64,000 nt of DNA from Octopus vulgaris (lineage: Eukaryota): the NCBI GenBank assembly GCA_951406725.2, contig OX597814.1, forward strand, positions 77,190,001 through 77,254,000, given 5' to 3'. The position numbers were made by a program, and so were the translations under genes. The notes beneath the pieces were generated by a model that was not told the origin of the DNA, ran no database searches, and saw nothing but the letters and a program-made list of their open reading frames with translations. Positions 1 through 64,000 of this stretch are shown one piece after another; positions within the stretch are counted from its first letter, which is position 1; every line of letters starts with the position of its first letter.

Positions 1-407
1 AGTATTGCAAACCTCATTTCTTCAGCTGAGTCATCGAGCTGGGGCAAAGAGAGCTAGAGAAGGTCTCGAGTATATTTGATGGACCCTTCCATAATAAAAA
101 AAGAATTCACAACCTCCATAAATTCTGAGAGGAAATTCCCGCCAACACCTGAGAAAACTATGCAGCTTTGTTCCACAAAATTTCTTTCAAAAGCACTGTT
201 GGATAACGTCTAGATATTTATTGTTATCTATTATCAAGTTATATCCTGATTATGAATTTTTTTTATAAGATTTCCCTTACGTCTTTGTTATTCTCATAAT
301 ACATAATTGACCTTCAGACGCCATAGTGAATTATGTGAATGCAGACAGAGTCTGACCTTCATTATTTCAATACCTTTTCATGAGCATATTCATAAAATAT
401 TTTGGCC

Positions 408-492
408 AATGACGTAAGATTAAAAACAGAAAGAATTACTTCCTCGCTGCATTTCAAATGCGACAAGTATCCGGTATGAATGGTTTAAATAG
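408..492 (+). promoter_or_regulatory. Putative proximal promoter of paralogue A
   Basis: AATGACGTAA (408), ATCCGGTATGAA (469) and TATA-like TAAATAG (486) are conserved in order with the motifs upstream of paralogue B. Confidence 0.55.
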
Positions 493-545
493 AGGTGTTT
501 TGCACTAAAACTTTAAGACAGACTTTCATGAAACTGGCATCGACA

Positions 546-652
546 ATGAAGTGGTTCATCATAGCTTGTATATTTTTGCTTCTACTCTGCAGAAACCAAT
601 CAACTGAAGGAAATGTTATTGAAACTTTAACATTATCTGATCAAACACCTTA
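546..652 (+). pseudogene. Exon 1 (signal peptide) of disrupted chitin-binding repeat gene, paralogue A
   Basis: ATG 546 (in-frame ATG also at 528) reads MKWFIIACIFLLLLCRNQSTEGNVIETLTLSDQTP, homologous to MKWLIEACIFLPLLCSGQPT at 17583 and to LKLSNQEP at the end of paralogue B exon 2. Donor GTGAGT at 653. One extra base puts it out of phase with the acceptor at 3129. Confidence 0.75.
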
Positions 653-1475
653 GTGAGTAATATTTTGTTTTTCTTTCATTTATCTTTCATATTACATTTA
701 GCTATCAATATAACAATTGATTCATTTGATTTTCAAACAAACAATATGAAAGAAATCACTTCGTATTTTCAAACTGCATGCCTACAACTACATTCATTAT
801 TACCCAATGTATTTTACCCATTTTTGATACGTTACAGTGTGATTCAATATTATTCTAGTGAGTCTAGCGACCGCATAGAGGCTTTCTGTTTGTTTCGGTA
901 GTACATAATCAAATTTCACTTTCTTTATTGAGTGTAATAGTCATAAAAGTTAAATAGTATAGTATAATAAATTAACATAAATAAGCGAAAGTATTAACTA
1001 TGCATTGACCGTTAAAAATTTCTTGCGGTTACAAGACTTGTTTACGACCATAGAATCAGCAAATCAATATCATTAATGCTGCGTCGTTTTTTTTTATCAT
1101 TATGCACATCAGTACAGATCTGTTGGGAATAGCATATAAACGAATGAAATGAATCCAGCACGAGGCACTAATGACTTTGTCAATCCAATGCCAACACCGG
1201 TTAGGTCTGAACTGAACTCAGTGTGTAAGAAGACAATAATCAGCTATATCTGTTACTTTAGCACTATAACAGTTTTGCATATTTTCCAGTATCAGTGTGA
1301 TGGCAATTTGACACAGAAATATTAAACTCGTGTAAAAATTTGTTGCAAAAGTTTTCTGAGTTCAAACACTGCCAGATTTGACTATATTTTACATCCACAT
1401 AGTTCATAGAGACTACACTTTATCTTTGTGTCATGCTTGTGACCTTTAAGATACACACAAGCACACACTCACACA

Positions 1476-1525
<50 letters not shown>

Positions 1526-1699
1526 TAGCACCTATTCGAATTAATCACCAAATACATTAGCCACTCTGAGAAGGTCTCTGAATGTTAAGCACATAATCAC
1601 TTCTCTTTAGAATACCCAAAGACAGACATACATAAAACGCATGCGTTTAAAATGTGAAAGTTTATCTGAAATCATTGTCGTTTATAGGCCAGCATCCTA

Positions 1700-2200
1700 T
1701 TTTGTTTCATTGTTTACTTCTTCTTCATTCATCCAAATTGTCCGTACACTTTTCGTGGAAGGGTTGTAGCACTAGATTCCTGAGATATCTCCTCCATAAG
1801 GTTCTGTTAGAAGCAACCGTCAGTAGACCTTCCGGCTCACCTAAGACTGATCAACTGACACTATAGATATTACACACCCATCTTGTTCTTGGTCTACCTC
1901 TACGCCTCTTACCCGTTGGATCGGCTTGAACAAACTGTCTTGCGATTATTTCCTGCGACAATCTAAACACATGTCTGTTGTATTAGTGCTGTGACTCTCA
2001 ATGAGGAGACGTAAAGGCTCGAACTTGAACTCCTGTCGTCTAATGTTACCTCACAGACCCTTCAAAGGAAACTCTTTTGTGGCCACTTACATTCGCGATT
2101 ATATTCTTTTGGTCACTACTCAACATTCATGACCATAGGTGAGGATAGGCATGTAACCCGAATTGAAGAAATTGAGTTTGGTCTTTTTGCTAACCTTTCC
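1700..2200 (-). mobile_element. RTE-clade LINE 3' relic (intronic)
   Basis: Minus-strand translation HVFRLSQEIIARQFVQADPTGKRRRGRPRTRW resembles the RTE C-terminal GxRxRGRP..W motif. Boundaries approximate. Confidence 0.55.
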
Positions 2201-3129
2201 TCTCTTCTCAGGATCGAAGGCTGGTTCTGGCGAATTCTGCGACAGTACTAGTAATTCTAAAATCCAATTCAGCCTCCGTCTTTCCATCAATCGTGATGCG
2301 GCCTCGAGCTTCCTAAACTTATCTACTTGTTCAGTGATGTTCTACCAACATAGAGAATGCGCTGGAAAAACTGTTTTGAGATAATTAATGCCTCAGTCAT
2401 GGCAACACTAATTCTCATTCCTGTCTTACAAAATTTGATGGCGAACCCATTCAATGCACCCTGGAGAAAAAACCTTTTCTTTTTTGATACTTGCCACAGC
2501 AGAATTCCATTCAGAAACGTAAGATAGATGTATACAAACATCAAACTCAATGTAAAGCATAGAATCGAAGTATTAGAAGATTCAATTCATCGCCAGTTTT
2601 CTCGGATTGGTAAGTTTTCTGTGGAACCCGGTTTCATAAGGTTAGTAGCATTGTTCCAATGCCAAATTAATTTCCTCACCTGAGCGCACAGTCTTTTCGT
2701 GAGCGACACTATCGCTAACATGTCACCGTTCTGAGTATAGCTACAACTCAGCAATGTGGTACATCACCAGTAAAGGCCAAAAACACTGCCCTTCTTCTAA
2801 GTTGTAACACGACATACTCTCCGGTTAGTCTGTCACTTATGGAAGGATCAGAATGTCAAGAGTCGCCTTACTATTAATACACATTTCAAACTGACGTTCA
2901 TGCAAAGCTGAAAGTTTACACTAGTTACATTTAAATGTCCAATGCACCCCACCAAGAAAAGAAAGAGAACAGATGTGGGTTTTTAGTAAATTATAAGTGG
3001 TACATAAATATATTAACGTCAACACGTGCAATAATAATTGTAATGAAATTTAAAGTTTAAAGGAAAAACAACATTTCAAAGATTTGTAATAACGGTGAAT
3101 AATATTGTCTGCGTTAATTTTTCTTTCAG

Positions 3130-6100
3130 GAGCTAAAGTAATAGAGATTGCCAGGAAATCATGTACGAAGGAAAACGTAAGAGCGCGAAGATTTTATTTC
3201 GCTCATCCAGACACAAGAAAGTACATTCAATGTACGGAGAGGGGTTTATTCTTTGTAATGCCGTGTGCACCGGGTACATTATGGTCACAAGGGACCTATA
3301 CCTGCATTGCAGATGTTAACATTCAACATACCAAGGCTGTGACAAAAATAGCTACGACAAACACCAAATCTACAATTAACAATCCCTGTACCAAGGAGAA
3401 TATTGACGCCGGTAAATTCTATTTCGCTCATCCGAACTAAAAGTTCTTTATTCAATGTAACAAGTGGGGTACATACTTTGTAATGCCGTGTGCACCGGGA
3501 ACAATGTGGTCACAAAGCGCCTATACCTGCGTTGCAGATTATAGCAACGTTAACAACAAAGTTAACACTCAACATACCAAGGCTACGACAGACAAGACCA
3601 CGACAACCATCAAATCCACCATTAACAATCCCTGTACCAAGGAGAATAGTGACGCCGGTAAATTCTATTTCGCTCATCCAAACAAAAAGTTCTTTATTCA
3701 ATGTAACAAGTGGGGTACATACTTTGTAATGCCGTGTGCACCGGGTACAATATGGTCACAAAACGCCAATACCTGTATTGCAGTTGATAGCAACGCTAAC
3801 AACAACAATGTTAACAATCAACATGCCAAGGCTAAGACAGACAAGACCACGACAACCATCAAATCCACCATTAACAATCCCTGTACTAAGGAGAAAATTG
3901 ACGCCGGTAAATTCTATTTCGCTCATCCAAACAAAAAGTTCTTTATTCAATGTAACAAGTGGGGTACATACTTTTTAATGCCGTGTGCACCGGGTACAAT
4001 ATGGTCACAAAGCGCCTATACCTGCATTGCAGATGATAACAACGTTAACAACAACAATGTTAACAATCAACATACCGATTCTACGACAGACAAGACCACG
4101 ACAACCAACAAATCCACCATTAACAATCCCTGTACCAAGGAGAATAGTGACGCCGGTAAATTCTATTTCGCTCATCCAAACAAAAAGTTCTTTATTCAAT
4201 GTAACAAGTGGGGTACATACTTTGTAATGCCGTGTGCACCGGGTACAATGTGGTCACAAAGCGCCTATACCTGCGTTGCAGATAATAGCAACGTTAACAA
4301 CAACAATGTTAACACTCAACATACCAAGGCTAAGACAGACAAGACCACGACAACCATCAAATCCACCATTAACAATCCCTGTACCAAGGAGAATAGTGAC
4401 GCCGGTAAATTCTATTTCGCTCATCCAAACAAATATTTCTTTATTCAATGTAACCAGTGGGGTACGTACTTTTTACTGCCGTGTGCACCGGGTACAATGT
4501 GGTCACAAAGCGCCTATACCTGCATTGCAGTTGATAGCAACGTTAACAACAACAATGTTAACACTCAACATACCGATTCTACGACAGACAAGACCACGAC
4601 AACCAACAAATCAACCATTAACAATCCCTGTACTAAGGAGAAAATTGACGCCGGTAAATTCTATTTCGCTCATCCGAACAAAAAGTTCTTTATTCAATGT
4701 AACAAGTTGGGTACATACTTTGTAATGCCGTGTGCACCGGGTACAATGTGGTCACAAAGCGCCTATACCTGCGTTGCAGATTATAGCAACGTTAACAACA
4801 AAGTTAACACTCAACATACCAAGGCTACGACAGACAAGACCACGACAACCATCAAATCCACCATTAACAATCCCTGTACCAATGAGAATAGTGACGCCGG
4901 TAAATTCTATTTCGCTCATCCAAACAAAAATTTCTTTATTCAATGTAACAAGTGGGGTACATACTTTGTAATGCCGTGTGCACCGGGTACAATATGGTCA
5001 CAAAACACCTATACCTGCATTGCAGTTGATAGCAACGTTAACAACAACAATGTCAACACTCAACATACCGATTCTACGACAGACAAGACCACGACAACCA
5101 TCAAATCCACCATTGACAATCCCTGTACCAAGGAGAATATTGACGCCGGTAAATTCTATTTCGCTCATCCGAACAAAAAGTTCTTTATTCAATGTAACAA
5201 GTGGGGTACTTACTTTGTAATGCCGTGTGCACCCGGTACAATCTAGTCACAAAGCGCCTATACCTGCATTGCAGATGATAGCAACGTTAACAACAATGTT
5301 AAAACTTAACATACCGATTCTACGACAGACAAGATCACGACAACCAACAAATCCACCATTAACAATTTTGTACCAAGGAGAATATTGACGCCAGTAAATT
5401 CTATTTCGTTCATCCAACAAAAATTTCTTTATTCAATGTAACAAGTGGGGTACATACTTTGTAATGCCGTGTGCACCGGGTACAATGTGGTCACAAAGCG
5501 CCTATACCTGCATTGTAGATGATAGCAACGTTAGCGACAACAATGTTAACACTCAACATACCGATTCTACGACAGACAAGACCACGACAACAAACAACTC
5601 CACCATTAACAATCCCTGTACCAAGGAGAATATTGACGCCGGTAAATTCTATTTCGCTCATCCAAACAAAAAGTTCTTTATTCAATGTAACGAGTGGAGT
5701 ACATACTTTGTAATACCGTGTGCACCGGGTACAATGTGGTCACAAAGCGCCTATACCTGCATTGCAGATGATAGCAACGTTAACAACAATGTTAACACTC
5801 AACATACCGATTCTACGACAGACAAGACCACGACAACCACCAAATCCACCATTAACAATCCCTCTACCAAGGAGAATATTGACGCCGGTAAATTTTATTT
5901 CGCTCATCCGAAGAAAAAGTTCTTTATTCAATGTAACCAGTGGGGTACATACTTTGTAATGCCGTGTGCACCGGGTACAATGTGGTCACAAAACACCTAT
6001 ACCTGCATTGCAGATGATAGCAACGTTAACAACAACAATGTTAGCAATCAACAGACCATAGCTACGACTGGGGGAAACCCCGAACACCACCAAATCCACC

Positions 6101-6270
6101 ATTAACAATCCCTGTACGAAGGAGTATTTTACCGCTGGTAAATTTTATTTTCACTTCCAAATAAAAATTTATTTATTCAATGTACAGAATTCGCTACATA
6201 CTTTGTAATGCGTGTGCGGAAGGAACATGGTGGTCACAAAGGACATATGCATTGATTCATAATTTATAAA
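3130..6270 (+). pseudogene. Large exon with 13 tandem 4-Cys chitin-binding (ChtBD2/peritrophin-A-like) domains separated by Thr/Asn-rich linkers; contains stops and frameshifts
   Basis: Acceptor ttttctttcAG ends at 3129. Unit NPCTKENIDAGKFYFAHPNKKFFIQCNKWGTYFVMPCAPGTMWSQSAYTC starts at ~3157, 3381, 3627, 3876, 4125, 4374, 4623, 4869, 5118, 5364, 5611, 5857 and 6107. In-frame TAA 3438, TAG 5244, TAA 5307; frameshifts near 5366, 5417 and after 6070. Confidence 0.8.
3381..6250 (+). repeat. Coding tandem repeat, period 246-250 bp
   Basis: Near-identical units; spacings 246, 249, 249, 249, 249, 246, 249, 246, 247, 246, 250. Confidence 0.95.
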
Positions 6271-6911
6271 AGCGAATTACCAAACTATTATGCTCGACAC
6301 CATGCTATGTTTGTTCATTCGAACTATAAATGCGTTTCTTTTAAAATATTTGTGTGTACTGCTATTATACTTTAAATTCAACCTTGTGTTTTTCTAATAT
6401 AACACGTGACAAATATGATTTTGCCTATATTTTCCTATCGTAATTTCTTGCCAAAGTGTTTTTCATTATTCTTTATTTCTCATAAACGAAATGTGATGTA
6501 CAAAATATGAAATGGTCATTATAATATCGATATTTTTACTTTCGTTTATTCACATGATTTTTCCTGCGTATTGTATAATATTCCATAAGCGAAGATGCTT
6601 TTCGCATGACGAGTCTTATGTGATTTAGAAATTGTTAGATATTTGGTATCCCTTAAGATATTTTCCGTCCACCTCCATAAAATTGTATTTCTTATGTCAA
6701 AAATTTTAAATATTGTACATAATCAGTACCTATAAATAAAATATATATTCCTATATAATTTCTTATTGTTTTCGTTTTATAATTCCTATATTCATTATTA
6801 GTGTATTGAAACACTCACACACTCACACACATAAAAAATTTCTCACACACACTCATATAAGTATTATCTGTTTCACATAATTAATTGTGGTCATGCTGCA
6901 GCACCACTTTA

Positions 6912-7020
6912 CATCACCTAGATTTCAGATAAATCATCCATCTAACTATGAACTACGTCCGACGTTGCTTAACTTTTATGACCGTATGAGAACCGCTGTT
7001 TTCAATGTGATATGGCCTTA
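6912..7020 (-). pseudogene. Degenerate 5S rRNA copy (pseudogene or SINE3 head)
   Basis: Minus strand GGCCATATCACATTGAAAACAGCGGTTCTC...AAGTTAAGCAACGTCG...TTAGATGGATGA follows the invertebrate 5S consensus with many substitutions. Confidence 0.65.
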
Positions 7021-7452
7021 CTTCAAATATATATAAATAACTCGATTAATATTTTTAGAGTTCATCAGTAAGAGTTCATGCAATGAGTTTGATGAGAGAA
7101 ATCTAACAACATTGGTTCTTCAAAAGTTACTGGTGTTTTCTTTGTTTTGTATCACAGAACTATATGAGTTGTACCACCACAATACTTATAATTTCATTTT
7201 TGACCAATGAGGAACATCATAACACTTCCTGCCTTCAGATCTTAGTTTCTTTACCTTACAATTTGTACGTTTATCCCCACTGCTTCTTTTCTCATGTACA
7301 TTGATGCTTAGCTGTCTCATTCATTCATTCCGATCAGTTCTCGTCAATTCCGGCTGAAACATATTTCCGTTCCAGTTTAGATTTGGGTGTTTTCTTTATT
7401 TTGATGTCGGAGGAAAATCTATGCTCATAAATGTACACACACACACACACAT

Positions 7453-7493
<41 letters not shown>

Positions 7494-7500
<7 letters not shown>

Positions 7501-7814
7501 CTCAACTTGTGCGTCTGTGTGTGTATCTGTGTGTGTGTCTGTGTGTGTCCTGGCACATCTCCTCCTAGCCAACAAATCGTAGAACCACCAAAAATGAGTC
7601 ACTTAAAGTTTAGGCGAATGAAAATTGAACTGCGCTATTTCTGTTCCAAAATTCTCGCAAGTGCAAAAATCGATAATGTGTTTGTTTAGGCCTTATCCCA
7701 TGCATTGAATAGTGAATTTTACTCAGTCAGCTGTTTGATGGGAACTGTGTTCACCACGCGTGCAAGCATGCGTAAATTGCATGAAAAATAAAAAAAGCCG
7801 GGCAATACTGCTAG
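7494..7814 (+). mobile_element. Non-autonomous Helitron-like element
   Basis: Microsatellite-containing 5' part. The 3' end GCCGGGCAATACTGCTAG-T nearly matches the terminus at 18470. Confidence 0.45.
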
Positions 7815-8297
7815 TATATATATATATAATCGTATTTGTATGGGTACATATACAAGCACACTCAAGTACAACTTCAGTGTGCTTGTATGTGAGTGAGAGA
7901 CCACGGTAGAGAATATCACTTGCTATCACTTATTCTCTCAATATAGGAACATAGAAAGCTACTAGCCTATAAATAGTCAATAGAGTGGAAAATTTAGCGT
8001 TGCGTAGACAATACATTACACTTAAAAATTCTATTGTAAATCATAAATGCAGATTAATATGTCCGGTAAAACGTTAGAAACGATTTATATTAATTAGTGA
8101 TTCAGACATTTATATTATTTTGCTCTTTTCTCATAATTCTTTTTGGATCAAACATAGTAGGGTATGAAACTGTGATCAACCTACAGTATACTGCTGGGGT
8201 GTTTTTGTACCCTTACGTTGTTCGATATTTCGCTCCATTGAGTTCAGTCCTTACTGGGATGATTAACTACTAATTTTTTATGCAATGTTAACCAGCT

Positions 8298-8462
8298 CGA
8301 ATATGCCAGTGGCAAGTTCGAACTAGTAAACAAGCCATTCGCTGTGTTTTGTCATGGAGAAAATTACACGCTGTAGCAAATGGTTAGATACACCTAAATC
8401 AGCTCGCAGCACCACTTATGAATGTCTTGTTTACGAGTTTGAACTTGCCACTGACATATTCG
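8298..8462. repeat. 43-bp imperfect inverted repeat (MITE-like core)
   Basis: 8298-8340 is the approximate reverse complement of 8420-8462. Confidence 0.75.
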
Positions 8463-9418
8463 TTTATGCACACCACTGTTTAGCGCTCCCACCTCGCAAC
8501 TAATTTTTCAATGTATGATTTAAACGTTACAGATGCAAATTTTTAATTTCTTAAATATAAACCTAAATTTTGGTTCTGGTAAATATTGCCCTAATCCGAA
8601 AATGCAGAATATTAATGTAAATACCAGCTACTGTCTAATAATGCTTCAAAACTTTCTAAGTACATATCCAGATTATCTTTCTAATAGGAAGTCAGTTAAC
8701 CGCGTTGCTTATTCCTATAATAAAACCTCCAAAGTCTAAAAGATGTAACGCAATACATAAATAATAAACATAAGTCACATACTAATATATTTGCATAAAA
8801 TACAACTCTAATGTTCATAACAGCAAAAATAAGAAACAAAATATTATGAGAAATAATCTTCCCTAGAATCTAAATGTTTGTCGCTCCATTGTTATCAGGA
8901 TCTTCCTGAAATTTATGCATAAACATTTTCTTGCAGACTAGTGATATCATTCAATGAAAATAATTTTAAGGTGAACTAAAATTGTATCTATATCTGCACT
9001 ATCTCTATGTTCAGTATAAACAGAAGAGCTCTTTCAAGAATATGCGTAACTCCTTTTCTCTAAGGAATTGCAACAACCCTAATATCTACACGTGGTAGAT
9101 ACCACTCTTCTGGAACTAATGGTGTAAATTTTCGTCTTCTTTTAATAGAGAAATCGATTACATAATTGTTAATATTATCATCATTAAATTCCAAATATAT
9201 TTCTATTCTAAAACAGCAGTGTGCCTTTCTGAGTGTCTCAATGTAAACACATGTTGCAAAAATATATACTGAAAAACATTTCCTGTAAGTTCCTGTACAG
9301 TTGTTCTTTTTGCTTAAAGACTAAATTGATGTTTTAAAGAGAAAGAATTCCAAAAGAGTTCTTAGGGCTGTTGCAATTAATAGGATGAGAATTTTTCTTG
9401 ACAACGTTTCTGAAAGCT

Positions 9419-10700
9419 ATTCGGGGGAGTACCCAAAAGTAACCGGAAAACTTTCTCAGTGGGACAAGCTCGTTGTAGTTCAGGCTTCCGCAACTAGAAA
9501 TCACTTCATGCCACCTTCGCCTACCGGTGTCGTCGTATAGAATTGTACTTCCACATGGTGCTTCTTTGTTTTGCAGTGCTACCCCGCGGTTCGTCGATTT
9601 TTGCGATGTCTGAAACGAAGGAACACCATGATTCCGTGAAATTTTGTTTTCTGTTGAGGCAAACGGCGGCCGAAACAGTTGTCATGCTTCAAACGACTTA
9701 CAAGTTTACAAGTGATTTTCACACTTTAGGAATGGTCACTTGTCGCTTGAAGACCAACTTCGAAAATTCATGAACTGATCTTCGAGGACTGTCGCCGTAC
9801 AATTGACGAACTTGTTGATATGACGGCTGTGTCCCGCCAAAGAATGTGAGCAAGGAATTGCGAATGAAAAGAGTTGCAGCGAATTTTTTTACCTTTCTGT
9901 ATAAACAGAAGAGCTCTTTCAAGAATATGCGTAACTCCTTTTCTCTAAGGAATTGCAACAACCCTAATATCTACACGTAAAAGATACCACACTTCTGGAA
10001 CTACTGGTGTAAATTTTCGTCTTCTTATAATAGAGAAATCGATTACATAATTGTTAATATTATCATCATTAAATTCTAAATATATTTCTATTCTAAAACA
10101 GTGGTGTGCCTTTCTGGGTGTCTCAATGTAAACACATGTTACGAAGGTATATTCTGAAAAACATTTCCTGTAAGTTTCTGAATTGGTGTCATGAACTGAA
10201 AGAACAGTTGGAGGTTGATCCGGACCGTTTTTATAACGTCATCTTTAGTGACGAAAGCTGATGTTACGGCTACGATCCGGAAACGAGGCAGCAATCAAGT
10301 CAATGAAAGCGTTCAATCTCATCACGCCCACCACAAAAGCACGTCAAGTGAAGTCTAGTATCAAGACGATGCTGGTTTGTTTCATCGATGCAAAATGAAT
10401 TGTCCACACAGAATTTGTTCCTCCCGGTCAAACTGTTAACCAGACATGTTATTTGGCAGTTCTGAAGCATTTACGAGAAACGATGAGACGCATACACCCC
10501 GACCTGGGCAAAATGGAGTGTAGTGGTCTCATCACAACAACACGCCTGTGCATACCGCCTTGAGTTTTTGACAGTTTTTGACTAAAAATGACATAACTCG
10601 ATCTTGTGCCCACCCTTCTTATTCACCTGATCTTTATCCTGCGACATTTTTTGTTCCCTCGAATGAAAAAAGACCTTAAAGGAAATCGTTTTGCAGTTGT
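9419..10700 (+). mobile_element. Degenerate mariner transposon with internal insertion
   Basis: TIR-like GGGGAGTACCCAAAAGTAACCGG. Transposase remnants TAAETVVMLQ, DES*CYGYDPETRQQSSQ*K, KTMLVCF, YSPDL, RMKKDLKGNRF. Confidence 0.85.
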
Positions 10701-10845
10701 TGCCCTACACTTGTCACCACTCCTAGCTAAAGTACCGTTAGTAATAAAGAAATATAATTTACTACGAGAAATAAATCGACTTTTAAATTGCTAAATCTAC
10801 CCCCTCTGTATCTGTCCTATCTGTCTCTGTCTTTTACGCCTTTAC

Positions 10846-10901
<56 letters not shown>

Positions 10902-10914
10902 CAGACAGACAGAC

Positions 10915-10987
<73 letters not shown>

Positions 10988-11129
10988 CAACTTATAAACA
11001 AGAGCAAAAGAAAAGAATTCTAATGCCAAATATGCCGAAAATAGACAAATCGCCAATAACCATATAATTTATCTCTATAAGCACGCGTCTCGAAGTAAGC
11101 CGATAGAAATTTCTTAAAAAATTCCGTTA

Positions 11130-11190
11130 TTATCGTATCGGTCCCAATTTCAGAGTTAATTCATAAGAATTTTCTCCTCGTCAGCGATAA
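11130..11190 (-). ncRNA. Type I hammerhead ribozyme motif (inverted copy)
   Basis: TTATCG-CTGACGA-GGAG..CTCT-GAAA-TTGGGACCGA-TA-CGATAA on the minus strand. Confidence 0.7.
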
Positions 11191-11438
11191 ATATGGTAAG
11201 AAATAAATGAAATACTTACTAATACCCATGGAAGAAGCAAACACTAAGTCATGAGCACACTTAAATATCCCAAATAAATCCAAAATAGAAATTCGCCAGC
11301 ACACCTCGAGGCACGTGCTGAAAACTCTCATAGAGAGTTTTGTATTTTGGATTTATTTGGGGTATTTAAGTGTGCTCATGACTTAGTGTTTGCTTCTTCC
11401 ATGGTATAAGTAAGTATTTCATTTATTTCTTACCGTAT

Positions 11439-11499
11439 TTATCGCTGACGAGGAGAAAATTCTTATGAATTAACTTTGAAATTGAGACCGATACGATAA
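11439..11499 (+). ncRNA. Type I hammerhead ribozyme motif
   Basis: TTATCG-CTGACGA-GGAG..CTTT-GAAA-TTGAGACCGA-TA-CGATAA; stem I TTATCG/CGATAA. Confidence 0.65.
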
Positions 11500-11720
11500 T
11501 AACGGAATTGTTTAGAAGTTTCTATCGGCTTACTTCGAGACGCGTGCTTATAGTGATAAATTATATGGTTATTGACGATTTGTCTATTTTCGGCATATTT
11601 GGCATTAGAATTCTTTTCGTTTGCCCTTGTTTATAAGTTGTTTATAAATTTAACCTTTAAAGGTATTTTTAATATGCTGGCCATCGATAGAGTTTTTTTC
11701 GAAAAATTTTATCCTATATT

Positions 11721-11785
<65 letters not shown>

Positions 11786-11788
<3 letters not shown>

Positions 11789-12450
11789 GAGGAGGTACCC
11801 CCAAAGCAACCGGATTCGTTCTCTGTGCAACAAGCCTGTTGTAGTTCAAGCTTCCGCAGCTAGAAGCCACTTGATGCCACCCCCAGGCATCAGTTTGCCG
11901 ACCGGTGTCGTCGCTTGAGGCCGTACTGTCATTTGGTATGTCTTTGTTTTGCAGTGTTTCTCTCCTGTTCGTGTTTTGCGATAGCTGAAACTAAGAAACC
12001 GTGTGATTCCGTGAAATTCTGTTTTCTGTTTGGGCAAACGGCGGCCAAAACAGTTGTCATGCTTCAAACAGCTTACAAGGGTGCTGCCATGAGCAAAACA
12101 CAAGTTTACGCTTTAGGAATGATCACCTGTTGCTTGAAGACCAACCTGGTTCAAGGCCAGCGTCGATCTCCCGAACGAATGAAAACATCACAAAAATTCA
12201 TGAACTGATCTGGGGGGGGGGGGCGTCGTCGAACAATTGACGAACTTGTTGATATGACTGGTGTGTCCTGGAGCTCCTGCCAACGAATTTTCGAATTTTG
12301 AGCGAGGAATTGCGAATGAAAAGAGTTGCAGCAAACTTTGTGTCTCGCTTGCTCACGGAAGATCAAAAGTAGTCACAACTGAATGCGTGTCGTGAACTGA
12401 AAGAACAGTTGGAAGTTGATCCGCACCTTTTTTCTGAGGTCATCACTGGT
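11786..12450 (+). mobile_element. 5' half of mariner transposon, same family as 9419
   Basis: TA-CGAGGAGGTACCCCCAAAGCAACCGG end following (TA)n. Remnants VKFCFLFGQTAAKTVVMLQTAY, RVAANFVSRLLTEDQK, EVITG. Confidence 0.85.
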
Positions 12451-12712
12451 ATATATATTTACCACACGTTCTCTTACTCTTGCTGCTCTCTCTCTCCGTC
12501 TTGATATGACATGTAATTGCTTTCATTTTGTTTCAAACTTCGTCTATCTATCATAAAATGAAAGTAAAAACATTTTTATTTTCATTTTGTGATAGCTATC
12601 ACGTAGGAAACGCCAACTCCTAGATCTTGCTTTTTGATTGCATAAAAATGATCAAGCTTTAAGCCTCTGTACCTCTATAATATATTCTGAAAGTTCTCTG
12701 GAATAAATGAAT

Positions 12713-12782
<70 letters not shown>

Positions 12783-12864
12783 GTGAAAAGGAACACACGA
12801 GTTGATATATATGAAAAAACAAGTCAAGATAGAAAATGCTAAAATAATTTTATAAAGAACATTT

Positions 12865-12902
12865 CAGTACCGGTTTCGGTCATTTTGAGACCTTTTCAAC
12901 TG
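12865..12902 (-). ncRNA. Degenerate minimal hammerhead in PLE pLTR
   Basis: CAG-TTGAAAA-GGTC..GACC-GAAA-CCGG-TA-CTG. Stems intact; core has two changes from CTGANGA. Confidence 0.5.
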
Positions 12903-13065
12903 TAACGATTAAATAATTAAATTTAGAAAAATTAAAAGAAAAGTTTTTTTAAAGGAATATTTGTATAGTGTTCAAATATAAGTGGCATTTTCCTTGTTTC
13001 TGCCTTTCTCTGTCTCTCTTGTTTGCACTTGTGTGTTCGAGGTCGTTGTGAACTCTTGGTTGTGT

Positions 13066-13483
13066 AGAAGAAGAAGAAGAAGAAGAAGAAGAAGAAGAAG
13101 AAGAAGAAGAAGAAGAAGAAGAAGAAGAAGAAGGAGGATGATGAGGAGAAGGGGTGGAAAAATTTGGGAGTGCCTTGATTGTTGTACTTTGAATGGTCAG
13201 CGGCAGCTAGCTGTTGCAGTTCAATTCAGGAGAATATTTCTATTGAAAGGTTTGTTTATGGAATTTGCGTAGGTGTTATACTAAAAAGCATTAGTGATAA
13301 AGTTAAGAAGTAGAAGGTGGAGCAGAAGAAGAAGAAGAAGAAGAAGAAGAAGAAGAAGAAGAAGATGATGTTGATGATGATGAAGAAGAAGAAGAAGAAG
13401 AAGAAGAAGAAGAAGAAGAAGAAGAAGAAGAAGAAGAAGAAGAAGAAGAAGAAGAAGGAGAAGATGATGATGATGATGATGAC

Positions 13484-13520
<37 letters not shown>

Positions 13521-13692
13521 GTGATGTGCCTTGATTGTCGTATTTTGAATGGTCATTGGCGGCTAGCTGTTGCAGTTCAATTCAGGAGAATATTTCTATT
13601 GAAAGGTTTGTTTATGGAATTTGCGTAGGTGTTATACTAAAAAGCATTAGTGATAAAGTTAAGAAGTAGATGGAGCATAGGAAGAAGAAGAA

Positions 13693-13724
<32 letters not shown>

Positions 13725-13794
13725 CGATGTTGATGATGATGATGAAGAAGAAGAAGAAGAAGAAGGAGAAGGAGAAGAAGAAGAAAAAGAAGAA

Positions 13795-13853
<59 letters not shown>

Positions 13854-13920
13854 CGACGATGATGATGATAATAATGATGATGATGAAGAAGAAGAGGAAG
13901 AAGAAGAAAGAGAAGGGAGA
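13066..13920. repeat. (GAA)n/(GAT)n microsatellites with a duplicated 145-bp unique block
   Basis: 13170-13314 is repeated at 13526-13670. Confidence 0.9.
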
Positions 13921-15199
13921 ATGTGAATGAGTGGAAGTGGTGAGGTGTTGTATGACTTGAAGTTGGCACGCTATGGATTATAGCTGTGATTGGGGCTGAT
14001 TTGTAATGGATTCTTTGGAATGTAATATTTGCGTGTGTATTTGTGTTATTCTAAAGCTGAGGTGTATAAATCGTTTGTCGTAGACCCGTTAAGAAGTGGC
14101 CTGTATTTTGTAATAAAGAGAGTTTCTTTACTTATTCGTTGTCTCGAGGTTGTATCGTCCCTGAATTGGTAGAGGGGGAAAATCCTGAAGCCTGGTGTTT
14201 TGTTGTTGGCGCAAGTATCTATGTGTTGGCTGAAAGCCATTTTTCTGTTTTGGGGAATTTTTATCTGGGATCTGTGCAGGGCCATTCTTTTACGCAAACT
14301 ATTTTTTGTTTGGCCTATGTACTGCTCTTGACACCCAGAGCAGGTTAGTGTGTATATCAGGTTCTCCGAGGCACATGTGAAGTTGCTTTTCACTGTAAAC
14401 CGTTGTCCCTGTTTGAAGGAGAACTCTGATCCCTCAATTAGATAATCGCATATCCCGCAATTGGGTCTTCCACATTTTTTTACTGTCGGCTTCTGTGTTG
14501 AAGAGTGTATTCGGGCTTGTGTTAGGATACTTTTCATAGATTTAAGGTGTCTCTTGCTTTTTATGATCGTGTGTGTTTGGAAGATTGTGTTCATTCTGTG
14601 GTCTTTTTTTAGGAGGGGTATGTTTTCGAGGATGGTGCCGAAGGCTTCATTGTTGAGAGGGTTGTGTGTGGAGATATATATGGTAAGGCTTTTGGTCGTA
14701 AATTTTTCTTTGATTTGGGATGTCTCAGTTCCTGGATGTTAAGTTGAAGGGCACGTTGAATGCATATGTCAATAAGTGAACTCCCCTTCCTCGATATCCT
14801 CATTAAGAAAGCTAATAATGTAATAGAAACAGACATATATTATAAGCCTACAGATTCTAAGCAATATCTTCCATTCAATTCATGCCACCCCAGACACACC
14901 AGAATGAATATCCCCTTCAATCTAGCAAAAAGGATATGTACTATAGTTTCTAATGCAAACACCAGAGACACACGTCTACAAGAACTAAAAGATACCCTCA
15001 TCACCAGCACGTTGAATGCATATGTCAATAAGTGAAGGTGGGTAGTTCCTGGTGATGAGGGTATCAAGCACTTTCTCCAAAAGAAACTACCCTTGCTTCC
15101 TTTTTTAAGTTGTGTCAAGTAGATGAAGATGCAAGAAAGCAAGAAAACACCTTTACACACATCACCCAAGAGTTACACCTGGAGAAACAATAAATAGCA

Positions 15200-15845
15200 C
15201 AAGAGGAAACGGCTGACGTTCTTGCAAGAATTTATAGCGTCCCCCCAAGCCAAGAAGAATGGTGCTACTTACGGCTCTTTTCGCATGAAGTACGTGTTCC
15301 CAAATCATTCTAAAATTCGAGGAGGGTAAATGGTCATGTGTGTGAAACTTATAGGGAAGCATGCTACCAACAAACTTATTTTAGAAAATGATAAGCATTG
15401 GGAACTTGCATTGACTGAAGCATCGATATCAGATTCTCCAAGGAGACTCCGTACCTTTTGTGCAATTATACTGAATATGTGTCAGCTTGGCAGTCTCCTA
15501 CAGCTTTGAATGAAACATCATGAGGACATGGCTGAAGACTTAAAGTATGCAGTTCAACAGGCAAACCCAGATATCAATATTCAATTCTCTGAAACAATTT
15601 TTAACCAATCACTGATTGAAACTGTGGATGAAGTTTTGGCCATGGGGGCGGGTAAACATTTGCAAGAGTCTGGCTCTGGACTGCCAAAAACAAACCATCA
15701 AATTAGTGATTTAACTTCAAGAGACATAGCAAGAGAGGCAAATTGTAACATCACAGACTTGGCTGCATTTATGAATGAACACGAACCTAAACTTCTTCCG
15801 GAACAACGCTGTGCAGACGATCACATTTTTTTGTTGATATATTAA
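15200..15845 (+). mobile_element. Helitron RepHel fragment
   Basis: TYREAC...LENDKHWELALTEASISDSPRRLRT...EDMAEDL...FNQSL resembles the Helitron Rep-helicase linker. Contains stops. Confidence 0.7.
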
Positions 15846-17442
15846 TATGATATTAATATTCATATATTAATATATTGAGCTGGCTCAATATATTAACACC
15901 TTTTCGTCTACAGCGAGAAATTTTCTCCGTGACAAAATACAGGGAATGGCTTTCTTACGGGTTCGAATATCCCTCAAGCATATTTAAGATGGCAACAAGT
16001 TTGTAAAGATTCGTAATGTCTAAAACTTCTTAGAGTCAGTTTTGATTTAATACTCTGGTATAATTTTTCGACAGAGTTCAGATCAAAATTGTGCCTTTAT
16101 CAAAAACATCTGAATTAAAAACATACTCCAAAAATAAGTTTCCACTATATTGTCAGAAGACGCAATGTTATATTGTTACATCGTTAATCAGATGGGCGAT
16201 GGTTAGTTGTTGTATAAAAGTTTTAAAAAATGCTAATGTAAGATTTGTTTTTGTGGTATACTGTGGTGACTTTTTCATTCCATACAATCGATAGTCCAAC
16301 ACATTGTCCGATGATGTAGCACACATCATACTACAATTTCGAAAATAAATTCCTTGTCAATTCATGTTACCTTCCCTTAAAATTCCATTTGAAACCTATG
16401 ATTGCCAGCTAGGAAGTCTTGATATATCTTGCCAGATATAATCTTTTTAAGTTGTTAAAGACAACATCATCAAGTTAAAGAAATTTATTTCTGATAGGTC
16501 GTAGATTAGAAAATGGAAAAGTGGAGTGTATTGATGGTTTCGATAAAATTATCATCAAAACAGGCAAATAATTCGGGGACCTGCCCAGCTAAGTGAATAT
16601 TTGGGCTTCAACGTGGCGAACGAACAAGGTTGCACAATTGATGCCTATCTTGGTGACAATGCTTACTCATTTCAATTATTTGTAAAAATTATCAGAGAAA
16701 AAGAATCGATTTAGAATAGGGATTCGACAGGTTATAATATAAAGACGCTAGCTTGATTTGTTGTACTATGGTTTGAGATGAATTTTATAGACGAGAGACT
16801 ATCTCACTGGGAGCGATAACGCTTTGAGGGAACTAACGTTTCTAGTGAAGAGAAGTTTGGAGGGAAGTAAAACATCTTGAAAAAGTGGAGATATGGTTAA
16901 TGTCTTTGATATGAGTATTGAATGGCAGCAATTAACAGCGATATATGTAAACTAGTCGAGACAGCTGTGTATTATTTCTGTGGGGGCAGCTAAAAGAAGA
17001 GACGACAGAACGGTTAGGAATTTGGGGCTGGGCGATTTGGGAGAGTGAAAATGCGGGGTATTTTTAGGCTGAAGTTAGTGATTGATGAGAAAAGACGAGC
17101 TGGTGCATTGTAGTAGGAATATATTTTTAGATTTTTTTCTCAGGGTAGTATCCGGTTCTACCGGATACTACAGTCTCTTTGTTGTATAGATCCGCATGTC
17201 AAGCCACTACTGCATCACCTTTTGTTGCTTGCTTAATGTCGATGTCATACAGGAAACGGTAATGAGGAATGTAACAAATTTTATATGGGAAATATTAAAG
17301 CGCTTCAGTCAGTCGTGGAAGTCGAAACAATATTTACAATTACTCGTTAGGTACCTTGTGAACAATGTGTATAGAAACAACGTCCCTACCTACTTTTTAC
17401 AATTCAATACTTCATAGAAATTATTCACCAACATTTTTGATT

Positions 17443-17527
17443 AATGACGTAAATGCATAAAAAAAGAAAAGGGAAAAATCTTACTACTTTCCAAGTCTGT
17501 TGCATCCGGTATGAAGAGGATAAATAG
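17443..17527 (+). promoter_or_regulatory. Putative proximal promoter of paralogue B
   Basis: AATGACGTAA 17443, ATCCGGTATGAA 17504, TAAATAG 17521, shared with 408-492. Confidence 0.55.
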
Positions 17528-17582
17528 AAGTATTTTTCCCCAACACTTTACTTGTGAGAATTGCTTGAAAGTAGCAACTACG

Positions 17583-17810
17583 ATGAAGTGGCTTATCGAA
17601 GCTTGCATATTTTTACCGTTGCTCTGCAGTGGCCAACCAACTAAAGACATCGTAACTGAAGGAAAAGTCGGCGATGACATTGTCGAACGTGTTTTAGATG
17701 TCCTTACATCATATAATATATCCTTTGATAGGAAATGTCTCCAGGATTTAGCTTTTCTCCGAAGCAATAATGGTGTTCCATATATAACTGGAAAAGGAGG
17801 TATATGGCGG
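17583..17810 (+). CDS. Paralogue B exon 1: signal peptide and N-half of lysozyme-like domain
   Basis: MKWLIEACIFLPLLCSG...GDDIVERVLDVL...LQDLAFLRSNNG...GGIWR; donor GTAAGC at 17811, phase 0. Confidence 0.8.
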
Positions 17811-17929
17811 GTAAGCGTTTTCATTTAATGCAAAGAACTCACTTAAATTAGAGATTAGCATATGATTTATTAGGCGCTTAACCGGTAAATAGGTAATACC
17901 TGGATTCTCAGGGGACTTCTTTCACCCAA

Positions 17930-18470
17930 TGTATACTATTTTCTAATATGAACACAATGTCACACATTTGCCAGGCAGGGAGAACAGTCGATTGTATCGG
18001 CTCTTAACTTCATTGATACTTATCTTATTGACCCTGGAAGGAGAACGTGAGCGCAACCGATTTTGCAAAGTTATATCTTTATATATAAAAGAAAGGTCGT
18101 GTGTCTGTCTACTCCGATTTAGATTCCTAACTACTCCCACATTTTGCGATGCAGTTTAACCAAAACCGGGTATCTTATAGTCGTGATTCATATCAAGCCC
18201 TTCTGGGTATTAGTGCGCGTCTACGATGAGTCTACTATTTTTTAAATAATTTACCATCATTTTTCCCATTTTAATGCATATTTTTTTTTAATATAAGGGA
18301 AGTAACTCTCTAAATATGTCTACGATTAGTCAACGATTTTTAAAAAAATTTACCATAATTTTTTTTTCCATTTTTAATGCATTTTTTGCTATTTTTTTGC
18401 TATAACTCTCTAAAAATGCTTTATAGTTATTTCCCTTACAAACCCGAGCAACGCCGGGCGATACTGCTAG
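17930..18470 (+). mobile_element. Non-autonomous Helitron-like element in intron 1
   Basis: 3' hairpin CCCGAGCAACGCCGGG followed by ATACTGCTAG-T. 5' boundary uncertain. Confidence 0.55.
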
Positions 18471-18685
18471 TTAATAATATATTATAAGCTTTCAAGAAGA
18501 CTAGTTCACCAAAACAGAAAGTTATCTTAACAACAAAATTCTATTCTTAATTCCTAGGTAAAAAAAAAAAACAACTATATATTCATGTCATTGTTTCCAT
18601 ACTTCTGCTAATCTATCGAACTATTGTTTTTACTTTTATTTTATTTATTTTACATTTGTCAAATTTTCTATATTCTATATTCTAG

Positions 18686-18938
18686 GTTAACAGTTCTCAA
18701 CTAACTGATGCACAAACTGCCTGCCAGACATCCTTGTTCAACCAATGTAGAATTAGCAAACTATTGACTGGTGAAGAAGTTTCTTCATTTGATATAGCTG
18801 ATCTTGATAAACCCCTTTATTCAGCTCTTGCAATGATCTTCTATGTTTTATCACTTGATAAATCTATACCTATTCAAGACTATGAAAAATATTGTAAGCT
18901 ACCCATCAAACCCTTGAAATTATCTAATCAAGAACCTA
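18686..18938 (+). CDS. Paralogue B exon 2: C-half of lysozyme-like domain
   Basis: Acceptor attctAG ends 18685 (phase 0). Open frame VNSSQL...DLDKPLYSALAMIFYVLSLDKSIP...LSNQEP. Donor GTAAGT at 18939 (phase 1). Confidence 0.8.
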
Positions 18939-19143
18939 GTAAGTAATATATATATATTTAGAAATCATTTCATTTATGTGTGTACGTGTGAGGGTGTATG
19001 TATGTATGTATGTATGTATGTATGTATGTATGTATGTATGTATGTATGTATTTGATCTTCAAAAAAGGGTGAAAAATAGAGACTGGCTCTTAACAGAAGA
19101 GCCGTTTTTAAATCCCTACAGAAGTTGTGGATGTTGCTATTAC

Positions 19144-19189
<46 letters not shown>

Positions 19190-19865
19190 GTTGTTGTTGT
19201 TGTTGTTGTTGTTGTTTTTGTTGTTGTTGTTGTTGTTGAAATTAATAGAGGCCTAGCTGACAATTTTTTTGGGGGGAATAGAATCCTAAACTATAAGTTA
19301 GTGGTAGACATTCGATTTACTTCCTTACTGCTCCTGATAGACATGTCCATCTCTCAGTTTCTTGGACTGTATTCTTAATGCATAAACCGATTTTGTGAGC
19401 GTAGCAGACTTAATATTTTGTCAAATTTAACACTACCACCAAACCCTGAGAGTCTTGGCAGGTCTACGCTAGTGCTAACTTTTGGGCCTTGTCACTAGTT
19501 TGAACATACTGTCTACTCACCAGTTTTGGATGTTCTCGGTAAAAGCTCAAAGCTGTAAAATATTCAGTTTTCAGTTAGTCTATTACTTATGGAAAAATTA
19601 GAACTTTAAGAGCCGACTTATAAACTTTCCTTGTAGAATGAACATTAATTAAATTGAAATACTATTCAAAGTGCGCACCAAAGACTATAGAAAAAGGCAG
19701 GTTTCAGCCAAACTATTAAATGTACATAAAAGTAGTTAGCATCAACACATTTGTCACAACGAATACACTTGAATCCAATTTTGTTTTTGTTTTTTTGTTT
19801 TTGTTTTTTTGCAGTATATGTTAACTGTGTATAATATTTTCTGTGATATCTTCTTAATTCAGCAG

Positions 19866-20632
19866 ATGAAACTACAGAAAGTGTCATGAATCCATGTACA
19901 ACTGAAAATGTTGAAGCAGGAAGATTCTATTTCGCTCATCCAGACCCTAGAAAGTACATTAGATGCACTGAATGGGGTACATTCTCCGTGATGTTGTGTG
20001 CGCCGGGTACAATATGGTCACAGAGTGTCACTGAATGTGTTAGAGAGAACAGCAACCCGCTAACTAACGATAACACTGAAGCAACCAAAGACTCGGAGAC
20101 GTCTACCTCATGCACCATTCTTAAAAATAACCCATGCACGAAAGAAAATACTGACGCAGGTAAATTCTATTTTGCTCACCCAGATCCTCAGAAATTCATT
20201 CAATGTACGGAATGGGGTTCATATTACGAAATGCCATGTCCTCTGGGCACAGTTTGGTCACAGATTGCCTATACATGCATTAGAAAAAGTGGAAACAAGA
20301 TGAATGAAGATAGCACAACAGTAACGTCTCAAGGCACACAAATGATCCTACCCACACTTCTTAACAACAACCCATGCACTAAAGAAAATATTGGCGCTGG
20401 TAAATTTTATTTCAGTCACCCAGACCCAACAAAGTTCATTCAATGTACGGAATGGGGTTCATATTATGAAATGCCATGTGCGCCGGGCACAGTTTGGTCA
20501 CCGATTGCCTATACATGTATTCATAATTTCATAAAATGTAACAGTAGAAAAGAAACTACCCCAGCACCCAGCAGATCTTCCCTTCCATTCTCTTCAACAC
20601 TTAAATGGGTAACCAGAGGTGAACTTTCGTAA
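19866..20632 (+). CDS. Paralogue B exon 3: three 4-Cys chitin-binding domains; spliced protein ~415 aa
   Basis: CAGCAG tandem acceptor (exon start 19863 or 19866), phase 1 matching exon 2. Three NPCT.EN..AG.FYF.HPDP.KFIQCTEWG...C..GT.WS....C units. Stop TAA at 20630; AATAAA at 20890 and 20927. Confidence 0.85.
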
Positions 20633-21582
20633 ATACAAGTCATTTATCATGAGAACAGTATTATTTTTATACAATCATTCGAATCAATAATTTATTATAT
20701 TTTTGTCTTTTTCACCTGTTTTGTGCTTTTCATTCTTACTGATCGCATATATACAACTAAATTACTGTTATTACCATTGTTATGTACATAACTATTGTTA
20801 GCCATTTGAGAACGCAATTTCTATTTGACCTAGAAAATATATAATGTAAACATACATTCCAAGCCTCTCTTAAACAGGCCTTGTACTATAATAAAGAAAA
20901 TCAAATAATATATAATTACTGTCACTAATAAACAACATTTTTTGCATTTAATTTCTCGTAAAGTGTTTTTCTTTTGGGATGGTCATTTTCTTTTTCTCTT
21001 GCCAAATATAACAATATCTGTTTCAACACACGATTTCACAACAGCAATCTTGCAAAACAAATTCAGTAATGTCTTTCTTTTATAAACTTCCTACAACAGT
21101 TTCTCCTGCTTTTCTTTCGTTCTTATTTCCAATTCATTTACATTCAAATTTACTCCGTTAAAGCCGTTATTGTTGACACACTTGACACACTTAAAATCTC
21201 TTTTGCTAAAGATATGATAATAACGGAGACAGAAAGCGGAAATATGTTTATATGCATTTATTTGTAAGTGAAATGTTACATTAACGAGTTGTTTTTGAGA
21301 GATTTAAGAATCCGTGAGTGTGTAGCCATAACTTATTCTCAAATTATGTAAGTCACTCTTGTGGTTTTTAGAGTGTCCGTAACTGAAAAAGCTGGATTAT
21401 TTGCTGAATGTACTGAGGAAATCTTCATGCAAATATATGTGTGCGTATGTGTGTACGCGCCTGCGCATGTGTACATACACATATATACATACATATTTAG
21501 ACATCTATATTTGTACATATCTGTGCGCATACACACACACACAAGAATAGGTATGTATAAAAAGGTATATATATATACCTTC

Positions 21583-21647
<65 letters not shown>

Positions 21648-21730
21648 GGTCCCGGGTTGATTCGGGGTTAACCACAGTAAATAAGGTACTCAATACATAG
21701 CAGAGTAAAATTAATTTATTATATAGAAGG

Positions 21731-21781
21731 AGCTTCTACAGGACTAGAACTGTTTCATTCAAGAGAAATCTTCAGGAAGCT
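21731..21781 (-). ncRNA. Type I hammerhead ribozyme motif (inverted copy)
   Basis: Reverse complement of 23915-23965. Confidence 0.7.
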
Positions 21782-22387
21782 AGTTAACAAGAATTGTATT
21801 GGCATTTATATATTTAGGCAGGGTTAAAGGGGTGTTGGTGGGGGACTTTTTGGGGGTAGGCATAGCGCAAAATATCATACTTGGGGGAGTGGTCAAGGAG
21901 TCAGTGTTAGATTAGATAGAAGAATAAATAAAAAAATAAAAAAATAAAAAAATAAAAAAATCTATATATAAAAAAAAAAGGGGAATAGAGTTTTAGGTAA
22001 ATAAGGAGATTCTCACTTATACCTATGCACACATGTATACATACATACACACACATACAAACATATATACATATACATACACACATACATACACACACAT
22101 ATATATACATATATATACACTTACACATACATATACATATCTACACATACACATATATGTATACATACACACACTCACATGCATACACGTATACACACAT
22201 GTATATATACACACACGACCACACATACATATACGCACAGAAAAATATATATACACATACACACACATACTCACATACACGCATACACACACATATCCAC
22301 ACACACACATGCACACACAGCACACTAGTCCCTATATACACATATATATACACATACACACACATATACACACACACACATACATAT

Positions 22388-22461
<74 letters not shown>

Positions 22462-22791
22462 GTGTACCTATGCATACCTACACATACACATATATATATA
22501 CACATACAAATACAGACCCATTCCCTAATTTTAATTTTATTATCTTCGTTTATTACTTTTGTTATCTTTGGCCGCTTGGTCACAAACATCTTGGCTATGA
22601 CAGCCAGTCCATTTATCTGTCTACTGGAAAACAAGCACTCATTCACTCACGCACACTCTTTAGCACGTACACGGATGTATGTATGTGTATGTGTGTATAT
22701 GTATGTATGTGTATGTGTGTATATATATGTATATGTGTGTGTATGCGTATGTGTGTGTATATATATGTATATGTATATGCGTATATATATG

Positions 22792-22834
<43 letters not shown>

Positions 22835-23243
22835 ATTTGTATGTAGGTGTATATGTATGTGTGTGTATTTATATTTATTGGTGTATATATATAGACTAGC
22901 CTTCTAAGAGTGTAGACATGAATCTGTAGGTACGCGTACGTATGTGTATATACGTGAATGTATGTAGATGTATGTATGTATTAATATAACGCGTGCGTGC
23001 GTGTATGTGTATGAGTGTACGAATGAGTGAGTGTACGTGCTAAAGAGTGTGCGTGAGTGAATGAGTGCTTGTTTTCCAGTAGACAGATAAATGGACTGGC
23101 TGTCATAGCCAAGATGTTTGTGACCAAGCGGCCAAAGATAACAAAAGTAATAAACGAAGATAATAAAATTAAAATTAGGGAATGGGTCTGTATTTGTATG
23201 TGTATATATATATGTGTGTATGTGTAGGTATGCATAGGTACAC

Positions 23244-23313
<70 letters not shown>

Positions 23314-23914
23314 ATGTATGTGTGTGTGTATATGTGTGTGTATGTGTATATATATGTGCATATAGGGACTAGTGTGCTGTGTGTGCATGTGTGTGTGTGG
23401 ATATGTGTGTGTATGCGTGTATGTGAGTATGTGTGTGTATGTGTATATATATTTTTCTGTGCGTATATGTATGTGTGGTCGTGTGTGTATATATACATGT
23501 GTGTATACGTGTATGCATGTGAGTGTGTGTATGTATACATATATGTGTATGTGTAGATATGTATATGTATGTGTAAGTGTATATATATGTATATATATGT
23601 GTGTGTATGTATGTGTGTATGTATATGTATATATGTTTGTATGTGTGTGTATGTATGTATACATGTGTGCATAGGTATAAGTGAGAATCTCCTTATTTAC
23701 CTAAAACTCTATTCCCCTTTTTTTTTATATATAGATTTTTTTATTTTTTTATTTTTTTATTTTTTTATTTATTCTTCTATCTAATTTAACACTGACTCCT
23801 TGACCACTCCCCCAAGTATGATATTTTGCGCTATGCCTACCCCCAAAAAGTCCCCCACCAACACCCCTTTAAACCTGCCTAAATATATAAATGCCAATAC
23901 AATTCTTGTTAACT

Positions 23915-23965
23915 AGCTTCCTGAAGATTTCTCTTGAATGAAACAGTTCTAGTCCTGTAGAAGCT
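23915..23965 (+). ncRNA. Type I hammerhead ribozyme motif
   Basis: AGCTTC-CTGAAGA-TTTCTCTTGAAT-GAAA-CAG..CTG-TA-GAAGCT; stems I and III pair perfectly. Confidence 0.7.
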
Positions 23966-23976
23966 CCTTCTATATA

Positions 23977-24019
<43 letters not shown>

Positions 24020-24625
24020 GGCTGCTTTCTCGTATATGAGCAAAGCTATTTCTAGAAAGAATCATTGAAATGAGTCATTGATGATGCAATGTGAAGCCCT
24101 TATATTACTCTTCAGCCCGACCAAAGATTTGCACATTCTATTGCATGATGCACAGCTGTGCTGGCTGGCAGAGGAAACAGATACCACAGTGTGAAGTTTT
24201 TTGACTACATGCCTTTTCAATCCTCCAACTGAAAGGCACACCTTTCCACAGGTTGCACGTGTTCTGTTGTGAACAATAGGTGTATCATAATTTATAAGGG
24301 GTTGATTCCTGTGAGTTCTCTGATAGCTGACCAAGCCTGCATGACTCAAACATTTCCTCCCACAAATCACATACATAAAAAGTAACACTCCCTCATTTTC
24401 TACAGATTTGTTCTTTCTAAACCTTCTCTTGATCTTTCCGTGTTTCATTCTCTGTCTTTCAAACTTCGAACAACCACTGTGCACCCTTTTCCTCCCTCTA
24501 TTTCGGCCTTGTGCCTCCCACTCCCAATCAACAACTGAAACCTCTGTCTGCATCAGAGCAATTCTGAGGGAGTCCTTGAACCTCATTTTGGGTTTTTATG
24601 TGCTGGTCTTCTATCATCTTACTGC
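24020..24625 (-). mobile_element. RTE-clade LINE 3' fragment with three C2H2-like zinc fingers
   Basis: KPKMRFKDSL...W...ICGRKCLSHAGLVSYQRTH, TCGKVCLSVGGLKRH, SCNRMCKSLVGLKSN. Confidence 0.65.
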
Positions 24626-24665
24626 TCACCATATATATATACATATATATACATACACACACACA

Positions 24666-24739
<74 letters not shown>

Positions 24740-24743
<4 letters not shown>

Positions 24744-25572
24744 AATGAGATAGGGGTTGAAAATTCAACCCACCATGGGATAATATATATCCAATATACT
24801 GCTAGATAGGTACCCAACAAAATTGATACATAGATGTTAGAAATTGCCAAGCAATCAGTTCATCTATTGTATTAAATGGGTAAGGGTAATAATATTACCG
24901 TAAATTAATACTACAAAATTAGAGAATGGAGAAACATACTTAAATCAATAAAACATCAACTATCCGATGATACTCAATCCATACTTTAATACACCATTAC
25001 ATAGGAGTAAAGGCAATATATAAAATGAAATGAAATGAGATATACAGTAATAGTAAAAGTAAAAAGATAAAGAGATATAAGTAAAAAATTACAAATACAA
25101 TATGCAAATAAATCAAAACTGACAGCTGTTTCGGCAGTGAGGACAGTCATACCTCATTTAACCTATAAGCCATAAAGGCAGGTATAAATGAGGCATTAAC
25201 AAAGATGCCCCACGGCCTCTTCAGAGAATTAAATTAAATTTGTTATAATAGTGAAAAATATTATATAATCATATACATATAAATATAAAAATATAAAAAA
25301 GTAAAATATAAAAACTTATACATCATAATGCTACACTTGTATAATATAATACACATTTGTACAAAAAGGAAGGTAGCCAGAACAAAATAAAACAAAATAT
25401 ATAACAGTGTATATATAATATTAATAAGTACCGATATCATACATATTTAGCTAATAGTTTTTTTTATATATAAAAAAAAGGGCTAACACATATGGAGATG
25501 AAAAATAATAATAATTAAATCCGTGGTACAGTTCATAAAATTCTAAAGCTATAAAAGTTAATAAAAATTACT

Positions 25573-25609
<37 letters not shown>

Positions 25610-28600
25610 GTAATAATAATAAAAAATAATAAAATAGATACAGTTAAGTTATCACCAAGTCCATCCTTCCAAGATCGAAATAACTATGAGTTAAGAAATG
25701 CTGACCACTAGGTAAAGAAAATTTAGATTAATTCGATTGGCTATTGGTTTGAAATTTAAATCACAAAAGAAAATTATACGGTTGGTTAGTCAGGGAACGC
25801 CAATATTCACACACGCATCTACAGATCAATCGCACATACACACATAGTTATATGTATATACATACACTTGTACATATACATAATCATAAGCAACAGCTAA
25901 CACTTAGATAAAAAAAAATAGGGAAGCAACCATGCTAACACTAAGTCCTTCAAAATTATAACTGAGCCTCAATAACAAAAAAAAGAACCATCCATGCATT
26001 CTATAAAATATTTAATTAAGATATAAATGTATTTTTAAATATCAGTATGTTACTAATTCAGATAATTATTTCATGGGTAACTTAAAATATATAACACCGG
26101 TTTGATGCAGAGTAAACATACGGTTGTTAGGTTTATCGTAAGTTTGTTATGATTTAAAGTACGCTAAATTATAAAATATAAAATATAAAATATATTAATT
26201 TAGATATTATAAATAAGTCACTTATTAACTTAATAAATATTGTGCCAAAATATACCAGTTTAGGCAATAAAAAATAGAGGGGGAAGTATTAATGTAAACG
26301 CTTATGAGAACATCACAGAAATTTCAAATAAATTTTATATTATAAAGACTTAATATGAAAAGAGATAAAATAAATAAAAAGGAATAAATACGAAGGAATA
26401 AATACGGTTATACACATAATTATAAGTACAAACTAGTATATATGTATTCATATATTATTAAAATTAAATAAAAATAAATGATAGATATGTATGTATAAAA
26501 CTACACCAGTATAAGTAAATAAGTAAAGAATAAATAGGTAACAAATTAAATGACTTGATATGTATGTAAACATCCACACTTAAATATGCAAATAAATAAA
26601 TAAATATAAGACTAGATGCAAATATTGATAATATTACAATAAAAATGGGAAATAAATAAAAATAAATAAAGTGAATATATATATTTTATATTGTTGAAGG
26701 TAAATATGTATGGAAGGATAGTTTAAAGTACAGATCCAGAGGACTATAGATATAAACTAAATATATGAAGCTGGTAACAATTATAAAGCAAAATGCATGT
26801 AAATGAGAAAATGAAAAAAATGAAAAAGGTTTATCAGTGAATAGCATAAGATACAAATTAAGGTGAGTACAAAAAGACCAAATATATAATATAATAAAAA
26901 CCTTCCAAATCAGCACATACAAAAAACCATAATCTCAACCTAAACCCACCAAACTCACAAAAGGCTCTCATATATTACATATTATACAATATCATTACAT
27001 TATCCAGAGCTAGGTATCTAACCAAGATATACATATATACTTTGCAATATACTATGCAATATTGGAAAACTTCAAAAATCACACATTACAAGGCAAATAC
27101 CAAAATGAATATGTTATTTTATGTCATATTGCATTTCTCTTAAAAAAAAAAAACAAACAAAAACCCACATACAAAAACCAAGAAACCAATAATACTAGAC
27201 ACATCCAATTAGTTATTATACAAATGTAGCTATAAAAATTATAAAATTATGAAATTTATAAATTGTATACTTTAGAATTATAGAAGACCACAGGTATATT
27301 TAGTTAAAGAAGGGAATTAAAAAATTGATAATAGTGGAAGTGCTAAGTTCTATTTGAATCTAGAAAAGGTGAACGGTAGTCTATGAATACAAAAGAAGTT
27401 TTTCTCATTAATGTTGTTAATAATTTGCCGACCCGCTTTAATAATGAAGAAAATTTCATTAATACATAGAGAGCATTTTTTATTTTTTCCATTATACACA
27501 GGTGCTGAAGTTAGTATTTTCCAGTTTAATCTAAAATCTAAGTTCTTACTTTTAAGTTCCCAAATATATGCACTTAGCCCTGTAGAGTACATTCTATTTT
27601 TATTCCTAAAAGTATATCTATGATAATTCCATCTTTGTTTTATGCTATTCATAGTTGCCCCGATATACACTCTACTACTCAATTGTGTATCTACAGTGCA
27701 TTGGTAAACTACCTCCTTCCTGAGGCATTGATTACCAAATACACATTTATTTTCATTTCTGCAATTACAAAGATTAACAGAATGAGGAAATCTAAGATTG
27801 GGCACCACCCCTATACTACTATTCACATTATAAGTGTTACAATTGTTATCATCATCCAAACCCAAAATCAACGAATGAGTTAATTCACCATTATCGGCTA
27901 TATTCCTATCACTAGTACTAGTATTGGTAGTAGTGGTATGATCTATTACATTTATATTATCTCTGACAGGTATGGTGCACTCATTATTAGTAAGGAGGTT
28001 GCTCCCATTTGTTCCAAGAAAATTTCTATTCCTATTATTAATGAAGGGGGCAAGTTTTCCTGGTCTAAATTCAATTTTCTATTCTTATAGAAGTGATCCA
28101 GTTTCTTGTTATTAAAAGAGGAGATGATGGTGGCTAGATTATGAGTAATGCTATATCCCACTCTAACAGTACCGTTGTTAATTAAAGGACTAAATTTATT
28201 CCTATCCTTACCAAAATGCCTAAAAATAATATTATGCAAAGCTCTCACTATGTTTGTTTTAATCTGCATTGCATACGGGATAATCAACCAAAGAGTATCC
28301 TTATCAGAATTAGGATTGCCTATAGAATTAATGTTATTTGTAAAAATCCTATTCGTAGACCAACTCATAGGATTACTATTCTTACCACTGTCATTGTTAT
28401 ATCTATCTATATCAATATTACCATGGTTATTGCGCAAGTAAACTTTACCATTATCATGTCTACCATAAGTTTTAATTCGTATATTATTATTAATATTACT
28501 ACTACTACTCGTATGTTTAGATCTATTTGAGCTACCGTTCACCTTTCCAAGGTTAACGTCACTTCTACATTTATTATAGGTGTTATCATATATTCTGTTT

Positions 28601-30256
28601 TTACTATTCTTATGTATATTGTTGATTATCCTAAATCTATTTGTGTTGTTCTTGATAGTTCTACCTCCATTAGGGGGTTCCCCTTAGGTATAAACCAAAT
28701 CTTACTTTTATATCCTGCCTTAAGTAATGCTGCATTGTATCTATCACAGTGTTTGTTAAAAATTTCCTCGTTTGAGGATAAACTAGAAATTCTTTGACTA
28801 ATGCTACGCACTAGTGCATTTTTAATTTGAGGGGGGTGATTACTAGAACGGTTAATGTATATTAGGTTAGAATTAGGTTTAATATAGGGTTCATGTAAAC
28901 CATTAGTAATGTTACAATTAACATCTAAATAATTAGCAGAATAATTTTCACTTTCAATGATAATAGATAGGCCGAAGCTTTTAAAAAATTTGTTTATTCT
29001 TTTTTTCAGAAGATCTAATCTCCTATTTGATGTATTCCTAACACAAAATAAGGCGTCATCCCTGTATAATCCGCCTTTTAATTCAGGGAATTCCCTACTA
29101 AAGTTATCTAATAGATACATCCCAACTAGATCAGTCACCTCCGCTGAGTCCGGCGATCCCATTGTGATATCGAACAAGTTGGGTGTGTCCTTTCTAGCCC
29201 AAAGTTTATTATCAAACTCTATTAAAGTTTTCCTGGCTGTTAGTATAACCTTAATCTCCCCCATACTTAATTTAGTGTGTTTTCTAGCAAAAATTAAGGA
29301 CTTATTTAATATAATAGGGTTAATTGAAGTGTAATAATTCTGTATATCGAATTGTATAAATTTATTTCTATTATAGCTAAAGTTGTTACTGTCACAGACC
29401 TTAATGGCAGAAAACCAATCCAAAGCACCCTGAGTATTCTTCCAAAGGTTTAGTTTGATTTTATTGCGGATGGTGGGTAGATATTTATCTAGAATGAGTT
29501 TACTTAGTCTGCCTAAGTCAGATTTAGTGGGGCAAATTAATCTGACCTGTGTGTTTCCAAGAAAATTCTCTTTATGATCCTTTAGTGTAATTCTCGGTCT
29601 GGATGGGGTGTAGGGTTCCGTTTTTTCTTCTAGGTAGTAGTCAAATATGATTCCTCTGATCTCCAGGTTCAGCTTTCTAAGTGTACTAGAAGGTACTACT
29701 TTGTATTTCTTGGTTATTTCCTTGTGTAGAAGATCATGATATGCAGTAATGTCAATGTTGTAGATGTTGTTAGTTTTGTCAGAATGTGTTAGAATGCCGC
29801 TCTTACCTTTGAGAGTTCTAATTAAGTCTTTCAATTCTCTTTGGTGCGGGTTATATCTTAAAGGATGATTTCTAAATTTTATGTTTTTTACAGTCTCCCA
29901 TAGTTCTTGTTCAAAATTGTCTAGATGTATATTTGGTGGAGGAGACTTTCTAGATTTAAATGTAGTGCTAATGCCTCATTTATACCTGCCTTTATGGCTT
30001 ATAGGTTAAATGAGGTATGACTGTCCTCACTGCCGAAACAGCTGTCAGTTTTGATTTATTTGCATATTGTATTTGTAATTTTTTACTTATATCTCTTTAT
30101 CTTTTTACTTTTACTATTACTGTATATCTCATTTCATTTCATTTTATATATTGCCTTTACTCCTATGTAATGGTGTATTAAAGTATGGATTGAGTATCAT
30201 CGGATAGTTGATGTTTTATTGATTTAAGTATGTTTCTCCATTCTCTAATTTTGTAG

Positions 30257-30261
<5 letters not shown>
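24740..30261 (-). mobile_element. Penelope-like element (Naiad/Nematis-type by inference): RT, Asn-rich linker, GIY-YIG, long AT-rich 3' region, pLTR, and an inverted partial pLTR at the 5' end; inserted in (TA)n
   Basis: RT ORF 28626-29834 (KDHKENF, FIQFDI, ITMGSPD, LYRDD, NYLDV, SNHPP). Endonuclease 27350-27871 (CNCx5Cx5C, VVY..YIG). 29969-30261 is the reverse complement of ~24906-25198. Confidence 0.9.
25115..25230 (-). ncRNA. Hammerhead ribozyme motif with long branched stem II in PLE pLTR
   Basis: CT-CTGAAGA-GGC...(~80 nt hairpin)...GCC-GAAA-CAGCTG-TC-AG. Palindromic stem III; stem I weak. Confidence 0.6.
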
Positions 30262-30304
<43 letters not shown>

Positions 30305-30307
<3 letters not shown>

Positions 30308-30819
30308 TGGCGTGCGGTGACTTCTGAGGTTGGTCATGCAATAAATACTTATTGGTTGAGCTGAAATTATTTAACTAACAGAACACATTTAGTTGCGTAA
30401 TATGGCCAAGGTTTTAGACCGTTACGCTGTCAAAGACAAATCAGCTGCTTTATCAGGCCACACGCAAATTTCGAGAAAATAATTGACACTCATTCAAATA
30501 GCCTGTTCTGATACTTACTGAACTCCGTACGTTAAAAGACTACGTCTCGCGCACACACACACGCGACATTGAACATACACGCATATACATAAACACACAC
30601 ACTATGAAAGACAGCGAAAATTCAACATTGTAAAAAGCACTAAAAACACTAAACAAAAACCAAGCGTCTCTTTTCATTTGTTGGGAGTAGCAAAGATGTG
30701 GAATATCGCAACATGCAAGGAGAAAACGTAGAAATGTAAATTACACTTACTTAATGATGAAAGAAAATTTGAAAGAATATAAAAAAAAATTATTTATACA
30801 AAATGATTTATACATAAAC

Positions 30820-30852
<33 letters not shown>

Positions 30853-30985
30853 TCTTTCAATGTATGTGAGTGTTATATTTATGTGTGTATGTTTCAATGA
30901 GTGTGTGCGCGCATCATTGTCTTTCAATGTACTGAGTTCAGTAAGTATCAGAACTGGCTGCTCTAGTGAGTGTCAATTATTTTCC
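30305..30985. mobile_element. Non-autonomous DNA-transposon-like element with internal inverted repeat
   Basis: Begins CAGTGGCGTG after (TA)n. ~30476-30540 is the approximate reverse complement of ~30919-30985. Confidence 0.4.
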
Positions 30986-31844
30986 GGAAATTGGCGAGCA
31001 GCTTGATAAAAAAAAATGCCTTCTGAAAAAGTGTTGAACATGCCGTCATGCGAAGAATTTATTAACGGAAAAAAGGAAGAACCAATTAAGCCAAATTTCG
31101 CCGCTGTAGCGTGATTAAAAAGGAAAACTTTGAATGTGACAAATGAAAATTTAAACCAATTCAAAATACGCTAGAGAGGGAGGGGTATGATTTAAAAGCC
31201 ACCCTCCCCTTCGATTTAATTGAAAACACAGTAAAAAAATAATTGTTTTTAAAAGTTTGAATATTAAAACCAAAAAATCAGACAAAGCATCAAGAGAGGA
31301 GGTCGAGAAAGGCTTACAACCAATATGGTCGGGCATTACTTTTATTACTAGAGGTTGCAAATTTACAACCATAATTGTTCACCTAAAAAGTGAAGAAAGG
31401 GCGAAGGAGAATTCGGTCAAACCTTTAAAAGCACCCGAAATAGTGCTCCTACCTACTTATTTAGGTAGACGTACCTCGAAAATCACAGTTGAGGAAATTC
31501 CACCGAAAATCGATGTGACATGGCTCTGCGCTGCTCTAATTATGGGCCTCGAGGAAAAAATAATAATTCTCGAGGCTACTAATAGTAGAGCAGCAACATT
31601 GGAAAGGCCAGGGGCTGGAAATCACAATTCAAGCAACCCAGTAAACTCTCGAAGAGATTGCAGAGAACAACGTTAAGGATGATGGTGGGGGTAAGAGGCC
31701 ACGATGCTTCGAATGTGGCGAAAAAGGCTACATTCGGGCAAATCGCCCCGCCCTAAAAGAAGAAGAAACAGCACCGCCAGCAAAGTCTCCAACAACACGG
31801 AAAACAAAGACGAATGGACTAACGTAACCAATAAAAAGAAGAAA

Positions 31845-32214
<370 letters not shown>

Positions 32215-32515
32215 AATAGAAAGAAAAAAGTCCCTAAAAGAAAAATTACCAACCCGCCCCTTCCACTTCCAGCTCCATCAGAAGAAAAACTCCCCTACTC
32301 GCAGACTCACACGACACACAAACGCCCCCCTTCAACCCAAACACGAACCAAAAAAACCTGTAAAATCTACCCCTCCCAGTCCCGAAAATTATTTCCCCTC
32401 CAAACTAGAAACGAGCTTGATAGCTGTGAATGCTAATAATCAATCATTATGGACAAATTAAAAAGAACTCCTACCGCGAACGAATATACCAAACATTACA
32501 GTATTCTTCCGGAAA

Positions 32516-32747
32516 AGGCGGCGAGCTGGCAGAATCGTTAGCACGTCGGGCGAAATGCTTACCGGTATTTCGTCTGCCGCTACGTTCTAAGTTCAAATTC
32601 CGCCGAGGTCGACTTTGCCTTTCATCCTTTCGGAGTCGATTAAATAAGTACCAATTACGCACTGGGGTCGACATAATCGACTTAATCCGTATGTCTGTCC
32701 TTGTTTGTCCTCTCTGTGTTTAGCCCCTTGTGGGTAGTAAAAAAATA
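32516..32747 (+). mobile_element. tRNA-derived SINE
   Basis: A box AGCTGGCAGAATCGTTAG, B box GTTCAAATTCC, A-rich tail, TSD AGTATTCTTCCGGAAA at 32500 and 32748. Confidence 0.9.
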
Positions 32748-35700
32748 AGTATTCTTCCGGAAAGGATTGTAATTTATGAAATTGACAGAGACAATTGTAA
32801 TTTATTACAGTTATCACTCAAAAGACATAGGTCCTCCCAAAATTAACTTTTGCAAGTCCATATACGAGGGCCTGGTCGAAAAAAACTCCGCAAGACACAG
32901 AAGATAGAGATAAGGGATTATAATCCCTTCTTCGAAAGGTAAGCCACATTTCATGGTTTCACTCACAGTAGGATGTTTAAATGTTCGTGGCCTGGGGTCG
33001 GATTGGAAGCAAGGTCGCCATCTTAATGACCTCAGGTCACATAGTCTGGATGTGTTAGTGGCCACAGAGACCAGGCTGAGTGGGTTGCGGGCCTTTTCCC
33101 CCACTCCTGAACGGCTGCCAGAAATTTATTTCTCTATGACAACCGGGGAGGAAGGAGTGGTGTCGCGATCCTATTCAAGAAGAATCTGGTTTCCGAGACT
33201 AGAACTATCTTTATCGACCCGGAAGGCAGGTTGGTATTCCTTGACGTGAGAATCAGCGGTAAGACTTTCAGGTTGGTTGGTGTCTATGCCCCCTCCAAGG
33301 CTGGGCAATCTGATTTTTTTAGAAGCCTAGAAAATTTCCTCGACACATCCCACACTTTAGTACTGTTAGATGACTTTAACACAATCTGCGATGCACGCGT
33401 AGATTGTGTTGGCTCAAATCCAAATAGAAAAGGAAACTTATGCCTCACCGATCTGCTCAGTCGCTTTCAGCTGGCAGATCGGTACAGGCTAGAATTTCCG
33501 AACGCTCCAGTGTAGACCTGGACGAACAGCGACGGATCTTCTAGATCTTATTTAGATAGAATTTTAGTTAGACGGAAGGACAAGGAGATAGCTAGTTGTC
33601 CACAATTCCACTTTGTTAGCTACATCGACCACAAATTTGTGTCCTGTAAGCTGGTTTTAGATAGAATATGTAGACAAGGCCCCGGCTACTGGAAACTCAA
33701 CAGGTCGCTTTTGACCTGTGAGGAGTACAAGAACCGGATTAGTCAGTTATTGAAGAGGGCTCTCACAGGCACCATTATTAACAACAAATGGTGGAGAGCC
33801 CTCAAAAGAGCCATAAAAATTGAGTCAATTAGATTTAGTAAGGAATTAGTTGCTAAGAAGAATAGAATAGAAAGAGACTTAGTTAAGGCCCTAAAAGAGG
33901 CATTGGAGAGAGGCAGTGTGGTCCAAGTGTTAGCATCGAGATTGGCGCTCAACCAACAACTCGAAGTTAAACACGAAGGTTGCATTGTCAGGTCTAAGGT
34001 TCGTGTAATGGGTCGAGAAGAAATCAACGCTGCGAGATGGGCCCGTGTGGTAGAAGGTCTATGATGTACAACCAAGGGCAATTGGTAAACGAAGGAGATG
34101 TGCAAGGTTTTTACGAGCATTTCGGCCAGCTTTTCGGGAGGAACGGCGGACTGGAGAGCAGGGTGAACCCTATGGACTTCCTTGCCGGTTTGCCGCGTCT
34201 CTCGGGGCAGGAAGCGGAATACTGTGAAGGACCGATCACAGCTGCAGGAGTAGAGGACGTTTTGTCGAATTGTCGTAGGGACAGGTCGCCGGGACTGGGT
34301 GGTCTTACCTACGAATTCTATTATAGTATACCAGACTTGTTTGGGCACCTACTGGCTTGTGTTTTTACGAACTATCCACAGAATGGGTTCATCCTGAGAT
34401 CTGTGAATCGGGGAGTAGTGACGCTGCTTAGATAGGACCCAAACAAGGGGGACATTATAGATAATTTTCGGCACATCATTCTGCTTAACACAGAGCTGAA
34501 GATTTTGGCCAAGGTATTAGCAAAAGGATTGGCTCGGATCGTGGGTGGACTAGTCGGCGAGGCACAAACCTGTGCCATCCCGGGCTGGTCCATACACGAG
34601 AATCTCCATCTTATACGCTATACCTTAGTGCGAGTTAATAGGGTTCTGACAAAAGTGGGGCGCTGGTGCATTTAGACCAGGCTAAAGCTTTCAATAGAGT
34701 CGACCATCGGTATCTGGTGACAGTTCTTGCGGCAATCGGGTTGGGCCCGATCTTTCACGGTTAGATCATAGCTTTATACAGCAACATTGACTCGATCGTT
34801 CGGGTGAACGGCTTCTTTTCGGAGCCGTTCTCTGTCAAGCGCTCAGTTCGTCAAGGATGTCCGCTCTCCCCCTTTCTGTACGTGATGGCCCTCGAGCCCT
34901 TACTGCGGAAGCTGGAGGGTTTGAGTGGTGTCCCGCGAGTTCTAGATCTTGGAAGATCAGTGACGGTATATGCGGACGACATCATCATCATCGTATCTGA
35001 AGCGAGTCACCCACAGAAGATAGGTGAAGCCATGAAAGAATACAAGGCGGTGGTAGGAACAAAAATTAACCGTGAGAAGTCGGTCGGCTTGCAGCTCGGC
35101 ACCTGGAAAGGCAGTGAAAAATACTCGGGGTCTGGTTTGGGCCAGACCTACAGTTAGAGAAGAATTGGAGTGAGGTCACGGGAAGGGTGGCTCATCTAAC
35201 CCAGACCTGGTCTGGGCGATGGCTATCCCTGAAAGGGAGGGCGGAGGTTGCAAATGTGTTCATCGCATCTGTAATAACCTACCGCCTAACCGTCGTGCCT
35301 TGCTCCGATTCGTGGCTATGCAAAATGGAACGATTGCTTTTCCGTTTTTGTTTTTTTTTTTGTGGAAGGGCAAAAAACCTCTTGTAAGGCGCTCTATCTG
35401 TTGCCAACAACCGCTAAAGGGTGGGCTTGGGATGTCATGGCTGATGCTGCGCAAGCTCGCACTGAGGCTAAGGCATCTTTGGCTTTACCTGGATGGTGAA
35501 CGGGTGTGGTCTCCGTTCGTCAAGCTGTTCCTTCCTAGGCTCACTAGTTTTAGTGAACTAGAACCATGGATCAAATGTAGACCAAAGTTGGGTGCTTGGC
35601 AGGCCGAGTGTCGCAAGGCTCTCGTGCTCTTCTGCCGCACGAGCAATGCTGGTAGCGTGGCTTCTACCTCGTCATTTTATAGAGGGTTGGTAGAGGCCAA

Positions 35701-36594
35701 GTGTGACGACGCGCTGAGGGAAACCCTGGGCTTCGACGAAGGTCAACTAGCAGGCCTGTTCCAAAGGACGTTCGAGCCGGGACCTTTGGATAACTTCCAG
35801 AGGTCCCTCGCCTGTCAATGTTATCGAGGAGCCTTACCAGTTCACGAAAATGTCGCAAGGCACGGTGCCTCATGCACAGCCACCTGTCCGAGATAAAGGA
35901 CACAATTTGGCAGTGTGAGAGGATTTCAGAGCTGTGCGTTTATGTCAAACGATTGATGCCTTGGCTTGGAAGAGTACAGCTGTCGTCCGAGTCTGTTATA
36001 AAGATCTTTATCACAGACCCTCATTGAGCAGAGGAGATAAGGTTTGTTTTCTCGTTGTAGTCGCTATAACGAAAGAGGCGATATGGAGGACACGGATGAA
36101 AGGATTGGTGACAAGCACTTTCATTTCTGGCCAAGGCTAGAAAAGAGGTGCCTGTCATCGGACAGGTTCGGTAAAAGATGCATGCAAGTGGTTCGCATGT
36201 TGGGAATGAATGGTCCTACACGAGTGCTATCCATGAAAAGTTAAAACAAAAGGCTCAGTGGTGGAACGTGTCTTGCGGGGTCGGAACACTTCCCCCACTC
36301 CATTGTGTTGTTATTTTGTCTGTCCCATCATTCGATATATATTGTCATAAATTTTTAACTTAATTTTTGTGTAATAACGTCCGATACCCTGACCTCGAAT
36401 TCATTTTTGTACTGTTTCCTCTTTGTTTGGCCCTTGTGGCTCGAATAAAATTAATTTCATCATCACTAATTTTATTATTTTTATTTATCTTTCATTTTTC
36501 ATTTGTTTTATGTTTTTTGTCCCCACTGTGGTATTCTGTCTGTCCTTGTACTGTCTCCTCTATGTTATGGCCTAGGTTCCAAAATAAAAAATTA

Positions 36595-38836
36595 CAGTCA
36601 GCGAGGTATTTTTTCGCGTTGGTAGTATTTTTGGTTAAATCACTTGTGATTCTGGAGTAAGTTGTTGTTTGTTATACTTGTTGAAGATCTCCTCGTGTGG
36701 GTGAACCTAGGACCTGTTAAATTTGTTAAATTTTGAACTATTGTTGCTATTTTTGCTTGTTTTTATATTTGTTTTCTTCCCCAATTATGGGTGAAGTGAA
36801 GAAGAGAGGAGAGATGGAAAATGAACCAACTGGAAGTTGCACATCAGCCACGAGTAAAGGAATATCTACCAACGCCCTGGAAGGGCAAGAAATTAAGATG
36901 GAGCCCAGAAGGTGGAAGGTGGGCAGTAAATTAATAGAAAGGGAAGGAGCCAGTTTGAGGCTGACTCCACCGCAAGAATTGACTAACAATATGGCGAGGA
37001 GGACAGTAGTGTACAGAACGTTATCCACTCCTCTAAAAAGATAGAGGTTGCCCCAATAGAGGAAATAGAAGATGCTAAAAGGGAAAAAAGAGAGTGTAAG
37101 AAAGATTTGTTAATTTGTATAATTTAACTGTTAAATGGTACTGCTTGAAAGTGGGTCTCAATGCAGTCATTTCATCATCATTAATCTTATTATTTTATGC
37201 ACCCTTCATTTTTCATTCGTTTCATGTTTTTGTCCCCACCCCCTGCTCCCAGTGGTGTTCTGTATGTCCTTGTGCTGTCCCCTCTATGTTATGGCCGTAG
37301 TGCCAAATAAAGAATTACAGTCTGCCAAATAAAGAATTACTCTAGAAGTGCGAGAAATCAAAATTGAGCAGACGCTGAAAGTGTATAATAGGCTGATTCA
37401 GAAGAAGGGAACCAGTTTAAGGCGAACCCCGCCAGAAGAAGTGACAACCATTACAATGAAACGAACAGTGGTTTGCAGAACACTGTCTACAACGACCAAG
37501 AAAATAGAAATAGCCACGGTAGAAGTGATAGAAGAATGTCTTAAGGAGATAAAGAACCTAACAACATTCTCCACAAGAGGCAGAAAATACGGCACAGTGG
37601 TTTGAAATATGGCACAGGTGAGGTTTGAAAACGAACAGGAGGCAATAAATCACTCACTTGTGACGCTCAGGACGAAAGAATATGTACTCCTGCCAACCTG
37701 CTGCGGCAAAAGAGTCGCCAGAGTTAGATAGGCAGGGTAGCCCCGGAAATAAAAGAAGCTTGGCTGGTGGCAGCCGTAATGCGTAAAACTGGGGAGGACG
37801 CCAAAATCTTAAAGGTGACAAGGACAAAGAAAGTAAATTGATGGGGATATGGCCTAGAAATGGTCATTCAGGTTGGACAAAAAGATTTGAACGAAATCGC
37901 TGAAGAGGTGATTCAACATAAGGTTGAGAGTGGTGGTAGGAAGACCGCCAACCTGCTCTCAATGCGGAGAGAATGGAGACATGAGAATAAAGTGCCCCCA
38001 GAAAGACAGTAAAAATGAGGAAAGCCAATAGGGCAGAGTGCCGAAGTGGCGGCCCTAGCAAGCGAGAAATGTACGGAGAAAGCGGAGGAAGCATTTACGG
38101 GGGTGAACAGGAGAAAAAGAAAATAATTTGTGAACTCACCTCCGAAGAGTCCAAAAAAGAAAAAAGGTGAAATGGACATTGCGGAACTTATGCGGTACAC
38201 ATCTCCACCAGTATCACCAACAAAAGGAAAGAAAACGAAAACCTACCCAGACAACACAAGTTCACCGCAGAAACAGTTTAAAAGTCCAGGAAAAATAAAT
38301 GGTATATGGTAACATATACAAAAGTACGACGATAAAAAGAAAAATTACCAAATTCAAATCGGTAATTAGAGAAAAATTACCAGCAGAGTTTTACATAGAA
38401 AATACAAAAGGCATATTAATTGACCTAGAGAGGTATGGAAAATTAAAAGAATGGTTTGGAACCAACATAGACCCATTGGGAGTGGAGGTTGAGTTCGATC
38501 ACCTACCGTCTGTTGTGGATTATGTAGATCTGAAACCATCTGAACTTGTATGGCGTGAGTAAGCTTTTAAGAATTTGTTAAAATTGACTACACATACGAT
38601 GCTAAAAGAAAAAAGAGAAAACAGAAAAAATGATATAAAAACTTTTTATTGAAACAGTTAAATGGTACTGCTTGAGAGTGGGGTTCAAGCAGCCATTACA
38701 TCCTCATTAATTATTATTCAGCTCGCGTTCATTCGTTTTATTTTTTTGTCGCCACTGCGGTGTTTTTCTGTCCTTGTGCCGTCCCCGTCTGTATCATGGC
38801 CTATGTGTCAGGTAAAGAAATACAGTCAGCGAGGTA
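36595..38836 (+). mobile_element. Two tandem ORF1-only LINE derivatives (36595-37330 internally deleted; 37341-38836 5'-truncated)
   Basis: Gag-like RTVVYRTLS...zinc knuckle...IDPLGVEVEFDHLP runs directly into the shared 3' end. No APE or RT sequence. Confidence 0.7.
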
Positions 38837-39282
38837 CATTGTTCGGGACAGTCCCGTAGAGACGACGAAATACGTCGTCATAATGCGGGACATAACAGAG
38901 GCGACGATGATTCGTAGCTCACACAGCCACTGATATGTAGAAGCGGGGCATAACAGTGGCGACGAGGATACCTCTCACTGTATAACGGCGTCGTTATAAC
39001 AGTGGTAACGAGGTTACGAGCGCTCGTAGGAGTGTCGAAATGGAAGATCTACGTTCAAGAACAATGAAAGAAAGTTTGAAGGAATCGAACTCTACACAGA
39101 ACTGAACTACACACGATGAAAAATAATTCTGTGTGGAAGAAATAATAATAAGTCCATTCGAAGGATTTATAAGTCAGGTCGCTATATGTTGTAGTGCTAC
39201 CAGTAATAATGTAGGCTTGGTACTATCTGCGGCATTTTGAAAAGAAAAAAGTCTATGGTTTTGTGTGGAACAAAAAAAAATA

Positions 39283-39339
<57 letters not shown>

Positions 39340-39340
39340 G

Positions 39341-39875
39341 TGGCTCTCAGTGGCTCTCGTGATCTTAACTGATTGGAAGTGTTATCATGTACATTGTTTT
39401 GTCTTGGTATAAAAGATGGGCTACAGCAAATATTCTGCTCAATACCACAGATTTGCTTGTTAGTTGTTTGACCTTAACCAGTTGAGCATGTCCCTTAGTG
39501 GCTGACGATATGTGCATCTCTGATCACGAGCAGAAGTAGTGGGGGAGCATCATAGCCATGTGTTGAGAGGGATTCTTTGGGGTTTGAATAGTTCACCTCT
39601 GGAAACATGGGTGGTTCTTTCAACATCCTTAGACAACCCTTATTCAGGGACCGTTTGAGCGGGATGGGCTACACAACCTGAAGAAAATTCTAACTGGGCC
39701 CCACCTGCAAGGTCATGTGCTGTTTATCTTGATATGAGATCACCATGTCGCGCACATATGGTTGTGATGCATGTGCCTGGTGTGCCTTTATCAGACGGGT
39801 AGTCATGATGGGTATATTGGGCTTCCTATATTTTACCCCAGTGTCACTTTGATGGCATGAACTGCTCTCTCACTC
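39341..39875 (+). mobile_element. Retroposon-like interspersed repeat ending in (AAT)n
   Basis: More GC-balanced ~530-bp block bounded by (AAT)n on both sides. Family not assigned. Confidence 0.4.
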
Positions 39876-39947
<72 letters not shown>

Positions 39948-42054
39948 CAACTGCTAATCAATCGTATGATCCTTGAGAACTGTCACAACAAGCGCAGAAA
40001 TCTCAGCACCGCATGGATTGACTATAAAAAGGCCTTCGACAGTATACCGCATCCATGGATCTTGAGATCGCTGGACATCTTCAAAATTTCCCCTGTGATT
40101 TCAAACTTCCTGAAGCACAATATGTCGTTGTGGAATACGAATCTCCAATTATACCACTCTAATGGAGTACTTGCCTCAGAAAATATAAACATCAACTGTG
40201 GAATTTTTCAAGGTGACTCACTTTCACCTTTAATATTCTGCATAGCCCTAATACCCCTTACAAGTGAATTAAACAGAACAGGGTATGGGTATAAAATTGC
40301 CAATAAAAAAATAAGCCATCTATTTTATATGGATGACTTAAAACTTTATGGTAAAGACAATAATGAACTTGAAGGCCTATTGCGCACTGTGAAAGCATTC
40401 AGCGATGACATCGGGATGGAGTTTGGACTTGAGAAGTGTGCCAAGGCCACTTTCCAGAAAGGGAAAGTGAAGACCACAAATTCAGTCGTGTTAGATGTTG
40501 ACACAGTCATAAGAGAGCTTGAGCAAGAACAAACATACAAATATTTAGGGATAAATGAAGGCTCTGGTATTCAGCATGCAAGCATGAAAGAGAAGATCAG
40601 GAAGGAATGTTATAGGAGAGTTCGTGCAGTCCTGAAATCTGAACTAAATGCACGTAACAAGGTGTTAGCTATAAATTCCTTAGCAGTTCCAGTTGTTACT
40701 TATAGCTACAATGTGTTGAACTGGAATATGAGTGAAGTAAAAAATATAGATAGGAAAATACGCAAGCTGCTGAGTTGTAATAGGATGCACCACCCAAAGG
40801 CAGACGTAGATCGCCTTTACCTTCCCAGAGCCAAAGGAGGACGAGGCCTGATACAATTTGAACTAGCTTACAAAACAACCACAATTGGACTGGCCAAATA
40901 TCTCGAAATATCGAATGACTGGATGCTAAAGCTCGTGGAAAATCACGAGAGACGAAAGAAGCTTCATTCTATCATCAAGGAAAGCAAAAAATTTGCTATT
41001 GATCTCGTGCAGGATACCCAAACAGAACAACCCGAGGGAAGTACGGCAATTATTGTTGCAAAGAAGGTGAAAATAATGGCAACGAAAAAAGCGCACGAGC
41101 AATTGGCTGATAGGTGGGAGGAGAAACCTCTGCACGGCAAATATGTGACCCGCAGCAAACAAGCTGATGTTGACCAGAAGCAAACCCATCAGTGGCTACG
41201 GAGCTCAGGGCTAAAAGCAGAGAGCGAAGGTTTCATCCTGGCTGCTCAAGATCAAAGCCTATTAACCCGGAACTACCAGGCCAATGTGATGAAAAATGGA
41301 GCAGACCCAAAATGCCGATTCTGCAACGACATGATTGAAACAGTGGACCACCTAATCTCTGAATGTAAAGTCTTAGCACCAGTGGAGTATAAATTAAGAC
41401 ATGACAGAGTTGGCCAATATCTCCACTGGCTAATAAGTCGGCATTACAATATCAAAACTGCCGACAAGTGGTATAATCACCACCCTGAGGCTGTAACTGA
41501 AGGAGAAAATGTAACCATTCTGTGGGACTTTCTAGTACATACAGACCGAACCATCAAGGCCAATAAACCAGATATTGTTGTGAAAGACCAAAACAATAAA
41601 GTTTGCTTATTGATCGACATGAGCATCCCCTGTGATCATAATATCTCAGCGAAAGAGTTTGACAAGCTCAGAAAATATAAAGACCTACTCATTGAAATTG
41701 AGAAAATGTGGCATCTCAAGGCGGTTACAATACTAGTGATCGTAGGAGCACTAGGAATGATCAAGAAGGGAACCGAAAATTATATGAGAATGATCCCTGG
41801 CTTACCATCCCTGCAAGAAGTGCAAAAGATTGTTTAACTGGTACATCACACGTATTGAGAAGAGCATTGTCGATGTGAGAACTGTTGCTGCTCATGTATT
41901 TTAATTTAACTTTAAAAAAAAATTTTTTTTTAAATGAACGAACTATTGAGTTTGGTTTAATGGCCTACCAATGTATACTATGAGTTTCTTTGCCCTAGGA
42001 GTCGGGAAGACACTCGGCAAGAAATGGAAGCAAATTTGAAAGAAGAAAAAAAAA

Positions 42055-42055
<1 letters not shown>
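39948..42055 (+). mobile_element. 5'-truncated Dong/R4-clade non-LTR retrotransposon inserted in (TAA)n
   Basis: 623-aa ORF 39966-41837 with WIDYKKAFDS, GIFQGDSLSP, YMDD, CCHC (CRFC..H...C), RHD and the KPD..D RLE motif. (AAT)n on both flanks, matching Dong target preference. Confidence 0.9.
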
Positions 42056-42088
<33 letters not shown>

Positions 42089-42773
42089 GCCCGTTCGAGG
42101 GATTTCTTAATCAGATCGCTATATGTAGTAGCGCTACCAGTAATAACGTAGACTTGGTATTTTGAAAATAAATGGTTCTGTAGAGAACAAAAATAACAGT
42201 AATAAGTCCGTGCAAAGGATTTAATAATTCTGTGTGGAACAAAAAATAATTCTGGTTAGAAGAAAAAAATGAAAAATATTAACGATACATTTAAAGCGTG
42301 TCATACCAGAAGATTTCAATCGTAAGTAGATATCTGTTGAAATTGAAAACGAACCAGTTGCTAAGAAAGTTAAAGTGGACAAAGAAAACGCAAGCCATTT
42401 TGAGGATACTAAACAAGTCCTCTTTGAAAATACTCCAGATAAAATATCGATGGAAATGACTAGTAAAGAACACGTTGTAGAAAGTTCTGAAATTAGAGAA
42501 TCTGAGCTATCTGTTACAGGAAAAGGTCCTTCTACTGAAAATGCTTTGTTGAGGAATCGTTCTAATGGAAACACAGGTAGCCGATCCAGTTTCTGTCGAG
42601 AAAATTATAGCAAAAGGATTTGTGGTAGAAATGAAATATATATATATATAATAATGCTGTGTAATTTTTTTTTTTTTAATCTCATAGAGGAGAGATGTTG
42701 TGGCGGACACCTCCAGATGAGAAGTGGGCTGGTCCACTACTAATAAACATTGGACTAAAACGGTCAGTAATGT

Positions 42774-45700
42774 CACTCAGCGAGCTATTTTTTCGCGTTG
42801 GTGGTATTTTTGGTTGAATCATTTGTGATTTTGAAGTAAGTCGTTTGTTGTTGTATGCTTGTTGAATGTCTATCGTGTGCGTGAACCTGGGATTTGTTAA
42901 ATTTGTTGAATTTTAAACTATTGTTGCTGTTTTTGTCTAATTTCATATTTGTTTTCTTCCCCAATTGTGGGTGAAATGGAGAAGAAAGGAGAGATGGAAA
43001 ATGAACCAGCTGGAAGTTGCGCATTAGCCACGATTAGAGAAGTATTTACCAGCACCCTGGAGGTGCGAGGAATTGAGATGGAGCCCGGAAGGTCGAGGGA
43101 GGGCGGTGAATTGATAGAAGGGGAAGGAGCCGGAGGAATTGACTAACAGTGTGGCGGAGAGGACAGTGGTGTACAGAACGTTATCCACGTCCTCTAAAAA
43201 GATAGAGGTTGCCCCAATAGAGGCAACAGAGGAGTGCATCAAGGACGTAAAGAGGCTTACCACATTTTATACGCGTGAAGGAAGGTGCCGCACGGTGGAG
43301 GTGAGGTTTGGCAACGAAGAAGCTATAAACCACTCTACTGTGCCGATAAGGACACAGGATTGGGTACTTCTGCCGACTTACTGTGACAAATGCGTCGCCA
43401 GAGTAAGAATTGGCAGAGTACCCCCACCCCCCACCCCGAGATTAAGGAAGCATGGATGATGGTAGCAGTCATGCACAGAATGGAGGATGAAGTGAGAAGA
43501 ACCAAAAAGGTTAATTGATGGGGGTGTGGCCTCGAAATGGCCATACAAGCGAGCCTAAAAGATCTGTACGAGATCACAGAGGAGATCATTCTCCCAGAAG
43601 GCGTCAGACTAGGAGTAGTAAATGGAAGGAAGACCACCAATATGTTTCTTATGTGGTCAAAAGGGGCACATGAAAGTAAGTGCTCCCAGAAAGAAAACGA
43701 AGTTTAGGAGCAGAAAAGTGAAGAACGGATTGCCGAAGTGGCAGTGCCGGAAAGGGTGAAAGATAGAGTGGAAGAATCATTCACCGTCGTGAATAGGAGG
43801 AAAAGGAAAGAACGGGTGAGCTCTTCCCCAGAGAGCCAGAAAAGGATGAAGGAGATGGAGGAGAAAAGGTACAGGTTCGAGACACCAGCAGAATCAACAA
43901 TGGAAGGTAGAATGGAAGCAGAAGCATCATTGCAACATAATGTGGAATGCTCAGACATTGACGTTTATTTCGGTGCACCAAGAGAGGAGCCAAGTGAAAA
44001 GACTCGTTCGGACAGCCCAGGTCCGTCGATGAAGCAAACCGATATTAAAAAGAAAAAAATAGCATATGATTACATATGCCAAAAGTACGGCACTCGAGCA
44101 GAAGATCAGGAAGTTTAAATCGATCATAATAGTAAGGTTGTCACCGGAGAAATATACAGAACAAACCAAGGAAATAATTATTGACCAGGAGAGATACGAG
44201 AAAATGAGAGAACTGTTCAGAGGTAGTATAGACCCCTAAGGGGTCGAAATTAAATTCAACGATTACCATCGGTCGTGGAGTATGAAGATTTGAAACGCTT
44301 AATGAACTGTTAAAAAGAGTAAAGTATGCAAAATTTTATTTAAAAAAAGAGAAAAAATAGACTTTGAAAATTAAAAAGAATGATGCTAAAATGTAAAAAA
44401 AGAGAGTGTAAGAAAGATTTGTTAATTTGTATAATTTAACTGTTAAATGGTATTGTTTGAGAGTGGGACTCAACGCAGCCATTTCATCATCATTAATTTT
44501 ATTATTTTTATGCATCTTTCATTTTTCATTTGTTTTATGTTGTTTTTTTTTTTTTTGTGGTGTTCTGCCAGTCCTTGTGCTGTCCCCTCTTTGTTATGGC
44601 CTAGGTGCCAATATAAAGAATTACACTCAGCGAGCTACGCCAGCGTTGATTTTGTATTTTGTATCGTTGCGGATAGGATATCCTTTGTTGAAGGTCCTCC
44701 TTAGTGGGGTTACCTGTTGTTGACGATTGTTTTGACTTGTGATATTATTTGCTTTTGTTTTGTTTTTTTTCACCCAGTGAGGACGAAAATTACAGTGAAC
44801 ATGGAAGAAGTACAAGCGCGTGCCGGGAGCTACGCTTCGGTAGCTGGCTGCGATAATATTGTTGCAACTCTTAAACAGCTGGAAATCAGAGGGGTGGCCG
44901 TAGACTTCGAGACAGTGAAGAACAGTGGAAAAATATTAAAAAGAGAAGGAACAAGACTGAAATTGACACCACCAGAAGTAACAAGAAACAAAGAAAAAAC
45001 AGTGGTTTACTGAACCCTCTCATTAGTAACCAAGAAAATCGAAATGGCGAAAGAGGAAGAGTTGGAAGAATGCTTGATAAAGCTAAGTGGTAATATTGAA
45101 TTTTACTGTAGAGGCAGGAAGTTTGGTACAGTGGAGGTGCACTTCACGACAGTGGAGGAAGCAGCAAGACATTCCACTGTAACCCTGAAATCGGAAAAAT
45201 GGTCACTACTGCCGACTTTCCTCGGAAGCGAGTGGCAAGAGTGAGAATTGGCAGAGTGCCCCCAGAAATCAATGAAATGTGGTTGCTAGCAGCTATAGAC
45301 ACCAAGGATGACCCGCAGGTGCTGCAAATGAGCCGTACGAAACAGCTAAATTTCATGAGGATATGGCCTAGAAATCATAATTCAGGCAACCACACTTGAT
45401 CTCCACGAGATAACGGAGGAAATTGTGCTGTCAGAGGATGTGGGACTGGGTGTGGTAGTGGAGGGAAAACTTCCGACATGCTACCACTGCAGCGAGAAGG
45501 GCCATATTAAGGGAAAGTGCCCCCTTATTGATAACCAAACACCAATGGAGGTGAGACAAGAAGAAAGCAGTAGCAACGAGAAGCTGAATGAAAATGCAGA
45601 AGAGCGAGATATAGATGAAGTCCAAGAAACACAGAATAGGAAAAGAAAAGATATCAAGAACTCTCCACCCCCCTAAGAATTCTAAAAAAAAAGAAGAGAA

Positions 45701-46385
45701 CTGAGTGACACGCAAGAATATACCAGATAGTCCAGAATCTCCAACCAAATATACACCACCACGTACATAAAGTCCTGTAACACCAATAAAATATGCACAA
45801 GCACTTACAAACACTTCACGTATACGAACAAATTCTGACCGTACAGATTCACTAATTGATTACACACAAGCAGGCACACAAGCAGACACTAGAAACACAA
45901 AATAATTATAAAAACAGAGCATATATAACACACTGTTGGACGAATGCAGCAATTGAAGAAAAAATAGGGAAGATGAAGGCAGTAATTAGAGTTATAGAAG
46001 AAGAAAACATGAGAGTCCCAGATATGGAATGCATTTTAATTTACAGGAAAAACTATAAGAATTAAAGCAAACTTTGAGAACGAAGTAAACCCATTAGGGG
46101 TAGAAATAAGATACGATCGTCTGCCACCTGTGGTAGAATTTGAAATACTGAAACCACTTTGCATTTAATAAGATAATTATTCGGATAAAATTTGGATTTA
46201 AAATAATGTAAAAATATAGTTAAAATGGCACAACTCGGAAGTGGGGTCGAGTAGTAGCCATTACATCTTCATTTTTAAATAATTTCCTTTCATTCATCCG
46301 TTTATGTGTTTTGTCCCCACTTGTGCTGTCTTGTCTGTCCCGTATGCCAATTATAGGCAATAAAAGAAATACAGTCAGCGAAGTA
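42774..46385 (+). mobile_element. Two full-length head-to-tail ORF1-only LINE derivatives (42774-44623 and 44624-46385)
   Basis: Each has a 5'UTR, a degenerate gag-like ORF (CFLCGQKGH; CYHCSEKGHIKGKC) and a 3' end. Units are delimited by CA(C/G)TCAGCGA. Confidence 0.75.
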
Positions 46386-46552
46386 CGTGAATAGTGTCGT
46401 TCGAGCGGCAAGTTCATTTGAATGAGAAATTGTTTTGTTGGTTTTCTTTTTCAAGTGCATTGTTGAACTGTTTATCTTGTTAAACTGTAGCCTGCTTGAC
46501 AGGTGTTGTTTCTGAACTTGTGTTCCTTCCCCCTATGGTGGGAAGATTGTAA

Positions 46553-46580
46553 TCTCTCTATATATAAAACTGAGAATGTG

Positions 46581-46611
<31 letters not shown>

Positions 46612-46830
46612 GTGTTTCCCTAAAACTTGAGAACTACACAACCAATTTCATTCAAATTTTACACATGCCTTACTTAAGGTCCGGGGAGTGTCATCGACAA
46701 AAAAAATCTTAACTTTTTCCCTAGGGCGACCCCACAGCAATATCATATCTTCTCCACTATTTCAGTATTACGTGTTAAAAGTTAAACAAAAACATCTCTC
46801 TTTTGTAATGCAGACACTTTCATTTTAATA
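46553..46830 (+). mobile_element. Helitron/Helentron-like non-autonomous 5' fragment
   Basis: TCTATATATAAAA followed by (TCTG)n and ACCAATTTCATTCAAATTTTACAC, a typical 5' layout. Confidence 0.45.
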
Positions 46831-47929
46831 CTGAAACTATTAAAGTGAAAGTATAATATAACAGGGATGAACCATTAATAGTGGTCATCCCTTTTGCTAG
46901 AAGAAGATCCGCTATGGTCTTATATGCTACACCACTGGTTTTCAATTCATATTAATCAAATTAATAATCAGTTTTTCACCCTTATTATGTGTGTGTATGT
47001 GTATTAGCAATTCGTATAAAACTGCATCAATGACTTGAACTTGAATAAGTGGTTTCACATAAATGGGGATAAATAAAAAAGGTTTGTTGTTATTATTATT
47101 ACTGTTTGACTATTGTAATCACGTTTGATGGTTCCTCGTCAGGGAAACGTTGTTGTGTTGAATTTGTTAAATAATTGTAAACCGCAACCCTCCCCCTTTC
47201 GGAGAAGGAGTTTTGGTTATTGTTTAAAAATTGAATTGTGTCCCTGTTTGGGGAAATTGACAATATTTTCACCGTCTTTACATTAGCGTCGTCGCTAATT
47301 GTAGCAGGAGCAATCGTATATCGCTGGGTTGAGTAGCACTGTGGTCTGAAGTTAGTCATTACAAGGACTGGAACCAAAGACCTTGGTGAAGGAATTCACT
47401 CCCTTATATACAAGTAAGGTGGCTCAAACGAGCCTAAGAAATGGGACCTTAACCAAAGGCCGTGATTGGTTGGCTTGGGACAGTGGCGCGAAATGAGTAG
47501 AGACAAATCGCGTCACATGTCAACCAATCAGGTTAGTGGTTACAACAGGAACAACTCGGCCAAAGATGGCTGTAACCTCAAACGAGATCATTCCTGTCGT
47601 GTCTTTCAAAAAGTGAGGATATCAGAAACCGCTACAGTCATATTTCAAAATGGCTGAAACTGCCATGCTACACATGCAATCACTCGAGAATTTCTGCGAT
47701 TCACCTCAGCATTCACAGTAAACTTCTCGTTCACAAACACGAGAGTTTTTCCTGTACATTGATGCTCGATGAATGACAGAAGCTTTGGGCATCTCTCGGT
47801 ACTGATTGCTTTGGCCTTGGCTGTTAGGAGGTTATGGCATCATTGAACATAGCTAGACATGCCAAAGTTCCTATTCATAGCTGTGGGCACTATGGAAAGG
47901 GACACATTGCGTTTTTTGCGAGAGTTATC

Positions 47930-48313
47930 ATGGATGTGGATGGGTTGGCTTCAATCGAGAGTTTGAGGCTAGCGAGAAACTTTCGATTGCGTTTAGAATC
48001 ACTTCTATCTTGTGTCCTTGTCTATCAATCTTTCCCTCTTCTTTAAACTGTTTATACACACGATTAACTGTTACTTTTGGAAGTTTCGTCAACTTAACAA
48101 TGTTATTGACAGTGTGCCCGGCACGTGCCAATACAACAATGGCGGAACGATTCTGTTGCTCCATGACTTTCTGTTGTCCAATTAGTTCGCTATTTACCTG
48201 AAAAATAAAGATGTAGATTAGATTTTCAAGCAAGCAAGGTTTCGTCCAAAATGAAATGTTAAACTCACTAAGGCAACTGCTTAGAATTGGTCTCAATTTA
48301 TCTGCAAGACCCT

Positions 48314-48314
<1 letters not shown>
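47930..48314 (-). mobile_element. Tc1/mariner-superfamily 5' fragment
   Basis: TA-CAGGGTCTTGCAGATAAATTGAGACC end. HTH N-terminus MEQQNRSAIVVLARAGHTVNNIVKLTKLPKVTVNRVYKQFKEEG. Confidence 0.7.
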
Positions 48315-48344
<30 letters not shown>

Positions 48345-48347
<3 letters not shown>

Positions 48348-50228
48348 TGTTGTATTTCGGGATGGTAATTCTTTTGCCAAATAAACACACGCACTATATA
48401 TTTTTTCTTCACTCGTTTATTACTTTTCTTATTTTATTATTTTAACTCCTGTTCATTGTCCGGAAAGTTTTCGTCACATAACTGTGACCTCTTCAGCGAC
48501 ACTTTTCGTTTTCGGATGTGTTCTTGCTCCACTTACTCTATTCTGTTTTTCTAAGGTCTGTATTCTTCTGTGCCCATGCGTTTGTGTCCTTGTTTGTGTG
48601 TGAGCGTGTGTGTGCTTGTGTGTGTATGTTTGTGTGTATGCTTGTGTGTGTGTATCATAGTTTTTAGTAGCAGTGTGGCCTTCACCTCAGCCCATCCTCT
48701 CCCCATTGTGCTGTTGCTGTCCCAAGACCCTCCAAAATATATAGCAAAAATAAATATGGTACAGTTCCTGTATTTCTCTGTGTACGTTTGTTCGCCCACG
48801 GTGTTGCCATTTTGGTTGTTGTTATTGTAATCGTTGTCATGGCCGCTGCTACTGTCGTTGTGTGTTGTTGTCATTATTATGGCCGTCCATGAAATTTCTT
48901 GTGTGTGTTTGTATGTGTGAATCGGTTCGCTTTATATGTTGTATATATCCATGCCCTTTATATAGTTTCATTCATTTATTTTATCTATCTCTATGTCTTA
49001 TACCTACAACTACCTACATTGGAGAGACTGTACGCAGCATAGTAGAGCGTATAGGTGACATTAGCGAGAGCTCAAAGAAGGGAAAAGCTCGTCAGTGTTT
49101 TACCAACATGCTCAGGCAGAACATGGAGGCTCGATTAATAAAATAGAGGTTAAAGTACTATCGACACATAGAAGTGACATGACATTTAGACAGATCACAG
49201 AGGCTACACACATAACAGTAGACAGACCGAGCCTCAATAGAAAACATGAGTGGAACAGTAACACCCACTACCGCCACACCACACCACAACACAACACACC
49301 ACAACACATGACTAAAGACAAAAGGGATGTGAAGTGAGAGGGAAAAATCGTAAATAATACACAGAAACACAGGGTAATACACACACAATAGATATTTATG
49401 CACTTACCTGTGATATGAGAAATGGAGATAGATGTATAAAATAAGTAAATATATAAATAGATAAATAAATATATAAATATATTTGTCACATACCTGTGAT
49501 AAATATAAGACATAGAGATAGATAAAATGAATAAATGAAACTATATAAAGGGTATGGATACATATAACATATGAAGTGAACCCATACACACACACAAACA
49601 TACACAAGAAATTTCATGGACGGCTATAATAATAACGACAACAAAATTAACAGCGACATTCAGCAGCGGCCAACACAATGTTGGCAGTAACAACAACAGC
49701 CACGAAGGCAACACCGTGGGCGAACACACGTACACAGAAGTATACAGGAATTGTACCATATGAATGAAGAAAAATATATATATTGGGGTCTTAGGACAGC
49801 AACAGCACAATGGGGGTGGGGATGGGGTTGAGGGGAAGGCCACGCTACTGCTAAAAACTATGATACACACACAATCATGCACACACACACACTCACACAC
49901 ACACACACAACCACACGCACGCACAAACAAACAAACAAACAAACAAGGACACAAACGCACGCGTACATAAAGATACAGACCTTAGAAGAACAGAATAGAG
50001 TAAGTGGAGCAAGAAGACATCCGAAAACGAAAAATGTCGCTGAAGAGGTCACAGTTGTGTGACGAAAAATTTCCGGACAATGGACATGAGTTAAAATAAT
50101 AAAATAAGAACAGTAATAAACGAATGAAGAAAAATATATATAGTGGTGTGTTTATTTGGCCCAAAAAACAAAAACATCCCGAAATACAACAATATCTGTT
50201 TCAACACACGACTTCACATCAGGAAACT
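48345..50228 (+). mobile_element. Penelope-like 3' fragment (GIY-YIG end) flanked by inverted pLTRs
   Basis: YIGETVR...H...RQITEA..I....PSLNRKHEW at ~49007-49255. 48345-~49000 is inverted relative to ~49505-50193. Confidence 0.8.
50035..50079 (+). ncRNA. Minimal hammerhead ribozyme motif (inverted copy at 48457-48501)
   Basis: TGTCG-CTGAAGA-GGTCAC..GTGAC-GAAA-AATT-TC-CGGACA. Confidence 0.6.
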
Positions 50229-50245
50229 TGCAAAACGAATTAACA

Positions 50246-50293
<48 letters not shown>

Positions 50294-50296
<3 letters not shown>

Positions 50297-50673
50297 ATCT
50301 TTTCATTTTGAAAGCCAGATTTTTCAGATTTTTCTAGTTAACTAAATAATTTGAAACTTCGTATACTGGTAGAATGTGTCAAAAGAAAACAATAATTTCA
50401 ACTAGCTTTTTTGACAAAAATGTATTTTATAAGTTTAAACGTAGTTTAAATCTGCGAATTTTAACCAATCGTATTGTCTGTTTTCATTTGAAATTATTAG
50501 CTGCATAGTGTTACTGTGACGTAGACAGCTATTTTGTGAGTGGGTAAGCAGTAAGCAAACAGCTGTGGTAGATGTGGTTATCATGGCAGTGGTGACAGTG
50601 GATGTGTATGATGGCAGCAATTATAGTGTTGGTGTTTTTGTAGAGGTGGTGGTGGTGGTGGCGGTGGCGGTAG

Positions 50674-50705
<32 letters not shown>

Positions 50706-51403
50706 AGTAGTAGTAGCATTGATTATGTTAGGATGTCTCATGGATGGTAGTGTTGAAGACATTGCAGAGTGTAGTGGTGGTGAAATTGGTGATTTTGAAT
50801 ATGATGCTGGTATTGATCTTGGGGTTGTGGTTGTAGAAGATGGTTGTGGTGGTGGCATTGGAGGTTGTAGTAATGGTTGTAGTGGTGGTTGTGAAGATGA
50901 TTCTGATATTGATAGTCTTTACATTAAGGTGGTGGCAGAGTCAGAGTAAATAATAAGAGCCCAGTTAACACAAGATTCTTAAATTTCGGAGATCATAAGA
51001 TAGAGAGCAAGAAGTTAAAAGTTCCAATACTGGCCCAATTCCTACACCCCAGATTCTTCAACTATTTTATAAGAAAGGGGTTAATGGCAGGATAGGGATT
51101 CAGCTTAAAAATAAATTGTATAACAAAAAATACATAAATAAATTACTATCCAACGATGTAATTTTAGTATGTGTGTATGTATGTATGTGTGTGTGTGTGT
51201 GTATGTATGGATCAAAACAGTTTGATTCAAATTCTGTGGTACTTATATATTCATACATACATATACATGTAGATGTATATAACATATATATATATTGTAT
51301 GTAAACATCTTTTATATATATATAATGTATGCATCTATAATTCACACACATTATAAATATATACACATATATGCATATGTATTAGAATATGTGTGTATAG
51401 GTG

Positions 51404-51473
<70 letters not shown>

Positions 51474-51836
51474 TATGTTTGTATACATGTGTGTGTACCC
51501 ATTTAGGATCTACACAAATTTGATATATACTCCACGAAGTTTACGATAAGCGGAGATGTTTACATTTTAGCTATTTACATGTTTACGTTAACTACGTCAC
51601 AAAATAGCTGTTTACGTCACAGTAACAATATTTTGAGAGGGAGTAAATAATATGAGGTCGAAAGAAAGAATGCCATTGGTTAAAATTCGAGTTATTAAAC
51701 AACGTTAAACTTAGAAATTACAATTCCGTTTTCATTTTGGTTTACAATTATGTTTTCTTTTGACACATTCTACCAGTATACGAAGTTTCAAATTGTTTAG
51801 TTAACTAAGAAAATCTGGCCTTCAAACTGAAAAGAT

Positions 51837-51839
<3 letters not shown>
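50294..51839. mobile_element. Non-autonomous TIR element (~100-bp TIRs) inside (TA)n
   Basis: TGGATCTTTTCA...GTGTCAAAAGAAA at 50294-50389 is the approximate reverse complement of ~51753-51839. Confidence 0.75.
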
Positions 51840-51882
<43 letters not shown>

Positions 51883-51891
51883 ATATACTAT

Positions 51892-51933
<42 letters not shown>

Positions 51934-52649
51934 TATATTGGATGGAGGCGATGTACTCAAAGTATGATACATAAATGGCTATTTTAATCTAATGTTATTT
52001 TTGTCGCTCACACATGCTTGTGTGTGTGTGTATGGATATATATATATACACATTTATATATAAATATATATGTATATGTATGCATGTATGTATGTGTGTA
52101 TGTATGTATGTATGTATGTATACATGTAAAAAAATTCTTACGTCACAGAAATGAAAGGTTCCTAAAAAATTTTGACATAATGTGGAATTCCGTAACGCAG
52201 AGTTGAAACGCTGTTTCATTTTTTCACCATAGAACTTCCATCATATCACTACCAAGTTTGCCATCACCCCTTCCTTCTTTATTCATGTATCTCCCCTTCC
52301 TTTCTCATTCATATGTTGTGACGGAGAAAAACGGAAGATAAACGACGCACTCTTTGCCACTTCCTTTCTTTCATTGCTATTACATTCTCACTTATTTTCA
52401 TGTAAGATCCGTCGCGATGGATCTTTAGATAAAAACAAACAAGCAAAAAACCAATAACAAAACAAACACGACCACATTTATGCATGAAAATTATTTCTAA
52501 GCATGCACAGTATAATAAGTATACAAAAAAATATTTGAAGAGAAATACGTTAGGTAATTAATAAGTACCGTAACAGGGCAAGTTCTTACCGCAAAAGATA
52601 TTGACTATTGTGTGAGAGGTGGTGGTAGAATAAGAGTTTTTGGGAGGAT

Positions 52650-54000
52650 GAGACACAATATTTTCTATCGTATAGTTTATCAGTTGCAGTATCTGCTTGA
52701 GGGCCGAAGAATTTATTCAAAATTGTTTGATTTTTATACCGCACCATTTCTTTGTACAGTTCTGTGTAGGAACTGAGTTCATTGTAAACTCATCCTGTAA
52801 TTTTTATGCAGCTTTCATGATTAGGGTCATCAACAAAAACTTCTTGTAGACATCCCTCCATAAGTACCATGCATTTAATAATATTCTTGGCAGTCAATTT
52901 AAGTGAAGATGATGGAATTTCCACATTCTCATCTGTATTCTTTGTTTGCTCTTATTCTAATAGCATCACCTCCTCTTTAGGTAAGCTTTCTCTATTGGAC
53001 ATTAGCAATTCAACCACATCATCTATAATTTCTTCAAACCCTACATCATTTGTGTCACAATATCATTCTGAATTTGATGAAGGCTTGTGAAAAATATATA
53101 AAGTCACTGATACAGTCTGGTCATATATTTTTACAAGTACCATTCAAATTTGAGCGTTTCACCTCTTTCCATGGCTCAAGCTTGTTATCTATAGTATCCA
53201 TGATATTGAACTTATTTCAAAAATCTCTAACTGTAAATTTATCCTCTCTGTCAATTACTTTCATAAGTTGTCGAAAGTTCTTAGAAAACCACACCTTGAT
53301 TTAGTTGCTAGAGTAAACAAATTGCATTCTAGGGGATATATTTAATTTTCGCATTATCAGAGAGTTTATTTAGTTTCATGTAGCGGTTTGGCTCAGAGTC
53401 TAAAAGGATCAATGGTTTACTAGAAATATGTATAGCTCTTTACCTTTCTACAGTAGGACAAAAATTATTGATAAACCACTCTTTAAAAAAGGATTTTAGT
53501 AATTCACGCCTTCTTATTTGAGCACCACATCAGAGGTAGATGAAAATTTGCGTAACTCTTGATAACAATTGTATTTTTTGAGTGATACATGAGAACTTTA
53601 GTTTCCTATCGTCAGTGGCATTGCATCCCAGAAGAAGCATCAAATAAATTTCAGAAGCTTTAAATTCTGGTGTTGGCTTTTCTTTTCGAGAAATAAAAGT
53701 TCTAGCAGGCTTGCTCTTTCAGAAAAGTGTAGTTTCATTAACGTTGTATACTTGCTCTGGTGTGTAGCTTCGTCAGTAATAATTTTTTTTCAGCTGCTCA
53801 GGAAAATTTGTAGCCGCCTTTGCAGCAGCACCCGTCAATTTTATGTTGTGAAAATTCTAGGATGTCTTCAACCTTTCAAACCAGTCTTTCCGTGTAAGAA
53901 AAAGATTTTCCTTAGAGGTTTCACCTTCCTTTTTGTGCAAGTCGTCATGCAACTTTTTATGCAAACTTTTGGCTTAAAAGAATTACCATCGTGCTTAGTG
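52650..54000 (-). mobile_element. pogo/Tigger-like transposase relic
   Basis: Minus-strand remnants YNVNETTLF, EWFINNFCPTV, PLILLD, VDDPNHE resemble a DDE_1 transposase. Heavily decayed. Confidence 0.55.
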
Positions 54001-54179
54001 ATAAATACAGTATCCTGACTCCATTCTTTGATAATATTTTATTATACGTATATGTGTTATGAATTTTTGGATGCCTAGTGCAGTGGCATCCCGGGGAACA
54101 TCCCCACCTTTCAATTTGTAGAAACCCACATGCCCACCGTTTGTGGAAGTGTTTTAAGAGGTAAACCCTTGCATCATTA

Positions 54180-54222
<43 letters not shown>

Positions 54223-54361
54223 ATATACTAGCTGACACCGACCCGTCAAAAAATTGTAGTATTTTATATATAAATGAGGTACAAAATAAGGTACATGATA
54301 ATCACAGATACAAACATTCACATACTTCCCTTGTACACACATACACACATATATACTCACA

Positions 54362-54920
54362 CAGAGTTGAAACGCTGTTTCATTTTTTTACCATAGAACC
54401 TCCATCATCTCACTACCAAGTTTGCTATCACCCCTTCCTTCTTTATTCATGTATTTCCTATCCCGCCCACAGATGTACTTCCTATACCACTCATCGCTGA
54501 TGAGTTCGATAAATTTCTTAAATGTTTTGGTATGTTTATGCAAACATTTTAAGGCCTGTTCCACCCTGCAATTAAGCAATTTGTGCTTCGATGTGAAGAT
54601 TTGGTATATTTCTACTATACACAGCTCATATCGACCTCCTCCAGTACGATATGGTTTAGCTGTACTGATTATTTTCCACTCTGTTGTATAGCCATGGTTC
54701 TTATCTTTAATGGACCAGATTAATTTGCTAAGGCTTATGCTGTTCATCTTATTTCTATCCCTAAATGAATTTAAATAATTAGCTATTATTTTTTTTAATT
54801 TAGCTGGTCCCTATATAGAAGTACGTCCTTCTCTCAGAAGTGATTTTGCATTTATGCACTAGGTTCTTCGTCAAACGATTAGAGTTTAAGGGGCATACTT
54901 TATTCCTAGCATACAGAAAC
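54362..54920 (-). mobile_element. PLE GIY-YIG endonuclease fragment
   Basis: CPL...YIG...SLSKLIWSIK...WKII..A.PY...LC..E, homologous to 27350-27871. ~54362-54450 is also repeated at ~52198-52290. Confidence 0.7.
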
Positions 54921-54962
54921 CTAGTTCCCTATTCCTATTATTTATTGTGTTATAGTTCCTGC

Positions 54963-55375
54963 TACGAGGTGGTATCAGAAAGTTCCCAGACTAGTTCTGT
55001 AGTGCGCCAACAGACGGCAGCACGCGGTTGTGTGCGCAGTGAAAGCTAGCAGTGAGGCAGCGTACCTAGTGACATCGCTGTGTTTACTTGGCAAGTTGTG
55101 AAATTTGTGATTTTGTGATCACATGTATATTGTAGTCAGCGATTTTCTCATGGATAGGAAGTTGGAACAAGGCGCTTCAAAAGCAGAACGTCCCTGGAAG
55201 ATGGTGAGCGATCTGGAAGATCTGCCACAAGCATCACCTCCGAAAATGTGGAGAAAACTCACCAGCTTGTGCATGGAAATCGTCGGAGGACAATCAACGA
55301 CTTTGCTGATGTCGTTAGTCTGGATGGCACAAGGAATTTTGGAGCTGTGTAAGGTCCATTGGGGGTAGAAGATGC
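54963..55375 (+). mobile_element. Mariner 5' fragment
   Basis: TA-CGAGGTGGTATCAGAAAGTTCCC end. Remnants ENVEKTHQLVHGNRRRTINDFADVV. Confidence 0.65.
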
Positions 55376-55379
55376 GCAA

Positions 55380-56360
55380 TAACCTCGCGAAAAGGCATCT
55401 ACAGCTTTGTTCTCCTTACCCGGTCGATAAACGGCGTCGTATTTGAAACAAGAGAGCTCAATCCTCCATAGTAACGTCTTGTCGTTCTTGACTTTACCTT
55501 TGTGTTCGTTGTTTAACATGAAAGCCACGAACTGTTAGTCGGTCACTAACAGAAAATGAACACCGATAAGGTAGTGCTTCCATTTACGAAGAGCTTCAAT
55601 GAAGATGTTGTCTTCCTTTTCTACCGAGGAAGGGTTCCGTTCGCTACGAGTGAGCATGCTGGAGAAAGATACGGGTCATCCATTCTGGTTCAAGGTTGCG
55701 GTGATAGCAATTTCAGAAGAATCTGTCTCCACAACCTAAGGTACTTTTCCGATACGATTGTTCGACAACAATAGGGAAGGGAAATATTTTATTATGTATC
55801 AAGAGTGCGATTTTAACAGAAAATGGGAGATCCTGTGAGAATAAAAAGCAAACAAATAATGTCTCTTGTGCTTTGGTATCTTGAGGAGACGGGAGCAGCG
55901 GAATCGTTCTAGATCTGGCCTGATTACCCCTTTGGACACTTCGTAACGCATGAGCATGATAGTCCTGGGGCAACGACTGGTTTTCTTATCGTTGAAGGTA
56001 AGTCCGTATGTCTTCGTGACTTGTAGAAATCTTTCAGAATTCTCATCACATTTTCTTCAGGAAGCAGGGTAACGCTGTCAGCATAGGCGAAAGTATCCTC
56101 TAATTTTGTTTGTATGATAAGATCATCAACGATACATTGAAAACAAACCATATCATTTGTGATTCCGAACGGTATACGACGGAATTGATATAAGTTACCA
56201 CATGCTTCGAATGCTGTAATTTTTTTTCTCATTTTCGCATATAGGGATCTGATGATAAGCACCCTTGAGATCTAAAGTAGTGAATATCTCGTAGCAAGAT
56301 AGTTTCTCAACCAGTTCATCTATCCGCGACACAAGGTAGGCGTCGAGTTGTGTGTACCGT
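55380..56360 (-). mobile_element. Gypsy/Ty3 pol relic (RT and RNase H)
   Basis: DAY...IDEL...LDLKGAYHQIP...TAF...YQFRRIPFGI...YAD; WRIEL...YRPGKENKAVDAFSR. Confidence 0.85.
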
Positions 56361-57997
56361 CTCGATACACTATAGCGGGCTGGTAGAGTTCAAGAGGGGC
56401 GACGTCCTAGGAGAAGCTCTGGAGCTCGATGAGGGCTAGCTAGCCAACTTGTTTCAAAGAACTTTCGGGCCGGGGTACCTGGATAACTACCAGAAATCCC
56501 TGGCCTGACAGTGCTATATGAGTGCTTTACCCGTTCGGGATAAACTGTCTAGGTATGGAATATCTGTGCCACCGGCATGCTCAAGGTGCGGGCAGGATGA
56601 TGAAACCGTTCTGTACGCCCTTGTACAGTGCCCGGAGCTTTCGGGCTTGATAGTTTATGCAGAACACGTGCTATCGCATCTAGGAAGAGTATAGCTATCG
56701 GCTGAGTGCATGATTAAGGTTGCACCGCCACCCGGACTATCAAAGGAAGGTGAGGCATATTTTTATGCACAGTTGCAGTATTGAAAACTTGGATGAAAGG
56801 AGTCGCGACGGGAATATTCATCTTCGGCACATATTTCCTATATTACTTCAGATATCATCTGAAGAGCAAGATAGGGCTGGGGAAAAGAGCCTGTCGCGAA
56901 GTGTATACGGAAAAAGATGGAAGGAAGTTGAAAGGAAGTTGGGGATGAATGACCCTGCTTAATTCATCCGCAGTAAAGGCGTACAGTGTAGCCAGTGGAC
57001 TTCATGACTACACTGTAATGTCCTGTGCTTGTAATGTCCTGTGTTGTTCCCTCTATGTTGTGATATATTATTACCATAATAAAGAATTAATCTCTCCCAC
57101 ACTCGTGTTAGGTTCTTCTGGTTGTCGATTATTTGTGTTCATGAGTTCTGAGTCTATTAGATTTAGCAAACAGTTAAATTTAGATAAGACTAGAATAGAA
57201 GGGGCTTTAACTAAGGAATTAAATGATGCCATGGTGTCTGGCTCTGCATCCAGAGTGGCGGCGAAATCGGTTTTGTACCGACATCTCAAAGCCAAGCACG
57301 AAGGGTGTAGGGTCAGAGCTAAACTTCGTGCGGTGAGGAGAAAAAGTATTAACATTGTCGGATGGGCATGTCGTGGGGAGAGTCGGAGAGGCAGAGAAGC
57401 CTCTATCAAGTCTCTAACGGACGAACAGGGGCATTCGATGGAAGTACAGGAGGAGATGCAAAAGGTTTTTCACCAACATTTCGCTCGGTTGTTCGGGGAG
57501 AGCGACAGGCTGGACCGTGGGGAGCCCCTAAGAGACTTCCTCGCTGGTGGGCCGCGACTCTCGGCACGGAAGGCGGAATGTTGTGAAGGATCGATTACGG
57601 TTACGGAGGTTGAAGAGATGCTGGCTGAGTGCGACCAGGGACAAATAATCGGTGCTGGATGGTCTGCCCTTTGAATTTATTGTAGCATGTCGGACTTGTT
57701 CGAGCACTTGCTGGCCTGCGCCTCCACAAACTGGCATGAGAATGGAACGATCCCCAGCTTTATGAGTCGGGGAGTGGTGACACTGATCAGAAAAGACCCG
57801 AGCAAAGGGAATCATACAGTTCTATATTTAAGAGATGAGGAATTATGTACATTATGTACATTATTTACATTCGACCGATATTTGTCCTCATCTTTTTTGT
57901 TGTTAACACAACGTTTCAGCTGATATACTCTTCAGCCTTCTTCAGGTGTCTTGGGGAAATTTCGAACTTGGGTTCTCATTCCTAAGGTATTTTTCGA

Positions 57998-58037
<40 letters not shown>

Positions 58038-58154
58038 GCTCAGATCACTGCTTGGAATCGAACTCAGAATCTTGGGGTTAGTAGCCCGCGCTCTTAACCA
58101 CTACGGAAAGAGCAGGACATGCCCTCGTCCGTGAGAAAAAAGCCCACGGGAATA

Positions 58155-58221
58155 TGGCGTAGTGGTTAAGAGCGCGGGCTACTAACCCCAAGATTCCGAG
58201 TTCGATTATAAGCAGTGACCT
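58155..58221 (+). promoter_or_regulatory. tRNA-derived Pol III promoter (inverted partial copy at 58041-58105)
   Basis: A box TGGCGTAGTGGTTAAG, anticodon-like arm GGG-CTACTAA-CCC, B box GAGTTCGATT. Confidence 0.7.
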
Positions 58222-58312
58222 GAACAACAACAACAACAACAACAACAATAATAATAATAACAACATCGAAAAATACCTTAAGAATGAGAACCCAGGTTCG
58301 AAATTTCCCCAA

Positions 58313-58358
58313 GATACCTGATGAAGGCTGGAGGGTACATCAACCGAAACGTTGTGTT
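58313..58358 (+). ncRNA. Minimal hammerhead ribozyme motif (inverted copy at 57905-57950)
   Basis: GATAC-CTGATGA-AGGCTG..CAACC-GAAA-CGTT-GTGTT. The minus copy reads GACAC-CTGAAGA-AGGCTG..CAGCT-GAAA-CGTT-GTGTT. Confidence 0.65.
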
Positions 58359-60330
58359 AACAACAAACAAGATGAGGACAAATAGCCGTCAAATGTAAAT
58401 AATGTACAAGGGGAACCATATTAGTAATTTTAGGCCCATAATTCTACTTAATATAGGGTTAAAGAGTTTGGCCAACGTACTAGCTAAGGGGTTGGCGCGT
58501 GTCGCGGAGGAATTTGTTGAGAAGGTGCAGACATACGCCATCCCAGGCAGGTCGATCCAGGATAATCCCCATCTCCTTCGCTACATCTTAGAGAGGGTGG
58601 GTAAGTCATCCGGTAAAGGTGGGGCACTGGTCCATTTAGACCAGAGTAAAGCTTTTGATAGGGTAGATCACCAGTATCTGGCAGCAGACCTCGAGGCGAC
58701 TGGGCTAGGCCCAGATTTCCGTGGTTGGATCACTGCAATTTATGGCGGCATTAAATCTACAGTCCAGATAAACAGTTACCTGTCGGAGCCGTTTAGTATC
58801 GAGCTCTCGGTTTGTCAGGGCCCCCTGTCTCCGCTTCTGTACGTACTGGCTCTTGAGCCATTGCTGCAGAGGTTGGAGAGTTTGGGGTGTATCCCCAATG
58901 AACTAGGATGTGGTAAGTCTGTTTCTGCATATGCGGATGACGTCAACATCACCGTGTCTAATGAAGCTCAGCTAACTTGTGTAAAGGATGCAAGCAAAGG
59001 ATACAAACCGGTGGCAGGGGCAAAAATTAACACGCACAAGTCCATCGGCTTGCGGCTCGGCACTTGGAGTGGCAAGGCGATACCGTCTAGTGTCGTGGGA
59101 CACTAGACGGATGGTCTTGTTAAGTTGTTTGGAGTGTGGTTTGGACCGGATTCCCAGAAGGAGAAGAATTGGAGTGAGGTGGCAAACAGTGAGGCTGCCC
59201 TAACCCGGACTTTTTCTGGAAGGGTGCTATCCCTGAAAGGAAGGGTGGAGGTGGTGCAGGTGCATATTGCATCTGTTATCACCGTCTAAAGGTGGATTAG
59301 GGATGCCGTGGCTGATGATGCGCAGGCATGCGCCGAGACTGAGGCACCTCTGTCTCTACCTGGAGGGTGACCAGGTATGGAATCCGCTGGCAGAGACGTT
59401 CTTTCCGCGACGAGCCTCCTTGGAGGAGTTTACATCCAGTTTCATAAAAGGCGTAACCTGACGGAATGGCAAAAATATCGCCGACAAGCCCCCGTGCTAA
59501 ACCAAAAGGCGGGAAAGGCCGGCAGCGGGGGTACTACATTGATACTCTATAGCGGGCTGGAAGAGTTCAAGAGGGATGACGTCCTAGGAGAAGCTCTGGA
59601 GCTCGATGAGCGCCATCTAGCCAACCAGTTCCAATGAACTTTCGGGCCGGGGTACCTGGATAACTATTAGAAATCCCTGACCTGACAGTGCTATAGGAGT
59701 GCTTTACCCGTTCGGGATAAACTGTCTAGGCATGGAATATCTGTGTCACCGGCATGCCCAAGGTGCGGGCAGGATGATGAAACCGTTTTGCACGCCCTTG
59801 TTCAGTGTCGGAAGCTTTTGGGCTTGATAATTCACGCAGAACACGTGCTATCGCATCTGAGAAGAGTACAGCTATCAGCTGAGTCCATTATTAAGGTTGC
59901 ATCGCCACCCGGACTATCAAAGGAAGGTAAGACGTGTTTCTTATGCGCAGGTGCAGTACTGAGAGAGTGTATATGGAAAACTAGGATGAAAGGTGTCGCG
60001 ATGGGAACATTCATCTGCGGCCCTGGTTTGATATACTAATTCAGATACCATCTGAAGAGCAAGATAGGACTGGAGAAAAGACTCCTGTCGCGAAGTGTAT
60101 ACGGGAAAATATCGAAGGATGTAGAAAGGAAGTTGGGGGTGTCTGACCCTGCTTAATTTCAACCATAGTAGTACGGTGTAGCCGATGAACTTCACAGACA
60201 AAGTTTAAAAAATTTTTTAAATTATATATATCATCATTAAAACTCATTTATGAACCCATGAACACTTTTCGTTTGTGATGTCCTTACCTGTCCACTGTAT
60301 GTCCGATAATTATTATCATAATGAAGAATA

Positions 60331-63300
60331 TATCTCTACCACACTCGTGTCGGGGTTTTTTGGTTGTTGCTTATTTGTGTTCGTGAGTTCAAATTTGTTA
60401 TGTATTTAATGCTTTATTATTATTGTTGCACTTGTTGGAATTGAACTGTTGTTAATTTGGTAACAATTATTTTCGCCCTTCGGGGCAGAAAATTCTTAAA
60501 CTATGAAATATTGTTGTGAAATCGCTAACTTTGCAGGGTAAAAATTATTTTTGTCAAAAATTATTTTTGTCTAATGTTATTCCTTTTTGAAGGAAGTTGT
60601 TTACTGTGAAAATGTTTCCCGTCATGGAGTACAATTTGTTTTCGAATGAAGATTTCTCGGAGTTGGAAAAGGATAATGAACAATCAACACATGTGCAAAA
60701 GGAAAAGCAAAGTTTTCCGGCCGCGGTGGGCGGCAGGATGATAACAATGGAAGTTACAATGGCAGAACTCCAAATATTGAAACCGTCTATAAAAAAAAAA
60801 AAAAAAAAAAACAGATAGTGATATAAAACTATTCCCTCCTCAAGAGGTTTTACAGAATATTACGGCAAAAACTGTTGTATACAAAACGTTCAATATGAAA
60901 GAAAAGAGAATTACGACATATAAAAGTGAGGCCTATCTGGAACAGAATAATTTACGTCGACTGTGGAAGAAGACATGCCACGGTCGAAGCTCAATTCGCC
61001 GATGAAAATACGGCAAGGATTTGTCTACAATGACCTTAAAAAAATGAAGACGTGATATTATTGCCAACGTACTTGAGCAGAAGAAAGGCCAAAATTAAAG
61101 TGGAAGAAGTTCCGGCAGGTATCGACGTGATATGGATAGCGGCGGCCTTTACTTATGACCTAGAAGAGGAAATAAGAATTCTGCAAATGCAAAAAAGGAA
61201 GTAGAAAATTGGGATGGTCAGTCCCTTGAGATGGTGGTTTTAGCCACACCGGAAGTCCTTGATGGGCTGCCCGTTAGAGTATTTATAGGCGAGGGGCTAA
61301 GCGTAAGGGTCTGTGTAGAAGGACGTAGACCGCGTTGCTTTAAATGAGGCGGGAAGGGAAAATATGGAAGGATGTCGAAAGGAAGTTGTGGATGAATGAC
61401 CCTGCTTATAATCCCCACTATAGTAAAGTAGTACTGTGTAGCCGGTGGACTTGACGGCCAAGGTTCAGAAATTTTTAATCAGATTTAAATACATCATCAT
61501 ATTTTTAAAACTCATTTATGAACCCGTGAACACTTTTTGTTGGTGATGTCCTGTAGTGTCCTCTCTATGTACGATAAATATTATCATAATAAAAAAAACA
61601 CATCTCTCCAGTCGTGTCAGGCGTTTTTGGTTGTTGCTTACTTGTGTTCGTGAGTTCAAATTTATCATATATTTAATGTTTTATTCTTATTGTTGCACTT
61701 GTTGGAATTGAACTGTTATTTTTGCCTTTTGGGGTAGAAAATTCTAAGATTTTGAAATATTGTTGTGAAAGCGACAACTGTGATTAGAACTGCGATTTTT
61801 ACCCTTTGCAGGATAAAAAGTATTTTGTGTCAAAAATATTTTTGGCGAAATGTATTTTTCATCTAATTTTATTCCTTTTTAAAGGAATTTGTTTACTGTG
61901 AAAATTTTTCACGTTATGGAGTACAATCTGTTGTCGAAAGATTTCCCGGAGATGGAAAAGGTTAAAAATAATGAAAATTTAATGTAAGTGCAAAAGCAAA
62001 AGCAAAGATTTTCGGCCGCGGTAGGCGCCAACATGATAGCAATGGAAATTACAATAGCAGAACCTTTTAAATATAGGAACCTTGTCAAAAAATAGGTAAT
62101 GATACAAAACTACTCTCTCCTCAAGAGGTTTTACAGAATATTACGGCAAAAACTGTGGTATACAAAACGTACAGTATGAAAGAAAAGAGAACTACGACAT
62201 TAAAAGTGAGGCGATAGAAAAATGTTTGTTGCCAGTCTGGAACGGAATAATTTACATCGGTGGTGAAAGAAAGCATGCCACGGTCGAAGATCAATTCGCT
62301 GATGAAAAAAGCAAAGGAATTATCTACAATATCCTTAAAAAATGAAGAGGTGATATTACCGCCGACGTACTTGGACAGACGAACCGCTAAAATTAAAGTG
62401 GGAGAAATTTCGGCAGATATCGACGTGATATGGTTAGCAGCAGCCATTACTTATGATCTGGAAGAGAAAATAAGTATTCTGCAAATGCAGAAAAAGGAAG
62501 CAGAAAATTGGGAAGGTCAGTCCCTTGAGATGGTGGTTCAAGCAACTTCTGAAATCCTTGAAAGGCTGCCGGATAGATTTTTTATTGGCGAGGGGTCGGA
62601 CTAGAAGGACCTAGGTAGCGTTGCTTTAAATGCGGCGAGAAAGGTCACGTTCGCTTAGACCGTGAAGCAAAGAACAAAGACCCTCCACAACAAGAACTAC
62701 AGAGCGTGGATGAGAAAAAAACCAGCAAGACAAATAAAAGTTACACAAGAACCCAAAGAAACAAGACCAGACAAAACCATAGCGGCAACGATACAAACCA
62801 CAGAAGAACGTGACGAAATGGAGTTTACCACTGTTAAATACCCCAAAAGAAAAAAGGCTCCAGCCCCAGACTCCCCATCCATACAAAGAAAACATCAAAA
62901 GCAAAAGCAGACACACACGAAAAAATCCCACAGATCACCCCTTGTTAAAACCCATTTCCCATTCCTACCTCAAGACGCAGAACAAAATTATTTCTTTTAA
63001 TGAGAATAATAAGGTGCTTGCCACAGTAATTCGAGCTCACCATAAAGCTCAAGTGCATAAAACTAGAAAAGACATGCTAGAATGTAGGTGGACTTATTCA
63101 CGGAATTAAAAAGAAAACAGGTCTCAAGACGACATCAATGATGTTAGCAAAGAGATGTGCGGCCAAAGTTTTATGGTTAGTCCAGCGACTACACCACAGA
63201 AGAAAAAGGATGGGGAGGAAGCTGAATTCGTGTAGTCCCTCCCCAAGCTAAACATGTAAAGTAGTACGGTGAAGCTGGTGGACTTCACGGCTAAGGTTTA

Positions 63301-63436
63301 AAATTTTAAAAATTATATTTAAATACATCATCATATTTTTAAAACCTTTTATGAACTCATGAACACGTTTTCTTTGTGATGTCCTGTAATGTCCTCTCTA
63401 TGTCCGATAAATATTATAATAAAGAATATATCTCTA
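60331..63436 (+). mobile_element. Two tandem ORF1-only units of a second Tx1-like family (~60340-61610 and ~61611-63436)
   Basis: 5'UTR TCGTGTC..TTTTTGGTTGTTGCTT, gag-like AKTVVYKT...LPTYL.RR.AKIKV...CFKCGEKGH, then the shared 3' end ATAATAAAGAATATATCTCT. Confidence 0.7.
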
Positions 63437-63450
63437 GCAGACGAAGTGTC

Positions 63451-63498
63451 CAGCACTGAGGAAGGGCGGAAATAGCTCGAAACCAGGTTGGTCTGTTG
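63451..63498 (+). ncRNA. Canonical-looking type I hammerhead ribozyme (GUC site)
   Basis: CAGCA-CTGAGGA-A-GGGC..GCTC-GAAA-CCA..TGG-TC-TGTTG; all three stems pair. Confidence 0.75.
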
Positions 63499-63843
63499 TC
63501 CCCGTCACTAAAGATGATCGGGGTTTGCTCCCCTACCCGCAATATATCGGATGCAGGCTGCATCATTAACCAGCAAAAGGAAAGTTGAAGTGGCGACAAA
63601 CATTACTTATGTGTTTATATTTTTACGTATATAATTTATACTGAATGTTTTGCCCACTCACACCTTTTACTGTGTCTGTGTGTTGGAGCTTGTTTTTTTT
63701 TTTCAATATTTCTTGTTTCTTGTTATTCATACCCTTACTCTTTCTTGCACCCATTTTTGCCGCGCTTTATTATCAAGCCTTTGAATTCAGTCCCCTACTA
63801 TTTCACTGAAAGCTTTATATGATACATCACATCATATACATGT

Positions 63844-64000
63844 AGGGTGGCAAGCTGGCAGAATCGTTAGCGTGTTGGACAAAATGCATAACGGCATTTC
63901 GTCCGCCTTTACGTTCTGAGTTCAAATTCCGCTGGCGTCGACTTTGCCTTCCATTCTTTCGGAATTGCTAAAATAAGTGCCGGTTGAGCACTGAGGTCGA
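63844..64000 (+). mobile_element. tRNA-derived SINE, same family as 32516, cut by window end
   Basis: AGCTGGCAGAATCGTTAGC...GAGTTCAAATTCCGC...GTCGACTTTGCCTT. Confidence 0.85.

Follow-up and report, generated by a model that had tools for sequence, protein, structure and literature searches.

The window analysed here, a stretch of 64,000 nucleotides of Octopus vulgaris (GenBank assembly GCA_951406725.2, contig OX597814.1, positions 77,190,001 to 77,254,000 of the forward strand), contains a LINE RT interrupted by a palindromic insertion at 57803..58420, whose components are collected in Table 1. The inverted repeat (57855-58105 / 58158-58408) has arms of 251 nt that are 90% complementary, each running from the centre outwards through a tRNA-like head, an (AAT/AAC)n microsatellite and a hammerhead-bearing core. 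The flanking target-site duplications (TSDs) are identical at 12 of 14 positions, deletion of the insertion plus one TSD copy restores the host frame, and the right half of the interrupted RT still yields an RVT_1 match. The preliminary description, which had placed an insertion with a degenerate 14-bp TSD in a LINE RT and given this same arm order, is borne out in these points, as it is for a related copy lacking the head and possessing its own TSD. This second copy is a 5' truncation that stops before the head. Chance origin is excluded: genome-wide, 18-mers of the family reach counts of 936-13,182, and the reversed controls 0.

Table 1. Features of the palindromic insertion and of the second family copy, in window coordinates
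Feature	Position	Strand	Remark
Left TSD	57803..57816	+	12/14 identical to right TSD
PLE tail, 37 nt, minus arm only	57817..57853	-	Corresponds to the pLTR-to-ORF connecting sequence of autonomous copies
pLTR core, minus arm, 144 nt	57857..58000	-	Match to L001 1228-1371
Minimal type I hammerhead motif, minus arm	57905..57950	-	Predicted cut between 57910 and 57909
(AAT)n microsatellite, minus arm	58001..58040	-	
tRNA-like head, minus arm, 5'-clipped within A box	58041..58105	-	
PLE ORF fragment at the palindrome centre, 32 nt, encodes ERAGHALVR	58105..58136	+	About 185-215 nt beyond tail end
tRNA-Arg-like head, plus arm; native quasi-palindrome GCCC-AC-GGG at its start	58142..58222	+	
Predicted transcription start, plus-arm head	58142-58148	+	
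A box TGGCGTAGTGG of plus arm, intact	58155..58165	+	
B box of plus arm, C61 -> A	58200..58208	+	
(AAC)n(AAT)n microsatellite, plus arm	58223..58262	+	
pLTR core, plus arm, no tail after	58263..58406	+	
First in-frame ATG of family ORF, inside plus-arm core	58284-58286	+	
Minimal type I hammerhead motif, plus arm	58313..58358	+	Predicted cut 58353/58354
Right TSD	58407..58420	+	
Second copy: inverted tail plus partial core, microsatellite, full core	31846..32214	+	Without head
TSD of second copy	31830-31844 / 32215-32229		A-rich, 13/15 identical

The parent element and its tRNA-like head

Head, core and tail all belong to an ORF-bearing element, whose pseudo-LTRs (pLTRs), in direct or inverted arrangement, flank the ORF. 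Past the stop of an RT/GIY-YIG ORF come head, microsatellite and core, in this order, beginning 24 nt beyond it in 8 of 20 long loci; of 30 loci retrieved by a protein search, about 20 have a head past the end of the ORF, and core plus tail stand immediately 5' of the ORF in L034, L035, L042, L044, L056, L062 and L064. The column majority of 23 copies has an open frame of 842 codons with its first Met within the core. The RT is recognised by Pfam (RVT_1, E=5.5e-10 on L046) and the GIY-YIG by similarity, the C-terminus sharing 42% identity in 127 aa with the part of P0079 that bears the GIY-YIG; Pfam gave no match on the L055 C-terminus itself. The protein has 897 relatives at E<=1e-30, the close ones at 60-72% identity, and is 40% identical to the Anolis protein P0091, which together with the motifs is only suggestive of the Penelope/Poseidon clade, and the 37-nt tail falls within the 30-40-nt range of C-terminal EN+ type PLEs. 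By these similarities the element is a Penelope-like element (PLE) of the C-terminal EN+ type, and the palindrome reads as two back-to-back pLTR copies of this autonomous, protein-coding PLE. The family is mobile and PLE-mobilised, as first proposed, with an estimated 26,000 or so arms in the whole genome; no intact young copy was seen, and non-CpG divergence is 3-5%.

Concerning the head, its best matches among 25 distinct tRNAs of the same genome are the two tRNA-Arg (48-50 identities/74). Family heads have intact A and B boxes, in keeping with the tRNA-type boxes first described, and in the window copy both heads are damaged: the plus-arm B box carries its substitution at 58208, a position with C in 80 of the 81 heads of the family, and the minus-arm A box is indeed clipped, although by replacement of its first three bases (TGG -> TTC) and not of the base or two initially reported. 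The assignments of the tRNA-like head and the hammerhead are based on motif and alignment evidence; ARAGORN, a cloverleaf search, called no tRNA, and Rfam returned neither tRNA (RF00005) nor hammerhead on the element (E<=10) or across the window. Rfam matches to miRNA, snoRNA and CRISPR repeats, all below the gathering score, were dismissed as chance. The family head also contains an upstream ATG-GCG-TAG; this short frame, and the need to translate an uncapped RNA, count against transcription by Pol III.

The head is linked both to the pLTR, with core downstream in 24 of 30 unbiased heads, and, through the loci described above, to the autonomous ORF. The remaining 6 heads lack a core, and 4 of these end in microsatellite. 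An independent SINE sharing the head was looked for and found neither among the best 29 head matches, 24 of which have core within about 500 nt, nor among the 30 unbiased heads. The 3' ends of short copies are the PLE core end or the tail, not of LINE type and not a simple-repeat tail. The octopus tRNA SINEs OR1 and OR2, which reportedly were traced to tRNA-Arg by Ohshima and Okada in 1994, also have a tRNA-Arg-like head; unlike them, the PLE head is followed by microsatellite and PLE sequence, a distinction drawn from descriptions only. Both are named CORE-SINEs in PMC4824008 and PMC4758252.

Hammerhead motifs and mode of insertion

The pLTR contains a minimal type I hammerhead motif, a predicted ribozyme, whose motif and stems are present in the family majority sequence; the preliminary description had proposed both the motif and the plus-arm cut site. 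The minus-arm hammerhead shows a stem I of GACAC/GUGUU, CUGAAGA, an extra A and a palindromic ACGU, with G-U at 10.1-11.1 in stem II, and the plus-arm one a single stem II mismatch (58343 G -> A). Of 177 arms, 43 retain the motif in full. In free folding, stems I and II form in the minus arm and in good copies, the plus arm misfolds, and the double-hammerhead form is absent from the predictions. Cleavage would require either the protein or a partner hammerhead, which the long RNA has in its other pLTR, and most inserted copies would derive from uncut RNA. Copies whose 5' end might record the ribozyme cut were also looked for: 10 of 59 core-truncated arms begin at core 88-97 (P=0.07), a count that is raised by a duplicated pair, by small deletions and by microhomology between head and core, and that was not taken as evidence.

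In a census of 24 insertions, 18 are inverted two-arm copies, of which 16 have the tail on exactly one arm and none on both, as in the window; no insertion contains the ORF and none is a head-to-tail tandem array. Many arm junctions are perfect palindromes, and the TSD has a median of 12 bp (35 loci, loose search). The inverted two-arm copy is the usual PLE insertion product and the norm of this family, and not the designed pair of divergent promoters once suspected here; both promoters and both hammerheads of the window copy are damaged.

The palindrome probably arose by reverse transcription primed from both nicked target strands. For the anole PLE, excerpts of PMC11167929 report two RT start sites, a tail, both-strand nicking and an uncut RNA template in vitro, and a protein that needs a downstream ORF stretch of the template. 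In the mechanism proposed for octopus, the PLE RT/endonuclease would nick both target strands about 12 bp apart, and cDNA would start inside the RNA at two sites, the tail end and the core end. Priming at the 5' pLTR would copy only about 300 nt to the RNA 5' end, giving many short copies, and priming at the 3' pLTR would copy the ORF. The two cDNAs would then be joined by their heads, in many cases at the quasi-palindrome GCCC-AC-GGGC, or, for the window copy, through the 32-nt ORF piece; as that copy contains ORF sequence, its template would have been the long RNA.

Transcription of the element

The majority of copies begin at the head. Exact 18-mer counts are 13,182 for the core, 5,660 for the head, 936 just upstream of the head and 956 about 125 nt upstream, a sixfold genome-wide fall at the head start, and 24 of 30 heads begin at -6..+8 of the tRNA-like start; these include 17 of the 21 whose junction is not reached by an inverted partner head. 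Between the start and the intact A box lie 7-13 nt, which is the spacing expected for tRNA-type promoters. Since the end repeat bears a tRNA-like promoter motif, the whole 2.7-kb element is likely a product of RNA polymerase III (Pol III), the polymerase of short non-coding RNAs: Pol III would initiate in a 5' pLTR, some bases upstream of the head, and read head, microsatellite, core, tail, ORF and 3' pLTR in turn.

The sense strand of the majority sequence (2,633 nt) has no T4+ run, where 4.2 are expected by base shuffle (P=0.004) and 2.9 by synonymous shuffle, the latter with a P of only 0.03 from one family. Eight control PLE ORFs, distant ones from a metagenome scan (34-45%) that serve as controls only, have 2-12 T4+ runs each, with TT odds of 1.04-1.21 vs 0.81 in the family, and a control PLE that matches the family in base composition (L140; T 23%, A 37%) carries 8 T4 runs over 2.1 kb. 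Natural copies, totalling 36,129 nt, show 19 T4+ vs 422 A4+ runs. T-run scarcity is not unique to this PLE family, since some A-rich LINEs are likewise poor in T runs: six A-rich LINE ORFs of the same genome have 0-1.9 T4 runs per kb, 8 being seen vs about 12 expected.

RNA reads on L055 (about 6% of three RNA runs under another organism label, plus contigs) number 10,577, 7,498 and 7,106, are equal in both directions and scale with copy number. The three runs show no stacked start at the head and no stacked end at the ribozyme site, loose read ends at the head start merely mirroring the genomic inverted junction; among the RNA joints listed, beside which 22 more exist, this standard RNA-seq has no back-joint in the pLTR. 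For dsRNA, circles and short RNAs ending at the ribozyme site these runs gave no support, their reads being unsuited to show such products.

Taking together the clustering at the head start, the 18-mer drop, the intact boxes and the absence of T4 runs, we incline to the view that a coding retrotransposon is transcribed by Pol III. That the locus is an inverted pLTR pair of an autonomous PLE, a palindrome primed from both strands whose head likely is the Pol III promoter of the whole element, we consider probable. We also lean, if only slightly, towards a fuller account, in which a PLE captured a tRNA-Arg promoter and is transcribed by Pol III end to end, its 2.5-kb ORF purged of terminators and translated uncapped with an (AAC/AAT)n leader, and in which some 15,000 SINE-like promoter-plus-ribozyme cassettes are by-products of internal priming at the 5' pLTR.

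The same PLE with the same twin-primed insertion could instead use a Pol II internal promoter, the head being the vestige of a captured SINE or tRNA and only incidentally marking the start, and the T scarcity reflecting an A-rich strand bias. Known PLE promoters are internal and lie in the pLTR, and in excerpts of PMC8557442 that of Penelope and Chlamys-3 accompanies a spliced 5'-UTR, i.e. is of Pol II type; a capped RNA would solve the translation problem, the T4-poor LINEs would fit, and so would the lack of a discrete Pol III product in RNA-seq. We nevertheless find it unlikely, given the position of the start relative to the A box, the integrity of both boxes in the family and the T4 runs that L140 has at the same composition.

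Short copies are about six times as numerous as ORF-linked ones and carry promoters. They could constitute a SINE/retrozyme-like family that propagates itself, each copy being transcribed by Pol III from the head it carries, moved in trans by the PLE and yielding short ribozyme-cut or double-stranded RNAs, much as Schistosoma SINE-like elements combine a Pol III promoter with a hammerhead (excerpts of PMC6765202). Solo arms are also slightly younger (non-CpG divergence 3.2% vs 5.0% in ORF-linked arms), though they were picked by exact 18-mer, which may itself lower their divergence. The original reading as a SINE/retrozyme hybrid fails because the head belongs to the autonomous pLTR and because solo arms share their variants with ORF-linked ones at comparable frequencies (P>0.18 at each of 5 sites). 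The ORF sequence in the window copy, the want of head-to-tail arrays among the 24 insertions, and short copies that stop at RT start sites without the ORF stretch which the anole protein needs (excerpts of PMC11167929) speak against it too. The arms do not appear, from their sequence, to be a separate non-autonomous SINE lineage, and such a family is improbable.

That the sharp 5' boundary is an RT stop or preferred joining point at the quasi-palindrome, with RNA from host read-through, would suit the location of that motif, the perfect palindromes at many junctions and the reads from both strands, and is scarcely credible when 17 of 21 arms without a partner head begin there regardless, the hairpin has just 4-5 bp, and the boxes and absent T runs go unexplained.

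Relation to known elements and implications

The Penelope/Poseidon PLEs, including PAc of Anolis carolinensis, resemble the octopus element, as far as excerpts of PMC11167929, PMC4209133 and PMC8557442 describe them, in their RT plus C-terminal GIY-YIG ORF and pLTRs, as well as in an inverted 5'-truncated copy and a 30-40-nt tail at one end. Unlike them, the octopus pLTR opens with a tRNA-Arg-like A/B-box module and microsatellite, and its sense strand lacks T4; those excerpts describe no Pol III promoter in a PLE. Shared with these PLEs, among them the minimal-hammerhead ones of PMC4209133, are also the minimal hammerhead with its unpaired base before stem II and its palindromic stem III positions, the overlap of ribozyme and ORF start, and opposite-strand hammerhead pairs 100-700 bp apart. 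Any PLE with an internal promoter leaves copies ending at its start site, a point that tells against the Pol III reading.

In the Sm-alpha/Sj-alpha elements of Schistosoma a type I hammerhead likewise follows a Pol III-type promoter; these are, in excerpts of PMC6765202, non-coding and tandem with canonical hammerheads, whereas the octopus module serves as terminal repeat in a coding element, with inverted or single copies and a minimal ribozyme. The plant TRIM Cassandra (PMC7215508) also bears a Pol III promoter from a housekeeping RNA in its terminal repeat, but from 5S rRNA, in true LTRs of a non-autonomous element with terminators in the LTR, in contrast to a tRNA module and an ORF of 2.5 kb that lacks terminators. 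Animal non-LTR retrozymes (PMC7229834; bioRxiv 10.64898/2026.07.22.740005) are similarly short, PLE-dependent, pLTR-derived type I hammerhead units, yet are defined by head-to-tail tandems that give circular RNAs.

If the promoter is a mere relic, the locus is an ordinary truncated, inverted PLE copy. Pol III promoters are known in non-coding parasites, namely SINEs, Cassandra and the Schistosoma hammerhead repeats; a coding retrotransposon with such a promoter would, if true, offer a natural case of a long mRNA made by Pol III and raise the question of how an uncapped, ribozyme-containing RNA gets translated. The sharp RNA start makes the PLE insertion mechanism readable from the genome, one tailed and one tail-less arm joined at the RNA 5' end fitting the two RT start sites seen in vitro, and some tRNA-SINE annotations in such genomes may be solo pLTRs.

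The window insertion and its parent element

The two arms of the near-palindromic window insertion, of 251 nt each, are complementary at 90%; a 14-bp TSD with 12 identities surrounds it, and its excision gives back the RT frame of the host LINE. From the centre outward, each arm runs through a tRNA-like head, an (AAT/AAC)n microsatellite and a 144-nt core, whose motif is that of a minimal type I hammerhead (5-bp stem I, CUGANGA, one extra A, 5-bp stem II, GAAA), with a palindromic ACGU standing where stem III would be. This agrees with the minimal hammerheads of Penelope-like elements (PLEs) in the available part of PMC4209133, which also notes pairs on opposite strands, 100-700 bp apart. ARAGORN and Rfam called neither a tRNA nor a hammerhead in the insertion; its minus arm has a clipped A box, and its plus arm shows C61 to A in the B box and one mismatch in stem II. 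The locus is very probably a damaged, inverted solo insertion of the pseudo-LTR (pLTR) of a PLE.

The coding PLE was found starting from a stray ORF piece in L030, a locus elsewhere in the genome. Core and a 37-nt tail lie immediately 5' of its ORF, and in 8 of 20 long loci the stop codon is followed, after 24 nt, by head, microsatellite and core. A protein search gave 30 loci, about 20 of which carry the head beyond the end of the ORF, most of the others being broken off earlier. The ORF, open over 842 codons in the column majority of 23 copies, contains an RT domain and a C-terminus with 42% identity to a GIY-YIG region, and its first Met falls within the core, 70 nt 5' of the predicted ribozyme cut. 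Motifs and nearest relatives would place the element in Penelope/Poseidon. Since the head flanks this ORF, a piece of the ORF occupies the palindrome centre, and variants, including a linked pair, are common to solo arms and arms of ORF loci, the head is a component of the pLTR of a protein-coding element from which the short copies derive; the SINE/retrozyme hybrid of the preliminary description is therefore not borne out.

Copies and proposed formation of the palindrome

A core 18-mer has 13,182 exact matches in the 2.8 Gb genome (227 contigs). Of 155 arms chosen independently of it, 79 carry it unchanged, from which we estimate about 26,000 arms or 15,000 insertions. Sequencing runs of six organism labels contain at least half of the arm's sampled words; one of these labels, X1, was also aligned to the element. 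The first 30 core matches on contig 1 gave 24 insertions, 18 two-arm inverted and 6 single; 20 carry the head, and none contains ORF sequence or a head-to-tail array. Exactly one arm bears the tail in 16 of the 18 two-arm insertions, and both in none. The median TSD of 35 two-arm loci is 12 bp under a loose search, non-CpG divergence of the arms is 3-5%, and the hammerhead motif is fully intact in 43 of 177. A 9-nt in-frame repeat sits between core and tail in one to four copies, depending on the insertion; the target flanks are frequently similar to it.

Both inverted, 5'-truncated copies and tails on one side only are usual in PLEs (PMC8557442, in part). For an anole PLE, the accessible portion of PMC11167929 reports that the purified protein nicks both target strands and extends both, that cDNA starts inside the RNA at two sites bounding the tail, that downstream ORF sequence is required, and that the template RNA is mostly uncut. 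Joined head to head, two such cDNAs, one per nick and per start site, would leave a tailed arm, a tailless arm and a TSD; the joining point could be a native quasi-palindrome where the head begins. Of 186 arms, 127 extend into the core's first 8 nt, so most arms span the ribozyme site and their template RNA was uncut; the starts of core-truncated arms show no clear fossil of cleavage at the predicted site. Inverted junctions of the window copy (58105) and of three loci elsewhere (L046, L104, L123) lie in the same early stretch of the ORF, about 95-200 nt beyond the tail, where RT may have an additional start or jump site.

Neighbouring repeats

Features of the window (L140, named in the remarks, is a locus elsewhere in the genome)
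Feature	Position	Strand	Size	Remarks
Near-palindromic insertion	57817-58406		590 bp	inside RT frame of host LINE
9-nt in-frame repeat	57840-57866			between core and tail
PLE ORF piece	58105-58136			palindrome centre; ~185-215 nt past tail
Predicted hammerhead cut	58353/58354			motif-based
CBM_14 (chitin-binding peritrophin-A) protein	3186-6200; 19850-20630	+	249-bp and 240-bp repeats	tandem, coding
Decayed 5S rRNA-like match	6906-7023	-		31.7 bits, below gathering score
Two further fold-back elements	10982-11646; 21714-23982			long inverted arms
PLE, fragmented, partly inverted	14049-15002			protein 53-66% identical to L140
Perfect inverted repeat	24906-25201 / 29966-30261		296 nt	
RT-like frame	29975-28629	-	449 aa	beside 296-nt repeat; weak similarity to PLE; no Pfam match
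Non-LTR element	39861-41834			adjoins (AAT)n
Inverted arms	48402-48653 / 49883-50134		252 nt	each with different minimal hammerhead-like motif

Together, the 296-nt repeat and the RT-like frame look like a recent Naiad-type PLE. The 252-nt arms enclose an apparent GIY-YIG C-terminal remnant and read like a second PLE family of the same two-arm build, without evident tRNA head. Elsewhere, L134-L139 (e.g. L134 1990-4641) form a young PLE family with intact ORFs, copies 98.4-99.8% identical, a C/T-rich sense strand, a CA-rich 3' region and long poly(T) directly 3' of the stop codon. Non-LTR elements of L027, L050 and L058 also adjoin (AAT)n tracts, that of L027 the microsatellite of the studied pLTR; we take these and the window element to be R4/Dong-like, for which such tracts may be landing sites.

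A probable tRNA-type promoter in a coding element

Four lines, namely tRNA-like boxes, start position, count step and T4 scarcity, point to Pol III. Of 25 distinct tRNAs encoded in its own genome, the two tRNA-Arg give the best alignment with the head, and the family's A and B boxes are intact (96 heads). The head may overlap with octopus OR1 and OR2, which are of tRNA-Arg origin. Both are listed as CORE-SINEs in the available parts of PMC4824008 and PMC4758252. Within -6..+8 of the tRNA-like start begin 24 of 30 unbiased heads, only 3 extending further upstream; of the 21 heads that have no partner head meeting them at the junction, 17 start in this interval too. Exact matches number 5,660 in the head, 936 immediately upstream of it and 956 about 125 nt upstream, a step down and not a slope. 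A sharp start is nevertheless expected from any internal promoter, including one of Pol II driving the same PLE, and studied PLE promoters accompany spliced 5'-UTRs (PMC8557442, in part).

The 2,633-nt sense-strand majority sequence has no T4 run (P=0.004, base shuffle; 0.03, synonymous shuffle) and is depleted in TT (0.81); eight control PLE ORFs have 2-12 T4 runs and TT odds above 1, one of these controls sharing composition and genome with the studied PLE. In natural ORF fragments of the family T4 runs number 5 where 25 are expected, and in all other ORFs 65 where 57 are expected. Against this argument, T4 runs are scarce as well in six A-rich LINE ORFs of the same genome (8 observed, about 12 expected). 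RNA-seq reads from another organism label align in either direction, scale with copy number and show no stacked start or end on the PLE, which fragmented libraries would hide. The Pol III reading would also require translation of an uncapped RNA whose head contains a short upstream frame; a role of the (AAC/AAT)n leader would be speculation by analogy with plant-virus leaders. On balance, we favour a tRNA-type promoter built into the autonomous PLE and likely driving the whole element.

In the open literature (subscription journals, Repbase and Dfam lying outside the scope) we found no PLE with a tRNA-derived promoter, nor do the accessible parts of the cephalopod repeat papers PMC6962438, PMC8967140 and PMC13282606 mention one. 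As far as the available texts go, Schistosoma SINE-like repeats combine a Pol III promoter with a hammerhead (PMC6765202), Cassandra carries a Pol III promoter within terminal repeats (PMC7215508) and pLTR-derived retrozymes are described (PMC7229834; bioRxiv 10.64898/2026.07.22.740005). All of these are non-coding, whereas the octopus element is a coding PLE; the notable feature sits at the level of the family, a tRNA-type promoter inside an autonomous PLE that likely drives the whole element.
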